Shown: one piece after another, positions 1 to 64,000 of the stretch
How the letters are laid out: every line of letters begins with the position of its first letter
Position numbering within the stretch: position 1 is the first letter of the stretch
Notes under the pieces: model-generated
Database searches by the model: none
Seen by the model: only the letters and a program-made list of their open reading frames with translations
Told to the model about the DNA's origin: nothing
Made by a program: the position numbers and the translations under genes
Source: Armatimonadota bacterium
Lineage (GTDB): Bacteria > Armatimonadota > Fimbriimonadia > Fimbriimonadales > Fimbriimonadaceae
Length of the DNA: 64,000 nt
Direction of reading: 5' to 3'
NCBI GenBank assembly: GCA_022563855.1
Contig: JADFMN010000005.1
Location: 132,623-196,622 of the forward strand

Positions 1-1
1 G

Positions 2-406
2 ATCGTCGTCGAGCCTGCCGTGATCGATCGCAAGAACATTTTGCGGGCGTCGCTGGACGGAATGGCGGACGCGCTTTGCGCGCTCAAGATCAAACCCGCG
101 AAGGCGCTAATCGACGGGAACAGATTGCCTCCGTACAATGATGCCCCCGTAGAGGCGGTTGTGAAGGGCGACGGGAAATACGCGTGCATTGCCGCAGCCT
201 CGATCTTGGCGAAGACAGAGCGCGACCGCATCATGTGCGAATACGCTCTGGAGTATCCGGAGTACGGCTTCGACCTGCACTTCGGATACGGGACTCCGGA
301 GCACCTCGACGCGCTGCGCGAGCACGGCCCGTGCCCGATCCACCGCCGCACTTTTCACCCGGTCTCCGATATGGTGAACCAACCATGCCTGATCTTCGAC
401 GAGTAG
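2..406 (+). CDS. rnhB: Ribonuclease HII, C-terminal part (5' end outside window)
   Basis: Frame is open from nt 2 (IVVEPAVIDRKNIL...). The stretch KGDGKYACIAAASILAKTERDRIM...YGFDLHFGYGTPEHLDAL matches the conserved C-terminal half of RNase HII. Confidence 0.85.
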   Translation: MVVEPAVIDRKNILRASLDGMADALCALKIKPAKALIDGNRLPPYNDAPVEAVVKGDGKYACIAAASILAKTERDRIMCEYALEYPEYGFDLHFGYGTPEHLDALREHGPCPIHRRTFHPVSDMVNQPCLIFDE

Positions 407-729
407 GCGCCGAGGCCGAAGATCGCGCGGTCGATCACCTTCTGAAGCTCGGCTACACGATCGTCACCAGACGGTTCAAATCCCGCCGAGGCGAGATCGA
501 CGTCATCGCGTTTGACGGAGAAGTGCTCGTGTTCGTCGAGGTCAAGTCGACCGGCAAGGACGACGTTGAACCGGAGCTGGCTGTTGACGAAAAGAAGCTT
601 GAGCTGATCTATGACGCCGCCGAAGAGTATCTGCGCAAGTCGTCGCACGAACCGAGGGTTACGCGATTCGACCTGATCGCCGTGACGCCGAGCGCGCTCC
701 GCCATCACAAGGACGCGTTCCGAATCTGA
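385..729 (+). CDS. yraN: YraN-family (UPF0102) endonuclease-like protein
   Basis: ATG at 385 (MPDLRRVGAEAEDRAVDHL...). GEIDVIAFDGEVLVFVEVKS and RFDLIAV are typical of the YraN family. It overlaps the rnhB end, and rnhB-yraN is a common synteny. Confidence 0.8.
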   Translation: MPDLRRVGAEAEDRAVDHLLKLGYTIVTRRFKSRRGEIDVIAFDGEVLVFVEVKSTGKDDVEPELAVDEKKLELIYDAAEEYLRKSSHEPRVTRFDLIAVTPSALRHHKDAFRI

Positions 730-734
730 AGGTT

Positions 735-760
735 GGGAGGGCGAGCGTCCTCGCAAGCCG
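735..760 (+). repeat. 26-nt dispersed imperfect-palindrome motif, copy A (GGGAGGGCGAGCGTCCTCGCAAGCCG)
   Basis: Matches 60460-60485 (+) and the reverse complement of 60618-60643 at 24/26 each (my count). The first 15 nt also match the reverse complement of 59096-59110. Confidence 0.8.
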
Positions 761-949
761 ATTCGGAGCGCGGACCTTTTGTCCGCACCCCGGCCCCTGG
801 ACTCTTAGTCCTGGGCTAGCAACGGTCTTGCTTACTGATTTCCAATGGTTCATGCAGCGCCGCACCGAATGCTCACGGGCTGTCGCGCCGTTCGCAGAGC
901 AGGTCTTGAGACCTGCGCCACAATGGGGTGCGGGCCAAACGCCCGCGCT

Positions 950-1016
950 CCGACTCCCGAACTTCCGGACCAACCCGAACAACCCCGAACTCCCGAACCC
1001 CAAAACCGCAACCCGC
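950..1016 (+). repeat. C-rich CCCGAAC-type low-complexity tract
   Basis: ctccgactcccgaacttccggaccaacccgaacaaccccgaactcccgaaccccaaaaccgcaacccgc. Related to the longer tract at 59121-59210 (shared caacccgaac, tcccgaac units). Confidence 0.75.
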
Positions 1017-1028
1017 TAAACTAGGCCG

Positions 1029-2498
1029 ATGCAGGCACGGCGGGACTGGCGGACATGGGCGCTTGTGCTTGCTTGCGTCTTGCCGTTCGTCGGATTCTGG
1101 TCGACCGGCCTGACCGATCTCGACGAAGGGTTCTACAGCGCGGTCGTCAACGACATGATGCTCCGGGGGGACTGGATCACGCCGACGATCAACGGCGCGG
1201 CGTGGTTCGAGAAGCCGATTCTTCTCTACTGGCTGACGATCCCCGCTATCACCTTTTTCGGCGACACGGTCGGGCCCCGTTTGCCCTCGGTGCTCTGCAC
1301 TCTGGCGACGGCGTTCGTTCTGTTCCGTTTCTTGCGGCGGTACTTTTCGCTGGACGTCGCGCGGCTGGCTGCTGCTGCGTACTGCGGTTCGCTTCTGGTG
1401 GTGGGGCTCGGGCGGCTGTTGATGACCGACGCGCCGTTCGTGCTCGCGCTGGTGATTGCGTTCACGACGTTCTGGGACTCGTTGAACGGGAACCCGAAGA
1501 TGCGGACGTGGACTGCGGTCGCGCTGGGGTTTGCAGTGCTCGCGAAGGGGCCGGTCGCGGGGCTTCTGTTCCTGATCGTGGCGGGTTTCGTCTATTGGCG
1601 GATGCGGGAATTGAGGCCGAACTTCAAGGGGCACTGGCTCGCCGGATCTGCGCTGTTCGTGCTCGTCGTGGGCGCGTGGTACGTGCCGTGCTATCTGGTG
1701 AACGGCGACGTGTTCGTCCAGCAGTTCCTGATCGAGCAGAACATCGGTCGGTTCCAAGGAACTGACCTCGCGCACCAAGTCCCGTGGTGGTCGCACCCGA
1801 TCTACTTCCCGGTGATCTTGTTCCTCGCGCTGATGCCGTGGTCGCTGTGGGCGATGCGCGCGAAGTGGTTTCAGCGGCCCGAGGATCCACTGCGCCGCTA
1901 TCTATGGATATGGGCGCTCGTGCCGCTCGGGTTCTTCACCGTCAGCCTGACGAAGCTGCCGCACTACATCCTCCCGTCCGTCGCACCTCTGTTGATCATC
2001 ACGCTGCTCGCGGTCTCGGAAAGAAGGGCGGAGAAGGGGCAGTACGACATGTGGCTGAGATGCGCGTTGATCTGGTCAGTGCTGGTCGGCGTATTTGCGA
2101 CGACGGTGTTCCATCTCGACTACCAGATGCGGTTTGCCGAAGTGCACGTCATCGCACAGTACGTCCGCGATCAAGAGGGCAGCGTCGCCATCTTCCGCAC
2201 AGGCAGAACGGACAGCGACGTCGCGATCTCGCTCGATATAGACGAGTCGCCGCCGTACTCCGTCTACCACTACCTCAAGAGGCCGGCCGAGATGACGGAC
2301 GACCTCGGCGACGTGCTGCAGATGGAGTACCCGGTCTGGGTGATCACGCGGCGCGGGCGGATTTCAGACGACGACATCATCCTTGCCATAGAGATGGGTT
2401 ACGCTCTGAGCCGCCCGGAGACGCCGTTCGAGCAGAACCAGTTTCAGCTGTGGAAGGTCGAACCCCTAGATCGGTTCACAGACTTCGAACCGCGCTAG
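1029..2498 (+). CDS. Glycosyltransferase family 39 / ArnT-like polytopic membrane protein
   Basis: 489 aa with many hydrophobic segments. The N-terminal DEGFYSAVVNDMMLRGDWITPTINGAAWFEKPILLYWL resembles the PMT/ArnT (GT-C) signature loop. Confidence 0.7.
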   Translation: MQARRDWRTWALVLACVLPFVGFWSTGLTDLDEGFYSAVVNDMMLRGDWITPTINGAAWFEKPILLYWLTIPAITFFGDTVGPRLPSVLCTLATAFVLFRFLRRYFSLDVARLAAAAYCGSLLVVGLGRLLMTDAPFVLALVIAFTTFWDSLNGNPKMRTWTAVALGFAVLAKGPVAGLLFLIVAGFVYWRMRELRPNFKGHWLAGSALFVLVVGAWYVPCYLVNGDVFVQQFLIEQNIGRFQGTDLAHQVPWWSHPIYFPVILFLALMPWSLWAMRAKWFQRPEDPLRRYLWIWALVPLGFFTVSLTKLPHYILPSVAPLLIITLLAVSERRAEKGQYDMWLRCALIWSVLVGVFATTVFHLDYQMRFAEVHVIAQYVRDQEGSVAIFRTGRTDSDVAISLDIDESPPYSVYHYLKRPAEMTDDLGDVLQMEYPVWVITRRGRISDDDIILAIEMGYALSRPETPFEQNQFQLWKVEPLDRFTDFEPR

Positions 2499-2500
2499 CC

Positions 2501-3097
2501 TTACGAATCGTCTTCGACGAGTTTCAGAGAGATATTCCCGACACCTTCCATGTCCCACTCGCTGCTGACAAGGAGACCCCGGGTGATATTGAAGACCGAT
2601 TGTTGCTTGAGTTCGGAAGCACCTACGAACGGGATTGTCAGGGCACCCTCAAAGGTAAAGTGAGCCACCTTTCCTTTGCGTTCATCGATCTTTTCGAGCT
2701 TTCCGCGCAGATCGATTCTAGCGTCGCTGAATGCATAGGCGACCTTGAACTCCTCGCCTACTTTCACCGCTTCTTCGGGCAGGTGCATTTGTGCCAGAAA
2801 CAGGTTGACCGCGCCTGTCGATTTGCCGATCAACCGTCCTCGTTTGCTGATCGAGGACGACCCTGCCGGAAGGGGGCTTGTGTCGCCACTGAACGCGACC
2901 TCAGCCCAAGTTACGGTGAAGGCCTTCTCGTCCGCCTTTGTGACAGTGATCGTCATGAGACCGTCGCCGTCGTAGGAGCGCGTCTTCATGCCCACGATGT
3001 AAGTGAACTTGTCGCCCAGCTTCCACCCAAGCTGGAAGTCGATCTTGTCCTGAACCGAGGAGCCCAGGATTGCGACACAGGCTAATGCAGTGATCAT
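2501..3097 (-). CDS. Hypothetical exported protein
   Basis: 198-aa ORF with an N-terminal hydrophobic signal-like segment (MITALACVAILGSS). No family recognised. Lies between two copies of a duplicated junction (see findings). Confidence 0.55.
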   Translation of the reverse strand: MITALACVAILGSSVQDKIDFQLGWKLGDKFTYIVGMKTRSYDGDGLMTITVTKADEKAFTVTWAEVAFSGDTSPLPAGSSSISKRGRLIGKSTGAVNLFLAQMHLPEEAVKVGEEFKVAYAFSDARIDLRGKLEKIDERKGKVAHFTFEGALTIPFVGASELKQQSVFNITRGLLVSSEWDMEGVGNISLKLVEDDS

Positions 3098-3138
3098 CGT
3101 CTTGCTCCCTCTGTCGTCAGTCTATCACCACGGCAAAC

Positions 3139-3215
3139 CGCCGTTCGAGCGGAACTGTTTTCAACTGTACAAAGTAGAGCTGATAGATCGGTTAACGGAC
3201 TTTGAACCGCGTTGA
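3139..3215 (+). repeat. Degenerate duplicate of the 3' end of the GT39 gene (relic, in-frame stop retained)
   Basis: Ungapped alignment with 2422-2498 gives 58/77 identities (my count). It translates PPFERNCFQLYKVELIDRLTDFEPR* versus the gene's TPFEQNQFQLWKVEPLDRFTDFEPR*. Confidence 0.85.
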
Positions 3216-3244
3216 CTACAGCCGAACGTACGGTCGGATTCTCG
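3216..3244 (-). repeat. Degenerate duplicate of the 3' end of comEA (relic)
   Basis: ctacagccgaacgtacggtcggattctcg versus 4015-4043 ctacagccgaatatacggccgaatcttgg, 22/29 identical and ungapped. It directly abuts the GT39-end relic. Confidence 0.75.
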
Positions 3245-3276
3245 TCGCCCGGCGAAGCCTGTGCGGGCAGTTGCTG

Positions 3277-3945
3277 CTACGTCGCCGTTTCGTCAGGGTC
3301 AGTCGTTGGATAGAGCGTGTGGAGCGTGATTTCTCCCTTGTACCGGTCGCCTTCGTCCTCGCATTCCTCGAACTGCAGGTCGATCGGCTCTTCGTCGGTT
3401 ATCGAGTAGATCTCGGTCGCGCAACGAACGAGGAGATCCGTCAGGTGGTCCGCGTCGATTGTGACGGGCCACTCTAACATCTGGCTCCCTTCGCCTGCGC
3501 TGATGCCTTCGATTTCGTAGTCGAGAGACGGCTCGATCCCCATCTCTTCGAAGAAGGCCCGGGCGTGCACTTCTCGTCCTGGCTCTGCGGATCGACTGAT
3601 GCACAGAGTGATGGAAACGTTGTCTTCTTTCTTTTGGATCAGGAGCCCCTTCTCCCCATCTGTCGAAGAGATTGACACACTCGAATACCAGTTCTCCGAT
3701 TCGAGCAGCCGCTTCACATACGGCCCGAGATTCCGAAGCCCGTTGCGCTCGTAGCGGTCGGGGGGCGGATTGTGTTTCCAGCCACTTGCCAGCACCTTTC
3801 CTCTCGAATCCGTTACGACCTCGAACTCCCAGTTGGGCCCAGGACACTGGGCCAGCTCCTCGGCGAACCTCTCGTGCAAGTCGTCTGTCTCTTGGACCAA
3901 TCGCTTCATGCGAGCGGCCTTGCCGAACATGCCGAATAGACCCAT
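3277..3945 (-). CDS. Hypothetical cytoplasmic protein with acidic C-terminus
   Basis: 222-aa ORF with no signal peptide and no recognised family. Coding-like composition. Confidence 0.5.
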   Translation of the reverse strand: MGLFGMFGKAARMKRLVQETDDLHERFAEELAQCPGPNWEFEVVTDSRGKVLASGWKHNPPPDRYERNGLRNLGPYVKRLLESENWYSSVSISSTDGEKGLLIQKKEDNVSITLCISRSAEPGREVHARAFFEEMGIEPSLDYEIEGISAGEGSQMLEWPVTIDADHLTDLLVRCATEIYSITDEEPIDLQFEECEDEGDRYKGEITLHTLYPTTDPDETAT

Positions 3946-4014
3946 AACTCAGTGATAGTATGGGTCAGAGCGAGCGATCAGTGCTCATCCTGCGAAGACT
4001 GCCACCATCGTTAA

Positions 4015-4653
4015 CTACAGCCGAATATACGGCCGAATCTTGGCCAGCGTCTTCGGGCCGATGCCCTTGACCTTCACCAGCTCGTCGATGGATTTGAACT
4101 TCCCGACGCGCTCGCGGTACGCGATAATCCTGCCCGCATACGCCGGGCCGATTCCTGGGAGCAGATCCAGCTCCGCCGCCGACGCTTCGTTGATAGAGAT
4201 CGAGGCGAGCGGGATGTCCGGCTTCTTGGCAGCACCCGCAGTCGAGCCACCACCCGAAAGCCCGTACCAGCCGAGGTCGACCGGCACGTCGATCGTCGGC
4301 ACGATCAGCTTGCTGTCGGCGACCAGAACCGCCGCGCGATTGAGCAGCGTCAGATCAGCGTCTTCCGTCGTGCCGCCCGCCGCTTTCAGGGCGTCCACGA
4401 CGCGCAGCCCGGGGTCGAACTGGTAGACGCCGGGGTTCTTTACTTCGCCGGAGATGTCGATGACGAGCTGTCCGCTCTCCAAGCTCGAGGGGTCGATCGT
4501 CTGCGCGCTGAAGCTCCCGCCGTCAGACGTATAAAGCTGGAACGGCTTCGGTTTCTGGAGGTAGTTGTAGCCGATCGAGCCGACCGTGATAGAAGCGATG
4601 ACGGCTGCGACGCCGATACCGATATTTCTGCGCTTGTCCTGCGACCGGAACAT
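4015..4653 (-). CDS. comEA: ComEA-family DNA-binding protein (SLBB + helix-hairpin-helix)
   Basis: N-terminal TM segment. C-terminal INEASAAELDLLPGIGPAYAGRIIAYRERVGKFKSIDELVKVKGIGPKTLAKI is the tandem HhH motif of ComEA. Confidence 0.85.
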   Translation of the reverse strand: MFRSQDKRRNIGIGVAAVIASITVGSIGYNYLQKPKPFQLYTSDGGSFSAQTIDPSSLESGQLVIDISGEVKNPGVYQFDPGLRVVDALKAAGGTTEDADLTLLNRAAVLVADSKLIVPTIDVPVDLGWYGLSGGGSTAGAAKKPDIPLASISINEASAAELDLLPGIGPAYAGRIIAYRERVGKFKSIDELVKVKGIGPKTLAKIRPYIRL

Positions 4654-4785
4654 CTAGTGGCCTCTCGATGAGCGGGTATTTCATCGCCAGTATGCCCGTA
4701 TACGCTCGAACTGTCAAACGCCGCTACCCCCGGGGAGTGCTATCGCAGACCTCCAGACGAGTTTCCCGTCGGCCAGCCGCTGGAC

Positions 4786-5706
4786 TCAATTCTTCTTCTG
4801 CCGGAGTGGGAAGCAGGGGTCTTGATCGTCATCTTCGTTATCCGTAAGCCGCGTAACTCCTGTGCCGTCCGCGTTCATCACGTAGATCTCTTTCCTGAAG
4901 AACTCGTTCTCGGCGTCACGCTTGGAAACAAACGTGATCTTCGAGCCGTCCGGGCTGAAGGCAGGGCTGTGATCCTCAGCGACGTTGTTCGTCAGTCGCG
5001 TCTGGCCCGTGCCGTCCGCATTCATGACGTATATCTCGTCGTTGCCGTCGCGGTCAGACCGAAACACGATCTTCGACCCGTCAGGGCTGAACGCGGGGCT
5101 TCGATCCTCGGCGGCGTTGTTCGTCAGATTCGTCCTTCCCGAGCCGTCTGCGTTCATGACGTAAATGTCAGTGGTGCGGTCTTGGATGGACCAATACGTG
5201 ATCTTCGACCCGTCTGGGCTGAACGCAGGGCCAAAATCGAATGCCGCGTCGTTCGTCAGGTTCGTCTGCCCTGTGCCGTCGGCGCTCATGACGTATATAT
5301 CAAAGACAGACTCGCTGGAGGACACATACGCGATCTTCGAGCCGTCCGGGCTGAACGCAGGCTCGTGCTCGTCAGCCTCAGTGTTCGTCAGCCGCGTCAC
5401 TCCGGAACCGTCCGCGTTCATGACGTAGATATCAAAGATAAATTGGCCGACTCTGTTAGACGTAAACGCGATCCTCGACCCGTCAGGGCTGAACGCAGGA
5501 GTGCTGTCCCACGCCGAGTCATTTGTCAGCCGCGTCTGTTCGGAGCCGTCCACGTTCATGACGTAGATTTCCCAGTTGCGGTCGCGGTGGGACTGAAACA
5601 CGATCTTGGTTTCTGCCTCAACACCTCCGCCGACGTCGCCACGGCCGCCCCCTTGCAGCGAGGGGACCGCCAGGACAACCACGGCCAAAGCACAGAGCCT
5701 CTTCAT
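4786..5706 (-). CDS. TolB-like PD40 beta-propeller repeat protein (exported)
   Basis: Six or more repeats of FSPDGSKI(A/T/V)F.S.R....IYVMNADG(S/T)G.T.LTN. Signal peptide MKRLCALAVVVLAVPS. Confidence 0.85.
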   Translation of the reverse strand: MKRLCALAVVVLAVPSLQGGGRGDVGGGVEAETKIVFQSHRDRNWEIYVMNVDGSEQTRLTNDSAWDSTPAFSPDGSRIAFTSNRVGQFIFDIYVMNADGSGVTRLTNTEADEHEPAFSPDGSKIAYVSSSESVFDIYVMSADGTGQTNLTNDAAFDFGPAFSPDGSKITYWSIQDRTTDIYVMNADGSGRTNLTNNAAEDRSPAFSPDGSKIVFRSDRDGNDEIYVMNADGTGQTRLTNNVAEDHSPAFSPDGSKITFVSKRDAENEFFRKEIYVMNADGTGVTRLTDNEDDDQDPCFPLRQKKN

Positions 5707-5833
5707 CGGTCAATCCTCTCTCGCCCAGCCTCCGTTGCCTGAGCCCTGGAGGCATGGCGTCCTCAAACTTTACCCGGCAACACTCGTGCGTCACCACGAA
5801 GTCAGGTTCCAACAGCCCGGCCAGCCGCCTTAC

Positions 5834-6916
5834 TCACTTCTTCTTCTGACGGAGCGGGAAGGAGGGCGAGCCATCGAAAGCCGCGTCGTTCGTCAGCCGC
5901 ATCACTCCTGTTCCGTCCGTGTTCATGATGTAGATCTCATAGTTGCCGTCCCGTTCGGACACGAACGCGATTTTCGACCCATCGGGACTGAACACTGGTC
6001 CCGTATCGCCGGCCAGGTTGTTCGTCAGATTTGTCTGCTGTGAGCCATCAGCGTTCATGATGTAGATCTCGTGGTTGCCATCGCGCATGGAGTGGAACGC
6101 GATCTTCGACCCGTCCGGGCTGAACTCTGTGCGCACGTCATTGCCCGGGCTGTTCGTCAACCGCGTCAGTTCAGTGCCGTCCGTGTTGACGGTGTAAAGG
6201 TCGTAGCTTCCCCAGTCCCCGGCCACAAATCCGATCTTCGACCCGTCCGGGCTGAACGTTGGATAGACGGCGTGAGCGTCGATGTCGGTCATTTGCTCGA
6301 CACCTGTACCATCCGTGTTCATGATGTAAATCTCCCGGTTCCCGCCGCGTTTCGATGTGAAAGTGATCTTCGACCCGTCCGGGCTGAAGTCATAGGGGTA
6401 ATCCCCGTCCACGATGTCTGTCAGCCGCGCGAGTCCCGTACCGTCTGTGTTCACGATATAGATCTCCGGGTTGCCATCGCGGCGGGATCCAAAGGCGATC
6501 TTTGATCCGTCGGGACTGAAGATTGGGAGATAGTCGAAGGCCCTGCTGATCGTCACCCGCTCCAGTTCGGTGCCGTCCACGTCCATGATGTAGATACCAC
6601 CGCCGCGTTCAGAGAGGAACGCGATCTTCGATCCGTCAGGGCTGAACGCAATCTGGGACTCGCGGGACCGACTGTTCGACACGTTTGTCTGCCCTGTGCC
6701 GTCGGCGTTCATGACGTAGATCTCGCCGTCTCTCACCCACACGATCTCGGTTCCTGCCTCCTCACCGCCGTCGACGTCGCGGCCGGGCACAGACGCTGTC
6801 TTGGTTTTCGCCTCCCTGCCACCTTGGGCGTCGTCACTGCCGCTGAACGCGAAAAAGAGCAGCAAGGTCACGATCGCGGTCAGGACGACCACGAGCAGAC
6901 CAGATTGCTTGTTCAT
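5834..6916 (-). CDS. TolB-like PD40 beta-propeller repeat protein (exported), tandem paralogue
   Basis: Same FSPDGSKIAF...EIYIMN(T/A)DGTG repeats. The C-terminus FPLRQKKK matches the neighbour's FPLRQKKN. Confidence 0.85.
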   Translation of the reverse strand: MNKQSGLLVVVLTAIVTLLLFFAFSGSDDAQGGREAKTKTASVPGRDVDGGEEAGTEIVWVRDGEIYVMNADGTGQTNVSNSRSRESQIAFSPDGSKIAFLSERGGGIYIMDVDGTELERVTISRAFDYLPIFSPDGSKIAFGSRRDGNPEIYIVNTDGTGLARLTDIVDGDYPYDFSPDGSKITFTSKRGGNREIYIMNTDGTGVEQMTDIDAHAVYPTFSPDGSKIGFVAGDWGSYDLYTVNTDGTELTRLTNSPGNDVRTEFSPDGSKIAFHSMRDGNHEIYIMNADGSQQTNLTNNLAGDTGPVFSPDGSKIAFVSERDGNYEIYIMNTDGTGVMRLTNDAAFDGSPSFPLRQKKK

Positions 6917-7208
6917 CGTTCACTCCTCTCTTGCCCAGCCTCCGCAGACTGAGGCCGGGAGACACAGCGTTCTCTCAGTGTACCAGCGAGCAATCGCGCG
7001 GCGGCGTTCCGCAAGAGGTATGTTGCGTAGTTGATCTGGCACGTGTCGAACGCAGCATCAGAGTGACAAACATAGTCTGCCATTTGATTCTCTCCATCCC
7101 CTGAGGCCTCCCGATTCCCCTAGATTTGAACCTGAAGTGGTCGCTGCTGGCACTCTGTTGCAGGTTTCTTCGGTACTTGCTGTCGTGCCTTAGGGCTAAA
7201 CTGTTCTC

Positions 7209-7532
7209 ATGAGCATGGACGATTCACCGCCGATTGTCGATCAACTCAGTGGTACCCGGACCCTCTCCCTCGTTGCCGAAGGAGAGTCGGTGACGATGAC
7301 GCTCATGGACGGCGACCAGACCATCGCGAAGATCGGCAGGGCAGACCGCCACGAACTAAGGTCTGTGTTCGTTGCCGGCGCCACGATCGTGCCGTTCGTC
7401 GAAGGCGCCGTGGTCGGCTTCCGCATGCAGTCGGACAGCGCTACGGTCAGGTTCAGCAAAGATGCCGGCGTGCTGGCGGCGTTCGACGCATCCGAGGTCC
7501 GGGCCGCTATATTCCCCGAGGACTCGTACTAG
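7209..7532 (+). CDS. Hypothetical protein
   Basis: 107-aa ORF in an otherwise unoccupied interval. No family recognised. Confidence 0.4.
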   Translation: MSMDDSPPIVDQLSGTRTLSLVAEGESVTMTLMDGDQTIAKIGRADRHELRSVFVAGATIVPFVEGAVVGFRMQSDSATVRFSKDAGVLAAFDASEVRAAIFPEDSY

Positions 7533-7565
7533 CTCGAGCGTCATCGCAGCCTGAGCAGAAAACCG

Positions 7566-7973
7566 CTAGTCTGTAACTAGCTGGCCTCGGTCGTTCTGAA
7601 TCTGCACGACCAGCCAATGGCCTACGTAGCCCAGGACGTACCCTGCAACCACCGACGCGAGAACGACCGCCCAATACTGGAGCGTGAACGCCTCAGCTTC
7701 GAGCAGCCTGGGGAAGAGCGCCACGGCGAAGACCGCTGACAGCACGCCCGCGCAGTTGCGGTCGGCGAACCGCCACCAGTGCGTCGCGAGCGCCCACATC
7801 GCGCCGCCGTCGATGATGCCGACCCCCATGACGAGCAGGCGCACCCACATCTCCGCGTGAGCAAGTTGGTCGAACGCTAGCCACGCGTAGAAGAAGATCA
7901 CCGGCACGACGCACGTCACGCAGGCCACCGTGGACCGCAGCAAGTACTCGCCGTCGAGCCAGCTCTTAGCCAT
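7566..7973 (-). CDS. Hypothetical integral membrane protein
   Basis: 135 aa with about four hydrophobic helices (VACVTCVVPVIFFYAWLAF, LLVMGVGIIDGGAMWALA, ...). Confidence 0.5.
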   Translation of the reverse strand: MAKSWLDGEYLLRSTVACVTCVVPVIFFYAWLAFDQLAHAEMWVRLLVMGVGIIDGGAMWALATHWWRFADRNCAGVLSAVFAVALFPRLLEAEAFTLQYWAVVLASVVAGYVLGYVGHWLVVQIQNDRGQLVTD

Positions 7974-8030
7974 ACAACTATTATCCGTCGGTTTTGCCGA
8001 GTTCGCGGCCTGTTGCTGTAAGCTGGTCGT

Positions 8031-8429
8031 ATGGGAAGGATCAACATGGGGCCGCTTGCTACTGTAGTCTGCCTAACGATCGCAGGGTGTGGCGACCGAG
8101 CTGATCCACCGATCGCCGGGGTTGAGCAGGGGAAGACAGAGGTGTCCGAAAGGGGTACACCGTTCGCCCCAGCGGAGCTCGATTGGGAGTTCGCCGTTTG
8201 GATATGTTGGGTCGACGGTCGAGAAGCCTGGCAAGTCTATGATCTGCTCAATGAGAGCGGCATCTCAGTCCGCGCAGGTGATCCACATCTCGGCATGGAA
8301 GGAATTGGTGTTTTCGAAAGGGATGTGGACAGAGCCTTCGAGATCGTAAAAAAGGACAGCGCGGAGAAGGGGTACGCAGTGGTAATGCACGGGTCAGTAC
8401 TGCAGGCTGACAGGGACTCGTCGCATTAG
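8031..8429 (+). CDS. Hypothetical lipoprotein
   Basis: Lipobox-like LTIAGC after a hydrophobic N-terminus. An alternative ATG lies at 8046. Confidence 0.45.
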   Translation: MGRINMGPLATVVCLTIAGCGDRADPPIAGVEQGKTEVSERGTPFAPAELDWEFAVWICWVDGREAWQVYDLLNESGISVRAGDPHLGMEGIGVFERDVDRAFEIVKKDSAEKGYAVVMHGSVLQADRDSSH

Positions 8430-9370
8430 CTTGTTCGTCCTGGTGAACGACTGTCAAACGCGACCTGCTCGAGGAGCGCATGCCGCCAACCGCGCGTTGA
8501 GACGAAACACCCTTCCACGCGGAGCAGGTACAGGCAGCGCTCCAGGATCAGTGCGCCGGCGTGGATCGTGAGTTCGCGGCCCTTCTCTAGCCCAGGCAAA
8601 CCCGCTCGTTCAGCTGCGGTCAGGTCGCACAATGTGCCGACCGCGCTGCCGACGTCCGAATAACTGAGGTACGCGCCGTGAACGAGCGCAGCATCCCACG
8701 TAGTCATCCTCTCACGCATGGTCACCAGGTTCGTCCCCGTCGCGCCGAGAGTCACAGCGACGTTTGGTTCGCTGGCCGGGGGCTGCGCCGACAAGGCCGA
8801 GTCGATCTGCGACGTGGCCGCGAGCCGCTGGCCGCCGTTGGGGCTGTCGTAACCCAGCACTTCGTCGCAAAGTCCGAGCGCGCCGATCCTGTAGCTCGTC
8901 GATGACAAGGTACTCCACGAGTCGCCGTCTCGCTGGGCGATAACGATCTCCGTCGAGTGGCCTCCCGGATCGACGATGGAGATGCACTCGTGTGAGGCAA
9001 ACACAGGGTCCTCGAGCACACAGAGAAGCCCCAGTTCGGCTTCTCGCTCGCCTGAAATGACCTCGACCGGCGTGCCCTGCGCTGCCGCCTTTTCACGAAA
9101 CTCGTCACAGTTGGATGCGATTCGCAGCGCCATCGTCCCGACCGCGGTCACCTTGGCAGCGCCGAACCCGGCCGCTCTCTTATTCGCCTCCGCAATCGCG
9201 TCCAAGGTGCGAGACATAGACTCCGGCTGAAGCTCACCGCCCGAGCCAAGCCCGGTGCCGAGACCGGTCACCTCGCTCGATTCAAACACCGTGCGCCAAC
9301 CTGAACCGTCGAACTCCGCCACCAAGAGCAGGATCGAATTCGAACCGACATCGATGACCGCAGCACGCAC
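8426..9370 (-). CDS. Ppx/GppA-family phosphatase (exopolyphosphatase-like)
   Basis: N-terminal MRAAVIDVGSNSILLLVAE plus downstream GTMALR and VDPGGHSTE resemble the ASKHA-fold Ppx/GppA phosphate-binding motifs. Confidence 0.7.
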   Translation of the reverse strand: MRAAVIDVGSNSILLLVAEFDGSGWRTVFESSEVTGLGTGLGSGGELQPESMSRTLDAIAEANKRAAGFGAAKVTAVGTMALRIASNCDEFREKAAAQGTPVEVISGEREAELGLLCVLEDPVFASHECISIVDPGGHSTEIVIAQRDGDSWSTLSSTSYRIGALGLCDEVLGYDSPNGGQRLAATSQIDSALSAQPPASEPNVAVTLGATGTNLVTMRERMTTWDAALVHGAYLSYSDVGSAVGTLCDLTAAERAGLPGLEKGRELTIHAGALILERCLYLLRVEGCFVSTRGWRHALLEQVAFDSRSPGRTS

Positions 9371-9410
9371 GGGCGGAGTCTACTTGCCTGCGGCCAGTAC
9401 AATTGGCGCG

Positions 9411-10871
9411 ATGGCAAGGTTGCTCGGTATCGACGTCGGCACATCTGGCGCAAAGGCGGTTCTGATCGACGAATCGGGCGCGGTGCTGCGGCAGGCGTCC
9501 AGCCCGTACGAGTTATCCACACCCCAGCCGCGATGGGCGGAGCAGGATCCGGCCGACTGGGTGAGAGGCGTTCTCGAGTGCATCGCGCAGATCGGAGAGA
9601 GCAGCCCCGACGCGATCGGATTGACAGGGCAGATGCACGGATCGGTCTTTCTCGACAAGGACGGAGAAGTGCTCGCGCCGGCGATACTGTGGTGCGATCA
9701 GAGGACCGGGGCCGATTGCCGAGAGATCGAAGAAGCGGTCGGCGCTGAACGACTGGTGGAGATCACCGGCAACCCCGCGATGACCGGCTTTCAACTGCCC
9801 AAAATTCTGTGGCTTCGCAACAACCGGCGGGAGCTGTTCGACAGGCTCGACAAGGTCTTGCTGCCGAAGGATTACGTGCGCCTCGTCCTGACCGGCGCAA
9901 CGGCGAGCGACGTGAGCGATGCCTCTGGCACGGGGCTCCTTGACGTCCAAAAACGCGATTGGTCAGAGGAGATTCTGAAGAAGCTGTCGCTGCCGCCGAG
10001 TTGGTTCCCCGAGGTGTTCGAATCGGATGAAATCGTAGGTGAGACCAGGGAAGTCGAGGGCCTGAAAAGTGGCGTCCCGGTCGTCGCGGGCGCAGGCGAC
10101 CAAGCCGCAGGCGCGGTCGGATCTGGTGCAGTCTCGCCGGGGATCACGAGCGTCAGCCTGGGTACGAGCGGCGTCGCGTTCGCACCTCTTGCGGCACCCG
10201 CCGACCGGCCTGGCCGAACGGTCCATTCGTTCTGCCACGCCAATCGGGCTTGGCACGCGATGGGTGTGATGCTGAGCTGCGGCGGTGCGGTCGCCTGGGC
10301 TCGCGACCTCCTTTATCCGGACGGCGGATTCGACCAGATGAATCAGGAAGCGGCCGCTGCACCGGTCGGTTGCGACGGGCTGACGTTCTTGCCGTATCTG
10401 GCGGGCGAAAGGTGTCCGCACGACGACCCGAGCGCGACCGGCGCGTTCGTCGGCTTGACACTGCGGCACGGCCGAGAGCACCTCGCGCGGGCAGTGTTCG
10501 AGGGAGCGACGTTCGGAGTTCTGGACTGCTTGGATCAGCTCAAGAGCTGCGGCGCGGACCCTGCCGAACTCCGAGTCGTCGGCGGCGGAGCTTCGAGCGA
10601 TTTCTGGATGCAGGTTCTGGCGGATGCGAGCGGGCTTAAATGCTGGAGGCTGTCGGTCGATGAAGGGCCCGCCTCCGGCGCTGCGATACTGGCCGGGGTT
10701 GGGCTGGGAATTTGGCCGGACACCGCCCAGGCGTGCCAGAGTTTGGTGAGCCTAGACATGTCGTTTGAACCGAAGCGAGCCGATTATTCAGAGAGCAGAG
10801 ACCGTTACCGAACGCTCTACCCAGCGCTCAAGACCTGGATTCCGCCAAAGACTTCGGCTACAATAGGGTAA
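9411..10871 (+). CDS. xylB: Xylulokinase (FGGY carbohydrate kinase)
   Basis: ATG at 9411 (MARLLGIDVGTSGAKAVLIDESG). GQMHGSVFLDKDGEVLAPAILWCDQRT and the C-terminal GGGASSDFWMQVLAD are FGGY/XylB motifs. The longer ORF from 9255 would overlap the divergent ppx gene. Confidence 0.8.
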   Translation: MARLLGIDVGTSGAKAVLIDESGAVLRQASSPYELSTPQPRWAEQDPADWVRGVLECIAQIGESSPDAIGLTGQMHGSVFLDKDGEVLAPAILWCDQRTGADCREIEEAVGAERLVEITGNPAMTGFQLPKILWLRNNRRELFDRLDKVLLPKDYVRLVLTGATASDVSDASGTGLLDVQKRDWSEEILKKLSLPPSWFPEVFESDEIVGETREVEGLKSGVPVVAGAGDQAAGAVGSGAVSPGITSVSLGTSGVAFAPLAAPADRPGRTVHSFCHANRAWHAMGVMLSCGGAVAWARDLLYPDGGFDQMNQEAAAAPVGCDGLTFLPYLAGERCPHDDPSATGAFVGLTLRHGREHLARAVFEGATFGVLDCLDQLKSCGADPAELRVVGGGASSDFWMQVLADASGLKCWRLSVDEGPASGAAILAGVGLGIWPDTAQACQSLVSLDMSFEPKRADYSESRDRYRTLYPALKTWIPPKTSATIG

Positions 10872-10933
10872 CCGATTGCGGCTTCCATTTTGAAGCTGGC
10901 GCATTTGAATTTTGTACAGGATCAGCATTGAGC

Positions 10934-12754
10934 ATGATTGACGACCAGACGACCACGACTGACCATGGCGCGAGCGCGCCAGATGCCGAGGCAACCGACA
11001 AGGTTCAGACGGCCAGTGGTGCAACACCCGATTCTGGGGAGGCTACCGAGACGGCGGGCCCCCTCGACGCATCGACGACCTCCGACGACCATCCAGAGGC
11101 AGGCTTGAATGGGCCAGACGTTTCTGGTGCTCCGACTGACGATCTGACGGAGACCGTTTCCAGCGGGGCGGAGGAAACTACTCCCCCCTCTGCAGACCAA
11201 GAAGCGGCTAGCGCAGAACCCACAGCGCCGACCGACGATAAAGCGGCTGTCGATATGCCTGCGGCAGAGGTCGAGAAACCGCCCGTCACTCCGCAGGAAT
11301 CGGCGCCGACCGAGGAGCGCGCAGCCGACGCCGACCTCTTCGAGGCTGCGATGGCGACTCTGCAAGGGGATGATGCGAGCGAAGCCCGCGGGCCGATCAA
11401 GCGAGGAGATCGCGTGGAAGCGACCGTCATCCAGGTGGAGCAGGATCGCGTGTTCGTCGATCTGGGCACCAAGAACGAGGCCGTTCTCCCGCTCTCCGAG
11501 CTTAGCGATCAGTCGGTCGACTCCGCCCAGGCGATCGTCAAGACAGGCGACAAGTTCGACGTCATCGTCCTCAAGACGGGCAGCGCAGAGGGCGCCCCGG
11601 TCGTTTCAAAGCGCAAGGCGGACTTCGACAACCAGTGGAAGCGCATTCTGCAGTCGTTCGAGGACGGCAAGATGTTCGACGCTCAAGTCGTGGACAGGGT
11701 GAAGGGCGGGCTCGTCGTCGATATCGGGGTCAGAGGGTTCGTTCCTGCGACTCACGTCGGCAGCGGCAAGCTGCGGAATATCGAGCGGTTCGTCGGAGGG
11801 ACTTTGCCGGTCAAGATCATCGAGATTGACCGCGATCGCCGCAAGGTAGTCCTATCAAATCGGATGGCCGAGGACGAGCGCAGGTCCGAGGTCAAGCAGA
11901 ACCTGTTCTCAAATACGAAACCCGGCGACGTTCTAAGCGGGGAGGTTCGCCGGATTACCGACTACGGCGCGTTCGTGGACCTGGGCGGTATCGACGGCCT
12001 TCTTCACATCAGCGAGATGAGCTGGGTGCGAATCGATCATCCGAGGGAGGTGCTCAAGGAGGGACAGGAGATCAACGTGATGGTGCTGCGCCTCGACGAA
12101 GCGAACGGTCGAGTCAGCCTCGGACTCAGGCAGGTGCTTCCGGATCCGTGGATCGATATCAAGAAGAACTATCGCCGCGGCCAAAAGATCAAGGTGCAGA
12201 TCAGCCGCATCGTACAGAGCGGGGCGTTCGTCAGGCTTCCGGAGGGTGCCGAGGCCTTCTTGCCCATCAGCGAGATGTCGAACCGGCGAATCAAGAAGCC
12301 CAGCGAGGTCATCGAGGTTGGGCAAGAAGTCGAGCCTGCAATCTTGGATCTCCGACCTGATGAGCGGCGGATGGTCTTGACGCTCCGAGAGGGTTCTGGC
12401 TCACAGCGTTCAGGCGGCGGATACGACAGTTACGAGTCTGGAGCGCGCAAAGGCGGCAAGCGCGGGCGAAAGGGCGGCCACCATGAACAGACCGGCGAGG
12501 CCGGTGGAGGCGGTGGAAGAACGCCGACCGGAGGTGCGACGATTGGTGAACGGCTCGGCATGCTCAAGGGCATTCTGGAAGGAGAGGGTGACGCGGCGCC
12601 TGAGGCGGCCGCAGAGACCGACGAATCCTCACAGTCGGCCAAAGCCGAAACAGACGCTGATCCGGCGGAGGCAAAGCCCAGCGATCCGAGTGAAAAGCCT
12701 GCGAAGAGCACTCCAGAGCCGGAGGCGAAGAGCGAAGCCGACTCTGACTCTTAG
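10934..12754 (+). CDS. rpsA: 30S ribosomal protein S1 with long acidic N-terminal and Gly/Lys/Glu-rich C-terminal extensions
   Basis: Four S1/OB repeats (GDRVEATVIQVEQDRVFVDLG..., MFDAQVVDRVKGGLVVDIG..., GDVLSGEVRRITDYGAFVDLGG..., GQKIKVQISRIVQSGAFVRL...). First ATG at 10934; the track ORF begins at a TTG at 10928. Confidence 0.85.
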   Translation: MIDDQTTTTDHGASAPDAEATDKVQTASGATPDSGEATETAGPLDASTTSDDHPEAGLNGPDVSGAPTDDLTETVSSGAEETTPPSADQEAASAEPTAPTDDKAAVDMPAAEVEKPPVTPQESAPTEERAADADLFEAAMATLQGDDASEARGPIKRGDRVEATVIQVEQDRVFVDLGTKNEAVLPLSELSDQSVDSAQAIVKTGDKFDVIVLKTGSAEGAPVVSKRKADFDNQWKRILQSFEDGKMFDAQVVDRVKGGLVVDIGVRGFVPATHVGSGKLRNIERFVGGTLPVKIIEIDRDRRKVVLSNRMAEDERRSEVKQNLFSNTKPGDVLSGEVRRITDYGAFVDLGGIDGLLHISEMSWVRIDHPREVLKEGQEINVMVLRLDEANGRVSLGLRQVLPDPWIDIKKNYRRGQKIKVQISRIVQSGAFVRLPEGAEAFLPISEMSNRRIKKPSEVIEVGQEVEPAILDLRPDERRMVLTLREGSGSQRSGGGYDSYESGARKGGKRGRKGGHHEQTGEAGGGGGRTPTGGATIGERLGMLKGILEGEGDAAPEAAAETDESSQSAKAETDADPAEAKPSDPSEKPAKSTPEPEAKSEADSDS

Positions 12755-12799
12755 AGGAGACGTCTGCACCGTTGGTTTCTCGCTGAGCGTCTTTGTGAC

Positions 12800-13360
12800 G
12801 TGGCCATAATCGCAGGGATAGCCCTGACGGGCGGTATCGCGGAGGGGAAGACGACCGTGTTGGACATAGCCCGCGAGCAGGGCTGGAACGTGTGTTCGGC
12901 GGACGAATTGGCCAAGGAAGTTCTTGAGGACGAGGTCACCCAATCCGAGATCGGACTCATGTTGGGCATGCCGGTGCCGCTAGATCGAGCCGCGCTGCGG
13001 AACAGGGTCGTGCACGATTCCGAGGCGCGCCGCAAGCTGAACAGCGCGGTGCACGGCCTCGTCTGGGAGCGGATAGTGCTGGAACAAGCCGATCTTGTCG
13101 AGATCCCTCTGCTGGTCGAGAGCTGTCTGCAGGGGAAATTCCGCCGGACGTGGGTCGTCACCTGTGGCCGCGAGCAGCAGCTATCACGGCTTGAAGCGAG
13201 GCTCGGGAACCGAGAGGCTGCGGTCCGAATGTTGGCCACTCAGCTTCCGACGAGCGTCAAATGCGCATTTGCAGACCGAGTAATACGAACGGACTTGGCG
13301 ATTGCAGACGTCCAAAATCACGTAGTGGAGCTCTTGCATTCCTACCGAGCATCCAACTGA
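12800..13360 (+). CDS. coaE: Dephospho-CoA kinase
   Basis: GTG start. The P-loop IALTGGIAEGKTTV and overall size fit CoaE. rpsA-coaE are adjacent. Confidence 0.75.
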   Translation: MAIIAGIALTGGIAEGKTTVLDIAREQGWNVCSADELAKEVLEDEVTQSEIGLMLGMPVPLDRAALRNRVVHDSEARRKLNSAVHGLVWERIVLEQADLVEIPLLVESCLQGKFRRTWVVTCGREQQLSRLEARLGNREAAVRMLATQLPTSVKCAFADRVIRTDLAIADVQNHVVELLHSYRASN

Positions 13361-13590
13361 CGGATACCATTAGAGATGCTATACTCCCGACACCAAGAAT
13401 CATAGCAACGAAGGCTCGAAATAGACACAGTTCGGCGCATTTTCCATAATGCGGTTCCCGCAATTGCGTTTGCAACAAGTTTTCAGCTATGATTTGGAGC
13501 GGTGTGCCAAGCGGATCGGAGCTTGGTGGCCGGCTATTCGGACGTGATAATGCGACACATGAAGATTTGGACTGTGGAGGACGCGAGGTA

Positions 13591-15504
13591 GTGAGAAGCT
13601 GTATTTTGGGTTCGAGCGGGCGTTCGCCCGCCCTCGTTTTGGGCGCTGCTTTTGCCGCCATCTTGACGTTCGGCGGGGTGCAGACGGCCTCCGCCCAAAT
13701 TCTTGCCGACAACGCGGTTGCGATCGTTGACTTTAGAGTTACCAAAGATGGCGACACCGCAGACTTGGGCACGGCGGCTGCCGAGTCCATTCGAAGCGAA
13801 TGGGCTGCTACTGCTGCGACCGGTGAGGAGATCATCCCAGGTGAGACGGTCGCTCGCGCTATGGCCAGGCTCGGATTCCGAGATCCGCCCATCGAGAGAA
13901 CTCAACTGATGCGCTTGGGCATGGAGTTAGGCGCACGGACGATCGTGCGGGGCGAAGTCACCGATTGGCGGATAACGGAGGAAGACGGCGGCAAGAAAGC
14001 AACCGTGGCCATGAGGGTGTTCGTGCACGACGTAGCGTCTGGCCTTACGGTAAACGGAGCGGGCCTGTCGGCCCAAACCGGCGTGCGCTCCGATGACACT
14101 CCCGACGCCACGATGTTTCGGGACGCAATGAAGCAGGCCGCGTTCGACGCCGTCAACCAAATCCGCCAGAGGAATCTACCTTCAGCCACGGTTCTCAACA
14201 CGATCACCGATCGCGCTTTGATCAACAAAGGCAGCCGCTCAGGGTTCGTGGAAGGCATGCGAATCATCGTTTTGCGCGGTAGTGACCAGGTTGCGGAGGC
14301 CGTCGTCAGCGACGTCTCGCCGGGGTCTGCGTTCATCAACATCACGCGGACGTACAAGGGCGTACAGCCGGGCGATAAGGTGCGCGTCCTGTACACCGTG
14401 CCAGATATAGGCACGATCGATGCGAGTGGAGGTATGCGGACGAAACGCGGAGGCGGGCGCGTCGGCGGCAGCAACAGCGGTCTCGTTTCGCTGTTGGTCG
14501 TTCTCGTGCTGCTGGCGTTCTTGCTGGGGCAAGGTCGCGCCGGCAACGCAGCGCTCATCTCATCGGTCAACACAGAGGCGATCGTGCTAGCGAACGACGT
14601 CCCGGGTGTGAAGGTCTCATGGAAGCGCGACGCGTTCTTGCGCGGCAACCAGGAAGGCCCGTGGCAGTGGCAGGTGTTCCGCGACGACCCGATAACCCCG
14701 GTCGCGGTCGCGGACGGCGTTCAAGGGAGCATCATAGACGATGCTCTAGGCAGTGCGGCAGGAACCTGGTACACCATGGATCCGCCTGACTTTGGCGTGT
14801 GTCAATCGTTTGAAGATCTCAATGGGACGGCCCCCGTGCCTAACGGCATCGTTCCTGGCACTCCGTACCAGTACTCTGTTCTGGTCATCTATCGCGTCGA
14901 CGCCAGCACCCTTCCGGGCGGCGGCGGCACCACAGGCGGCGGTGGCACCACAGGCGGCGGCACGGGCGGCGGCACGGGCGGCGGCACCACTGGCGGCGGC
15001 ACGGGCGGCGGCACCACTGGCGGCGGCGGCACCACAGGCGGCGGTACGCAAGAAGGCTGGTGCTACTTCGCATCGACGAAGGTGTTCGCAAAAGGGGTGG
15101 CAACACCTCTGGTGCGTGCGGAACTGCGCTCGCCCGACAACGACCAGATCGTCACGACGCCGATCACGTTCCAGTTCACGTCCGTTCGCGGATCTGTGCC
15201 GAGCGTAGTCCTTGAGTACGTCGTGCAACTGTCCGATAGTCCAGGGTTCCCGACGGGTCGAACTATTACGCTCGATCCTTTCGTCGAATTAGTGGAGCCG
15301 GGTGGTCAGACGGTCAGTTCGCCGACGATCGATACGTCGACGTTCCTGCCAGGCGCGACCGACATCTACTGGCGAGTCGGAGCAAAGAACACTCAAGACT
15401 TCCCAGGGCCAGTTCGGGACGCAAGTGGAATACGGTACGTGTTCAGCGGCGTACGGCGCTTCAAGCGCGTCACAGAGCCGCCGGATCCACCGCTCGGCGA
15501 GTGA
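13591..15504 (+). CDS. Large exported/membrane-anchored protein of unknown function (gene 1 of a 4-gene envelope cluster)
   Basis: The preferred start is the GTG at 13591, preceded by GGAGGA (13576-13581). This gives a signal peptide, VRSCILGSSGRSPALVLGAAFAAILTFGGVQTASAQ. There is an internal TM segment (LVSLLVVLVLLAFLLG) and a Gly/Thr repeat linker. The track ORF starts at 13489. Confidence 0.6.
   Translation: MRSCILGSSGRSPALVLGAAFAAILTFGGVQTASAQILADNAVAIVDFRVTKDGDTADLGTAAAESIRSEWAATAATGEEIIPGETVARAMARLGFRDPPIERTQLMRLGMELGARTIVRGEVTDWRITEEDGGKKATVAMRVFVHDVASGLTVNGAGLSAQTGVRSDDTPDATMFRDAMKQAAFDAVNQIRQRNLPSATVLNTITDRALINKGSRSGFVEGMRIIVLRGSDQVAEAVVSDVSPGSAFINITRTYKGVQPGDKVRVLYTVPDIGTIDASGGMRTKRGGGRVGGSNSGLVSLLVVLVLLAFLLGQGRAGNAALISSVNTEAIVLANDVPGVKVSWKRDAFLRGNQEGPWQWQVFRDDPITPVAVADGVQGSIIDDALGSAAGTWYTMDPPDFGVCQSFEDLNGTAPVPNGIVPGTPYQYSVLVIYRVDASTLPGGGGTTGGGGTTGGGTGGGTGGGTTGGGTGGGTTGGGGTTGGGTQEGWCYFASTKVFAKGVATPLVRAELRSPDNDQIVTTPITFQFTSVRGSVPSVVLEYVVQLSDSPGFPTGRTITLDPFVELVEPGGQTVSSPTIDTSTFLPGATDIYWRVGAKNTQDFPGPVRDASGIRYVFSGVRRFKRVTEPPDPPLGE
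14916..15048 (+). repeat. In-frame tandem GGC-GGC-GGC-ACN repeat encoding (G3-4T1-2)n linker
   Basis: ggcggcggcaccacaggcggcggtggcaccaca...; includes a duplicated 27-nt unit ggcggcggcacgggcggcggcaccact. Encodes GGGGTTGGGGTTGGGTGGGTGGGTTGGGTGGGTTGGGGTTGGGT. Confidence 0.9.
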
Positions 15505-15543
15505 ATGGATGCACATGGGAGTTGAATGGACTGAAGTAAGAAC

Positions 15544-15577
15544 GACTTGCCGGTGAACCGAGAGTTCCCGGCAAGTC
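15544..15577 (+). promoter_or_regulatory. Intercistronic hairpin (perfect 10-bp stem, 14-nt loop)
   Basis: GACTTGCCGG (15544-15553) pairs with CCGGCAAGTC (15568-15577). There is no U-tract. It lies between cluster genes 1 and 2. Confidence 0.6.
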
Positions 15578-15595
15578 ATCAGGAATCTCAGGAAA

Positions 15596-18445
15596 ATGGA
15601 AATGAGCAAGTTCAAATATGTGGCAGGGTTGACGGTGTTGCTGGTCGGCATGGTCTCAACGGCGCACGCGCAACTCCCGCCCGGCTGGTTTCTGGAGTGC
15701 TGGATTGAAGAGGAGTCTCCCTACTCCGCCGATTACGGCATCCACGCGATCTGGACCGATCTGATAGGAGCATCGGCTGGCGTCTCTGGGACCGTTCAGT
15801 ACTCCGTCCCCTGCTACCCTTCCGTCATCACATACGATGCGCCCGGACGCATGTCGTTTTGGGTCGGCCTGGGCGGTTCGATACAGACCCCGTTCGACGA
15901 CGGCCTCGCGCTAACGATGGGCGCGCCCTTCGATCCTGCAGGCGACTTCTCCTACATGATCATGCTCAAGGACGACAACGACCCGGCGAACGGGGAGTTG
16001 TTCGGCGACGAAGGCCTGCACACAGCGTGGGTAGGCGCCAGCAAGCGGTACATGGTTCATGGCTGGTCGGACGGCGAGATCGACGTGATCCGCACGATCC
16101 GTCTGATAGGCGATGCTGCGCGCATACAGTGGGACATTCGGAATCTCGGAGAAGAGCCGCGGCCGCTGGGCATGTTCTTCGCGACTGCTGTGGCCATGAA
16201 GACGGGCTTTGGGCAGTTCGACCCGGAGACGAGCAATAGCGCGAACCAGGCGCACTCGCTCCTGACGACCGTCACGGGACGCGCGAAGCTAACGCCAGAC
16301 AACTTCATTGGCTACAGCCTATTTCCGAACGGCAAGCCGTTCCGCCTAGAGCACCGATACGCAACCAGCAGCCCTCGGTTCCCCGACTTCGTCCAATTCC
16401 TGTTCGGTCAGACAGTGAATTCTGGCTTGCGAATCGACAACGTCCCAAGCGAGGATTACGGGAGGGACACTATGGCAGCGGCCGTCGATCTGTTCCTCGT
16501 CGGCAACTACGGCCCCTTCACGCGCCCAGGACTCATCTGGGACAACGTTATCCGTGACCACGTCTTCACGGACCCGCCGGGAGGAACGTCAGAGACGGGG
16601 GACATCTTTATCTCGGCCACGGCGTTCGTGCAGCGGTTCCCAGTTAGGACCGTGCAGCCCGGCGCTATACTTCAGATGTCCCATTACATTAGGAGCGCCT
16701 GGAGCGTGTCGAGTTACTTCGACCCCTACACTGCGATGATCGACGCGCCCAAGGTTCTCAATTCTGATCCTACCGGTCAGGACGGTCTGGCGCCGAATCC
16801 GTTCCAAGTCCGAGCGTACATCGACAACCAGTACGCCGACGTCGACAAAGAGGTCGCCATGCGCAACGTGACGTTCACGATCACGCTCGGAGACGGGTTC
16901 AGCCTGGTCGCTGGCGAGCAGCGGCTGCAAACTCTTGACAGAATCGACCCGAACGAAATAGCGTTCGTCGATTGGTTGGTCGAGAGCGACGGAGTGACCT
17001 TCGGCTCCATACCGGTGACCGTAACGTTCCAACCGCTGCCAGGGCCTGCCAAACAGCTCACGGCCAACGTTGTCGTAGCGGCTACGCCGAGAATTCGACT
17101 CCCGGAGAAGGCGAGCATGATCACCTTCCCATACGAATTTCCGGACAACTCGTTCGAGAGCATCCTGGGGTTGCAACCGGTCGTCGACTTCGTCGCATTC
17201 CGCTGGGACACCGCTCAGGCTCAATACTTGCCGGCGTCGTCCGCGCAGCGCGGCGAAGGGTACTGGATCATTCCGACCGCAGACTTCGGCTTCATCGACA
17301 TGCAAAACGCAAGCCGGGCTGGGGATACGAACACCGGCGGGCTGCTGTACAGCCTCAGTCAGGGTTGGAACATGATCGGCAACCCGTACAACTATCCGAT
17401 TCCGCTGTCGCACCTGATCGCGGTGGCTGAGGACAACCCGGCACAGGTGTTCACCTGGTCGGAGCTCGTCAACAACGGGTTCGTCAGCTCAGCCTTGGCG
17501 CATTGGGATCGCGGCATAAGCGGCGACGGAACCGGTTCGTATCGGTGGACGGTCAGTCAAACGGACGTCCTTGAAGCTCACAAGGCTTACTGGATTTTCG
17601 TGACCGTATTCAAGCCGCTCCGCCTGTCGTGGCCTGCTGTACTCCTGCAGGGCCTGTCGGGCGCGGGTCGCGCAGAGTACGAGAAGCCGTGGAACAGGAG
17701 CGACAAGCAGTGGAGACTGCAGCTGACGGCCAGAACGCAAGACGGCGTGGACACAGAGAACTGGGTCGGCGTGGTCACCGATCCTAGGTTGCGCGACATT
17801 CTGCAGCTTCCGAAGCCGCCAGTCGTCCAGAACGCAAATTCCGGCGTCGATCTCGCGATCTCAGGCGAATACCACGGCAACGAGATTCGGCTTGCGCAAG
17901 CGCTCTCTTCGAGCGCCGGCAAGGTCACGTGGGAGATTTACGTGACGACCCAGAGCGCTGGCGACGTCACGATAACTTGGCCGAATCTTCCGTCGATTCC
18001 GAGGGGTATTCGAGCCAAGCTGACGGATCTCGCGACCAATGAGCGGCGCGATCTCCGCGCAGTGTCCGGATACACGTTCCACATGAGCGAGCCTGGGACG
18101 CGGGCGTTCACGCTGACGCTGGAGCCGGGCGGCTCGAGTCGGCCGGTGATCGGCAACGTCATCGTTAGCCAGCCTCCTGGTTTGAGAAGCGGTGTGATGA
18201 CGATCAGCTATGCGCTGTCGGCGGACGCGCTGGTCTCCATTAGGATTCTGTCCGCCACGGGCAAGGAGATCTATACGGTGACCCGCGGTCGAGCGGACGA
18301 TGCAGGCGAGAACACGGTGACGTGGGCGCTGCGAGACAACGCAAATCGCGCGGTCGCTCCCGGCACGTACAGAGTAGAGATACTGGCCGAGACACCGAAC
18401 GGCGAGCGAGTCAGAAAGATCGTTCCGGTTAACGTGATCCGCTAA
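15596..18445 (+). CDS. Very large exported protein of unknown function with C-terminal FlgD-Ig-like domain (cluster gene 2)
   Basis: 949 aa with signal peptide MSKFKYVAGLTVLLVGMVSTAHA. The C-terminal ~80 aa (VMTISYALSADALVSIRILSATGKEIYTV...TVTWALRDN...APGTYRVEILA) resemble the FlgD Ig-like fold pattern (by eye). Confidence 0.65.
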   Translation: MEMSKFKYVAGLTVLLVGMVSTAHAQLPPGWFLECWIEEESPYSADYGIHAIWTDLIGASAGVSGTVQYSVPCYPSVITYDAPGRMSFWVGLGGSIQTPFDDGLALTMGAPFDPAGDFSYMIMLKDDNDPANGELFGDEGLHTAWVGASKRYMVHGWSDGEIDVIRTIRLIGDAARIQWDIRNLGEEPRPLGMFFATAVAMKTGFGQFDPETSNSANQAHSLLTTVTGRAKLTPDNFIGYSLFPNGKPFRLEHRYATSSPRFPDFVQFLFGQTVNSGLRIDNVPSEDYGRDTMAAAVDLFLVGNYGPFTRPGLIWDNVIRDHVFTDPPGGTSETGDIFISATAFVQRFPVRTVQPGAILQMSHYIRSAWSVSSYFDPYTAMIDAPKVLNSDPTGQDGLAPNPFQVRAYIDNQYADVDKEVAMRNVTFTITLGDGFSLVAGEQRLQTLDRIDPNEIAFVDWLVESDGVTFGSIPVTVTFQPLPGPAKQLTANVVVAATPRIRLPEKASMITFPYEFPDNSFESILGLQPVVDFVAFRWDTAQAQYLPASSAQRGEGYWIIPTADFGFIDMQNASRAGDTNTGGLLYSLSQGWNMIGNPYNYPIPLSHLIAVAEDNPAQVFTWSELVNNGFVSSALAHWDRGISGDGTGSYRWTVSQTDVLEAHKAYWIFVTVFKPLRLSWPAVLLQGLSGAGRAEYEKPWNRSDKQWRLQLTARTQDGVDTENWVGVVTDPRLRDILQLPKPPVVQNANSGVDLAISGEYHGNEIRLAQALSSSAGKVTWEIYVTTQSAGDVTITWPNLPSIPRGIRAKLTDLATNERRDLRAVSGYTFHMSEPGTRAFTLTLEPGGSSRPVIGNVIVSQPPGLRSGVMTISYALSADALVSIRILSATGKEIYTVTRGRADDAGENTVTWALRDNANRAVAPGTYRVEILAETPNGERVRKIVPVNVIR

Positions 18446-18459
18446 CCGTTGGCGAATGC

Positions 18460-18490
18460 GGTCGGGTTGTGGGAGTCCCACAGCCCGACC
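18460..18490 (+). promoter_or_regulatory. Intercistronic long hairpin (about 15 bp including one G-U)
   Basis: GGTCGGGTTGTGGGA-g-TCCCACAGCCCGACC. No U-tract. It lies between cluster genes 2 and 3. Confidence 0.6.
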
Positions 18491-18524
18491 GGACGTCAGC
18501 ACATTGCGTGTGCGGGCGGTGCGG

Positions 18525-20534
18525 ATGCAGATGGCGAACAGACTGTTACTTAGGTTAATCGCGGTTTCCGTGCTAGCTGTCGTGCCGTTGCTGGCTCTAG
18601 CGGCCAACGGTACGATCAAACTCACGGCGTTCCCCACCATCACCGTCTCGGATGGTCGAACTACGATCACCGTAACAGCAGAAGTTCGGGACGGCTCCGG
18701 TCGCCCGGTGCCGGACGGAACGAGAGTCGTCTTTGAGACGACTCTCGGCACGTTCCGAACCGGCCTTGTCGCCACTCAAAACGGACTCGCCCAGGCAACC
18801 CTGGTCGCAAGCAGCATCCCCGGCACGGCGAAGGTGCGAGCAGCCGTCTTGCAATACGGCGCGAACGCGCTACTGAGAATCCAATTCGTCTCGGATCCAT
18901 CGCTGCTGTCGAGCAGGAAGGACTACATCGAGGTCGTCAGTTCGAACACGATGACGTACAGCTACGACGACAGGATTCTGGAGGCAAGCGCAACAGACAA
19001 GGGCGTCCACATTCGGTACCGAGATATAACGATCGATGCAGACGACGTGCAAATCCAGGTGCCGAACTATGAGGTAAGGGCGAGACGGGCGACGCTGAAA
19101 ATCGGCGACACTGTCAGGGAGTACGAGGAGCTGTACATCCGGCTGAACCAGCGCAGAGGGTTGGGTACCACCGTGTACGAGGCAGAATCGTACCAGATAG
19201 ATCGCGCGTGGTTGCTGGTCAATGTCCGGTCTGTCGTTCGCGATCGCCTGGGCCTCGTCGACATCGATGGCGAAGAAATTTCACCGCACGTCGGAGCAAT
19301 AAGCTCAGCTCTGTTGGGGTTTAAGGACATCTCGCAGTCGATCACGATCATCCGCAGCAAGAAGGCCATTGCGTATCCGACGAAGGAGGTTCACTTTTAC
19401 CGAGCCGAGGTGATCGTTGGTGGCGAGACGATCATGAGATTGCCGCTCTACAAAGCGAGCACGCATCCGCAGTCGCCCATCATCACAGATTCTATTCTGA
19501 CCATCTCAAACAACAGGCTGGCCATAGATTATCCGTACTATCTCGATCTGGCCCCAGGGCGCACCAGTCTGCTCAGATTCCGGTACGGCAACCGCTACAG
19601 CACGGGAGTCGGGGTGTCCGGCGGCACGTATCTGGATTACGAGTACAAGTGGAACCAAGGCCACTCGATGGACGGCGGACTAGTTGTGAGCGGTTTGCTG
19701 CGAGACGATTGGGGCGCTGCCATCCGGCAGTACTGGCGGACTGACGCAGGAACTTCGATCTCGGCGCAGCTCAACTTTCCGGCACATCGCAGCGTATTCG
19801 CCACGGCGAACATCAATCACGATTTTGAAGGATTTCACGCGACGGTCAGTGCCTCGCGCGCCCAGAGCCTGCGTGGTGCCCAGTATCAAAACGACCAGTA
19901 TCTGTTTGTGCTGGAGAAGGATCCGATCAAACTCGGTAGCTTGCCTGTAAGGGTTTATCTTGGCTTGACGGCCAGCGAGAGCAACATCCGATCGGAGTTT
20001 TTTAACGGGGGGCAGAGCCGCGTTGGGCTTCGGGCCCGCTTCATCAGCAAGCCGTGGACGATCAACCGCCGCAACTCTGTGAGCGCGTCGTACACGTTCA
20101 GCCGCTTTGAGGGGTCTCAGGTCACGTCGAACATGAGTCATTTGGCGACTGTATCGATGGTGTCGAACTTCGGAAACGGACTGTTCTTGCAGACTACGTA
20201 CGATTACGTGGCCGACGGCTTTACCGAGCAGGCCCTTGGCCGACACCGATTGACGGCCGATGCGTACTACAGCAGAGGTGCGTGGACGATGAGAACCTTT
20301 GCCTCGCGAAGCTTGGACGTCGACAGATTGAGCGCGAGCGTGAGCCTGGACGTAGCGTTCAGCTCGCAATGGCGCACCTATTACAACTACTTCTTAGACC
20401 AGTACGCAGGCGACTCTTATTTTGACCAGACTATCGTGTTGGCGTACCGAATCGGTCTTCGTGAAGTCGGACTGAGCTATTCAAATCGGACGAAGAGAAT
20501 TGGGATTGAAATCCTGGGCGCGCGCTTCAATTAG
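18525..20534 (+). CDS. Ig-like (Big_1-type) domain + OstA/LptD-like outer-membrane protein (cluster gene 3)
   Basis: The ATG at 18525 or 18531 gives the signal peptide MQMANRLLLRLIAVSVLAVVPLLALA. TITVTAEVRDGSGRPVPDGTRVVFETTLGTF...AQATLVASSIPGTAKV looks invasin/Big_1-like. The following DDRILEASATDKGVHIRYRDITIDADDVQIQVPNYEVRARRATL resembles the OstA N-domain. The long beta-rich C-terminal region ends ...GIEILGARFN. Confidence 0.55.
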   Translation: MQMANRLLLRLIAVSVLAVVPLLALAANGTIKLTAFPTITVSDGRTTITVTAEVRDGSGRPVPDGTRVVFETTLGTFRTGLVATQNGLAQATLVASSIPGTAKVRAAVLQYGANALLRIQFVSDPSLLSSRKDYIEVVSSNTMTYSYDDRILEASATDKGVHIRYRDITIDADDVQIQVPNYEVRARRATLKIGDTVREYEELYIRLNQRRGLGTTVYEAESYQIDRAWLLVNVRSVVRDRLGLVDIDGEEISPHVGAISSALLGFKDISQSITIIRSKKAIAYPTKEVHFYRAEVIVGGETIMRLPLYKASTHPQSPIITDSILTISNNRLAIDYPYYLDLAPGRTSLLRFRYGNRYSTGVGVSGGTYLDYEYKWNQGHSMDGGLVVSGLLRDDWGAAIRQYWRTDAGTSISAQLNFPAHRSVFATANINHDFEGFHATVSASRAQSLRGAQYQNDQYLFVLEKDPIKLGSLPVRVYLGLTASESNIRSEFFNGGQSRVGLRARFISKPWTINRRNSVSASYTFSRFEGSQVTSNMSHLATVSMVSNFGNGLFLQTTYDYVADGFTEQALGRHRLTADAYYSRGAWTMRTFASRSLDVDRLSASVSLDVAFSSQWRTYYNYFLDQYAGDSYFDQTIVLAYRIGLREVGLSYSNRTKRIGIEILGARFN

Positions 20535-22290
20535 CGCCGCCGCCGTCTGTTTCGCAGCGCTCGCCGTTGCTCAGTCGTTCGGACGGTTCGGATACTCGTC
20601 GATCCCGCAGGTGCCTGGCTTCCGGCTGTTTCAGGAGGGGTTCAGAGCGCAGAATCCGTCATCTGGCCTCATTCGCTTTGCGAGCCCTTGGTCGGGCACC
20701 CCGGTCGAAGTCAGTGAACGCAGGGCTACTTACGTTGGTGAGCGCCGGGAAGGCAGCCCACAGAAAATTCGCGTCGATCTGCGCCGGCCTGGATTTGAGC
20801 TGTACTTTCCGCTGGGATTTCGATTCACCGTTTCGTCGCCTCAGTCGCCGTACCTGACGTGGCCGGAGGGCAGCGCCGGCGCCGACGTGCCGATTCCGGC
20901 ATCGAAGTGGTTCATGCTCTCTTTCCGAACCCGGCAGCCACCGGTTCTATTCGTGTTCGATGAGTTCCCCGTTGGCGTAAGGATCACGGGGCAGTCCGGT
21001 CAGTGGACTATTGAAAGCACCGAGCACTTCGAGGGATGGATACGTGTCTGCCTCCCGCTTGGTGCGCGCGAAACCGAGCTACTGACCGCGGCGCAGCTGG
21101 GCCAGGCCGTCAAAGCCATAGAGCGAGACGAGTCGTTTTGGACGCAGAAGAACCCAAGTCTCTTGGACTTCCGGATTCGCTCCGACGAAGACGGCGTGAC
21201 GGCCGTTTGGACTTTCGATCGCCCGGGCGCGGTTGTCCCGGCTGCGGCCCTTCTGAGCCGAGCCGGAGGGTATCCGATCCAGATTCTCTCTGGGATTCGG
21301 GAGACCTCCGCCGAACTTTGGGACGGCGTGATCGCCTACACGACAGAACCGAAGCTAGCCATCACGTTTCCAATGCGCAGAGTCCCGACCGGTCGCGCGC
21401 TGACCATCGCTGCGAAAGATCCGCTGGTGATCGAGGGCGACGACATCTCTGCGCTCGTCGAGCTGGCGCTTTCAAATCTGGTTGCGTCGAGCCGCGCCGG
21501 ACTTGCGAAAGACATCGACGAGCGGCTGAACAGGTACCGAGACGCCGCCGTGTACACACGAGAGGCGAACACCGGGCAACGGCACCCGTTCGCCGCAGAC
21601 GGCACCGGCTTCGACGACTTTGCAGCGCGCGTGCTGCTCTGGCAATCTCAATTGCACGCAAGAGGCGAGCCGTCGGGTGAGAACGAGTGGCTCAGGAGCG
21701 CGAGTTCACGGATCGACTGGTCTACTTGGATGCCTTGGATGTCCGACCAGGTCGTATCTCGCCGGGCTGCGGCGCTGCTCGCGATCGCCGGCGCGCTCTG
21801 CCAAGAGCCGGAGCGAAGGCTCATGGGAGCGATGCTGCAGGCGGGTCTGTGTTCGCAGCGGGGTCTGCGGCTGTACCGGCAGCGTCGTGGCTACCCCGCC
21901 CTACCGTTCGACCTGGTCGAGCCGATGTACTCTTTCCGATCAGGCCTCTATCTGATGGGCCCAAACGCGTTCGTGCGATCGCTTGCGAGCGAAGTCAGGG
22001 TGATTTCAGATGTGCCGATCAGGGCGGTGCAGGAGGACGGCAGGATTTCGATCCGGTGGCTGCCCAGTTCGTTGCAGCAGCATAACGTTCGGTTTCTCAT
22101 CGGTCGCCCCGTAACCGCCCAGCCCATGGACAATCTGCTGACGCTGCTGGCGACGGAGTCGCTCGGCGAACTCACGCTGACTTACCGCGCTGCCACGCTG
22201 AGCGAGTGTAGCGCTACGTTGCTCAGTCCCGGTTGGGTGACCCCTTTGCCCGCTGCGCAGAGCGTCCCCAGATACAGCGAATCGCGGTAG
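20500..22290 (+). CDS. Large exported protein of unknown function (cluster gene 4)
   Basis: TTG start (20500 or 20506) with a signal-like KSWARASISAAAVCFAALAVAQS. It overlaps gene 3 by about 35 nt. No family recognised. Confidence 0.55.
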   Translation: MGLKSWARASISAAAVCFAALAVAQSFGRFGYSSIPQVPGFRLFQEGFRAQNPSSGLIRFASPWSGTPVEVSERRATYVGERREGSPQKIRVDLRRPGFELYFPLGFRFTVSSPQSPYLTWPEGSAGADVPIPASKWFMLSFRTRQPPVLFVFDEFPVGVRITGQSGQWTIESTEHFEGWIRVCLPLGARETELLTAAQLGQAVKAIERDESFWTQKNPSLLDFRIRSDEDGVTAVWTFDRPGAVVPAAALLSRAGGYPIQILSGIRETSAELWDGVIAYTTEPKLAITFPMRRVPTGRALTIAAKDPLVIEGDDISALVELALSNLVASSRAGLAKDIDERLNRYRDAAVYTREANTGQRHPFAADGTGFDDFAARVLLWQSQLHARGEPSGENEWLRSASSRIDWSTWMPWMSDQVVSRRAAALLAIAGALCQEPERRLMGAMLQAGLCSQRGLRLYRQRRGYPALPFDLVEPMYSFRSGLYLMGPNAFVRSLASEVRVISDVPIRAVQEDGRISIRWLPSSLQQHNVRFLIGRPVTAQPMDNLLTLLATESLGELTLTYRAATLSECSATLLSPGWVTPLPAAQSVPRYSESR

Positions 22291-22342
22291 CAAACCTCAC
22301 GTCCCAAGCACAACAAATTGATTTCCGGGCTAGACTTAGGTC

Positions 22343-23266
22343 GTGGGCATATCTCGCCGAGATTTCTTGAAGGGATCAAGCGCGGTCGGTGCGGCCAGCC
22401 TCACCGGACTGCTGGGCGACTTCCTGAAGTCCGCCCCAAAGATGCCGACGCGCCCGCTGGGCAAGATGGGCTGGGACGCTTCGATCTACGCCGTCGGTAC
22501 CGCCGAGATGCCCGCCGGCGAACGGTCTGTGCGGACCTTGCGCGAGCTGATGGACGCCGGGGTCAACTACATCGACACGGCGCCGAGCTATCAGAGCACG
22601 CGGAGTGAGACCCTGATCGGACAGGCGGTAGCGGGAAGAAGAGATCAGGTGTGGATCTCCACGAAGACCTTGGAGCGCACCGCCGACGGGGCGTACAAGG
22701 AGATCAACGAGAGCCTCAAGAGGCTTGGCACAGAGACGATCGATCTACTCCAGGTTCATGCGGTAAACGACAACGGTTCGCTCAATGCCGTGCTGCGCAA
22801 GGGAGGAGCCATCGAGGGCATTGAGCGGGCGAAATCAGAGGGGCTTGTGCGCCACATCGGCATCACCGGCCACACGCGCCCCGAGGTCATTCTGAGGGCG
22901 ATCAAGGAGTACCCGTTCGAGTCCATTCTCGTGCCGACGAGCGCGCTTGATCGCCACGTCAACGACTTTGCGGAGGAAGTGATACCGACTGCTAGGCAAA
23001 AGGGTCTTGCAGTAGTCGGAATGAAGTCGGTGAAAGGCATCGAAAGAGCGACGAAAGGAGAGTTCGAGCCGGCAGAGTTCATCCGCTACTCGCTGTCGCT
23101 GCCGATCTCGACGCTGACGATCGGGTTGCGCAAGATCCCTGAAGCCGCTGAGAATCTGAAGCTTGCGCTGGCGTTCAAAGAGATGACGCGCACCGAGATG
23201 ACTGCGCTGGAGCAAGAGGTAGAGCGTCACGCGAACATGACCACACTCTGGTGGAAGAAGCAGTAG
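22343..23266 (+). CDS. Aldo/keto reductase with twin-arginine (Tat) signal
   Basis: GTG start. ISRRDFLKGSSAVGAASL is a Tat motif. GVNYIDTAPSY, DLLQVH and GITGH are AKR-family motifs. Confidence 0.75.
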   Translation: MGISRRDFLKGSSAVGAASLTGLLGDFLKSAPKMPTRPLGKMGWDASIYAVGTAEMPAGERSVRTLRELMDAGVNYIDTAPSYQSTRSETLIGQAVAGRRDQVWISTKTLERTADGAYKEINESLKRLGTETIDLLQVHAVNDNGSLNAVLRKGGAIEGIERAKSEGLVRHIGITGHTRPEVILRAIKEYPFESILVPTSALDRHVNDFAEEVIPTARQKGLAVVGMKSVKGIERATKGEFEPAEFIRYSLSLPISTLTIGLRKIPEAAENLKLALAFKEMTRTEMTALEQEVERHANMTTLWWKKQ

Positions 23267-23707
23267 TTACGCCGTCAGCCTTGCGTATTCCCGCTCGATG
23301 GCGTCCTGCAACAGCGTCGGGCACGCGAGGCTGATCACAAGCTCAAGGCCGTGGGTGGCTTCCATCGCTTCGGCCAGCGTGTAGTCCATCGGATCGGAGA
23401 CTACGCAGTGCAAAAGTTGCCCCTCGATTCGCACCGGAAGGATCGACCTAGAGGCGGCAAACGACTCCGAGAAGATCCGCAGCGCGCTTGGCTGGCAATC
23501 GACCTGTTCGAGGTCTACAAGCGCCAGCCCGTACTGATCGGCCAGGCAGTCGATGATATCCTGTTCGGCGACGTAGCCCTGTTCTATCAGGGACTCGCCG
23601 AACCGCTGGTAGGCGCCGCCGCGCCCTTCGAGCGCGGTGTCCATCTGCTCTTGGGTCAGCAGGCCCTTGTCGATTAGCATCTGTCCAATCCGAACGTAAT
23701 CAGGCAT
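23267..23707 (-). CDS. Stand-alone GspE-N / MshEN-type domain protein (candidate c-di-GMP receptor)
   Basis: 146 aa with two copies of the RxGxxLIxxGxLxxxxLxxxL pattern: RIGQMLIDKGLLTQEQMDTAL and RFGESLIEQGYVAEQDIIDCLADQ. No ATPase domain follows. Confidence 0.6.
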   Translation of the reverse strand: MPDYVRIGQMLIDKGLLTQEQMDTALEGRGGAYQRFGESLIEQGYVAEQDIIDCLADQYGLALVDLEQVDCQPSALRIFSESFAASRSILPVRIEGQLLHCVVSDPMDYTLAEAMEATHGLELVISLACPTLLQDAIEREYARLTA

Positions 23708-23809
23708 GATCGCTCCGCTAACGTTCTCATTCCACAGATCGACGCCTGACTCGCTGGTTTTCGGCGAGATCGAGCGTGATTTGAAGCGGGTATGATCGTG
23801 CTCACCGTT

Positions 23810-23884
23810 GGGCGGTTGGCTCAGGGGTAGAGCGCTTCGTTCACACCGAAGAGGTCACAGGTTCAAATCCTGTACCGCCCACCA
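23810..23884 (+). tRNA. tRNA-Val (anticodon CAC), CCA encoded
   Basis: Cloverleaf folded by hand: acceptor GGGCGGT/ACCGCCC, D-arm GCTC-AGGGGTA-GAGC, anticodon stem CTTCG/CGAAG with loop TTCACAC, T-arm ACAGG-TTCAAAT-CCTGT. Confidence 0.9.
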
Positions 23885-23930
23885 AGTCTCTCGCCTGCCC
23901 GCCCCTCCGTACAAATAGTAGAATGAGTGA

Positions 23931-24395
23931 ATGGATCAGCGCGATCCTGAAGAGTGGCTCGAACAGATTGCGAAGGAAATGGAGCGCCTGACGGGAGAAA
24001 TCTCAGGCGCGGCCCCTAAACTCGCCCGCTCTAAGGGCTGGAGCCCTCGCATCGACATCCTCGAGACGGAAGAAAACGTCGTGCTGAAGGCGGAGCTTGC
24101 AGGAGTCCAGCCTGAGAAAGTCACCCTGCACTTCAGTTCCCAGCGGCAGACCCTGACCGTCAAAGGCGTCCGGCACGATGAGTCGCTCTTCCCACACGAC
24201 AGACAGGTCCCGTTGCAACTAGAGATCGAGTACGGCGAGTTCTGGCGCGAAATAGCGCTGCCGGATGTGTCGCTCGATCTCGAAGGCGTCAGAGCGCGGT
24301 TCGACAATGGAATCATGTTCGTCGTCATCCCGAAATGCGCTGAAGCCTCGCCGACCGTGGTCATAAAGAAAACGATTACGATCAAGAAGTTCTAA
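23931..24395 (+). CDS. Hsp20/alpha-crystallin small heat-shock protein
   Basis: WSPRIDILETEENVVLKAELAGVQPEKVTL...YGEFWREIALPDVSLDLEGVRARFDNGIMFVVIPK is the ACD pattern. The stop overlaps the lon ATG (TAATG). Confidence 0.85.
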   Translation: MDQRDPEEWLEQIAKEMERLTGEISGAAPKLARSKGWSPRIDILETEENVVLKAELAGVQPEKVTLHFSSQRQTLTVKGVRHDESLFPHDRQVPLQLEIEYGEFWREIALPDVSLDLEGVRARFDNGIMFVVIPKCAEASPTVVIKKTITIKKF

Positions 24396-26812
24396 TGTCA
24401 GACGCCAAGTCACCTGTTGAAGAAGCTGTCGAAGTCGAGCTGAAAGGGCCGACTCTCGAAGTCGGACCTGATGAGGAGGACGTCGTTGACCTGCCTGAAA
24501 CGCTCAACATTCTACCGTTGCGCGACTCGGTGATCTACCCGATGCTGATCGCGCCGTTGAGCGTTGCAAGGGCGTCATCGGTGCAGCTGATCGATGAGAG
24601 CGTGCAGGGACAAGATCGAATCATCGGCGTCGTCGTCCAGCGGGACCCGGCGACGGACGAGCCCGGCTTTGACGACATCTACGGCGTCGGCTGCGCAGTC
24701 ATCATCCGCACATTGATGAAGGCTGGCAACAACGTTCGCCTGATCGTTCAGGGCATGGCTCGCTTCAAGATCGTCGAGCCGATCCAGGTGAAGCCGTTCA
24801 TGGTGTGTCGGGTCGAGCCGCTCGAAGAGGAGGTAGTCACGCCAGAGATCGCGGAGGAGGTCGAGGCTCTGCGGCGATCGGTGTCCGCGCTGTTCGAGCA
24901 AGCGGTGCGGCTCTCGCCGATGTTGCCGGACGAACTGCGCTCGCTGACTACGGCGGTCCAGGAGCCGGGCATCCTGTGCGACCTGGTCGCCGCGCACGTG
25001 CCCCTCCAGGTCGCCGAAAAGCAAGAGTTGCTCGACACGGCGGACTTGCGAGTCCGCATGAGGCGCCTTCTCGAGCTGTTGGGCAAGGAGGTCCGAGTGC
25101 TTGAGCTGACGAGCAAGGTGCAGAGCGAGGTCAGCACCGAGCTGAGCAAGGCCCAGCGCGACTACTACCTGCGAGAGCAGCTCAAAGCGATCCAGAAGGA
25201 GCTTGGCGAGGACTTCGGTGGCGCGGACGACCTGGAGGAGCTGCGACAGCTCATCGACGCCGCAGGCATGTCGGAGGCCGCGCTGAAGGAGGTGAACCGG
25301 GAGTTCGATCGACTGAAGCGCATCAACGCCGGGTCCCCCGAGTATTCAGTGGCGCGAACCTACGTCGAGACGATGGCGGCGCTGCCGTGGAACGTATCGA
25401 CGACGGACAACCTCGACCTCGAGCACGTGCGAAAGGTGCTCGACGAGGATCACTACGGACTGGACAAGATCAAGCGGCGGATCGTGGAGTTTTTGGCCGT
25501 GCGCAAGGTGAAGAAGGACGGCCTGGTCAAGCAGCCGATTCTGTGCTTCTACGGGCCGCCCGGAGTCGGCAAAACCTCGCTGGGTCGGTCGATCGCCAGG
25601 GCGATGGACAGGAAATTCGTGAGACTCTCGCTCGGCGGAATGCGCGATGAAGCAGAAATCCGAGGTCATCGGCGCACGTACATCGGTGCGATGCCCGGCC
25701 AGGTGATCCAGAGCATTCGCAGAGCGGAGTGCAACAACCCAGTCTTCGTCTTCGACGAGATCGACAAGCTCGGAAACGACTTTCGGGGAGACCCGGCTTC
25801 GGCGATGCTCGAAGTGCTCGACCCGGAGCAGAACAGTTCGTTCCGCGACCACTACGTCGATGCCCCGTTCGACCTCTCTCGCGTCTTCTTCATCACGACC
25901 GCCAACAGGTTGGACACGATTCCGCCGGCTCTGCGAGATCGGATGGAGATCATCGAGATTACCGGCTACACCGAGCACGAGAAGAGCGAGATCGCCGCGA
26001 GGCATCTCGTTCCGCGACAGATCGAGGATCACGGACTTACTGAAAAGCAGGTGAGCGTGGAAGAGGGCGCGATTCTGCACATCATCCAGCGGTACACGAG
26101 AGAAGCCGGAGTTCGCAACCTCAACCGCGAGCTTGGCGCGGTCGTCAGGCGAGCGACTCTGATGTTCGCGGAGGGGCGAAAGCGGAAGCTCGCAATCACC
26201 AAGAAGTTCGTTGAGTCCACCCTCGGGGCGCCGCGGTATTCGATGGACGAGCTAGCTGAAAGATCGCTCATCGCCGGAGTTGCGCTAGGCCTCGCCTGGA
26301 CGCCGGTAGGGGGCGAGGTGCTCTTTGTCGAGTCGACGTCAATGACTGGAAAAAAGGGTCTGACAATCACCGGCCAGGTCGGAGACGTGATGAAAGAGTC
26401 GGTGGAAGCCGCACTGAGCTACGTCCGATCTAACGCCAAAAAGTTAAAGATTGACCCAGAATTCTTTAACAAATCCGACATTCATATCCACGTTCCGGCT
26501 GGGGCGGTGCCGAAAGATGGGCCTAGCGCGGGAATCACGATGCTGACGGCGCTCGTGTCGTTGCTGACCGGTCGAAAGGTGCGACCGCGCCTCGCGATGA
26601 CCGGCGAAATCACGCTGACCGGGCAAGTTCTGCCGGTCGGCGGGATCAAGGAGAAAGTTCTGGCAGCGCACCGCGCAGGCGTCAAGACGCTGTTGCTGCC
26701 GGCCCAGAACAGGAAGGAGTATCAGGAAGACGTTCCGCAGGAGATCCAGGATCAGATCGAGGTGCATTTCATCAGGCGCGTGTCCCACGCCTTGCTCTTG
26801 GCCCTTGAGTAG
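24395..26812 (+). CDS. lon: ATP-dependent Lon protease
   Basis: LON N-domain, Walker [10 protein letters not shown] and the catalytic PKDGPSAGITM with the KEKVLAAHRAGVK region. Confidence 0.95.
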   Translation: MSDAKSPVEEAVEVELKGPTLEVGPDEEDVVDLPETLNILPLRDSVIYPMLIAPLSVARASSVQLIDESVQGQDRIIGVVVQRDPATDEPGFDDIYGVGCAVIIRTLMKAGNNVRLIVQGMARFKIVEPIQVKPFMVCRVEPLEEEVVTPEIAEEVEALRRSVSALFEQAVRLSPMLPDELRSLTTAVQEPGILCDLVAAHVPLQVAEKQELLDTADLRVRMRRLLELLGKEVRVLELTSKVQSEVSTELSKAQRDYYLREQLKAIQKELGEDFGGADDLEELRQLIDAAGMSEAALKEVNREFDRLKRINAGSPEYSVARTYVETMAALPWNVSTTDNLDLEHVRKVLDEDHYGLDKIKRRIVEFLAVRKVKKDGLVKQPILCFYGPPGVGKTSLGRSIARAMDRKFVRLSLGGMRDEAEIRGHRRTYIGAMPGQVIQSIRRAECNNPVFVFDEIDKLGNDFRGDPASAMLEVLDPEQNSSFRDHYVDAPFDLSRVFFITTANRLDTIPPALRDRMEIIEITGYTEHEKSEIAARHLVPRQIEDHGLTEKQVSVEEGAILHIIQRYTREAGVRNLNRELGAVVRRATLMFAEGRKRKLAITKKFVESTLGAPRYSMDELAERSLIAGVALGLAWTPVGGEVLFVESTSMTGKKGLTITGQVGDVMKESVEAALSYVRSNAKKLKIDPEFFNKSDIHIHVPAGAVPKDGPSAGITMLTALVSLLTGRKVRPRLAMTGEITLTGQVLPVGGIKEKVLAAHRAGVKTLLLPAQNRKEYQEDVPQEIQDQIEVHFIRRVSHALLLALE

Positions 26813-26817
26813 CGGCT

Positions 26818-27150
26818 TCAGTCGCTTGGCGTCGCCTCGACGCGTATACCGATCTTAGCGATGACTTCAGCGGTCTTCTTGCACTCGTCTTCTGACGCGC
26901 GGTGGACGACGCACTTGCCGTAGTGATCGATCTCCCACGCCTCGATATACGCTTCCTCGCCGTCGCATCCCGTCGATAGCATCAGCACGAGCATTACCTC
27001 TTCGTAAGTGTTGACTTCGTTGTCGTAGACAGTGACCACCCATCCTTCGCCGAGCTTTGTCTCGTCGGCAGTGTGAAGATCGGGCAGCTCAATCGTAGAG
27101 CCAGAGCTGCCCGCCGCAAGAATCCTCGTTCTTTCATCGATCGAGGTCAA
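26818..27150 (-). CDS. clpS: ClpS-family adaptor protein (second of tandem pair)
   Basis: WVVTVYDNEVNTYEEVMLVLMLSTGCDGEEAYIEAWEIDHYGKCVV matches the ClpS core. The proposed TTG start at 27150 overlaps the upstream clpS stop (TTGA). The longer track ORF (to 27273) would overlap the upstream gene. Confidence 0.7.
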   Translation of the reverse strand: MTSIDERTRILAAGSSGSTIELPDLHTADETKLGEGWVVTVYDNEVNTYEEVMLVLMLSTGCDGEEAYIEAWEIDHYGKCVVHRASEDECKKTAEVIAKIGIRVEATPSD

Positions 27151-27449
27151 TCTTCCCACTCCTTCTTCACCTCTGTCGCCACGCCGATAGACTCGATCAT
27201 TTCGGCTACAGACACACATCGCTGCTTCTCTGCAAAGTGTACGTGCGCGCTGCCGAATGCATCTGCTTCCCAAGTCTCCATAAACGCTTCCTGAGCGTCG
27301 CAGTCCGTCGATCGGATCAAGATTTCTATGACCTCTTCAAACGTGTTCGTATCGTTGTTGAACATGATGACCGTCCACCGCTGGCTGGAAGCCTCTTGTT
27401 GTGTGGACTCGGGCTCAACTAGCGGTGATTGACTGGCACGATCAGGCAT
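27147..27449 (-). CDS. clpS: ClpS-family adaptor protein (first of tandem pair)
   Basis: WTVIMFNNDTNTFEEVIEILIRSTDCDAQEAFMETWEADAFGSAHV matches the ClpS core. Confidence 0.8.
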   Translation of the reverse strand: MPDRASQSPLVEPESTQQEASSQRWTVIMFNNDTNTFEEVIEILIRSTDCDAQEAFMETWEADAFGSAHVHFAEKQRCVSVAEMIESIGVATEVKKEWED

Positions 27450-27525
27450 AGACGCGGATTCCCTCTCGATCCATTGTACGAAAATTATCAGCGATATGCG
27501 TCTAAAGTCCGGGAATTCCCGCCAT

Positions 27526-29772
27526 TTATTGAGGCGGTCGTGACTGGTCTTGCGGGCATCGGGCCCTCCAAATCACCATAAAGAGGAGCGCCAGGAGTGC
27601 GAATCCGGCCAGGGCCAATCCGCGCTTGAGCCCCGGCGGCACGTACGAGAACACGACTGTGTGCTCGCCTGGGCCGATCTCGACCTCACGCCACAGCCCC
27701 GGAGGTAGGTCGACCGATTCGCCGTCTACCTTGGCGCTCCAACCTGGCATATACCGGTCGCGGACGATAAGCGTGCCAGGGCCTAGCGCACCTACGACCT
27801 GGCCGCTAGCCGTATCGATGTCGATCGACGCCGCCCTCTCGCCGACGTTCGCGCGCCCAGGCCCGTCAAGCAGCTCTTTCTCGACCGTCGCACCTGAGTT
27901 GAACTGGAAACTGCTCAAGCTCCAAATCTCCGTCACGCCGCTGAGCGCTAGCAAGCCTCTGTCGTAGTCGGGCTTGATGAACATGATGTTCCCGTTCGCT
28001 TGTGGCGCCGGATCTTGTCCGTTGATTTCCCTGAGATGGGCAACCGTGTCGCGGTGCAGGAGCGAATCGTAGCCACCCATGTCGTAGAGGCGAAGACCGG
28101 CCGCGACGTTCGGCGGCATCGTCACGGGCCACCCGGTGTTGAGACCCCAGTTTTGATTGATGAACGCGATTCGCGTGTTCGGATCGGGCTCGCCCGCCTC
28201 CCAAGGGTTTGGGCTCGTCGGGATGAGCCGCCACCCGCCGATCACCAACTGCGACAAAACGAGGCATCCTAGCGCAACGTACCGGTATCGGTTGGAAGCG
28301 CCCAACGCAGCAATGGCGAACATCAGACCCAGCGCGATCACGATCTTCGGCGCGGCGGCGAGCAACGCCTGCGACTGAGCGAGTGCGGCCAAGCCCTCGT
28401 ACTCCGGCGCCCACGCTGGCAATGACGACAGCCCGACTGCCGAGACGACTACTGCCAGCACCGCGAGCAGTGCGACGATGCCCGCCCGGCGATAATCCAC
28501 TTTGCGGTTGGCGGCTTCGTCTGGCCATCCGAGCGCGGCGAGCGCGCACATCGCGACGATCAGCAGAACGCCTGCGCGGCCTGGGCTTCCCGTTGCGGAC
28601 CATCCGGGGAAGTAGAAGTAGAGAAGCCGGTTCAACGGCGTGCCAAACGCGAGAAGAGCGCCGACGAAGCCGACGAGCGCGATCCCGCCCGGCAATCGGC
28701 CCTTGAATCGCGCTACGGCACCGAGCACGAGCAACAGAAGCACCGGTCCGAAGTAGATCGAAGAGGTCTCGGCGTAGTTCGCGCCTCGCTTCACGTAGGC
28801 TGGCCAGTAGGTGCCGATCGGGGCGACTGAATCTACGCCGTCCAGCGCCTGCCCTGGCTCGCCGAGCAGCATGGGCGTGACCGACCCGACCAGTTCAAAC
28901 GGCTTGATCGAGGTGCTGACGTAGCCTTGATACCCGTCTCGCGTGGCAACGCCCTTGCGGTGGCTGAACTTGCCGTATTCGAGGACCGGCAGAAGCTGCG
29001 GCGCAGCGAGCATGCCTCCGAGCGCGATAGCGAGAACTGCTACACCTGCCGAGCGTACGGTCTTCCGGTCGCGCCGGAGCGACACCGCGCTCCAACCGAT
29101 AACGCACGCAACGCCGATCACGCCGTACGCGGCAAATTGGAGGTGCCCTCCCAGGATCATCATAGCTACGCAGCCCGCCAGGCAGGCACAGTCCCTAGCC
29201 CGGTTTTTCGCTCGCATCAGCGCGATCGCAAAGTACAGCGCCCAAGGCAGCCAGGCGACGGTCGTCAGGACGCTCGCCAGTCCGACCCAGGACAGGAGGA
29301 ATGGCGAGAGTACGAGCAGGCATCCGCCGGCGACCGCGCCCGTCTCGCTCGCGCCGAGCGCGAGGCTGAGCTTGCGGGATCCGAGCCCAGCGAACGCCAG
29401 ATGAAACCACGCCAGCAGCGTGATGCCGAAAGCGGTGGGGATGTGCAGCAGGCCGATCAAGATGTGCAGAGGGTAGAAGCCGCCGGACTGGCTGTTGGCG
29501 AGCAGCGGCGTGCCCATCAGTTGATACTGGTTCCAGAACGGCGGCTCAAGGTTGCGCCACGCTTCGAACACGAGATCGCGCCACACATAGAACTGTAGAG
29601 CGGCGTCGGCTTGTAGAACGTCCCAAGCCTCCGGCGTCGGCATGCCCGCCATCATCGCGCGAATGTTGTCGAACGGTCCGATCGCTTCGCCAAGCAGGAT
29701 CGATCGCCAAAGAGGAAGAACCGGAAGTAAGACTAGAAGTACACAGGGCCAGCGCTTTCGGAAAAACTCCAT
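27526..29772 (-). CDS. Large polytopic membrane protein, YfhO-like topology (putative GT-C type glycosyltransferase)
   Basis: 748 aa with more than 12 TM helices in the N-terminal two-thirds, then a soluble beta-rich domain and a single C-terminal TM (LALAGFALLALLFMVIW). The family call is by topology only. Confidence 0.5.
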   Translation of the reverse strand: MEFFRKRWPCVLLVLLPVLPLWRSILLGEAIGPFDNIRAMMAGMPTPEAWDVLQADAALQFYVWRDLVFEAWRNLEPPFWNQYQLMGTPLLANSQSGGFYPLHILIGLLHIPTAFGITLLAWFHLAFAGLGSRKLSLALGASETGAVAGGCLLVLSPFLLSWVGLASVLTTVAWLPWALYFAIALMRAKNRARDCACLAGCVAMMILGGHLQFAAYGVIGVACVIGWSAVSLRRDRKTVRSAGVAVLAIALGGMLAAPQLLPVLEYGKFSHRKGVATRDGYQGYVSTSIKPFELVGSVTPMLLGEPGQALDGVDSVAPIGTYWPAYVKRGANYAETSSIYFGPVLLLLVLGAVARFKGRLPGGIALVGFVGALLAFGTPLNRLLYFYFPGWSATGSPGRAGVLLIVAMCALAALGWPDEAANRKVDYRRAGIVALLAVLAVVVSAVGLSSLPAWAPEYEGLAALAQSQALLAAAPKIVIALGLMFAIAALGASNRYRYVALGCLVLSQLVIGGWRLIPTSPNPWEAGEPDPNTRIAFINQNWGLNTGWPVTMPPNVAAGLRLYDMGGYDSLLHRDTVAHLREINGQDPAPQANGNIMFIKPDYDRGLLALSGVTEIWSLSSFQFNSGATVEKELLDGPGRANVGERAASIDIDTASGQVVGALGPGTLIVRDRYMPGWSAKVDGESVDLPPGLWREVEIGPGEHTVVFSYVPPGLKRGLALAGFALLALLFMVIWRARCPQDQSRPPQ

Positions 29773-29787
29773 GCCAGCGACCGTCTC

Positions 29788-30162
29788 CTACGGGCAGAAC
29801 ACGGTCTGTTGCTTCGCCTTCTCGTGGTCAGGATCTTGGCGGAGGACTTCGCGAAACTGCTCGCAGGCCTGCGCCTCCTGTCCAATCATCATGAGCGACA
29901 TCGCATAATCGAATCGCGCGCCAACGTGATTCGGGTTCGCCTCGACCACTGCTTTCAGCGCTTCGATCGAACCGTCGAAATCGCCCTCGAACCCTTTGAT
30001 CAGGCCGAGTTGCCACAGAGTGTCGGCGTGATCCTGATCCGATTCCAGCACTTGGCCAAAAACGTTCTTGGCCTCGCCGTACGCTCCCTCACAGCGAAGC
30101 TGGAAGCCCTTCTCGTAGAGTTCCTTTGCGTCCATAAATGTCGCCGATGCCGAGAAGATCAT
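29788..30162 (-). CDS. Tetratricopeptide-repeat protein
   Basis: Three TPR-like units (YEKGFQLRCEGAYGEAKNVFGQVLESDQDHADTLWQLGLI...GSIEALKAVVEANPNH...). The start may be the internal ATG at 30135. Confidence 0.65.
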   Translation of the reverse strand: MIFSASATFMDAKELYEKGFQLRCEGAYGEAKNVFGQVLESDQDHADTLWQLGLIKGFEGDFDGSIEALKAVVEANPNHVGARFDYAMSLMMIGQEAQACEQFREVLRQDPDHEKAKQQTVFCP

Positions 30163-30198
30163 GATACCGGAAAAAGCACCAAAAACCAGCGACCAAGT

Positions 30199-32151
30199 CT
30201 ACGCCGTACCAGGTTCTAGCTGGTTTGGCTTGACGGTCTGGGAGCCCACTTCAGCCTGTTGCTCGGGTTCTGACTCCGATTCGTCCTTGGAATTGGTCGA
30301 TTCCTCGGCAACCGGGAGCGGCGGAAGCGGTTCGCCGTTCAGCACCGCGAGGAACTCTTCGCGATCCAGCGTTTCACGCTCTAGAAGCGCCTCGGCCACG
30401 GCGTGCAAGGTGTCAAGTTTGCCGTCCAAAAGCTCTGTCGCCCGCGTGTGGCATTCGTCAACGATCCTTCTAACCTCTTCGTCAACGATGCGCGCGACCT
30501 GCTCCGAGTATTCGCGGCCCTCGGAGTAAGTCCGACCGAGGAACGGGTTTCGGCTACCGTGGCCAACCGCCAGCAGGCCGACGCGGTCGCTCATCCCGTA
30601 CTCCGTGACCATGGCTCGCGAAATCGCCGACACTCGCTGCAGATCGTTGGCAGCGCCCGTGGTGATGTCGTCAAAGATCAGCTCTTCAGCGACGCGACCT
30701 CCGAGAAGCGCCGTGATGTCGTCGGTCAGCTCCTGTTTGCCAACGAGGTAACTGTCGGCTTCTGGAATTTGCCAGGTCGAGCCCAAAGACATTCCGCGAG
30801 GAAGAATCGTCACTTTGTGCACGGGGTCGCACTCCTCCAGCAGCTCTCCGACGATCGCGTGTCCGGCCTCGTGATACGCGATCACCTTTCGCTCTTCGTC
30901 GTCGATCAGCCGACTCTTTCTCTCAGGGCCCGCCATGACTCTGTCGAGCGCCTCTTCTATGTCGGCCATATGGATGACCTCGTGATTTCGGCGCGCAGCG
31001 AGCAGCGCAGCTTCGTTGAGAGCGTTAGCAAGGTCCGCACCTGTGAAGCCAGGAGTTCGCTTCGCCATCGTGGCGAGGTTCACGTCGTCCGCCAGCGGTT
31101 TGCCAGCGGCGTGTATCTTCAAAATCGCTTCGCGGCCCACGACGTCAGGCGGGTCGACGACGACCGTCCGGTCGAACCTACCCGGCCTGAGAAGAGCTGG
31201 GTCGAGCACGTCGGGCCTGTTGGTGGCCGCCAGCATGATGACGCCGGCGTTCGCGTCAAATCCGTCCATCTCGACTAGCAGTTGGTTGAGCGTCTGCTCC
31301 CGCTCGTCGTGGCCGCCGCCCATTCCCGCGCCGCGCTGTCGTCCAACCGCGTCGATCTCATCGACGAAGATCAGACAAGGGCGATGCGCCTTGGCCGTCT
31401 CGAACAGATCGCGAACCCTTGCCGCGCCCACACCGACGAACATCTCGACGAAGTCCGATCCGCTGATATGGAAGAACGGCACGCCAGCCTCGCCGGCGAT
31501 CGCCCGGGCAAGATGGGTTTTCCCAACTCCGGGAGGGCCCGTGAGAAGGATGCCTTTCGGGATTTTCGCGCCGAGCGCAACGTACTTCTTCGTGTTCTTC
31601 AGAAAGTCTACGATCTCAGCCAGCTCCGAGGTCGCCTCGTCGATGCCAGCTACGTCGTCGAACGTCACCTTCGGATGCTGTTCGCCGACCCTTCTAGCCT
31701 TGCTCCTGCCAAAGCTCATGGCTTGGTTGCCACCCTGCTGCGCCGGGCGGATCAGGAAAAAGTAGAAGAACCCGATGATCAGGATCATAGGAATGAGGAA
31801 CACCAGGAACTGCGATATTGAGTGGATGAACGGCGGATCCTTGATATTGACTTTGACGCCGTTGGCGCTGAGCTTCTGGAACAGATCGCGGCCAATCTGG
31901 GTGTCGGATTGTACTGCCTGAACGACGTACTTCTTGCCGTTCTGCAGCTCGCCGCTGATCTTCTTGACCTGCCAGTCTGCGGTCTTGACGTTCTTGTTCT
32001 CGACCTCTGTCGTAAACTCGGACAGCGCAAGTTCCTGCGGTCTTGCACCGGTAAGATTCAGCGATCCTCCACGTCCTGATAGGCTGATCACGACGAATAC
32101 GCCGATCATGATCAATACTGCTATGAAAAGAGTCCGAGCACCTTTGTTCAA
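30199..32151 (-). CDS. ftsH: ATP-dependent zinc metalloprotease FtsH
   Basis: Walker [15 protein letters not shown] region, zinc motif HEAGHAIV and two N-terminal TM helices. Confidence 0.95.
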
Positions 32152-32232
32152 ATGCGTTTCCTTACAGTTCTGGCGAACCTACTGTCTTGCCTACGTTGCA
32201 TTAGGGGTTGCCGTTCCGTTATTATGACCGTT

Positions 32233-33612
32233 TCAGCCTCTCGCCGATTCGAGTCTGAGGCTGATGCACTGGTCAGATTCCGGTCGAACCTTACAGCGCT
32301 CGGCCAAACATCCGCCCGGCACCCAAATTGGGCCGTCCGAATCGCAGACGATCGGCAGCCGCTCTCGAGCCGCGAGGGTGAGATGCATCTCACCAAAAAC
32401 CTCGCTCACTCTCTTGCTGCCGCCCAAACCCAGCGGCTCGATGCGGTCGCCCTCTTCATATGATCGGGCGGACAGGCCTCCATTTACACTGCTGGCATCG
32501 ATGACTGCGTCGAGGCTCGCCCTCGGACGCAAGAAGTCCTGGCAGTCTCCAGGCTCAGAAACCACCCGCCAGCCGAAACGATCACTAGTCGCCTCGCCCG
32601 ACTCGGCCAAGGGGAGGTTGAACGACGCCCCAAGGGGCAGCTGCCGGATGTGCACCAGCGAATCGTCCCACTCGGCTACGACCTCGCCCCCTTTGGCGGT
32701 GACGGCTCCGCTAGTTCCGTTGAATACGCCGTCGACGATCGCGTTCGTCTGTTGCCGATCGTACTCTGCGCCCAGACTGCCCGCCGCGAGGCGCAGCGCG
32801 CGCGTGAGCAGCGCACGAGGAACAGTCATGAGCTTCTGCGTATCGAACGCCACTTCGGCGTCGACCGTGAGGAATCGCAAGTCGCCGTTCAGCAGATGTT
32901 CGCTCTGTTCAAGCGCGGCGACGGCCAATCCGTTGAGCAGGCGATCCTCTTCGCCCGCCTGTTTGGCGAGTTCGACGATGTGCCTCTTTGTCGCGGGGTT
33001 AACCCCTTCAAGCAGCGGAATCACCTGGTGGCGCACGACCGTTCTGCTGTTGGCGGGGTCAACGTTGGCCGGGTCATCGTGAAACCAGAACTTGTGCTTC
33101 TCGCAATGCTCGCGCGCTTCGCTTCGTGAAAACTCGATGAGCGGTCGCACGATGTTCTCCCTTTGGCGCGGAATCCCCGACAGGCCGGCCAGCCCGGTAC
33201 CGCGGACGAGGTTGAGGATGACGGTTTCGACCAAGTCGTCAGCCGTATGGGCCGTCGCGATCAAGTCTGCGCCGGTTCTGGCGAGAACTTCGTCGAAAAA
33301 CCGGTACCTTGCGATCCGTCCTGCCTCTTCGAGCCCGATCTTCAAGTCCTTCGCGAGCGCGGGCACGTCTGCGTCGCCACCGGCAAAGCTGACGCCGAGA
33401 TCGTCGGCGAAACCCCTGCATCGCGCCGCTTCGTCCTGCGCGGCCTCACGCATCCCGTGGTTGAGATGCGCTGCGATGCAGTCGATTCCAGCAAGCGTCA
33501 TCAGATGTAGCAGACAGGTTGAATCTGCACCACCGCTGTACCCCACGACGACCCTCGCTCCCTCTGGAACGAGACCGCTGTCAGAAAGGGCTTTCTGAAA
33601 TCGCTCAAGCAT
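32233..33612 (-). CDS. tilS: tRNA(Ile)-lysidine synthase
   Basis: PP-loop VVVGYSGGADSTCLL. The preferred start ATG at 33612 (MLERFQKAL...) avoids overlap with divergent mgtE. The conserved tilS-ftsH neighbourhood is present. Confidence 0.85.
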   Translation of the reverse strand: MLERFQKALSDSGLVPEGARVVVGYSGGADSTCLLHLMTLAGIDCIAAHLNHGMREAAQDEAARCRGFADDLGVSFAGGDADVPALAKDLKIGLEEAGRIARYRFFDEVLARTGADLIATAHTADDLVETVILNLVRGTGLAGLSGIPRQRENIVRPLIEFSRSEAREHCEKHKFWFHDDPANVDPANSRTVVRHQVIPLLEGVNPATKRHIVELAKQAGEEDRLLNGLAVAALEQSEHLLNGDLRFLTVDAEVAFDTQKLMTVPRALLTRALRLAAGSLGAEYDRQQTNAIVDGVFNGTSGAVTAKGGEVVAEWDDSLVHIRQLPLGASFNLPLAESGEATSDRFGWRVVSEPGDCQDFLRPRASLDAVIDASSVNGGLSARSYEEGDRIEPLGLGGSKRVSEVFGEMHLTLAARERLPIVCDSDGPIWVPGGCLAERCKVRPESDQCISLRLESARG

Positions 33613-33701
33613 CCCCGAGATTCTACCGGCGGATTCTCGAAGAGGCGGAATCAAACGCCTTCGGCGGATGTGCCAATGTGACCTATCGAGGTCGGTCGAA
33701 C

Positions 33702-35060
33702 ATGAAAAAGACAGCCAGTCCATTTGAGCGGATTTTAGATCTGCTTGACGAAGAGAACGATTCCCAGTTGCGCACGGAGCTGGCGGGAATGCGATCTGAA
33801 GACATCGCGGACGCCGTCGAACGGATCAGCCCGGAGCAGGGCGGGCAACTGCTCGGCCTGATGAGCGACGACCTTGCAGGGCAGGTGCTCGTCGACGCAT
33901 CGGACGAAAGCATGCGCGTACTTCTGCCAGCGATCTCGGACGACACCCTGGCGCGCATTCTCGATGTTCTGCCGATGGATGACGCAGCTGACCTGCTTGA
34001 AGAGATCGGCGAAGATCGCTTCGAGCAACTGCTGGGAATGATCCCGGCTGAAGACGCGGGGGAGATAGAGCGACTGCTTGCTTACCCGGACGCCAGCGTC
34101 GCTCGCGAGATGACCGAGCACTTTTTTCGCGTCCGTGTGGACAACACGATGGCGGAGGTCCTTGAGGACTTGAGGCAGGCGCCGGAGGAGAAATACGAAA
34201 CCGTCAACGACATTTACGTGCTGGACGACGACAGCAGGCTCGAGGGCATTTTCAGCCTGCGCAAGGGTCTGCGGGCCGCACAGGACATCCCTGTAGCGGA
34301 GCTCATGAATCGCGACGTCGTGAGCGTGTCGGTGCTCGAGAGCGCAGAGGACGCGGCGAGGCGGATGGCGCGGTACGGGTACTACTCGCTGCCGGTACTC
34401 GAAGAAGACGGCCGCATGGTCGGCCTATTCACGGGAGACGACGCCCAGGAGGTGATCGAGGAAGCGGACACCGAGGACCACCTGCGCTTGGGCGCCGTCG
34501 GCGGACCTGCAGATTCGTACATGTCGCTCAACGTTTGGCAGCTCGCCAAACGCAGGCTGCCTTGGCTCGGCGCACTGTTCGTCGCGGAGACGTTCACCGG
34601 AGCCGTCATGCGGCATTACGGTCACGACGAGAGAATGGGCTTGGTGCCGTTGACGTTTTTCATCCCGCTCCTTCTTGGGGCTGGCGGAAACGCCGGTGCG
34701 CAGGTCACAACGACCCTCACGCGCTCTCTGGCGCTCGGCGACGTACAGTTCAAGGACTGGTTCACGATCCTGCGCAAGGAGGCTCTCACTGCCATCCTGA
34801 TCGGTGGCACGCTCGGGGCAATCGGCTACCTGAGGGCGCGTTTCGGCTGGCACACGTCGCTCGACCTCTCGCTGGTTATCGCCCTAGCGCTCCCAGCGAT
34901 CGTGTTCTGGGCGGCCGTCGTCGGCTCCTTGCTGCCGATAGGCGCGAAGCGGCTCGGGATCGATCCGGCTGTCATGAGCGCTCCGGTCATCACGACCTTC
35001 GTGGATGCGACGGGCCTCGTGATCTACTTCGAGATCGCCCGACAAATTGTGAGCGCATGA
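33702..35060 (+). CDS. mgtE: Magnesium transporter MgtE
   Basis: ATG at 33702 (MKKTASPFERILDLL). It has the MgtE N-domain, tandem CBS domains and a C-terminal TM domain (PLLLGAGGNAGAQ...DATGLVIYF). Confidence 0.9.
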   Translation: MKKTASPFERILDLLDEENDSQLRTELAGMRSEDIADAVERISPEQGGQLLGLMSDDLAGQVLVDASDESMRVLLPAISDDTLARILDVLPMDDAADLLEEIGEDRFEQLLGMIPAEDAGEIERLLAYPDASVAREMTEHFFRVRVDNTMAEVLEDLRQAPEEKYETVNDIYVLDDDSRLEGIFSLRKGLRAAQDIPVAELMNRDVVSVSVLESAEDAARRMARYGYYSLPVLEEDGRMVGLFTGDDAQEVIEEADTEDHLRLGAVGGPADSYMSLNVWQLAKRRLPWLGALFVAETFTGAVMRHYGHDERMGLVPLTFFIPLLLGAGGNAGAQVTTTLTRSLALGDVQFKDWFTILRKEALTAILIGGTLGAIGYLRARFGWHTSLDLSLVIALALPAIVFWAAVVGSLLPIGAKRLGIDPAVMSAPVITTFVDATGLVIYFEIARQIVSA

Positions 35061-35188
35061 CTCGTAGCCAATAGTCCATTAACGGAAAAAACTAGCTTGA
35101 AACCTGAACCCCGGCGGTTCGTGGCACCATTATAGTTAGTAGCGACGTACTTTGTAGTAAGGGCACGGCGCACGGAAAGGACACATAT

Positions 35189-36451
35189 ATGAGGTTCAGC
35201 ACACTCTTTCGCATGACGCTGGCGACGGTGGTCGCTTCGTTGATCGCAACCCTGGCGTTCGCGCAGTCCGAAGGCGAAGCCCAGCAGGACAAGGTTTCTG
35301 AACGCGAAAAGGAGCGTGTGCTCACGGCGATGGAGAGAGTGATCACGCGAATGGCGTACGTGCCAGGAGTGGACTTCGGCGAATGGCCCACGATGATCGA
35401 GGAGTACCGCGAGCAGATAGACGAAGCGACTACGCGCGGCGAATTTGTCACGGAGGTGAATCGGGCGTTGCAGAACTTCGGGTTCAGCCACATCGTCCTG
35501 TTCTCTCCACAGTCGGCGCAGCGGCGATTCCAGCAGGAGATGGTCGGAATCGGCGTGCGGATTCAGCAGGAGGAGAACGGAATTCGCGTCGTGCGCGTGT
35601 TCGAAGACGGCGCAGCGGCGAAGGAGGGCGTCCGTGTTGGCGACCTGCTGTTCGAAGCGGACGGAAAACCAATCCGGGGGCCGCTAGACTTGGCTGGAGA
35701 GGAAGGCGAGCCAGTTACGGTGAAGATCAACAGGGACGGCGAGATATTGGAGAAGACCCTCGTGCGAAAGAAGTTCTCGCTGATCATCCCGGAAGAGCTG
35801 AAGTGGGTGGAAGATAACGTCGCCCATCTGATCGTTCCGTCTTTCGATGTGAGCTATGATCGTAAGCGTCTGCAAGGGTTCATCGCGGAGGCCAACGACG
35901 CGGAAATGATTATCCTCGACCTGCGTGGCAACGGTGGTGGGCGCGTCGCAAACCTCTTGCACCTAGCGAGCTTCTTCCTTCATCGCGAAGAGCCGCTCGG
36001 CACTTTCATCGACCGGACGATGGAAGCAAAGTATCTGGAGGACACCGGCGAAGAGGCGAAGGATATTTTTGCCATCGCTGAGTGGAGCACACAAAAGGTG
36101 CGACCGCTCAAACGGAACATCGAACCGTTCGACGGGGAAATCGTCGTGCTGGTCGACGGCGCATCCGCCAGCGCGTCCGAGATGATGGCCGCAGCGCTCC
36201 GAGATCATCGCGGGGCTCAAATCATCGGGTCTCGCACCGCTGGAGCCGTACTGGCATCGATGATGCAAAGGCTGGTGAACGGATACTTGCTGCAGTTCCC
36301 CTTGACTGATTACGTGACGCTCTCTGGGCTGCGAATCGAGGGGAACGGCCTTGAGCCGTCTATCGCAGCGCCGCCTCACCGTTTCGGCGAGCCAGACAAC
36401 GGCGTCGAACAGGCTCTAAAGTGGTTCAACAACAGGCGCGTGGCCGCTTAG
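35189..36451 (+). CDS. S41-family peptidase with PDZ domain (exported)
   Basis: Signal peptide. PDZ GIGVRIQQEENGIRVVRVFEDGAAAKEGVRVGDLL. IILDLRGNGGG and VVLVDGASASASEMMAAAL are S41 motifs. Confidence 0.8.
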   Translation: MRFSTLFRMTLATVVASLIATLAFAQSEGEAQQDKVSEREKERVLTAMERVITRMAYVPGVDFGEWPTMIEEYREQIDEATTRGEFVTEVNRALQNFGFSHIVLFSPQSAQRRFQQEMVGIGVRIQQEENGIRVVRVFEDGAAAKEGVRVGDLLFEADGKPIRGPLDLAGEEGEPVTVKINRDGEILEKTLVRKKFSLIIPEELKWVEDNVAHLIVPSFDVSYDRKRLQGFIAEANDAEMIILDLRGNGGGRVANLLHLASFFLHREEPLGTFIDRTMEAKYLEDTGEEAKDIFAIAEWSTQKVRPLKRNIEPFDGEIVVLVDGASASASEMMAAALRDHRGAQIIGSRTAGAVLASMMQRLVNGYLLQFPLTDYVTLSGLRIEGNGLEPSIAAPPHRFGEPDNGVEQALKWFNNRRVAA

Positions 36452-37719
36452 CGGGTCCGTGAGAGCAGAACCGTCGCGTCGGACCATTTCGTTCCGGCCG
36501 GGATCGGAATAGTCGTTTTGGAAGCGCTATTCGGTGCTGGCAGATATCGAAAACGTTGCTCGCCGAGCACACGAGGTCGGTCTGACTCCACGTCGATCGT
36601 TTGGCTGCTGATCACCATGCCCGTGTCGTTCCTATAAATCAGATTGATCTCCCGACCTTGCCCCTCGGCGGTCAGCATCGTACACTCGTTGCCGTCGATC
36701 TTGATCGAGCCGGACACGCGTACTTTCTGGCCGTCGCCGAGCCACTTTCTGTACGGATTTGCGTTCGTCACTATCAACTTTGCGGATGGATCTACCCTCG
36801 TTCCCATATTTCCGATCACGTCGATCACTTCGCGGAAGTTGAGCTTTGCACTGAGGTATCTGCCGGACTGGAGTACGTGGATGCGCAACGTCGTCCCGTC
36901 GTAGCTCCAGTCGAGAGTTTCATCCTGCTGGCGAATGTCGTTGCCGTTGATCCAAACAGAAACCATTGCGCCGTCGGAGACGACTTCGTATGCGATCTTA
37001 GTCAGCTCGTCATATGCGGCGAAGAGCTTCACCGTCTTCTCTTCGGCGTCCTTGTTCGCGTATGTCGGCGGTCTGACGCCCGGATCAAACGTTGGAATGC
37101 GATACGCGCCTTCTGGCGGCACGAACTCCAGCCGCCCAGCCGGGGTCGTGAAATCGAACGACCAGTCAAGATCGCTCCCGTCCGTCCTGAACTCCATCTT
37201 CGACAGCAGGAAGGTCTTGCGATCTGCGTGCACGGAGATCCTGCCGCCCTGTCCTTCGTGGTTGAGCACGATCTCTCCACGGACGTTCGATCGAGTCCAA
37301 TCGTTGAACTGGAACTTTCCCTGGAACCACTCGGAGACGCCGTCTGGATCCAGAATTGCATAGACGATCCCCTCAAGGGTGTCATCGACCGTCTTCAAAC
37401 GCGCGCCGAGCGTCCCTCCTGTCGGCAAATCAGCGACGACGTACTGCATAAGATCGGCGAGGAAGAACGTGCTGTGCCTAGAATCCACAGCGATCTGTCG
37501 AACGCCGGTTCCGGGATTCTGATCAACGACGACGCGCGCCCGATCCGGTCTCGAGTAATGAATCTCGAATTTTGACGAGTAGATCTCGCCCTGCTGGCTG
37601 TGACTCATTACCGCGCTTACCGTCGCCGAGTCCAGCAGCGCGTGACTCCGGCCAACGCGTCCGAGAGCCAGGCTGCCGGGCGAGGAGACTGCTAGGACGA
37701 TTGAGGCGGCGGCGAACAT
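36448..37719 (-). CDS. Hypothetical exported protein (last gene of the ABC/oxidoreductase operon)
   Basis: 423 aa with signal-like MFAAASIVLAVSSPGSLALG. Beta-rich, no family recognised. Sits 3 nt downstream of the permease gene. Confidence 0.55.
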   Translation of the reverse strand: MFAAASIVLAVSSPGSLALGRVGRSHALLDSATVSAVMSHSQQGEIYSSKFEIHYSRPDRARVVVDQNPGTGVRQIAVDSRHSTFFLADLMQYVVADLPTGGTLGARLKTVDDTLEGIVYAILDPDGVSEWFQGKFQFNDWTRSNVRGEIVLNHEGQGGRISVHADRKTFLLSKMEFRTDGSDLDWSFDFTTPAGRLEFVPPEGAYRIPTFDPGVRPPTYANKDAEEKTVKLFAAYDELTKIAYEVVSDGAMVSVWINGNDIRQQDETLDWSYDGTTLRIHVLQSGRYLSAKLNFREVIDVIGNMGTRVDPSAKLIVTNANPYRKWLGDGQKVRVSGSIKIDGNECTMLTAEGQGREINLIYRNDTGMVISSQTIDVESDRPRVLGEQRFRYLPAPNSASKTTIPIPAGTKWSDATVLLSRTR

Positions 37720-37722
37720 GCG

Positions 37723-38574
37723 TTAAGGCTTTCCTAGACCAGCGGGGGCCTTGTTCCTTCCCAAAAATCCGGCAAGGGCGACCACCGTTACTAGATAGGG
37801 TAGCGCGTTCCAGAACTCGGCGGGTAGGTTTGCGCCAAAAATCGCCTCTCCTTGAAGCAAGATTTGCAGGGCCGCGAACGCTCCGAAGAGCACGCACGCT
37901 CCCAAAGTCCGCCACGGCTTCCAACCGCCGAGGATCAGGGCGGCGAGCGCGATATACCCTTTCCCAGCCGTCATGTGGTCTGTGAAGCTCCCGGCGTTGC
38001 TGACGAGCAGGGCTCCGCCAAGGCCCGCCAAGACCCCCGTCGCGATCAAGGCGAGGTATCGAATCTTGACCGGGTCAAGACCCATCTGGCGCGATTTATT
38101 CGGATCGTTTCCGACCGCGGTGAGGTGGTTGCCGCCGCGCGTCTTCCTCAAATAGGCGGCGATCAGCGGTACTGCAAGAATCGCTATCCACCAGTATACG
38201 TTGACGCTGAAGGCCGTGGTCTTCTCCGATAGCTCCGGCAAGGTCTTCGAGAGAAAGCTGGTGCCGCCGAGCGCAAGCGCGTTGATGCCCATGCCGCTGA
38301 CGATGTGATCGATGTTGTACGCCTGAGTTAGCAGCGCGTGCAGCAGACTCATGAGGACCGCCGATCCGACTCCGGCCCCCAAACCAAGCGCCGCGCTCCC
38401 CGTCTGGACGCCGACGAGCGCAGTGATGCACGCAGAGGTGAGCATCGTGCCCTCAAGCGCAATGTTGATGACGCCAGATCGTTCGCTGAACAATCCGCCC
38501 AGCGCGGCAAGCACGAGGGGCGCGCTGAGAGTGATCGTGCTGACCAAGAGCACAACGATCCAAGGGTCACTCAT
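37723..38574 (-). CDS. ABC transporter permease (BMP/nucleoside-sugar type, YufQ/NupQ-like)
   Basis: 283 aa, polytopic. Overlaps the upstream permease by 8 nt. Similar architecture to branched-chain/ribose-type permeases. Confidence 0.75.
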   Translation of the reverse strand: MSDPWIVVLLVSTITLSAPLVLAALGGLFSERSGVINIALEGTMLTSACITALVGVQTGSAALGLGAGVGSAVLMSLLHALLTQAYNIDHIVSGMGINALALGGTSFLSKTLPELSEKTTAFSVNVYWWIAILAVPLIAAYLRKTRGGNHLTAVGNDPNKSRQMGLDPVKIRYLALIATGVLAGLGGALLVSNAGSFTDHMTAGKGYIALAALILGGWKPWRTLGACVLFGAFAALQILLQGEAIFGANLPAEFWNALPYLVTVVALAGFLGRNKAPAGLGKP

Positions 38575-39574
38575 GCGACGGCCTCCTTCTGTACCGGAAA
38601 ACGGCGAACACGATGATGATCAGGCCCAGGAGGATGCCCGCCAGCCCCTTGGGAACGCCGATGAGTTGAATCGCCGCCGTCCCCTTGCTGAGGGCTCCGA
38701 ACAGCAGCGCAGCCGGTATTACGCCGACCGGCGATCGACCTGCGAGCAGAGCGACCCCCAGCGCGTCGAATCCGCGCCCGGCGGCGAAGTCTGAGAAGAA
38801 CCTGTGGTCATAGGCCAGCACTTGGAACGCGCCTGCCAGTCCGGCGAGCGCCCCGCTCGCAACCATCGCCCGCACCGTGACGCGCTTGACGTTGACACCG
38901 GCGACCGCCGCCGCAGTCCTGTTCGCCCCAGTCGCCCGCAACTCGTATCCGGAGACTGTGCGTTTGAGCCAGTATGCGGCGAGAATAACGATCAGAAGCG
39001 CGAGCGGGAACGCTAAGTTCATCAAGAACGGAGGCGAGTCGATGACGGCAGGGATGTTCGTGGCTTGATCGAGAACCTCTGTCGTGGCGCTTTCTTGCCC
39101 AAGGTCTCTAAGAGGCTCTCGCACCAAGTAAAGCGTCAAGAACAGCGCGACGCTGTTCATCATGATCGTCGTGATCACTTCGTGACCGTCGCGATACGCC
39201 TTGATTGCGCCGGCGGGCCAGGCCCACAGGCCGCCTGCAACACACCCGGCCAAGACCGCGAGGCCGATGCCGAGCGCGTTCGGCACGAGCAGGGCGACGT
39301 ACGCAGCGGCGATGCCGCCGACCAGCAGCTGCCCCTCGGCCCCGATGTTGAACAGTCCAGCCCGTAGCGCAATGTAGACCGCCAAGCCCGCCAGCAGCAA
39401 CGGCGTGGTTTCCTTGAGGGTCCCAGAAATCGCGCGCCAACTGCCGAGGCTGCCCATGAAGAGCTTGACGCCGACGTCCCCGGGGGCGACGCCGGTTAGT
39501 TGCAGAACGAGCACGACGAAGATGAACGCACCGAGCACGAGGGCGATCTGCTTCCAGCCGAGCAATTTCGTCAT
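38567..39574 (-). CDS. ABC transporter permease (YufP/NupP-like)
   Basis: 335 aa, polytopic. 4-nt overlap with the ATPase gene. Confidence 0.75.
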   Translation of the reverse strand: MTKLLGWKQIALVLGAFIFVVLVLQLTGVAPGDVGVKLFMGSLGSWRAISGTLKETTPLLLAGLAVYIALRAGLFNIGAEGQLLVGGIAAAYVALLVPNALGIGLAVLAGCVAGGLWAWPAGAIKAYRDGHEVITTIMMNSVALFLTLYLVREPLRDLGQESATTEVLDQATNIPAVIDSPPFLMNLAFPLALLIVILAAYWLKRTVSGYELRATGANRTAAAVAGVNVKRVTVRAMVASGALAGLAGAFQVLAYDHRFFSDFAAGRGFDALGVALLAGRSPVGVIPAALLFGALSKGTAAIQLIGVPKGLAGILLGLIIIVFAVFRYRRRPSHE

Positions 39575-41064
39575 GCGCCCACCATCAGCCGCCCGATCGC
39601 CTGTCTATCGTGCTCGTGGCCAGGACTCGGCTGTAAGATCTCGCCGCCGTTGATGACGAGTACGCGGTCGCAGTTTTCTAGCAGCTCGTCGAGGTCGAAG
39701 CTGACGACGAGCGCGCCCGCGCCGCTTCTGCAGAGCTTGCGAATCTGCGCGTAAACCTGCGCGGCTCCGTCGATATCAAGCCCGCGCGTCGGCTGGAATG
39801 CGAGAACGATCGACGGGTCGAGTTCGAACGCCCGAGCAGCCACGAACCGCTGCTGGTTTCCGCCGCTGAGCGAGCTGATCAGTTTGGTCAAGCCTGCGTG
39901 TTTGGTCTTGAACCGCCTTGTAACCCGCTCGGCAAGCGCTTGGCCTTCAGCACGATTGATGAGCCATCCGTCGCTGACCGGAGCAAGCCGATGGAGACCG
40001 AGCATGGCGTTGTCGATAAGGTTCCACCCCTCGATGACGCCCTCAGCGTGGCGGTCCTCTGGGATGAGACGGAGCCCTGCGGCAATGCGAGCGGTCGGTC
40101 GCATGCCTAGAAGAGACCGGTCGTTCAACTCGACTTCGCCAGCCGCTGCCTTGCGGAAGCCGATCAGCGCGTGGAACAGTTCGCGCTGGCCGTTGCCGTC
40201 GACGCCTGCAAGCCCCACGACTTCGCCAGACCTAATCGTAAAGCTCGCCCCCTTGACAGCGTCGTCGCCGCGATCGCCCTTGACGACCAGGCCTGTTACA
40301 CGCAGCAATTCGCCGCCTAGATTCAGCGGGGTCGGCTCGTCTGCCGCGAGCGTGTGCCCGACGATCAGCTCCGCCAGTTCGGCCGGAGTGGTCTCGCCGA
40401 CGACAAGGTCGGCGACCTTTTCGCCGCCTCGTAGGACGGTGACGCGATCGCAGTGCGCCATTACCTCCGGCAGTCGGTGCGTCACGATGATGATCGTCGC
40501 GCCTTCGACTGCCAGTTGGCGCAAGCTTGTGTACAGCGCATCGGAGTCCGCAGGCGAGAGCATAGCGGTCGGCTCGTCCAAGATCATGATCTCGGAATCG
40601 CGCCATAGCAGCTTGACGATCTCGAGCTTCTGGGCTCCGGAAGGGCTCAGCGATGCCGCCAGCGCCGTCCAGTCAAACTCGAACCCCATCCTCTTGGCAA
40701 GCTTGGCTGCTCGCTCTATCGAGCGCTTTTCCGAAATGAAGACGCTTGGCTCGGCGCCGAGCATGAGGTTTTGCAGGCAGGTCAGCTCGGGAATGATGCT
40801 GTAGTGCTGGCTGACCATGCCGATGCCGTACGCGATCGCGTCCGCCGCGTTCCGCCACGTCTTCTCTTCGCCAGAGATCTCGATAGTTCCGCGCATCGGC
40901 CGGAGCGCGCCGTAGAGCACTCGCATCAGCGTCGTCTTGCCTGCGCCGTTCTCGCCGATGAGAGCGGAAATATGACCGGCTTCGACTTGGAAATCAACGT
41001 CCTGCAGCGCCTTGACGCTGCCGAAGTGATGAGTGATGCCGCGCAGGTTGACGGTCGGGATCAT
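39571..41064 (-). CDS. ABC transporter ATP-binding protein, duplicated ATPase domains
   Basis: First Walker A GENGAGKTT, signature LSPSGAQK, Walker B IMILDEPT. The second domain has LSGGNQQR and LAFQPTRGLD. Confidence 0.9.
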   Translation of the reverse strand: MIPTVNLRGITHHFGSVKALQDVDFQVEAGHISALIGENGAGKTTLMRVLYGALRPMRGTIEISGEEKTWRNAADAIAYGIGMVSQHYSIIPELTCLQNLMLGAEPSVFISEKRSIERAAKLAKRMGFEFDWTALAASLSPSGAQKLEIVKLLWRDSEIMILDEPTAMLSPADSDALYTSLRQLAVEGATIIIVTHRLPEVMAHCDRVTVLRGGEKVADLVVGETTPAELAELIVGHTLAADEPTPLNLGGELLRVTGLVVKGDRGDDAVKGASFTIRSGEVVGLAGVDGNGQRELFHALIGFRKAAAGEVELNDRSLLGMRPTARIAAGLRLIPEDRHAEGVIEGWNLIDNAMLGLHRLAPVSDGWLINRAEGQALAERVTRRFKTKHAGLTKLISSLSGGNQQRFVAARAFELDPSIVLAFQPTRGLDIDGAAQVYAQIRKLCRSGAGALVVSFDLDELLENCDRVLVINGGEILQPSPGHEHDRQAIGRLMVGA

Positions 41065-41930
41065 GAATCGCCGTCAAGCTCCATGAGCACTTCGTAAAGC
41101 GCGGCGGTCGTCCACTCCCCGTGTCCGCTCTCCTCTAGCTTTTGCAAAAGACGATCGACGAGTTCCGTACCCGGCAGGGAAGCGCCGATCTGTGCCGCCG
41201 TCTCGACGCAGTAGCCAAAATCCTTGCGCTGATTTTTCACCGTGAAGCCCGGCGACCAGTCGCCATCAAGGATTCTCTGACCGTAGTTGTCGAACGCCCA
41301 AGAGCCTGCCGCGCCGCCAGCGAGCAGCTCGCGCGTTTGCGCTATGTCTAAGCCTGCTTTCTTGGCGAAAGCAAGCGATTCGCAAAGTCCGAGCAGCGAC
41401 CCTGCCACGGCGATCTGGTTGGCCATCTTCATCGTTTGCCCCTTGCCCGGACCGCCGACCAGGGCGACGTTCTTGCCGTACGCCTCCAAAACCGGCTTTG
41501 CGACTTCAAACTCTTGCGCGCTGCCGCCGCAGAAAATCGTTAGCGTGCCCGCCGTTGCGCCCTTCGATCCGCCGGTGATCGGTGCGTCCAGAAACCGTAG
41601 ACCGGCATCTGCCATCTCGTCGTGCAGCCGCTTCGTCGCTTGCGGCTGAATTGTGCTGTGATCGATGAACAGCGTGCCCTTTTCAGCGCCTCCGCGCATT
41701 CTGGAAAGACAGCTTTCGACGTCCTCTGTCTTGCTCACGCAAAGGCAGACGACGTCGCAGTTCGCCGGCAGTTCCTCCAGCGTTGAGGAAACCCGTGCGC
41801 CTCGCGCAGCCAGTTGCTCGGCTTTGGCAGCGGTGCGGTTCCAAACTGTCAGGTCGTGGCCAGCCGCCAAGAGGTGACCGGCCATTGGGCTGCCCATCAC
41901 GCCGAGCCCCACAAATCCAACGCGAGCCAT
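41061..41930 (-). CDS. NAD(P)-dependent beta-hydroxyacid dehydrogenase (3-hydroxyisobutyrate dehydrogenase family)
   Basis: Rossmann motif VGFVGLGVMGSPMAGHL plus the family pattern DAPITGGSKGATAGTLTIFCGG. ATGA overlap with the ABC ATPase gene. Confidence 0.8.
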   Translation of the reverse strand: MARVGFVGLGVMGSPMAGHLLAAGHDLTVWNRTAAKAEQLAARGARVSSTLEELPANCDVVCLCVSKTEDVESCLSRMRGGAEKGTLFIDHSTIQPQATKRLHDEMADAGLRFLDAPITGGSKGATAGTLTIFCGGSAQEFEVAKPVLEAYGKNVALVGGPGKGQTMKMANQIAVAGSLLGLCESLAFAKKAGLDIAQTRELLAGGAAGSWAFDNYGQRILDGDWSPGFTVKNQRKDFGYCVETAAQIGASLPGTELVDRLLQKLEESGHGEWTTAALYEVLMELDGDS

Positions 41931-42077
41931 GGTATTGGATTTTAGCCGGTTCCCGTTCTATGCCGACGGCTGGCTTGCTGTGTTGCTAGACCGATGCGCT
42001 CGTCCGATAGGTCCTATAAGTCTTATGCGACCTAGCCTCCCTCTGCGGCAGGCTGGTGTGGAGCCAGGGCAACTGGC

Positions 42078-43625
42078 TCAAGGCAGCAGCTTCTTGGCGC
42101 GCTCGACGCGCTTGACGATACGCGCAGGCCCGAGGAGCGACATCAACTCGAAGAGGCCGGGGCCGACGGTCTTGCCTGTGAGCGCGACGCGGGTCGGGTG
42201 GACGACCGGGCCGAACTTCTCGACCCCTGCGCTCTCCATGAATCCGCGCAGGATCGACTCGCACTCTTCGGCGGACGTTTCCTTCTTGCCGTCGAAAGCC
42301 GTGGTCAGGTGATCGAAAAGAGCCCGAACGTGGTCGTGCTTGAACCACTTATCGACCGCCTTCTGCTCCATGTCAGGGCTTTCAACGAAGAAGAACTTGC
42401 ACGCTGGGCCGAACTCGGCAAGGTTGGCGACTCGCTCTTGCTCCAGGGTGATCGCCCCCTGTACGTAGTCGAGGTCTTCTACAGTGACCAGCAGCTTCAT
42501 GCCATCGACGTTTTCGGCTGGCGTCGGTTTGCCCTTAGCTGCCTGGTGGTCGGGCTCGCGCCCAGCCCAGTACTCTTGGTTCTCGTCGCACGACGAGTAG
42601 TCGCGGACCATGCTCGCCAGCGTGCCCGCGTCCATCGCACGGATGTAGTGGCCGTTCATCCAGTTGAGCTTGTCGAGGTCGAACACGCCGGGCGACGGCT
42701 GTATGCCCTCGATGGTGAACGCCTCGGCCATCTCGTCCATGCTCATCACCTCGCGGTCGCCGCCGGGGGACCAGCCGATCAGCGCGATGAAGTTCGAGAT
42801 CGCCTCGGTCAGATATCCGGCTCGCCGGAAGTCGAGGCACGCGGTGTCGCCGTGCCGCTTGCTGAGCTTGCTGCCGTCCTTGCCCTTGATGATCGGCACG
42901 TGGATGAACTCGGGCGGATCCCAGCCGAGCGACTTGAAGAGCGTGACGTGCTTCGGCGCGGAGCTGATCCACTCCTCGCCGCGGAAGACGTGCGTGATGT
43001 CCATCAGGTGGTCGTCGACCATCGCCGCGAAGTGGTAGGTCGGCATGCCGTCGTTCTTGATGAGCACCGGATCGTCGACGAGGTTCGAGTTGATCTCGAC
43101 GCGGCCACGGATCGCGTCGTTCAGCACGATCGTCTCATCGCGCGGGATCTTCAGGCGGACGACGCCGGGCAGACCGGCCGACCGTGCCTCCTCAACTTTC
43201 GCGCCAGAGGCGTCGCGCCAGACGCCTCCGTAGTAGCCGATCGGCTGTTTGTTGATCTGCTGGTACTCGCGCATCTCCTTCAGCTCTTCGGACGTCTCGA
43301 AGGCCCAGTAGGCGTGGCCCGACTCCAGCAGGCGGTCGAAGATCGGCTTGTAAATGCCCCTCTCCTTCCGCTCGCTCTGGTGGTAGGGGCCGTGGGGGCC
43401 GCCCTTGCCGACGCCCTCCTGCCACTCGACCCCGATGTACAGCAAGCTCTCGATGATCTCCTCTTCGCACCCCTCGACGAACCGGGCGCTGTCGGTATCC
43501 TCGATGCGCAGGATGTGGACCCCCCCGTGGTGCTTGGCGAAAAGGTGGTTGAAGAGCGCGGTCCGGATGTTCCCGACGTGGGGGCTCCCGGTCGGGCTAG
43601 GTGCGAATCGGACGCGGACGGACAT
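42078..43625 (-). CDS. gltX: Glutamate--tRNA ligase
   Basis: RFAPSPTGSPHVGNIRTALFN (HIGH region) and KLSKRHG (KMSKS). Confidence 0.95.
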   Translation of the reverse strand: MSVRVRFAPSPTGSPHVGNIRTALFNHLFAKHHGGVHILRIEDTDSARFVEGCEEEIIESLLYIGVEWQEGVGKGGPHGPYHQSERKERGIYKPIFDRLLESGHAYWAFETSEELKEMREYQQINKQPIGYYGGVWRDASGAKVEEARSAGLPGVVRLKIPRDETIVLNDAIRGRVEINSNLVDDPVLIKNDGMPTYHFAAMVDDHLMDITHVFRGEEWISSAPKHVTLFKSLGWDPPEFIHVPIIKGKDGSKLSKRHGDTACLDFRRAGYLTEAISNFIALIGWSPGGDREVMSMDEMAEAFTIEGIQPSPGVFDLDKLNWMNGHYIRAMDAGTLASMVRDYSSCDENQEYWAGREPDHQAAKGKPTPAENVDGMKLLVTVEDLDYVQGAITLEQERVANLAEFGPACKFFFVESPDMEQKAVDKWFKHDHVRALFDHLTTAFDGKKETSAEECESILRGFMESAGVEKFGPVVHPTRVALTGKTVGPGLFELMSLLGPARIVKRVERAKKLLP

Positions 43626-43742
43626 CGCCTCTGAAGATACCAGGAGGCTGGCCTGCGGAATGGCCCAGGTACCCGGTCGACCGTCGCAACGTGCAATGCA
43701 CTTTGGCGGTATCAGTTAAACTGCACAAGAGACCCACGTTTC

Positions 43743-44297
43743 ATGAGTGAAGAGCGCACCAACCCGGAATGGTACTACGTAGGCCACTACGGACAGTTGG
43801 GGCCGCTGACGCTCGAGCAGATGTGCGAGCTTGCAACCGACGGTGTCATCGCGCCTGAAACGTACGTTTGGCAAGCAGGAATGAGGGACTGGGAACAAGC
43901 GCTACAAGTCGACGATCTTCGTGGCTACGTGGGTGCAGAGGAGCCACCGGCTACTCCTCCTCCGTCGCCTGGCGCAGGATCACGAAACCCACCACCGATG
44001 CCGTCAGCCACGTCGGCCGTGCCTACAGGCACGGTGCTGGCGACCGCCCTGCCCCGGCAAGATTGGCAGTACATTCAGGCCCACCTCCCCAAGAGCGACC
44101 GGAGTCGGGTTGTGGGTGGATTGCTCAATTTCATACCGGGAGTTGGCCGCATGTATCTCGGGTACGCGGCTCACGGCGTGCTACAGCTGTTCTTGGCGCC
44201 CTGCATTATCGGCTGCGTTTGGGCCTGGATCGACGCGATCTACATCCTTTCAGGCGGACTCAAGCTAGATGGGTACGGCCGACGCCTGGATGAGTGA
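43743..44297 (+). CDS. GYF_2 (DUF4339) domain + TM2-domain membrane protein
   Basis: EWYYVGHYGQLGPLTLEQMCELATDGVIAPETYVWQAGMRDWEQA is the GYF_2 pattern. The C-terminal GGLLNFIPGVGRMYLGYAAHGVLQL...WAWIDAIYI is TM2-like. Confidence 0.65.
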   Translation: MSEERTNPEWYYVGHYGQLGPLTLEQMCELATDGVIAPETYVWQAGMRDWEQALQVDDLRGYVGAEEPPATPPPSPGAGSRNPPPMPSATSAVPTGTVLATALPRQDWQYIQAHLPKSDRSRVVGGLLNFIPGVGRMYLGYAAHGVLQLFLAPCIIGCVWAWIDAIYILSGGLKLDGYGRRLDE

Positions 44298-44902
44298 ACC
44301 CGCGTGCCGAATCGACCCTTGAGACGTCATACTACAGGAAGAAGGCAGCCGTGTTTAGATCGATCATTCTCCTGCTGTGCGTGTTGGGCGCCTCTCTTGC
44401 GCTTGCCCAAGCGTACAAGCCCAAGCCCGGAGAGACGGTGATGAAACTCACTATCGAGCGTCGCGGCGACGTCTTCATTCTGCTGCATACGAAGCAGGCT
44501 CCCAAGACGACTGCGCAGATCATCAGGCTGGCCAACTCCGGATTCTACAACGGACAGAAGTGGTTCAAGGTGCTCAAGGATCCGAGGCCGTTCTTGGTCC
44601 AGTTCGGCGACCCGGGATCGAAGACCAAGCCGATGAACGACCCGAGTCTCGGCAACGGCGGCTCTGGGACGAAGGTCGCCTATGAAGAGACTGGAAAGAG
44701 AAACGTCACGGGTGCCGTCGGCCTGGCGAACAAAGACGGCGACCGAGACAGCGGGGACAGCCAGTTCTACATCCTGTTGGGCGACTACGGATTCTTGGAC
44801 GGCAAGTACACGGTGTTCGGGCAGGTCGTTTCAGACATGGACGTCGTTCGCGGGATCAAGCTGGGCGATAAGGTAACTTCAGTCGTGATTCTTCGCGGCT
44901 GA
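44294..44902 (+). CDS. Cyclophilin-type peptidyl-prolyl cis-trans isomerase (exported)
   Basis: GFYNGQKWFKV...FLVQFGDPGSK...GAVGLANKDGDRDSGDSQFYILL...LDGKYTVFGQVVSDMDVV. The likely true start is the GTG at 44351, which gives the signal peptide VFRSIILLLCVLGASLALAQA. Confidence 0.8.
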   Translation: MNPRAESTLETSYYRKKAAVFRSIILLLCVLGASLALAQAYKPKPGETVMKLTIERRGDVFILLHTKQAPKTTAQIIRLANSGFYNGQKWFKVLKDPRPFLVQFGDPGSKTKPMNDPSLGNGGSGTKVAYEETGKRNVTGAVGLANKDGDRDSGDSQFYILLGDYGFLDGKYTVFGQVVSDMDVVRGIKLGDKVTSVVILRG

Positions 44903-45876
44903 TGACTGTCCCAAAGACGCTTCGAACGCTTCGCAATATCATTCTGCGGCTTCTTTACGGCGCCGTCAGCCTGCTGTTCATCATCTTCATTACGTTCATC
45001 GCGGACGAAATGGTGCCTGGCGACGCCGCGACGATTCTCGCCGGCGACAAGGCGACGGAAGCCCAGGTCATTCGCCTTCGCAAGGCGATGGGACTTGATC
45101 GTGCTTGGCCGGTTCGATTCGTCGAATACGTCGGTGAGATTTCCCACGGCGACTTTGGGAAGAGCTACCGTGCGCCGTACGAGCCGGTCGTCGACATTGT
45201 GAAGCGCGACCTGCCGATGACCGCGAAGATCGCCGGCTGCGCAATCCTGCTGGCAAGCGCGATCGGACTGGTGCTGGGAACGTTCGCCGCGTTGAATGAG
45301 AATCGAGCGACGGACCGCGTCGCGCTCAGCCTGAGCACGCTGGGGGTGACTCTGCCAAATTTTGTGCTGGCGCCGCTCCTGGTGCTCGTTTTCGTGGAGT
45401 GGCTCGACTACTTGCCGCTGAGGTGGCAGGTTCCGGAGCTACAGGTCGCGCCGCAGATTTACTACTTGATCCTGCCGGTCGTGGTCATGGCTGCCCGGCC
45501 GGTGGCCATGCTGACCAGGTTGACCAGGGCGAGCATGCTCGACACGCTCCAGCAAGAGTTCGTTCGGCTCGGCATCGCCAAGGGTGTGCCAGCGTTTCGA
45601 CTGTACTTGGTCCACGCGCTGCGCAACGCCATCCTCCCCGTGCTGACAGGCATCGGTACAAGCTTTGGCTATCTTCTTACCGGCTCGTTCATCGTCGAGA
45701 GGTTCTTTCTGTTGCCGGGGCTCGGGCGAGAGGCCATCGAGGCGATCCAGCAGCGCAACACGCCGGTGATCATGGCCTGCGTGATCGTAACGGGGGCGAT
45801 GTTCATCGTGATCAACTTGGTCGTGGACATCGTACAACAGCTCGTTGACCCTCGCATTCGGGAGTCGCAAATATGA
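44902..45876 (+). CDS. ABC transporter permease, Opp/Dpp B-type
   Basis: 324 aa. N-terminal ILRLLYGAVSLLFIIFITF, LGLDRAWPVRF and the EAA-like loop are typical of DppB/OppB. Confidence 0.8.
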   Translation: MTVPKTLRTLRNIILRLLYGAVSLLFIIFITFIADEMVPGDAATILAGDKATEAQVIRLRKAMGLDRAWPVRFVEYVGEISHGDFGKSYRAPYEPVVDIVKRDLPMTAKIAGCAILLASAIGLVLGTFAALNENRATDRVALSLSTLGVTLPNFVLAPLLVLVFVEWLDYLPLRWQVPELQVAPQIYYLILPVVVMAARPVAMLTRLTRASMLDTLQQEFVRLGIAKGVPAFRLYLVHALRNAILPVLTGIGTSFGYLLTGSFIVERFFLLPGLGREAIEAIQQRNTPVIMACVIVTGAMFIVINLVVDIVQQLVDPRIRESQI

Positions 45877-46676
45877 AAAAGCGGCTCGATATCCTGTTTT
45901 GGTGCGGCGTAGGTTTCCTGTTCCTGATCGCCGTGCTGGCGTTGTTCGGACCAACGATTCGGTACGATCCGGTAGCGCTCGGCGAGAAATTCTTACTGCC
46001 GTCGGGCGAGCATTGGTTGGGAACGGACGAACTGGGGAGGGACGTTTTCGCGCGGGTAGCGTACGGCGCCCGCATGTCGCTGTTGGTCGGCTTTGTGGTG
46101 CAGATCGCGGCTCTGATCATCGGGATCACGCTTGGAGCGACTGGGGTTTTCGCACCGAAGTGGATTCGGGTGCCGGTCTTGCGGTTAACCGACGCGATGT
46201 TCGCGTTCCCGGACATCCTGCTGGCGATTCTGATCATCGGGATATGGGGGATGGGGCTAGCGCCGGTGATCATCGCGCTGTCGGTAACCGCTTGGCCTGC
46301 GGTTGCGCGCCTAGTGCGAACGCAGATGGCCAGCCTCAAGGACAGAGAGTATGTCATTGCGTCTCGGGCTCTTGGGGCCGGGACTTTCTACCTCGTCATC
46401 AAGCACATTCTGCCGCACTTGTGGGGGATCGTCCTGGCGGTTGCGATGATCGATATGGCTGGCATCATCCTGGCCGAGAGCGCTCTGAGCTTTCTCGGAA
46501 TCGGCATTCAGTCGCCGACGCCCAGTTGGGGGAACATGATCAACCACGCGCGGGATCAACTCGACTCGCACCCGATCATGTTGCTGTGGCCGTGTCTCGC
46601 TCTGAGCCTAACGATCTTTGCGCTGAACTTCGTTGGTGACGGGCTGCGGTCGCTCATCGATCCGAAAAACCGTTAA
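45873..46676 (+). CDS. ABC transporter permease, Opp/Dpp C-type
   Basis: 267 aa. HWLGTDELGRDVFARV and SLKDREYVIASRALGAG are DppC/OppC hallmarks. 4-nt overlap with the upstream permease. Confidence 0.8.
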   Translation: MKKRLDILFWCGVGFLFLIAVLALFGPTIRYDPVALGEKFLLPSGEHWLGTDELGRDVFARVAYGARMSLLVGFVVQIAALIIGITLGATGVFAPKWIRVPVLRLTDAMFAFPDILLAILIIGIWGMGLAPVIIALSVTAWPAVARLVRTQMASLKDREYVIASRALGAGTFYLVIKHILPHLWGIVLAVAMIDMAGIILAESALSFLGIGIQSPTPSWGNMINHARDQLDSHPIMLLWPCLALSLTIFALNFVGDGLRSLIDPKNR

Positions 46677-47926
46677 CGCCGGTTCTTCTCTTCGATCAGC
46701 TTGATGGCAGCTTGCAGCACTACGTCGCTCTCTGGGTCGCCTATTTCCCAGAAGGTGCCCAGGGTCGCTTCGGCAAGAACTTGCGGCTTGATTCCACCGG
46801 ACACGTACACTCCGTCGGCATCGACTTTACGGCTGATGTTCTCTCCGCTCGGCAGGAAGTACCGTCCGTTCGTAATCTTGGCGGTGCTCAAATCGCGCAG
46901 GAGGATGACGTTTTGAACCGAGGCCTTTCCGTACGTGTGCTCGCCGACGATGGTTGCCAAGTGATAGTCGCGCAAGACTCCCGAGAATATCTCAGCGGCG
47001 CTCGCGCTGTTACGGTTGACCAGTACGGTGATCGGATAGTTGATTCCAAGCGTCCGACCGCGCCGCGTGAAAAGGCGTTCGCCGCGGCTGCCTCTCCGCT
47101 TCAACGTCACGGCAAGCTTGCGGTCCACGAACAAGCTCAGCATTTCGACCGTGATGTCGAGCAGACCTCCGGGGTTGTTTCGCAGATCGATGACCAGTCC
47201 TGCGGGGTCTCGTCCGTCCAAGCCTTGCAGGATGGTCTTGAACTGCTGGGCAGTGGGTTCGCCGAACGAGTCGATCTTGATGTACGCAACGTTTGAGTCC
47301 GGCAAGATTCTGCCGTCAACAGTCGGCACGACCACGTAACCGCGAACGATGCGAATCTCGATTGGCTGGGCGACTCCTTCGCGCATAACGGTCAAGGTAA
47401 CGGCGGTGCCTTCGTCTCCTCGAACAAAGTCGACGATCTGGTCGACCCCCATCCCGCTGACGTTGAGATCATCGACCTTCACGACGATGTCGCCGACCTG
47501 CAGCCCGGCGCGATCCGCTGGACCGTCCTTGAACACGGTCACTGCCTTCGCGCCCAGATCGTCCCCTCTAAGCCGAGCGCCAACGCCCGCGTAATTGCCA
47601 CTTGTTTCTATCGCGAAATCTTCCGCTAGCTCCGGCTCCATGAAGACCGTGTGCGGATCTCCTAGAGATGCCAGGAGACCGGTCATGCCCGCATGGGTCA
47701 GCTGTTGCTCGTCCACCGGCCTGTAGAAGCTGCTCAGGATGATGTTGTAGTGTCGTTGGAACAGTTGCGTCGGCGTCTCCGTCGAGCTGAAGTTGCCGGT
47801 CAGCAGTTTGCGGAAGGCGGCAGCAGACGGAGCAGATCCCTTCCGAACGTCTCGCCACGAGAAGCCTAGCGAGAAACAGAGGCAGAGCGCCACGAAAACG
47901 GTGAACGCCTTGGAGACCAGCTTCAC
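46673..47926 (-). CDS. ctp: Carboxy-terminal processing protease (S41A, Ctp-type), catalytically complete
   Basis: PDZ AGLQVGDIVVKVDD, DLRNNPGG, the catalytic region VNRNSASAAEIFSGVL and GEHTYGKASVQ. The proposed GTG start at 47926 overlaps the upstream stop (GTGA). Confidence 0.8.
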   Translation of the reverse strand: MKLVSKAFTVFVALCLCFSLGFSWRDVRKGSAPSAAAFRKLLTGNFSSTETPTQLFQRHYNIILSSFYRPVDEQQLTHAGMTGLLASLGDPHTVFMEPELAEDFAIETSGNYAGVGARLRGDDLGAKAVTVFKDGPADRAGLQVGDIVVKVDDLNVSGMGVDQIVDFVRGDEGTAVTLTVMREGVAQPIEIRIVRGYVVVPTVDGRILPDSNVAYIKIDSFGEPTAQQFKTILQGLDGRDPAGLVIDLRNNPGGLLDITVEMLSLFVDRKLAVTLKRRGSRGERLFTRRGRTLGINYPITVLVNRNSASAAEIFSGVLRDYHLATIVGEHTYGKASVQNVILLRDLSTAKITNGRYFLPSGENISRKVDADGVYVSGGIKPQVLAEATLGTFWEIGDPESDVVLQAAIKLIEEKNRR

Positions 47927-49212
47927 GACGTGACCTCCTCGGAGCTGATGTCTGTGCTGAAGGTGCCCGTTCGAAGTACGTAACCCACGCCCGTGGGCAA
48001 TGTAGCGACGCGGATCCACGCAAGATCTCCTGCGGTCGCAGGTCCGCGCAGCTCTGCCGATCCGTGCGCTGAGAGCGCTAGCGCGAACACCTCCGCCGCG
48101 CCGCGAACGCTGCCATCGACGTGCAGCACGATTTCGCGGCCTTTAGCGGTTCCAGTGGACTCAAGAACCGTTGGCTCGCCGGGCTTTTCTCTGCGGATCG
48201 CGCCGTAAATTCCTGCAGGCGCGAGCAAGTTCAGACACTCGGTCATGACGCCGAAGTCGCCTTGACCGCTGTTTCGAAGATCGATCTCGATTCGACCGTT
48301 CGGTACTCCGGTTCGTCGCAGCTCTTCAGCCGCACCCTTGAAAAACCTAAGCGTCAACCGGTTTCCGTCCCAGCTGACAGCAGGAACTTTGGTCAAGCTC
48401 TTGTCGATCGTCGCCGTGAACTCGTCTTCTCCGCGCATCCATTTGAGAGCCACCTGACCTGACTCCCCGGCGCTGAGCTGTTCAATCGCTCTAGGGGCCG
48501 AGATCGCCTGCTCTGCTTTCTCAATCAGTAGCAGGGCTAGCTCAAGAAACTCTTCTGGGGTCAAGTCTCCAGCGTCGCGGTGCCCCCGAAGCTCTCGCCA
48601 GTAAAGCGCGTCGTCCGAGCTTGGAATCCACTTGCCGTCGACGGACAGTATGAGGTCTCCGACCTGGAGGCCAGCCTGTTCCGCTGGACCGCCTGGCGCG
48701 ACCGCTGAGACTATGAGATCAGGGATGAGAATCTCCCAGTCCACGGCGGAGTCGCTGTCCTGCAGCAGATCTCGACCGCCGATCAACTGGCGTTGCGCCT
48801 TCTCCAACTCCTCTTCGTTGTAAACGAGCCGCAGCTCGACGCCGATCCCTTCGAACTCGCCTCGCAACCGCCGAGAGTACGCCCGAAACCGCTCGGTGTC
48901 CATGAAGAAGCTGCTGCTGTCTGCGAGGTTGGCAAGCATGCTGCGGATCGCGCCGACGGCGAGGGAGTCATCGTGTTTGACCGGATCGACGAACTCTTTC
49001 TCGAGCAGCATCGAAAGCTGATAGAACATCTGGGCCTCGGGGATGCTCGCCGCCGCTCCAGGCGCCACGATGCCAGCCATCGTTATCGAACCACCGATAT
49101 CCACGCCCGGACCGGTGTCCATGCGGGCGCGCAACAGCGCACCGCCGGCTACCGCGAACAGGGCGCAGAGCAATCCGCTGGTTGCCAATAAGTTGCGTTT
49201 GACGTGGTCCAT
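47923..49212 (-). CDS. S41/Ctp-like PDZ protein lacking the catalytic Ser and Lys (pseudo-protease)
   Basis: N-terminal TM/signal segment. PDZ AGLQVGDLILSVDG. Degenerate DLRNSGQGD. The aligned catalytic region reads VDGSVRGAAEVFALAL (Ser to Gly) and GPATAGDLAW (Lys to Asp). Confidence 0.65.
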   Translation of the reverse strand: MDHVKRNLLATSGLLCALFAVAGGALLRARMDTGPGVDIGGSITMAGIVAPGAAASIPEAQMFYQLSMLLEKEFVDPVKHDDSLAVGAIRSMLANLADSSSFFMDTERFRAYSRRLRGEFEGIGVELRLVYNEEELEKAQRQLIGGRDLLQDSDSAVDWEILIPDLIVSAVAPGGPAEQAGLQVGDLILSVDGKWIPSSDDALYWRELRGHRDAGDLTPEEFLELALLLIEKAEQAISAPRAIEQLSAGESGQVALKWMRGEDEFTATIDKSLTKVPAVSWDGNRLTLRFFKGAAEELRRTGVPNGRIEIDLRNSGQGDFGVMTECLNLLAPAGIYGAIRREKPGEPTVLESTGTAKGREIVLHVDGSVRGAAEVFALALSAHGSAELRGPATAGDLAWIRVATLPTGVGYVLRTGTFSTDISSEEVTS

Positions 49213-49224
49213 CGATATTAGCCG

Positions 49225-49689
49225 TTACTCTTTCTTACAACTCGAAGCCAGTTGACCGTTCCCATCAAGCTTACGAACCCGGCGAATGCGCCTTTCAGCT
49301 GTATCTTCGGGCTCGCTCAAGAAGCTCTTCAGGATTTCGACCGACGTTTCCTCATCCGTCATCGATTGACCCAGACATAGAACGTTGGCGTGGTTGTGCT
49401 CGCGGGCCAGCCGCGCCATTTCCGCCGATACGCAGTGCGCGGCCCGAATTCCCCGATGCCGGTTGGCGCGCATACAGATCCCGGTCCCTGTACCGCACAC
49501 AAAAACACCGAACTGGGACTGGCCGGCCAGTATTGCGTCGCACGCCTCGTCGGCCGCGTCTGGATAGTCGTACGCGTCAACATTGGGAGCCCCGACGACG
49601 GTTACCTCGTGGCCGTTTTCGGCAGCCCACGACGCGAGCTTGGTTTTGAGCGCGTATCCGGCGTGATCAGAGGTCAAGATTATTTTCAT
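49225..49689 (-). CDS. rpiB: Ribose-5-phosphate isomerase B (RpiB/LacAB family)
   Basis: MKIILTSDHAGYALK...GVFVCGTGTGICMRANRHRGIRAAHC...HNHANVLCLG. Confidence 0.9.
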   Translation of the reverse strand: MKIILTSDHAGYALKTKLASWAAENGHEVTVVGAPNVDAYDYPDAADEACDAILAGQSQFGVFVCGTGTGICMRANRHRGIRAAHCVSAEMARLAREHNHANVLCLGQSMTDEETSVEILKSFLSEPEDTAERRIRRVRKLDGNGQLASSCKKE

Positions 49690-52487
49690 GCGGCATCCGG
49701 CAGTTCGATGTTCTTGATTCGGACAAGCTCTTTTAGAGCAACTTGCACGAGCGGGTCGGGATCGTTCAGCGTGTTCTGGATTTCAGCGAGTTCGACCGGG
49801 CCTGGTTGCGTCGCGAACGCTCGTAGACAGGCGGCGCGCACCCTTGGGTCGGGGTCGATCACGGCTTGTCTGAGAGCCGAGCGGTAATACGGCTGCGCCC
49901 GATCCGCCATGTGCTCGAGCAAGAACAGTCGGACGAAGACGCTTTCGTCTCGGATCCCGTGCAACGCCTGCGACCGCATCGACTCGTCCGGAGAATCGAT
50001 CAGCCTGCGATACGCATGCGCCCGAACGGTCTCGTTGTTGTCGTTCACTGCCGTCCACAGCAGGCGGCGAGAGAGCAGCTCATTGCCGATGTCGGCGTGT
50101 TCGACGATCGCAAGCCTGACTGTTGCGTCTCCGTCGTTCAGCGAGACTGCGGCGTAGATGACAGTGTCCTCGGGATTCAGAGTCTGCAAGGAGCGAGCGG
50201 CTGACCGGCGGGTCCGCCAACTCCTTCTGCTAAACGCCCTGTTCAAGATCAGCGCCGTCTCCTTCTCCTGTTTGTCCTTCAATGCCTCTGCAGCAAATCG
50301 GACGTTTGTGTCGAACGGTCCGGCAACGCATCGCTCGCCGATGACCTTCCAGGCAGCCGTCGTATCTTGAAATCGAAGCGCTTGGATCGCGAGATATGCG
50401 ATCGCTGCCGAGCCGCTGGAGGCGTATCGGGATATTGCCGGGACCATCTCTGGCGCCAGCGCTCGACCGAGAACCGCAAGCGCGTTTAGGACGTCGGCTT
50501 CGCGTCCCACTTCGAATGCCGTCTCGAGTTGCTCGAGGTGAATCGGTTGCAGCAAGGAGGGGAGTCCGGCCAGCAAGCGCGCGGTGCTTGGTGCGCGGTC
50601 GCCGCCGATTACTTGCTCGCCTGCGGCCAGAGAAATTGCGCCAATCTTGATGCGATTTCGTTCGCCCCCGGCTCGCTCGAACCGGTTACCGAGCGGTGGC
50701 GGACCAACTCGGATCTCGCTGACTGCAGTAGCGGCATAGGGGCTGAGATCCAACCGATGCTCTGTCCAGCCAGATCCAGCGACATGGCCTAACGACGTCA
50801 CAGAATACGGATACGCGGAGGTCTCCGCCGGTCTTTCGGAGTTTGCCAACACCGAGTAAGCTGACACCGTCTGTCCGTCTTCGCCGATCAAGTAGATTCC
50901 GTAGTTCTCACGCCCCTCAACGCTGACCATCATGGCTAGTGTTTGACCCAGCTGGCAATAGAACAGAGCCTGGCCGCGGTCGTCCTTGCTGACCGTTGCA
51001 AATCCGCGCCTGTGTCGGTTCGGCTCGGTGACAACTACAATGGGATTGAAGGCTGGATCGCTCTGCAATTCGGCGGCAAAGCTGCCCTGGGCGTAGGCGG
51101 TGATCGGCAACGCTGCTCTTGGTGATCGGATAGGCACGATGAGCATCGCAGCTATTTCCGGCGCAGGCATCGCGATCGCTGCTTGATCCGTCTCGCCGGT
51201 CATCGGCGCTGACAGCTGAACTGCCACGCGAGGCCGCGCTCCTGGCCAGAGCTGCACGTAGCCGTGCGCAGTTGCGGCGCCATCTCGCTGGGTTAGGAAC
51301 AGCCCGAGCATCTGTGGCTCGACAAACGCCCATGTCAGATCGCCAGATCGTACGCTCGATATACGACCGCCGGTCCACGAGGCAGCATCGCGGAACCCGA
51401 CTAAATCTGTGACCGCCGTCGCTGGGATTCCCGCTACGGCCTCTTCCCAGTCGCTGGCCGAAATTGCTTGCGGGGTTTGGAGCCTGCTGGGCCCCCATCT
51501 GGACACAGCCCTATTTCCTGCTGCCAACAGAGAATTGGAGAGCCCCGCGTCGTGTATCGCCGGATACTGGGGCAAGTCCCTGCCCGTAGGAAGTGAGACG
51601 GTTGCGGCTCCAGGGTGCCCGCCCCGTTGGGCGTTGATCATCACGTGCTGAACCCACGCCTCGTACAGCTGAATGGAGAGTGCCTCCCCAGGACTCCGGT
51701 CTGTGAAGGTGACGTAGCTCACCGACGTGAGCGGTGTTTCGCCGCTCAGAATCGTCGCGGTCGACTCTGCCAGCGCGGCATGGATCACGAACGCGGAGGA
51801 GTACGGACCCCGATACTTGCCGTCATCGGATTCCCAACTGCCGCTGTTGATTCGTACGCCAAAGTCCTCCGTCAGCCATCTGCCGCCGGCTAGATCGTTG
51901 TCATCGAGCCCGTCGCCGTACGAAAACTCATTGAGCACGCCGGGCTGATTTCGGAACTCCGAACTCCTGCCGCTGGCGGACTCCAGAAAGACGAGGTCGT
52001 CGTCGATGGTCACGTCGAGAGAGATCCGAAGCGACGATCCTGCTGCAGCCTCGGCGATCGCCTTGAACTGCGCGAGAGACTGCAGAATCGTCTCAACGTC
52101 TTTCAGGTTCAGGGAGCCGCGGCGCTGCTGGACGTACCCGTCCTGTCCGTGGTCGAGAATGGTCACGCGAGTCGAGATGTACACCTTGACCGGGTACTCC
52201 GGTGCGCCCGAACGAGTGCGCTCGCCCTGCAAGAACGCTGCCGCTACATCTTTCCAGCCGCCATCGATCCTGTACCGTCCGGCGAGGTTCAAATCCGTGC
52301 CAAGCGCGTACTTGAAGCCGTCTAACTCGTAGTGGGGCGTCTCTGCGTTGAATGGGCCTCCAGACGCTGGGACGGACATGGTGATCGAGCGACCACCGAT
52401 ATCGATTGTTCCAAGCGTGACCTGGTCGTCGACCACTGAAACTGGATTGCCGACCGCTGAAGCGAGGACTAGAATCGCGTGAAACAT
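49686..52487 (-). CDS. Very large exported protein of unknown function with C-terminal HEAT/PBS-lyase-like repeats
   Basis: 933 aa with signal-like MFHAILVLASAVG. The last ~250 aa contain repeated D..(V/A)R..A...L units (DATVRLAIVEH, NETVRAHAYRRL, DPRVRAACLRAF, DPLVQVALKEL). Confidence 0.6.
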   Translation of the reverse strand: MFHAILVLASAVGNPVSVVDDQVTLGTIDIGGRSITMSVPASGGPFNAETPHYELDGFKYALGTDLNLAGRYRIDGGWKDVAAAFLQGERTRSGAPEYPVKVYISTRVTILDHGQDGYVQQRRGSLNLKDVETILQSLAQFKAIAEAAAGSSLRISLDVTIDDDLVFLESASGRSSEFRNQPGVLNEFSYGDGLDDNDLAGGRWLTEDFGVRINSGSWESDDGKYRGPYSSAFVIHAALAESTATILSGETPLTSVSYVTFTDRSPGEALSIQLYEAWVQHVMINAQRGGHPGAATVSLPTGRDLPQYPAIHDAGLSNSLLAAGNRAVSRWGPSRLQTPQAISASDWEEAVAGIPATAVTDLVGFRDAASWTGGRISSVRSGDLTWAFVEPQMLGLFLTQRDGAATAHGYVQLWPGARPRVAVQLSAPMTGETDQAAIAMPAPEIAAMLIVPIRSPRAALPITAYAQGSFAAELQSDPAFNPIVVVTEPNRHRRGFATVSKDDRGQALFYCQLGQTLAMMVSVEGRENYGIYLIGEDGQTVSAYSVLANSERPAETSAYPYSVTSLGHVAGSGWTEHRLDLSPYAATAVSEIRVGPPPLGNRFERAGGERNRIKIGAISLAAGEQVIGGDRAPSTARLLAGLPSLLQPIHLEQLETAFEVGREADVLNALAVLGRALAPEMVPAISRYASSGSAAIAYLAIQALRFQDTTAAWKVIGERCVAGPFDTNVRFAAEALKDKQEKETALILNRAFSRRSWRTRRSAARSLQTLNPEDTVIYAAVSLNDGDATVRLAIVEHADIGNELLSRRLLWTAVNDNNETVRAHAYRRLIDSPDESMRSQALHGIRDESVFVRLFLLEHMADRAQPYYRSALRQAVIDPDPRVRAACLRAFATQPGPVELAEIQNTLNDPDPLVQVALKELVRIKNIELPDAA

Positions 52488-52505
52488 CAGTGCCTATCGT
52501 AGATT

Positions 52506-53342
52506 CTAGTCGAATATGCGCACGTCATACTCGGATATCGCGTGTCCGTCACCGCGAGTGAACTGCAGACCCTCCGCTGTCGAGAACACCGAGAGGTCGT
52601 CTGGCATGCTCTTGATGAGGTCGAGAACGACCTTGGTCGCGTTGGCGGCGTTCTTTTTGAACACCTCCAAGACGTTGTGGGCAGTCACCGCTTCCGCTCC
52701 GACGACGACGCCGCTGTCGTAGTCGGTCACGAGCCCAAAGTTGACGACCCCCATTCCGAGTTCGTGGCAGAGGTACCCCTCGGGGTACTGGGTCATGTTG
52801 ATGATGTCCCAGCCCATCTTCGTGAACCATGCGCTCTCCGCCTTGCTCGAAAACCGTGGCCCTTGGATGACGACCACCGTCCCAGTTTCGTGGCAGGCGA
52901 TTCCGTTCGCCTTGATGGCCTCGATCGTTAGACGCCGAAGCTCTGGGTGGTAGATGTCTGCAGCAGAGACGTGCGTCGTTATCGGGCCGTCGTAAAACGT
53001 TTCAGGGCGGCCCTTTGTGCGATCGACGAACTGATCGGTAACCAGAAAGCTGCCGGGGGCGATCCGCTCCTGAAGAGAGCCGCACGCGCACGGGCTGACC
53101 ACCGCCTTGACGCCGAGGCTGTGGAAGGCCCAGACGTTAGCTCGGTAGTTGATCATATGGGGCGGGATCGTGTGCTTTCGACCGTGGCGCGGAAGAAATG
53201 CGACGCGCTTCCCGCCAACGCTGGCCAACATCACGCTGTCACTCGGCGGACCGTATGGGGTGTCCACCTTGATCTCCGTCACGTCGTCCAGCAGGCTGTA
53301 GAACCCCGAACCCCCGAACACGCCAATTTCGGCGGCGCTCAC
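52506..53342 (-). CDS. mtnP: S-methyl-5'-thioadenosine phosphorylase
   Basis: IGVFGGSGFY...VDTPYGPPSD...FLPRHGRKHTIPPHMINYRANVWA...MTQYPE is the MTAP pattern. Confidence 0.85.
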   Translation of the reverse strand: MSAAEIGVFGGSGFYSLLDDVTEIKVDTPYGPPSDSVMLASVGGKRVAFLPRHGRKHTIPPHMINYRANVWAFHSLGVKAVVSPCACGSLQERIAPGSFLVTDQFVDRTKGRPETFYDGPITTHVSAADIYHPELRRLTIEAIKANGIACHETGTVVVIQGPRFSSKAESAWFTKMGWDIINMTQYPEGYLCHELGMGVVNFGLVTDYDSGVVVGAEAVTAHNVLEVFKKNAANATKVVLDLIKSMPDDLSVFSTAEGLQFTRGDGHAISEYDVRIFD

Positions 53343-54214
53343 TTCTGTCCCTCAGATCCGCTCAAAGACATCAAACCTGAAAGGATGTCGATCATCATGT
53401 CCACCCTCTTTCCCGCGCGCAAGAGAATGGCCGGTTCCTCGAAATCGAACACGCGCTTGTTCCTGATCGCGTTCACCGTCGTGAATCGCTCGTCTGCCAG
53501 GATGTCTGCCGCGTTCTCCGCAGAAATGATGATGTCTGGGTTTTCGACGATCAGCGTTTCCAGATTGAGCGCGACGAACATGGAAGCATCCGGCCCGACT
53601 GGCGATCCGCCTACAGATCGAACGACATCGGCTTGGAAGGTGTTTTTCCCGGCGATCATGTAGCCGCCTTCTCGATCGCCGATGACGATAGCTACTTTCA
53701 GAGTTGGATTGCCCGCGGAAAGAGCTGTGTTCCGGGCCGTGATCACCCTGTCGAGGTACTTCGAAATGTTCGATTCAAGTCCGATCTTTGACGCGAGCCG
53801 GTACGAGTAGTCGATGAATTCGTCTAGCGTCGAGGCCTCCATCGGCATCATCTCAAACCCTAACTGCTCGATTTTGGCAATTTTCTCGTCGCTGTACAGG
53901 TTGCTGTCGAAGATCACGAGGTCCGGTTTTATTGTCTCCAGCTTCTCGTAGTCGATTTCACCGTTGTCGACGACGACGATGGCTCTTCTAAGGCCGGCCG
54001 GGAAGTCGCACGCCGAGGTTCGGCCTTGCAACAGTCCCATTCCGCCGTTCCCAGCGACGAGTTCGGAAGTGCTCGGGCTCAGGCTGACAAGGACCGAATA
54101 CGACTTCGCCTGCGGCGTCCGGCCAACGGGCGTTTGCTGCCGACAAGCGTTCAGCGCGAGCGCTGCCAGAACGAGCGCTGCCAGAACGGATATCACGCCG
54201 ATTCGTAGAAACAT
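53339..54214 (-). CDS. Periplasmic binding protein (Peripla_BP_2 / BtuF-FhuD-like) lipoprotein
   Basis: The start ATG at 54214 gives MFLRIGVISVLAALVLAALALNAC (lipobox). SLSPSTSELV, KPDLVIFDSNLY and the overall size fit class III SBPs. The track ORF extends to 54280. Confidence 0.6.
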   Translation of the reverse strand: MFLRIGVISVLAALVLAALALNACRQQTPVGRTPQAKSYSVLVSLSPSTSELVAGNGGMGLLQGRTSACDFPAGLRRAIVVVDNGEIDYEKLETIKPDLVIFDSNLYSDEKIAKIEQLGFEMMPMEASTLDEFIDYSYRLASKIGLESNISKYLDRVITARNTALSAGNPTLKVAIVIGDREGGYMIAGKNTFQADVVRSVGGSPVGPDASMFVALNLETLIVENPDIIISAENAADILADERFTTVNAIRNKRVFDFEEPAILLRAGKRVDMMIDILSGLMSLSGSEGQK

Positions 54215-54305
54215 ATGTCTATTCTGGCCGAACACTAGACGATCCTGCCGGACACCAGAGGGCTCGGGCATGGCATGCAAGTTGCGGTATATTCTGACGA
54301 TCCAC

Positions 54306-54381
54306 AGGGGTATAGCTCAGTTGGTAGAGCAGCGGTCTCCAAAACCGCAGGTCGCGGGTTCGAGTCCTGCTGCCCCTGCCA
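54306..54381 (+). tRNA. tRNA-Trp (anticodon CCA), CCA encoded
   Basis: Acceptor AGGGGTA/TGCCCCT, D-arm GCTC-AGTTGGTA-GAGC, anticodon stem GCGGT/ACCGC with loop CTCCAAA, T-arm GCGGG-TTCGAGT-CCTGC. Confidence 0.9.
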
Positions 54382-54428
54382 TTATTCGAACCTAAAACGA
54401 GAGATCAGCGTTCCCCGGATCGCGATCT

Positions 54429-54448
54429 GTTCATACTTTGTTCATACT
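54429..54448 (+). repeat. Tandem GTTCATACT x2 (left inner end of island)
   Basis: gttcatact-tt-gttcatact. The same doublet occurs at 57541-57561 in the same orientation. Confidence 0.8.
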
Positions 54449-54937
54449 ATCGACCTGTCGATGCAGCTCTGCGCGGTCGATCTGAGCGTAGCTGTTCTGG
54501 ACGGACTCGACGCTCTTCATGCCCGCCGCCGCAGCGACCTTCACGTCGTCCATCAGGCCAGCGCGTAGCTCGGTGATCCGCAGGTGCTTGAGGTCGTACA
54601 GGTGCCTGACTGTCAGTCCTGCGTCCTTCTGCGCCTTCCTCCACTGCTTGCTGACCCAAGTCTCGCTCCACGCGCGTTCTGTGCGCTTTGACGGGAATAC
54701 GAACATGCTCGTCTTGGGCAGTGCGCGGATAGCCTGTGCGGCGACGCTGGGCACTGGGATCGGCTTCTCTCCCGACGGCCGCTTGGCGTTCTGTTTGCGC
54801 ACGAACATCATGTCGCCTTCTTCGAGCTCGCTCCAAATCAATTCCCTCGCGGACTTCGGCCTGATGCCCGTGTAGCGCAGGAGAATCAGCAGCGCGCGAT
54901 CGACTCGGCCAGAAGCTCCGGCGACTCCGCAGGCCAA
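54431..54937 (-). pseudogene. Tyrosine recombinase (phage-integrase family), C-terminal catalytic-domain fragment only
   Basis: ALLILLRYTGIRPKSARELIWSEL (box I Arg region) and HLYDLKHLRITEL...SYAQ (degenerate box II). The N-terminal core-binding domain is absent. The upstream sequence belongs to another gene fragment in another frame. Confidence 0.7.
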
Positions 54938-55121
54938 GACCAGCCTGCACCCGCTTGAGGACCTGCCGGTAGGGGAGGTAGGGGGTCTTCTCCGCCTCCG
55001 TTTCGAGGGAGGCGAAGCGTTCCAGGATATCGACGCCGGCCGGGCCCTGCAGGGCAGCCTTGAGCGCCGATAGGATGCCGGCCTCCCAGTTGATGAGCGT
55101 GCCGTAGCAGTCGAAGGTCAC
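54925..55121 (-). pseudogene. HAD-superfamily (haloacid dehalogenase type II-like) hydrolase, N-terminal fragment
   Basis: VTFDCYGTLINWEAGILSALKAALQGPAGVDILERFASLETEAEKTPYLPYRQVLK is a typical motif-I start. After about 65 aa the frame becomes Arg/Ala-rich nonsense that overlaps the integrase fragment. The boundary is approximate. Confidence 0.6.
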
Positions 55122-55592
55122 GACTTCGACTGCTACGGCGCAGGGCCGCGCGCGGGATCATAAGCGGCTCACGAACTACAGGACAGCATAGAACACCCCG
55201 CTCGGTTGCGCGCCCAGTCCGGGCGGCGCTGCGCGTACTGCTCGCTGCCGAATTGGTCATCGTAGGGGCGACGCAACACATCGAGCAAATCCCGGATGCC
55301 CGTATCGTCACCCTGCTCAGTGCGGTCGATCGCCTGCTGCGCCAGATAGTTGCGCAACGCCCAGCACCAGGCTCGCGGTGGAAACGATACCGTCGTTCGC
55401 GCCCAATACCGCAGCGCGAAGCCAGCCGGTACGTTCAGTGCGGAGTTGTTCCCAGTGACGTGGATGCATTATGAAATTCGGCTCTTCAGGAAATCGAGTG
55501 GATAATTTTGGGGTGTTGGTTGGTAGCCCGCATGGACGCTGGCTTTCAGGGGTTTCATTTAGCGCCCGGAATTCGCATCATGGTTGGGATGC

Positions 55593-57344
55593 TCATTGTT
55601 CTTCCGCGAAATTGTACGCAGGCAAGGTCATGAGCCGACTGTCTTCAACCGGGCCGCCCACAGTGAAGTGGTAGAAACTTTGCCACTCGCGTGAAACGAT
55701 CCCGAAGGCCGCATGGACCGGATCGTCGAAGTAGCAGCCGATCCCGGTGGCGCGGATACCCGACTCTTCGGCTTCGAGATAAAGCAGCTGGCCCACCATG
55801 CCGGCCTCCCAGAACAGGTTTCGGTAGAACCCGCTGCCATACGTCGCCAGGCTGTCCATGTAGTCGGCGATCATGGCCAGGCTGAAGGCGCCATCGCCGG
55901 CGATGGCCTGGCCACAGGAGACGGTGGTCGCCAGCGCTCGACAGTCCCCCTCTTGGAGGAGGTACAGGGGGAGTCCTGGCGGACAGTCGGATACGCGGTG
56001 CCAACAAAATTCTGGATGCATCACTCTCTTGAGGATATCGACCTTGTCCGGATCTCGGGCGAGCGCGTAGATGCCAGGCGCCAAGCCGTCGACGCGGTGA
56101 ACGAAAAGCCCGATGTGGATGCGCGGTCGCCAGGGGATCGCGTCCCAGGGCATAGCTCTCCGCTCTTGTGTTGGAATCAGTCGGGCGAGCATGCGAAAGA
56201 ATGCTGCTCGCGAGATTGCCGTCGAGCCATCCATCGCTACTGCGCTGCGGCGTCCAAGAATGGCCCTCTCCGCGGTGAGCAGGCCCTGACGGATGGGTGT
56301 CCCGAAAAGCTCATCCTCCGAGGGAAAGCCGGAGAAGTCCTCCTTGATAGGCGAGCTTTCGCATCGTCGCGTCGCCTGGGCAACGGCGTCGATCACGGGC
56401 CACTCGACGCTGTGTTCGGGGCTCAACGTATTGGCCCTGCCCTGCCAAAGCACGCCACCGCCATGCACCGTCAGCGGCGTCGACTCGATCGGAAGCGGCG
56501 CTGGTAAATCCGGTGAAATCAACGCGAGCAGCTCAGATTCCTCGCGCTCCGCCGCCGCGAAATCCTCAGCGCGGTCAAGCCCAAGGAGACTGGAGAGGGT
56601 GCCATCGCTGACGCTGTCGAGGAGCACCAATCTCCAGCCGAGCGCCGCTGCCGCGATACGCAGGCTGGCAAGCGCGTGTCCAACGTCGTGCTGGCAGTAA
56701 CGGAACGCACGCTCACCGTACTTCCAGGCTTCCCGCCAATGCACCGACGACAGACCCACAAAGAAGGAGCCCTCAGGGAAAGGCTCAGTCAGCTCGGTCC
56801 ACCGCTTCGCGTCGAGCACCGCTCGCCGTTCAAGAGCGTGCTCCCTCGGCGCATAGTGGTACACGGCGGCCGTCTCGCCGATCTGGTCGACCGCAGGTAG
56901 TACGGCATAGCCCTCGGTCGGATGAAGATTTCCACTCGACGGATTTGCGCGCAACGGCCACGTGGTATCACCAGATTGCTTCCATGCCGTCAGCGACAGT
57001 GCATACCGGAAAAAGAGCGAGACCGACGCGAACGACAGTGGCATCGGCGGCATGATCGCGCTCGCATAGAGCTGCCAATAGGGTAGCGGGCGGCCCGCTT
57101 TAGGCAGAGGGAGGCGAACGAGATCCGCTCCCGCGTAGCGCCGAAACGGATCGGGCTGCGTCGCCCAGTCCATGTAGCCAAGCGAGGCGGCGTAGCGGTG
57201 GAAGTGGTGTTTTGTCCGCTCGTGGTAGGCGACGACCACCTCTGCGGCAGAGGCATCTCCCTCAAGAAGGCTGGCTCGTTCCAGCGTACCTGGCTCCCCC
57301 GATAATGGTGAAAGACGATGCGACGTCATGGCAATCTTCGTCAT
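55593..57344 (-). CDS. SagB/ThcOx-type dehydrogenase, two nitroreductase-like domains
   Basis: YHERTKHHF...MDWATQPDPFRRY, RANPSSGNLHPTE and the C-terminal domain FYRNLFWEAGMVGQLLYLEAE...TGIGCYFDD are characteristic. The start is the ATG at 57344 (ATGA-coupled to the upstream small ORF) or the GTG at 57356. Confidence 0.75.
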   Translation of the reverse strand: MTKIAMTSHRLSPLSGEPGTLERASLLEGDASAAEVVVAYHERTKHHFHRYAASLGYMDWATQPDPFRRYAGADLVRLPLPKAGRPLPYWQLYASAIMPPMPLSFASVSLFFRYALSLTAWKQSGDTTWPLRANPSSGNLHPTEGYAVLPAVDQIGETAAVYHYAPREHALERRAVLDAKRWTELTEPFPEGSFFVGLSSVHWREAWKYGERAFRYCQHDVGHALASLRIAAAALGWRLVLLDSVSDGTLSSLLGLDRAEDFAAAEREESELLALISPDLPAPLPIESTPLTVHGGGVLWQGRANTLSPEHSVEWPVIDAVAQATRRCESSPIKEDFSGFPSEDELFGTPIRQGLLTAERAILGRRSAVAMDGSTAISRAAFFRMLARLIPTQERRAMPWDAIPWRPRIHIGLFVHRVDGLAPGIYALARDPDKVDILKRVMHPEFCWHRVSDCPPGLPLYLLQEGDCRALATTVSCGQAIAGDGAFSLAMIADYMDSLATYGSGFYRNLFWEAGMVGQLLYLEAEESGIRATGIGCYFDDPVHAAFGIVSREWQSFYHFTVGGPVEDSRLMTLPAYNFAEEQ

Positions 57345-57460
57345 GCTGTGCAGCACTCGATGAGCGCCTGCGCGCTGGCCACCGCGATGACGTGCCTGAT
57401 TCCCGGCAGCTTTTCAGAACCGGCGGAAGGATCGTTGTGGTGAGGATCGGTGGTCTGCAT
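57341..57460 (-). CDS. Small ORF (39 aa), candidate precursor peptide: MQTTDPHHNDPSAGSEKLPGIRHVIAVASAQALIECCTA
   Basis: The ATG at 57460 is the first start codon in an open frame. GGAG lies 7 nt upstream (GGAGCTTAGAT-ATG). The TGA stop overlaps the ATG of the SagB-like gene (ATGA). It is below the 60-aa cut-off of the ORF track. Confidence 0.45.
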   Translation of the reverse strand: MQTTDPHHNDPSAGSEKLPGIRHVIAVASAQALIECCTA

Positions 57461-57540
57461 ATCTAAGCTCCATGATGGATACGAATCACAATCGCTCAGT
57501 AAAGAGGATACCGAATGGATAGGAATTCCAATCGCCCCGT

Positions 57541-57561
57541 GTTCATACTCTTGTTCATACT
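57541..57561 (+). repeat. Tandem GTTCATACT x2 (right inner end of island)
   Basis: gttcatact-ctt-gttcatact, 66 nt before the attR-like repeat. Partner of 54429-54448. Confidence 0.8.
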
Positions 57562-57627
57562 GTTTCCAGAAACTGGGTGCCGAAAACGGGTGTTTTTAGG
57601 CGCAGTGCGAACCTAGGCGCTATTTAG

Positions 57628-57680
57628 GCAGCGGTCTCCAAAACCGCAGGTCGCGGGTTCGAGTCCTGCTGCCCCTGCCA
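57628..57680 (+). repeat. attR-like 53-nt duplicate of the tRNA-Trp 3' portion (no 5' half present)
   Basis: gcagcggtctccaaaaccgcaggtcgcgggttcgagtcctgctgcccctgcca is identical to 54329-54381. The preceding sequence does not resemble the tRNA 5' half. Confidence 0.9.
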
Positions 57681-57693
57681 CCTTCACGATTGT

Positions 57694-58422
57694 TCAAAAC
57701 CCAGCTTGCAATTGCTCAGCCAGGCTGATGAGCTCTTCGAGTTTCCGATCGGCAATCATCAGGAACGATATGTCGTTGTGCGTCCAACTGAGACACGGGG
57801 TGTTGTTGAGTTTGCCGTGCGAAAACGCCTTCCTTCCTCTGACTGGCTTCAGGTCTTCTAATACTTTCTCTCCTTGGATCGCATACAGAATCAGCGGTCC
57901 AGAGCTATCTTGCATAGAAAGTCGTATGAACGAAGATCCCCCGACTTCGCCTGCGCCGACGGCGTTCACTTCGAACAACCGTTGCACGACAGGGAATTCC
58001 GGGCCTAGTCCGTCCTCCATGGCGGCGACGGCGTCGTTCGAGCTCAACGGGGTCGCGCTTCTCATCAGCTGCGCGACCTGCTGGCCTGACAGCTCTCGCC
58101 CGCCGATTTCACGGTTCCAAATTCCGGCAAACGCGATGATGACGAACAGGCTGGCAGCCATGGCCCACGAGTAGCGGCCGACAAAGCTGTCCAGCTTCGA
58201 CGATCGGTCCAAGGCCTGCAATCGCTCTTTGGACTGCTGCCAAGCGTCATCGCAGTCGTGCTCGAGGCACATCGTGGCTAGAGACTCGCGGAAGAACAGA
58301 GCCCACTGGTACTCGGCAGCGGCGTCCGGGTTCTCCTCGACGATTTTCATCGTCTCCTTCCTCTTGTCATCTGGCAGCTCGCCGTCGGCAAGCGCATGTA
58401 CGTCTTCGATCCAATCGCTCAT
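57694..58422 (-). CDS. Anti-sigma factor (single-pass membrane protein)
   Basis: N-terminal VHALADGELPDD... is an anti-sigma-type helix. A central TM (WAMAASLFVIIAFAGIW) follows. 4-nt overlap with the ECF sigma gene. Confidence 0.7.
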   Translation of the reverse strand: MSDWIEDVHALADGELPDDKRKETMKIVEENPDAAAEYQWALFFRESLATMCLEHDCDDAWQQSKERLQALDRSSKLDSFVGRYSWAMAASLFVIIAFAGIWNREIGGRELSGQQVAQLMRSATPLSSNDAVAAMEDGLGPEFPVVQRLFEVNAVGAGEVGGSSFIRLSMQDSSGPLILYAIQGEKVLEDLKPVRGRKAFSHGKLNNTPCLSWTHNDISFLMIADRKLEELISLAEQLQAGF

Positions 58423-58985
58423 TCGGTGTTCGCCTCTCGCAGGTACCCCTCTTCTCGGGCGTACTCGGTCAGCTGCCGTCGCAGCATGGCCCTCCCTCGC
58501 GCAAGCCTCGATCGGACTGTTCCAACCGGAACCTGCGTCGCCTCGGCCACTTCGTCGTAACTCATGCCTTCTATGTCGCTCAAAATCACTGTCATCCGAA
58601 ACGCTTCCGGCACGTTGGCCAGCGCCTCTTCGATCTCTGCGCCTACCAGTTCGTCCAGCAGCCGCCTGTCCGGCACTTCGTCAGCCGGTGCGATCGGCTC
58701 GGCCGCCTCCTCGTCATCGAGCGAGGACGGCTTGCCTGTCCGTTGCCTCTTCCGGTACCTGTTGATGTACAGGTTCGTCAGGATGCGCAGCATCCAAGCC
58801 TTGAAGTTCCGACCGTCGAACCGGTCGAACGCCTCGTAAGCCCGAATCAGCGCTTCCTGAGAGATGTCGTTGGCGTCTTCCGGATCCCTCGTCAGGCGCA
58901 ACGCTGTGCCGTAGAGAGAAGGAAAAACGTCCTCGGCCATCCGCTCGAAGCGATCCCTCAGCGGGTTCGCCTTCCCAAATAGCAT
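58419..58985 (-). CDS. ECF-family RNA polymerase sigma factor
   Basis: Region 2 DANDISQEALIRAYEAFDRFDGRNFKAWMLRILTNLYINRYR and region 4 SYDEVAEATQVPVGTVRSRLARGR. Confidence 0.9.
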   Translation of the reverse strand: MLFGKANPLRDRFERMAEDVFPSLYGTALRLTRDPEDANDISQEALIRAYEAFDRFDGRNFKAWMLRILTNLYINRYRKRQRTGKPSSLDDEEAAEPIAPADEVPDRRLLDELVGAEIEEALANVPEAFRMTVILSDIEGMSYDEVAEATQVPVGTVRSRLARGRAMLRRQLTEYAREEGYLREANTE

Positions 58986-59095
58986 GAGGCTCGAGTGTAC
59001 CTCTCGGTTAGGTTCAACCGGCTGTCCTCGTCACGGGTTCCCAATGCTCGGAAACAGGCAAATTTACTGGGGTATATGCAGGGTGCCAACTGCCC

Positions 59096-59110
59096 GACGC
59101 TCGCCCTCCC
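59096..59110 (-). repeat. Partial (15-nt) copy of the dispersed GGGAGGGCGAGCGTC motif
   Basis: The reverse complement of gacgctcgccctccc equals the first 15 nt of copy A. Confidence 0.6.
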
Positions 59111-59120
59111 GTGGGGGAGT

Positions 59121-59210
59121 CCCGAACTCCCGAGTCCCGAGTCCCGAGTCCCGAACCCCCGAACCCCCGAACCCCGAGTCCCGAGTCCCAAACCCCCGAA
59201 CCAACCCGAA
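59121..59210 (+). repeat. CCCGA(G/A)(T/C) heptamer/octamer tract (G3N4-5 repeats on minus strand)
   Basis: cccgaactcccgagtcccgagtcccgagtcccgaacccccgaacccccgaaccccgagtcccgagtcccaaacccccgaaccaacccgaa. It has at least 9 consecutive C3+ runs spaced by 4-5 nt. Confidence 0.9.
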
Positions 59211-59215
59211 CGGCG

Positions 59216-60352
59216 TTAGCGCTCACCAGGCCGTATGACGTGCCGACCCTCTTTCAGAATCCGGTCGAGGTCGGCGAGCTTGAACCTAACCGTGCGGATA
59301 TAGGCGACCTCGCCCTCGTCCCAATGGCCGTACGTCGTCGTGACGAACGTCCCGTCCGGCAGAATCTCCACCCCGGGGTAGCCGCAGTCCGCGCCGACGT
59401 AGTTTTTCTTCAGCCGCACGCGGTACTGGCCCTCGCGGCCCATCACGATATCTTCCCACGTGCCGACCCAGCCGGCCCAGTCCCAGCGCGTCGGGCTGAT
59501 GTGGGTCGTGTCGCGGAAAGAGATGAACAGCCTTCCGTCCGGGCCGTACTTGGCGGTGTGCCTGTCTCCGGTCAGCGCGGCGGGCAGCTCGCGCGGGTTG
59601 GTCCAAGTCTTGCCTTCGTTGCGGCTGAACATGACGTAGGAGTTGCGGGTGCGGGTGTTCTCGCGCAGCAGGATCGCGATGGTCTTACCGTCCGGCGAGC
59701 GGATGAACCCCGGCTCGCAGAGGTGGACGTCGCTAGCGGCGTGGACCGCCTCGGGCTCCGACCACGTCATTCCGCCGTCCTTGCTGAACGTCTTGTACAG
59801 CGTCATGGTCGGCGTCTGCTTGCCGCCCTCTTTGAAGAACCGCCCGTCGTCGTGGAACATCGCGAGGTAGTCGCCGTTCTTCATCCGCTCCGTGAACCCC
59901 ATGACGACGATCCCACCCCAATCGCCGACCGACTCCAGCGGGCTCCAGCTTTCGCCGGCGTCCTCGCTGACTGCCATCCGCGCTGGATAGAGCCCGGACC
60001 AGACGATCAGCCGCTTCTTGCCGGTCTTGGGGTCGATGACCCGGTGGATCGTTGGCGTCTCCTTGCTCGTCGCCCAGTTCTCCGGCGTGGGCAGCCGCTC
60101 GCTCCAGGTCTTGCCGCCATCCGCGGACCTCTTGTAGACGATCGGCCCCCTCCCGTGAGCCTTCGGATACACCGTCAAGATCGTCTTGCCGTCCTCGAGC
60201 AGCACGGTCGTCGGATGGCCGAGGTACTGGCCCTTTTCCTGGTCCACGACGACGTGGAACTGCGGCAGCCTGTCGAGGTCGACGACAGGGATCGCGTACG
60301 CCTTCGGCAGCGGGTCTTGCGCAACCATGCAGATGAGAGCGAGAGCGATCAT
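59216..60352 (-). CDS. BNR/Asp-box repeat glycoside hydrolase (sialidase-like beta-propeller), exported
   Basis: Four Asp-boxes: SADGGKTWS, SEDAGESWS, SKDGGMTWS, SRNEGKTWT. Signal-like N-terminus. Confidence 0.8.
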   Translation of the reverse strand: MIALALICMVAQDPLPKAYAIPVVDLDRLPQFHVVVDQEKGQYLGHPTTVLLEDGKTILTVYPKAHGRGPIVYKRSADGGKTWSERLPTPENWATSKETPTIHRVIDPKTGKKRLIVWSGLYPARMAVSEDAGESWSPLESVGDWGGIVVMGFTERMKNGDYLAMFHDDGRFFKEGGKQTPTMTLYKTFSKDGGMTWSEPEAVHAASDVHLCEPGFIRSPDGKTIAILLRENTRTRNSYVMFSRNEGKTWTNPRELPAALTGDRHTAKYGPDGRLFISFRDTTHISPTRWDWAGWVGTWEDIVMGREGQYRVRLKKNYVGADCGYPGVEILPDGTFVTTTYGHWDEGEVAYIRTVRFKLADLDRILKEGRHVIRPGER

Positions 60353-60459
60353 GACTCTCCTATGTTCTCACATTTCGCTTGACCGATGATCGGCACGGCG
60401 CCCACCTGATCGCTCGCATCCTCCGGCAATTCGCTCTGCGACCTGAGGGTCGCGGTTGC

Positions 60460-60485
60460 GGGAGGGCGATCGTCCTCGCGAGCCG
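60460..60485 (+). repeat. 26-nt dispersed motif, copy C (GGGAGGGCGATCGTCCTCGCGAGCCG)
   Basis: 24/26 identical to copy A. Inverted relative to copy D, with 132 nt between the two copies. Confidence 0.8.
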
Positions 60486-60563
60486 CGTATGTCTGTCGCC
60501 CTGCGATGTCGTGCAGACCTGAAGGTTGGCACTACTATGGAGGATGCTGCTCCTTTTGGGAGT

Positions 60564-60581
60564 GCTCCGACGCGTCGGAGC
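60564..60581. promoter_or_regulatory. Perfect 18-nt palindrome GCTCCGACGCGTCGGAGC
   Basis: Self-complementary (9-bp arms, no spacer), centred between the inverted 26-nt motif copies. It lies downstream of the mqn gene and upstream of the BNR gene, and could be a bidirectional terminator-like hairpin or an operator. Confidence 0.5.
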
Positions 60582-60617
60582 TTTCCTCAGCGCTGACCGA
60601 TGACCTTTGATCCAAGG

Positions 60618-60643
60618 CGGCTCGCGGGGACGCTCGCCCTCCC
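60618..60643 (-). repeat. 26-nt dispersed motif, copy D (reverse complement GGGAGGGCGAGCGTCCCCGCGAGCCG)
   Basis: 24/26 identical to copy A. Confidence 0.8.
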
Positions 60644-60647
60644 GTTC

Positions 60648-61817
60648 CTAGTGGACCATGGTCAGTGGTTCGAGTTGCTTCCTCGGCTTGGTGTCCGCCA
60701 GTTCCTCAGGCGACCGCTCGACCACGTTGTAGAGCGAGTCGCGCTCGACAGGCACGCGCCCAGCCTCGCGGATCATGAAGTTCATGTTCTGGTAGGTGAG
60801 GCCCTGGCTCTTGTTGCCGAAGTCGCCCTCGCTATACGTGATTTCGTACTCGTGCACGAGCCCGTCGCAGTCGTCCGAACCGTACCAGAGCGCGGCTTGG
60901 GTGATCTCGGGTGTGTTCATGATCCAAAAAGACTTGATGTGGTCGAAGTTGTCGAGCATTAGGCGGCTGACCGCGATGTTGCGCAGGTCCATGGCGCCGG
61001 TCAGCGGCTTGACGTCTTCCAGCTCTGTGTTCTCCGGATGGAACGAGAGAGGCGTGAAAGAGAGGAAGTTGCCGACCTCGTCCTGCAGTTCGCGGAGTTG
61101 CACCAGGTGCTCGACCCGCTCCTCGTCGGTCTCGATGTGTCCGTAGAGCATCGTCGCGTACTGCGGAAGTCCGGCCTTGGCGGTCGCTCGAGCGACGGCC
61201 TTCCACTCTTCGCCTCCTAGCTTTCGGCCGAATAGCTCTTCGTGGACGCGGTCGCTCAGGATCTCGATCCCACCGCCAGGGAGACAGTCCAGCCCAGCCT
61301 TCATGAGGTCGCTCAGGGCCTGGTCGATCGAAACCTTGCCCTTCTTGGCGATCTGCTCGATCTCGATCGCGGTGAAAGCCTTGACGTGCGCTCCGGGAAG
61401 GACCTCCTTTACCACGCCAACGAGGCGCATATAGTAATCGTAGGGGAGGCGCGGGTTGATGCCGCCGACCATGTGGACCTCCTTGATCCGCACGTCTTTG
61501 TGCCACTCGAGTCGCCTGCGGACCTCGTCGATCGTCATCTCGTAAGGGTCCGGCCCGCCCTTCTTGGCGTAGAACGAACAGAACTTGCAGAACTTGTTGC
61601 AGATGTTCGTGTAGTTGATGTGCTGGTTGCGGACGTAGTACGCCTTGTCGCCGTTCTTGCGCTCGCGCACGATGTTCGCCATGTAGGCGACGCCGGTGAG
61701 GTTCGGGTGCTGGTAAAGCCGCAGCCCGTCCTCTGAGTTCAAGCGCTGGCCCGTTTCGACCTTTTTGAAGACGTCGAAAAGATCGGAGCCAACGATTCGT
61801 TCTGCGGCGATGCTCAT
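60648..61817 (-). CDS. mqnE: Radical-SAM menaquinone (futalosine pathway) enzyme, MqnE/MqnC family (aminofutalosine synthase-like)
   Basis: NQHINYTNICNKFCKFCSFY (CxxxCxxC cluster in the Mqn/CofH-like context), 389 aa. The subfamily (MqnE versus MqnC) cannot be settled by eye. Confidence 0.6.
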   Translation of the reverse strand: MSIAAERIVGSDLFDVFKKVETGQRLNSEDGLRLYQHPNLTGVAYMANIVRERKNGDKAYYVRNQHINYTNICNKFCKFCSFYAKKGGPDPYEMTIDEVRRRLEWHKDVRIKEVHMVGGINPRLPYDYYMRLVGVVKEVLPGAHVKAFTAIEIEQIAKKGKVSIDQALSDLMKAGLDCLPGGGIEILSDRVHEELFGRKLGGEEWKAVARATAKAGLPQYATMLYGHIETDEERVEHLVQLRELQDEVGNFLSFTPLSFHPENTELEDVKPLTGAMDLRNIAVSRLMLDNFDHIKSFWIMNTPEITQAALWYGSDDCDGLVHEYEITYSEGDFGNKSQGLTYQNMNFMIREAGRVPVERDSLYNVVERSPEELADTKPRKQLEPLTMVH

Positions 61818-62014
61818 GGATGGGGAAGAGGGTGGATCGACCCTGTCAGCAATTATGCCAGAACTGTCCGCAACTACTTGGGCGTGCCCGGCATTTCTAC
61901 CAGTATGCTGACCAAAATTGCTGGACGAAGATCGGGGGATGAGCTATAATGTTGGTTCGTCGAAAGACGTTTTTTGCTTCTGTCTCTGCCACTGGCACGT
62001 TAGGAATTTGCACC

Positions 62015-63733
62015 ATGAATCGCACCCTTCGCGTAGTTCTCGCGCTCGTCGTCCTTAGTTCGTTCAGCTTCGCATTCGGCCAAGTCCGCGGTGGTGGCGG
62101 CGGCGATTCCAGCCAGCGATTTGTCGAAGTTGCTGGCGTCAGAGAGTTTTCCGGCGAGTTGATCGTCCGACCGATTCAAATTGTCGAGAGTTTTGTCCAG
62201 CGCCGCTCGATGTCGGATCAAATGCGGCAGAATCGCGCACGCCAACGGTTGGCGCGACTGCTCATCGAGTATGTCGCCGATACGGATGAGTTGGTTGTGG
62301 CGGTCCCTTCGAATTACGACGAAAACTCGTTCTCGGCGTTCTTGATGGCGACTGGCGATTATCAGTACGCTGAACCGAATTGGACCGTCTACCCTGTCGT
62401 TATCCCTAACGATCCGTTTTTTGGCCAACAGTGGCATCACTTCAGAATGCAGTCCCCGCAAGGTTGGAACATCAACACCGGCTCTGGCGTGACGCTCGCG
62501 ACTTGTGACACCGGCGTGCATCTTACGCACGAGGACCTAGCGCCGTTGCTGGTCCCCGGATACAACTCGGCCAGCAGGCTGTCTCAAAACAACGGAGGAG
62601 CCGTCAACGATATCAACGGCCACGGGACGCACGTCATGGGAGATGCGGGGGCTGCTGGCAACAACAGTCGAGGAGTCGCAGGCGTAGGTTGGAACTACCG
62701 CCTGATGCCGATCCGCGTAACGAACAGTGCCGGCGGCTCCGCGAGCATGGCCAACATAGTGAACGGCGCGCGGTGGGCCGTCAACAACGGGGCAAAGTCC
62801 ATTTCGGTCAGCTACAGCGGTGTGAGCAGCAGCACCGTGCAAACAACTGGCGCTTACATCAAGAGTCGAGGCGGCCTTTTTCTGTGGGCGGCTGGGAACA
62901 ACGGCGCCAATCTGAACTGGTTCGACTGGGCGGACGTCATCATCGTCGGCGCATCGACGAGCAGCGACACCAGATGGAGTTCTTCGGCATTCGGACTGGC
63001 CATCGACGTCTTTGCTCCCGGCGTGAACATTCTGTCGACTGTGCGCAACAGCAACAGTTCGTATGGGTTTGGAACTGGAACGAGCATGGCGGCGCCGGTC
63101 GCAAACGGAGTGGTCGCGATGGTCTGGTCCATCAACCCCGCGCTTTCGGCGAGCAAGGTCGAGCAGATCGTGTTCCAGAGCTGCGACAATATCGGCAGTT
63201 CGAGCACGTTCGGCAACGGCCGCGTGAACCTCTTCAAGACGGCCACGCTCGCTGACATGACGGTGCCGAAAACCGTTCTGCCAAGCTCCGTAAACCTGAA
63301 TCGAGGCACATACATCAGCGGGTCGATCAGTAGTTTCTTCAGCCAAGACGGAAACGTGTATGTAGTGAATGCCGGCATAACCTTGAACCAAAGCGAGTCG
63401 CCAAACGACATCACGCTCAACGGAGTTGCGCCATACACGACAGCGGTCAGGTTGAAGTTCCGCACTGTCTCACGATCTTCGTCGATCAATGTCACCGAAG
63501 AGATTCAGTTCTACAACTTTACGACTAATCAGTGGGATTCAAAGAACACTCGAACCTTGAGCACTTCTGATACGAGCGTGACGGTGGACGTGACATCGGG
63601 TGCCAGCAACTATGTGAGATCCAGCGATGGCGCCGTGCGTGCTCGCCTGGTCCGCCGGGCAGGCGGAATCGTCGCGCACTTGCCCTGGAGCGTGAGCAAT
63701 GATCTCGGTGTCTGGGAGATCACTGCCTTCTAG
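62015..63733 (+). CDS. Subtilisin-like S8 serine peptidase (exported) with C-terminal beta-rich extension
   Basis: The ATG at 62015 gives the signal peptide MNRTLRVVLALVVLSSFSFAFG. Catalytic triad motifs: CDTGVHLTHEDL (Asp), HGTHVMG (His), GTSMAAPVANG (Ser). Confidence 0.85.
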   Translation: MNRTLRVVLALVVLSSFSFAFGQVRGGGGGDSSQRFVEVAGVREFSGELIVRPIQIVESFVQRRSMSDQMRQNRARQRLARLLIEYVADTDELVVAVPSNYDENSFSAFLMATGDYQYAEPNWTVYPVVIPNDPFFGQQWHHFRMQSPQGWNINTGSGVTLATCDTGVHLTHEDLAPLLVPGYNSASRLSQNNGGAVNDINGHGTHVMGDAGAAGNNSRGVAGVGWNYRLMPIRVTNSAGGSASMANIVNGARWAVNNGAKSISVSYSGVSSSTVQTTGAYIKSRGGLFLWAAGNNGANLNWFDWADVIIVGASTSSDTRWSSSAFGLAIDVFAPGVNILSTVRNSNSSYGFGTGTSMAAPVANGVVAMVWSINPALSASKVEQIVFQSCDNIGSSSTFGNGRVNLFKTATLADMTVPKTVLPSSVNLNRGTYISGSISSFFSQDGNVYVVNAGITLNQSESPNDITLNGVAPYTTAVRLKFRTVSRSSSINVTEEIQFYNFTTNQWDSKNTRTLSTSDTSVTVDVTSGASNYVRSSDGAVRARLVRRAGGIVAHLPWSVSNDLGVWEITAF

Positions 63734-63743
63734 GCTAGACCGG

Positions 63744-64000
63744 CTACGCGGTGCGATACAGGGTGCGTGTAATGCGCACTATCAACTGTATCGTACCGGG
63801 CGTTTCGGAGGCCAGGAGGCTTTCTGTAAGCGCTTGCACCCGGATGCGCCGGGAGCGCACGTCCGATGCGTTGACTACTGAGCCGTCGTCGGCGTACATG
63901 CGCGCACCGCCACCGCTGTCTGAGCCGATTGGGCTGAACATCAGCTCCATGTGATCCGGCACGGTACCGCCGTCGTCGATCCTTAGATGCAGTACGTCTG
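63744..64000 (-). CDS. 3' end of an unidentified gene running off the window
   Basis: The frame is open from the window edge (..DVLHLRIDDGGTVPDHMELMFSPIGSDSGGG...) to the TAG at 63744-63746. No family recognised. Confidence 0.35.
   Translation of the reverse strand, partial: DVLHLRIDDGGTVPDHMELMFSPIGSDSGGGARMYADDGSVVNASDVRSRRIRVQALTESLLASETPGTIQLIVRITRTLYRTA

Follow-up and report, generated by a model that had tools for sequence, protein, structure and literature searches.

In the LptD-LptE complexes of E. coli, Shigella and Klebsiella (PDB 4q35, 5iv9, 9kn3), a periplasmic β-jellyroll is followed by a very large barrel with a conserved P-Y-Y...A-P motif in its early strands; the proline-containing first strands are used for lateral opening. 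The partner, LptE, is a small α/β lipoprotein, and the pair has no dedicated outer-membrane ATPase. PelB-PelC follows a similar design, with PelC (PDB 5t10, 5t11, 9h80), a small α/β periplasmic lipoprotein arranged in a 12-mer ring, beneath the barrel of the TPR-porin PelB. A precedent for an LptD-family barrel with other cargo comes from Borrelia burgdorferi, whose LptD homologue BB0838 is required for surface lipoproteins to be flipped across the outer membrane (bioRxiv 10.1101/2022.12.21.521298).

Against this background, we analysed a gene cluster within a 64,000-nt window (the whole stretch of DNA under study) from a Fimbriimonadaceae (Armatimonadota) MAG. Four genes on the plus strand, g1 (13591..15504; 637 aa), g2 (15596..18445; 949 aa), g3 (18525..20534; ~668 aa) and g4 (20500..22290; 596 aa), are spaced by 91, 79 and −35 nt. 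ORF analysis confirmed them as the large, co-directional, signal-peptide-bearing genes that an earlier sequence-only reading had described with the same spacings. The start codon of g1 is a GTG at 13591, with a longer ORF running from 13489; g3 starts at 18525 (669 aa) or at 18531 (667 aa, the length of the database gene call), the latter giving a g2/g3 gap of 85 nt. Each N-terminus reads as a positively charged, hydrophobic signal peptide of the AxA type, conserved in the orthologues, with cleavage predicted by eye between TASA and Q (g1), TAHA and Q (g2), ALAA and N (g3), and LAVA and Q (g4). The locus is ordered ppx, xylB, rpsA, coaE, g1–g4, followed by genes for an aldo-keto reductase, MshEN, hsp20 and lon. 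As the sequence-only reading had stated, these neighbouring genes include no adjacent ATPase or secretion partner. Its outline of a trans-envelope assembly fared less well, as no inner-membrane or energy-supplying partner was found linked to the cluster.

Within the order Fimbriimonadales, relatives belonging to five families retain the gene arrangement coaE-g1-g2-g3-g4, with all four genes present at 17 of the 20 fetched loci, and in most of them g4 abuts or overlaps g3 (the overlap being 35 nt in the source genome). Across the phylum, g1 was detected in 198 and g3 in 194 of 201 Armatimonadota genomes, the seven without detectable g3 belonging mostly to one family; all 41 sampled genomes of the order carry g3, nearly always as one match each. 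In 74 of the 79 genomes with both genes on the same contig, g1 lies 5′ of g3 on the same strand and no more than 20 kb away, although the insert between them varies from 1 to 17 kb. In families lacking g2 the two genes are immediate neighbours, and clusters in other orders additionally encode an S8 protease, a giant protein and a small LptE-like protein (gS). Because g1 and g3 are linked and phylum-wide, g2 is missing from some families and g4 is restricted to the order, the conserved unit is g1 upstream of g3 rather than the four-gene set. The proposed four-gene operon thus stands as a strongly syntenic block within Fimbriimonadales, with g2 and g4 variable at the level of the phylum. It might be argued that g1–g4 are functionally unrelated exported proteins and neighbours by chance, given that g2 and g4 lack an assignable function and that the conserved block includes the housekeeping genes rpsA and coaE; the gene order kept across five families, the g1-g3 linkage despite a variable insert and the recurrent g3/g4 overlap make this very improbable.

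The AlphaFold2 (AF2) model of g3 (pLDDT 82.8, pTM 0.72) indicates an outer-membrane protein of the LptD family that carries an additional Ig domain at its N-terminus. In a Foldseek search of the PDB, the top 14 matches were all full-length LptD (E 1e-13 to 1e-10), aligned over their whole length including the jellyroll, albeit with low TM-scores of ~0.3. The model places a β-jellyroll-like domain (18927..19286; strands 136-255) between the Ig domain (18612..18890) and a barrel of ~24-26 strands (19344..20519, from the DSSP strand list). Within this barrel, the motif YPYYLDLAP (19530-19556) aligns by hhalign with LPYYWNIAP of E. coli LptD; no substitutions occur at P338, L343 or P345 in the alignment of g3 orthologues, and conservation of Y340 reaches at least 90%. 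The earlier suggestion of OstA/LptD-like sequence and a putative outer-membrane barrel is thus borne out by structure, though Pfam scans with LptD and LptD_N returned no match to g3. Further unlike LptD, g3 has no Cys for interdomain disulfides. The Ig-like domain, also correctly recognized from sequence, belongs to the Big_1/Invasin_D3 type (Pfam E 7e-10 and 7e-8) and matches invasin and intimin in the PDB. Those inverse autotransporters likewise join such a domain to a β-barrel, but in g3 the domain order is reversed, the Ig domain is single, a jellyroll intervenes and the barrel has ~24-26 strands rather than 12. The second tier of Foldseek matches comprised the ushers PapC and FimD (E 5e-7 to 1e-4), which, together with the Ig-like domain at one end of g3, would fit a chaperone-usher-type platform assembling fibres with g2 and g1 as fibre or tip subunits. 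However, LptD matches six orders of magnitude better and with the jellyroll covered, and no scanned cluster protein resembles a PapD-like chaperone or a pilin-like subunit, so that we regard an usher as a highly implausible identity for g3.

The predicted partner, g1, combines its signal peptide with a PelC/LptE/CsgG/LpoB-type α/β domain (13699..14166; aa ~37-192), a small β domain, a hydrophobic helix and a β-rich C-terminal half. PelC is the best PDB sequence match of both the g1 N-domain and gS; with the profile of alignment A3, the g1 N-domain matched PelC 9h80 weakly (E 0.002), ahead of LpoB at 0.14. Among g1 orthologues, Pfam returned LpoB (n=5), CsgG (n=3; best 2.3e-5) and LptE, TolB_N and FlgT_M (n=1 each), and in the orthologue from genome G211 the domain matches Pfam LptE with E 0.0015. 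The small protein gS, encoded just 5′ of g3 in most other lineages, falls into the same class and is related to the g1 N-domain (hhalign probability 97.9%, E 4e-13), although the PelC/LptE similarities of either protein are weak (E 1e-3 to 1e-5). Unlike LptE and PelC, g1 and gS both lack a lipobox Cys following the signal peptide; the partners of g3 bear instead a hydrophobic helix preceded by basic residues. In contrast to the PelB-PelC system with its 12-mer PelC ring, g3 is an LptD-like barrel rather than a TPR-porin, and Pel synthesis genes are absent here.

The helix of g1 (14479..14535; aa 297-315, GLVSLLVVLVLLAFLLGQG) and the Gly/Thr linker (14917-15048) had both been noticed previously, and the former had been taken to anchor g1 in the inner membrane. 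With a mean Kyte-Doolittle hydropathy of 2.44, the helix is indeed hydrophobic enough for an ordinary inner-membrane anchor, which counts against the reading that we favour below. Yet in 20 orthologues 73 K/R residues flank it on the N-terminal, exported side and 22 on the C-terminal side, a bias that, judged from sequence, is the reverse of that of an inner-membrane stop-transfer anchor; with a Cys pair and the Gly/Thr linker following the helix, this makes inner-membrane anchoring doubtful. The C-terminal half (14536..15501), 320 aa that LptE lacks, contains this pair (C404/C491, at least 90% conserved in alignment A3), the tandem linker and a conserved YWRVGA.N..D.PGP domain, in which R595, G597, D603 and P605-G606-P607 are invariant. 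Weak FN3 matches in the PDB (E 0.16-0.5) suggest that this half of g1 is probably FN3/Ig-like.

The source genome encodes a second LptD-like protein, a 749-aa OstA_N-type barrel protein directly 3′ of lptF/G. The same adjacency recurs in at least 9 of 13 relatives, and the protein is present in at least 167 of the 201 genomes. It is a paralogue of g3 (hhalign probability 92.8%, E 4e-7), though BLASTP between the two gave no match. Since it is this other gene that adjoins lptF/G, g3 probably represents a paralogous translocon rather than the exporter of LPS. Nevertheless, it is possible, if clearly a second choice, that g3 and g1 (with gS elsewhere) form the genuine Armatimonadota LptDE, too divergent for Pfam, the lptF/G-adjacent barrel being an odd paralogue and g2 and g4 co-expressed envelope proteins. 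The LptD fold of g3 speaks for this, as does its PYY..AP motif, which is better kept than in the paralogue; Pfam LptD matches neither. Moreover, g1 and gS are the only detectable LptE-like proteins of the phylum: of nine weak Pfam LptE matches in the 201 genomes, five fall on the g1 or gS position of the cluster and none adjoins the lptF/G-side gene, a linkage that fits g3 as the true LPS translocon equally well. LPS synthesis is near-universal (LpxC in 197/201 genomes), as is the mostly single-copy g3, so phyletic patterns cannot tell a paralogue from an LPS exporter. On the other hand, the canonical architecture belongs to the other protein, whose OstA_N jellyroll sits at the extreme N-terminus (passing the Pfam threshold in several orthologues), along with the lptF/G operon. 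In g3, the extra Ig domain sits on that edge of the jellyroll where LptA would need to dock; no Lpt or Lpx gene is linked to g3 in 30 inspected loci, and the cluster is full of large secreted β-sandwich proteins, not LPS genes.

Taken together, the cluster looks like a previously undescribed outer-membrane export device, and we give about even chances to its being a translocon built around a second, Armatimonadota-specific LptD-family member. Its design derives from the LptD/LptE (or PelB/PelC-type) pairing of barrel and partner, so the 'unknown function' of the sequence-only reading does not wholly apply. In such a translocon, g3 would be the channel, its periplasmic Ig domain and β-jellyroll leading into the barrel, where the retained proline-containing first strands could permit lateral opening. 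The PelC/LptE-fold domain of g1 would dock within or against the barrel's periplasmic opening, like LptE in LptD or PelC under PelB, with the gS paralogue also supplying such a domain in most other lineages, and the device would run without an ATPase of its own. As lptF/G adjoin the other LptD-like gene, we infer that g3 moves a hydrophobically anchored surface component other than bulk LPS. The leading candidates are the helix-anchored, Cys-paired, Gly/Thr-linked C-terminal half of g1 itself, proteins bearing the C-terminal module of g2 (see below), or a second glycolipid. Our working model is BB0838, a distant barrel of the LptD family for which export of anchored proteins, rather than LPS, has been proposed or shown. 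However, Borrelia has no LPS and a single LptD homologue tied to the Lpt bridge, while in Armatimonadota, which do produce LPS, there are two paralogues, and the candidate cargo of g3 is helix-anchored or module-tagged instead of lipidated.

The AF2 model of g2 (pLDDT 81.5) shows an exported, all-β multi-sandwich protein, for which Foldseek returned generic β-sandwich matches only (TM-scores at most 0.21): N-terminal domains of polysaccharide lyases and phosphorylases, MG-domain arrays and PorU (E 2e-5). Its FlgD-Ig-like end, as anticipated, is a FlgD_ig domain (18197-18394; aa 868-933; Pfam E 1.3e-9) and closes a ~440-aa C-terminal module, g2C (17136..18442). An HMM of g2C matched proteins encoded beside or between g1 and g3 in loci L036-L044, including S8 proteases and giants of 2000-3100 aa (E 1e-58 to 1e-112); the module is thus common to cluster-encoded proteins with differing N-terminal parts, and in those from other orders Pfam finds Peptidase_S8 plus FlgD_ig. 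Matches resembling g2 occur in 180 of the 201 genomes, and in many lineages each genome has at least four g2C-module proteins. This is reminiscent of the type IX secretion system (T9SS), where a C-terminal Ig-like region for sorting or anchoring recurs in secreted proteins of diverse kinds, a protease among them, the genes of which accompany those for outer-membrane components. The cluster might accordingly serve surface attachment of module-bearing proteins, in functional analogy to PorU/PorV/PorZ: an S8 protease (lost in this family) would be the processing enzyme, g3 would provide the outer-membrane platform and g2 would be a structural element resembling PorZ. We consider this unlikely: two families (f28, f41) keep g1 and g3 adjacent without g2C proteins, the source genome has just g2 and one partial g2C copy, with no module-bearing S8 protease, the PorU match reflects generic Ig-domain similarity, and no cleavage motif was identified. 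The shared module measures ~80 aa in T9SS rather than ~440, the barrel there is FadL-like rather than LptD-like, and T9SS core genes were not seen in the cluster.

The remaining protein, g4, had been said to match nothing recognizable, and indeed it has no match in Pfam, NCBIfam or PDB sequences and profile comparisons link it to neither g1 nor g2; all its database relatives are named 'hypothetical'. No ordinary glycosidase or adhesin emerged among the four proteins. The g4 family is confined to Fimbriimonadales and stands beside g3 wherever both positions are listed. Within the favoured export device, g4 may act as an exported accessory specific to this lineage, its translation coupled to that of g3. 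Finally, the g2-g3 spacer contains a predicted hairpin with a perfect 15-bp stem on the plus strand (18448..18500), 5′ of the g3 start; RNA folding of 18440-18535 gave −53.7 kcal/mol (z = −4.66), a stability equalled by 0 of 200 shuffles.

The cluster comprises four co-directional ORFs on the plus strand, g1 (13591-15504; GTG start, 637 aa), g2 (15596-18445; 949 aa), g3 (18525 or 18531-20534; 669 or 667 aa) and g4 (20500-22290; 596 aa), with spacers of 91, 79 and -35 nt. This is the arrangement described in the sequence-only reading, and the same goes for the signal peptide at the start of each protein, which is of AxA type and kept in orthologues, for the FlgD-Ig-like end of g2 (Pfam FlgD_ig, E 1.3e-9, aa 868-933) and for the Ig-like domain of g3 (Pfam Invasin_D3/Big_1 at the N-terminus, E 7e-10). 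When the window proteins were searched, g1 and g4 had no Pfam match, and NCBIfam added nothing. Housekeeping genes (ppx, xylB, rpsA and coaE) lie upstream of the cluster, and genes for an aldo-keto reductase and an MshEN protein, followed by hsp20 and lon, lie downstream. The upstream block (ppx on the minus strand, xylB, rpsA, coaE; window 8426-13360; fetched loci L009-L022) is conserved in much of the order as well, which gives the envelope cluster stable housekeeping surroundings. The rpsA product encoded there has long extensions, an acidic one at the N-terminus and a Gly/Lys-rich one at the C-terminus, and the stand-alone MshEN gene (23267-23707, minus strand) recurs a few kb from g4 in L009 and L010 (37-40% identity).

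Across the order, g3 was present in 41/41 genomes, nearly always as a single match per genome. A sample of ~17 kb around g3 from 20 genomes of five families revealed a recurrent coaE-g1-g2-g3-g4 order, with all four genes in 17 of the 20 loci; one of the incomplete loci was without g2 and two had no g4 match. Thus, the loss of synteny in relatives that the sequence-only reading had named as counting against its four-gene trans-envelope machine is not seen. In sister families, a ~1030-aa S8 subtilase ending in FlgD_ig stands between g1 and g2, and a gene of ~210-240 aa between g2 and g3. In one genus, in-frame stops reported within g1 matches turned out to fall in a 5′ extension of those matches, and the ORFs themselves are intact. 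Of the public records for related loci, nearly all bear Fimbriimonadaceae, Fimbriimonadales or Armatimonadota in the title; some oddly titled MAG records that carry a Fimbriimonadaceae-type gene (L058, L064, L078 and L111; titles Synechococcus sp., Methanoregulaceae archaeon, Archangium gephyra or Chthoniobacterales) are probably mislabelled or mis-binned.

The picture changes when the whole phylum is considered. Of 201 sampled genomes, 194 have g3, 198 have g1 and 180 have g2-like sequences; g4 was found in 22, namely all 19 of its own order plus three with weak partial matches. In 74 of the 79 genomes with both best matches on one contig, g1 precedes g3 on the same strand within 20 kb, with a gap of 1 to 17 kb. 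Ten clusters of other orders usually follow a longer layout, in which a protein carrying the C-terminal ~440-aa module of g2 (g2C) is followed by g1, an S8 protease with g2C, g2, a 2000-3100-aa giant with g2C, a small LptE-like gene (gS) and g3; in its minimal form, seen in families without any g2, g3 directly follows g1. The g1-g3 linkage and this minimal form indicate that the core consists of g1 and g3, to which the other genes are additions. The four-gene set stands as a syntenic unit within the order, and gives way to a two-gene core across the phylum. One genome (G223, locus L045) has, between g1 and g3, a 1485-aa protein (6851-11308) with at least four Big_1-type repeats like the Ig domain of g3, as well as a ~1180-aa S8 protease.

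An AlphaFold2 model of g3 built from 20 orthologues (mean pLDDT 82.8, pTM 0.72) consists of a signal helix, the Ig domain, a beta-rich domain (aa 136-255) and ~24-26 long antiparallel strands, a barrel size in keeping with solved LptD structures, which have a 26-strand C-terminal barrel. The first 14 Foldseek matches in the PDB were all full-length LptD (E 1e-13 to 1e-10), with TM-scores of only ~0.3. The outer-membrane barrel with LptD-like sequence suspected from the sequence-only reading is thus borne out by the predicted fold of g3. A chaperone-usher system is very unlikely, as pilus ushers appeared only in the second tier (E 5e-7), followed by TonB-dependent receptors; no PapD-like chaperone or pilin domain was found in any cluster protein scanned. 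An inverse autotransporter, raised by the Big_1 match, was rejected for its wrong domain order and barrel size.

At the level of sequence families, g3 stands apart. The Foldseek alignments cover full-length LptD, including the beta-rich region, yet the Pfam LptD_N model (PF03968) was silent in g3 and in its orthologues. The barrel model PF04453 had no match to g3 even at E <= 1, nor any match in 21 related genomes (0/21). A HMMER search with the g3 profile against 1.84 billion representative proteins gave only 5455 matches at E <= 0.001; these include proteins of ~650-700 aa that align along their whole length, as well as Big_1-repeat giants, which inflate the count and make it a rough upper bound on the size of the family; with so few matches, the search falls short of mainstream LptD. 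Together with the silent Pfam models, this argues that g3 defines a separate sequence family, one whose fold is LptD-like. In E. coli LptD, the proline motif of the first barrel strands, LPYYWNIAP, has a role in lateral gating. It was aligned by hhalign to YPYYLDLAP in g3; with a single E. coli sequence as template (probabilities 13% and 2.7%), this alignment is useful for the register of the motif only. Across 20 g3 orthologues, P338, L343 and P345 show no variation, with conservation of at least 90% at Y340. None of 30 loci had Lpt or Lpx genes as neighbours of g3.

Where, then, are the LPS transport genes? LpxC was found in 13/13 relatives and in 197/201 phylum genomes, and two LptF/G genes in 13/13 relatives; judged by gene content, these organisms make LPS and have the inner-membrane parts of the Lpt system. 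Directly downstream of one lptF/G copy, outside the window on contig C1 (297014-299260) of the same genome, lies a second LptD-like gene, whose 749-aa product opens with an OstA-type N-terminus, continues as a beta-rich body and ends in GFGF. Its orthologues match Pfam LptD_N, several reaching the cut-off, and at least 9 of the 13 relatives have them beside lptF/G; even with a single-sequence query, the protein was detected in 167 or more of the 201 phylum genomes. Canonical Pfam LptD was not found in relatives within the order. BLASTP detected no similarity between g3 and the 749-aa protein, while hhalign aligned 211 columns of the two, reaching from where the jellyroll ends into the barrel (probability 92.8%, E 4e-7). 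The phylum therefore has two anciently diverged LptD-family paralogues. It is the 749-aa protein, and not g3, that is linked to the Lpt operon, and genomic context in the phylum shows the candidate unit of g3 and its partners to be separate from the LptD-like gene coupled to lptF/G.

For the partners of g3, the family matches are weak but consistent. The g1 profile weakly matched PelC (PDB 9h80, E 0.002) and also LpoB, and g1 orthologues gave Pfam matches to LpoB (in 5), CsgG (in 3, best 2.3e-5) and LptE (in 1), in addition to TolB_N and FlgT_M/C. In other orders, gS is a small gene immediately upstream of g3 that encodes a signal peptide and a g1-type domain, with a C-terminal hydrophobic helix in 9 of 12 cases. 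hhalign matched gS to the N-domain of g1 with a probability of 97.9% (E 4e-13), and by this profile comparison gS is a paralogue of that domain; it also matched Pfam LptE over the whole model at E 0.0018, below cut-off, and, weakly, the PelC structures 5t10 and 5t11 (E 0.002-0.003). In the genome under study gS is absent and g1 is the sole member of its N-domain family. Gene neighbourhoods thus show a putative LptD-family barrel to be genetically coupled across the phylum to partners of predicted PelC/LptE fold.

How these partners might be held at the membrane is suggested by their sequences. No lipobox Cys was found in g1 orthologues, whose signal peptides end AxA|Q, nor was there a Cys at the cleavage region of gS signal peptides. 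Both proteins have a basic cluster followed by a hydrophobic helix, through which anchoring, if any, would occur. Within 15 residues of this helix, K/R residues number 73 on the N-side versus 22 on the C-side in 20 g1 orthologues, and 44 versus 8 in gS, a charge bias that is opposite to that predicted for an inner-membrane stop-transfer helix following a cleaved signal peptide. Beyond the g1 helix, the sequence continues with a Cys pair that is almost invariant, a Gly/Thr linker and a beta-rich domain, also conserved; such features would suit extracytoplasmic sequence better than cytoplasmic. In gS, the helix looks like a stand-in for the usual lipid anchor. In these small proteins (L036:3893-4663, L037:18304-19176, L039:4400-5299, L043:3772-4506 and others), the signal peptide leads into an LptE/PelC-like domain, then a basic cluster and a hydrophobic helix at the C-terminus, after which some have an acidic or Gly/Thr/Pro tail.

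The most economical mechanism would be an LptDE-type translocon in the outer membrane, formed by a barrel and its plug. The true LptDE of the phylum might simply be g3 with g1 or gS, a reading that would fit the fact that LptE-like genes are linked to g3 alone: of nine weak Pfam LptE matches in 201 genomes, five fall on g1 or at the gS position and none lies beside the other LptD paralogue. The PYY motif, too, is better preserved in g3. As LpxC is near-universal, gene-presence patterns cannot separate g3 as LptD from g3 as its paralogue. We consider this identification, the main rival, less likely and favour a non-LPS cargo, because the Lpt operon already has a barrel of its own, because g3 bears an extra Ig domain on the edge of the jellyroll, because the cluster is full of secreted proteins with a common C-terminal module, and because a precedent exists in Borrelia, where an LptD homologue is required to flip surface lipoproteins (bioRxiv 10.1101/2022.12.21.521298). 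An LptDE-type translocon for a non-LPS, hydrophobically anchored cargo is thus our preferred reading of g3, with about an even chance of being right.

A bolder version is that g3 is an LptD-derived insertase, in which helix-anchored proteins would cross the periplasm and the helix would be released sideways into the outer membrane, leaving C-terminal domains exposed at the surface. The insertase would serve g1 and gS and perhaps further proteins, all recognizable by the succession of signal peptide, domain, basic cluster, hydrophobic helix and tail. We consider this improbable; if true, a diderm phylum of the Terrabacteria would export proteins and anchor them in the outer membrane by a route that takes the place of lipoprotein sorting.

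LptD is usually viewed as a single-copy, single-purpose LPS inserter and antibiotic target, and to our knowledge little is known about outer-membrane biogenesis in Terrabacteria diderms. Here, an entire phylum possesses two deeply diverged LptD-family barrels, one of which resides in a conserved cluster with PelC/LptE-fold partners bearing a putative helix for lipid anchor and with large secreted proteins that carry the g2C module. If g3 exports non-LPS cargo, as we prefer, this would extend the Borrelia precedent to re-use of the LptD scaffold, for surface proteins or other glycolipids, in an LPS-containing lineage, and provide a concrete, testable candidate for surface-protein display in the phylum. 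If g3 is the real LptD, the missing LptD/LptE pair of the phylum, undetected by standard models, would have been identified.

With respect to the secreted proteins, the AlphaFold model of g2 (pLDDT 81.5) is an all-beta chain of sandwich domains. Its Foldseek matches were generic only (N-terminal supersandwich domains of polysaccharide lyases/phosphorylases, macroglobulin-domain arrays and PorU; TM-scores at most 0.21) and included no catalytic domain. FlgD_ig is found at the C-terminus of 19 of 20 g2 orthologues, and g2C also ends S8 proteases, proteins rich in carboxypeptidase-regulatory-like domains, and giants encoded within the cluster or next to it. Four or more g2C-type matches are present in many genomes; in the genome under study, the module occurs only in g2 and in one partial copy (contig C5:121542-124301, minus strand; ~916 aa, no Pfam match, E 7e-9). 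A C-terminal Ig-like sandwich is shared by g2 and T9SS cargo, a resemblance only, with a T9SS-specific Pfam model unreported, and T9SS core genes (SprA/Sov, PorK-N) are absent from the cluster.

As for g4, it is confined to Fimbriimonadales and adjoins, usually overlapping, g3 wherever both positions are listed. In line with the earlier impression that it matches nothing, searches of Pfam, NCBIfam and the PDB, by sequence or profile, were negative; querying 5.8 billion proteins with its profile gave only records named 'hypothetical', and g4 had no profile similarity to g1 or g2.

Finally, a promoter and terminator scan gave counts at chance level, with promoter-like sites only in the coaE-g1 spacer. 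The g2-g3 spacer contains a GC-rich hairpin with a perfect stem of 15 bp and no U-tract (18448-18500; -53.7 kcal/mol over a 96-nt stretch, z = -4.66) and the g1-g2 spacer a weaker one (z = -2.3); these hairpins may be elements of mRNA processing or stability or of translation coupling.
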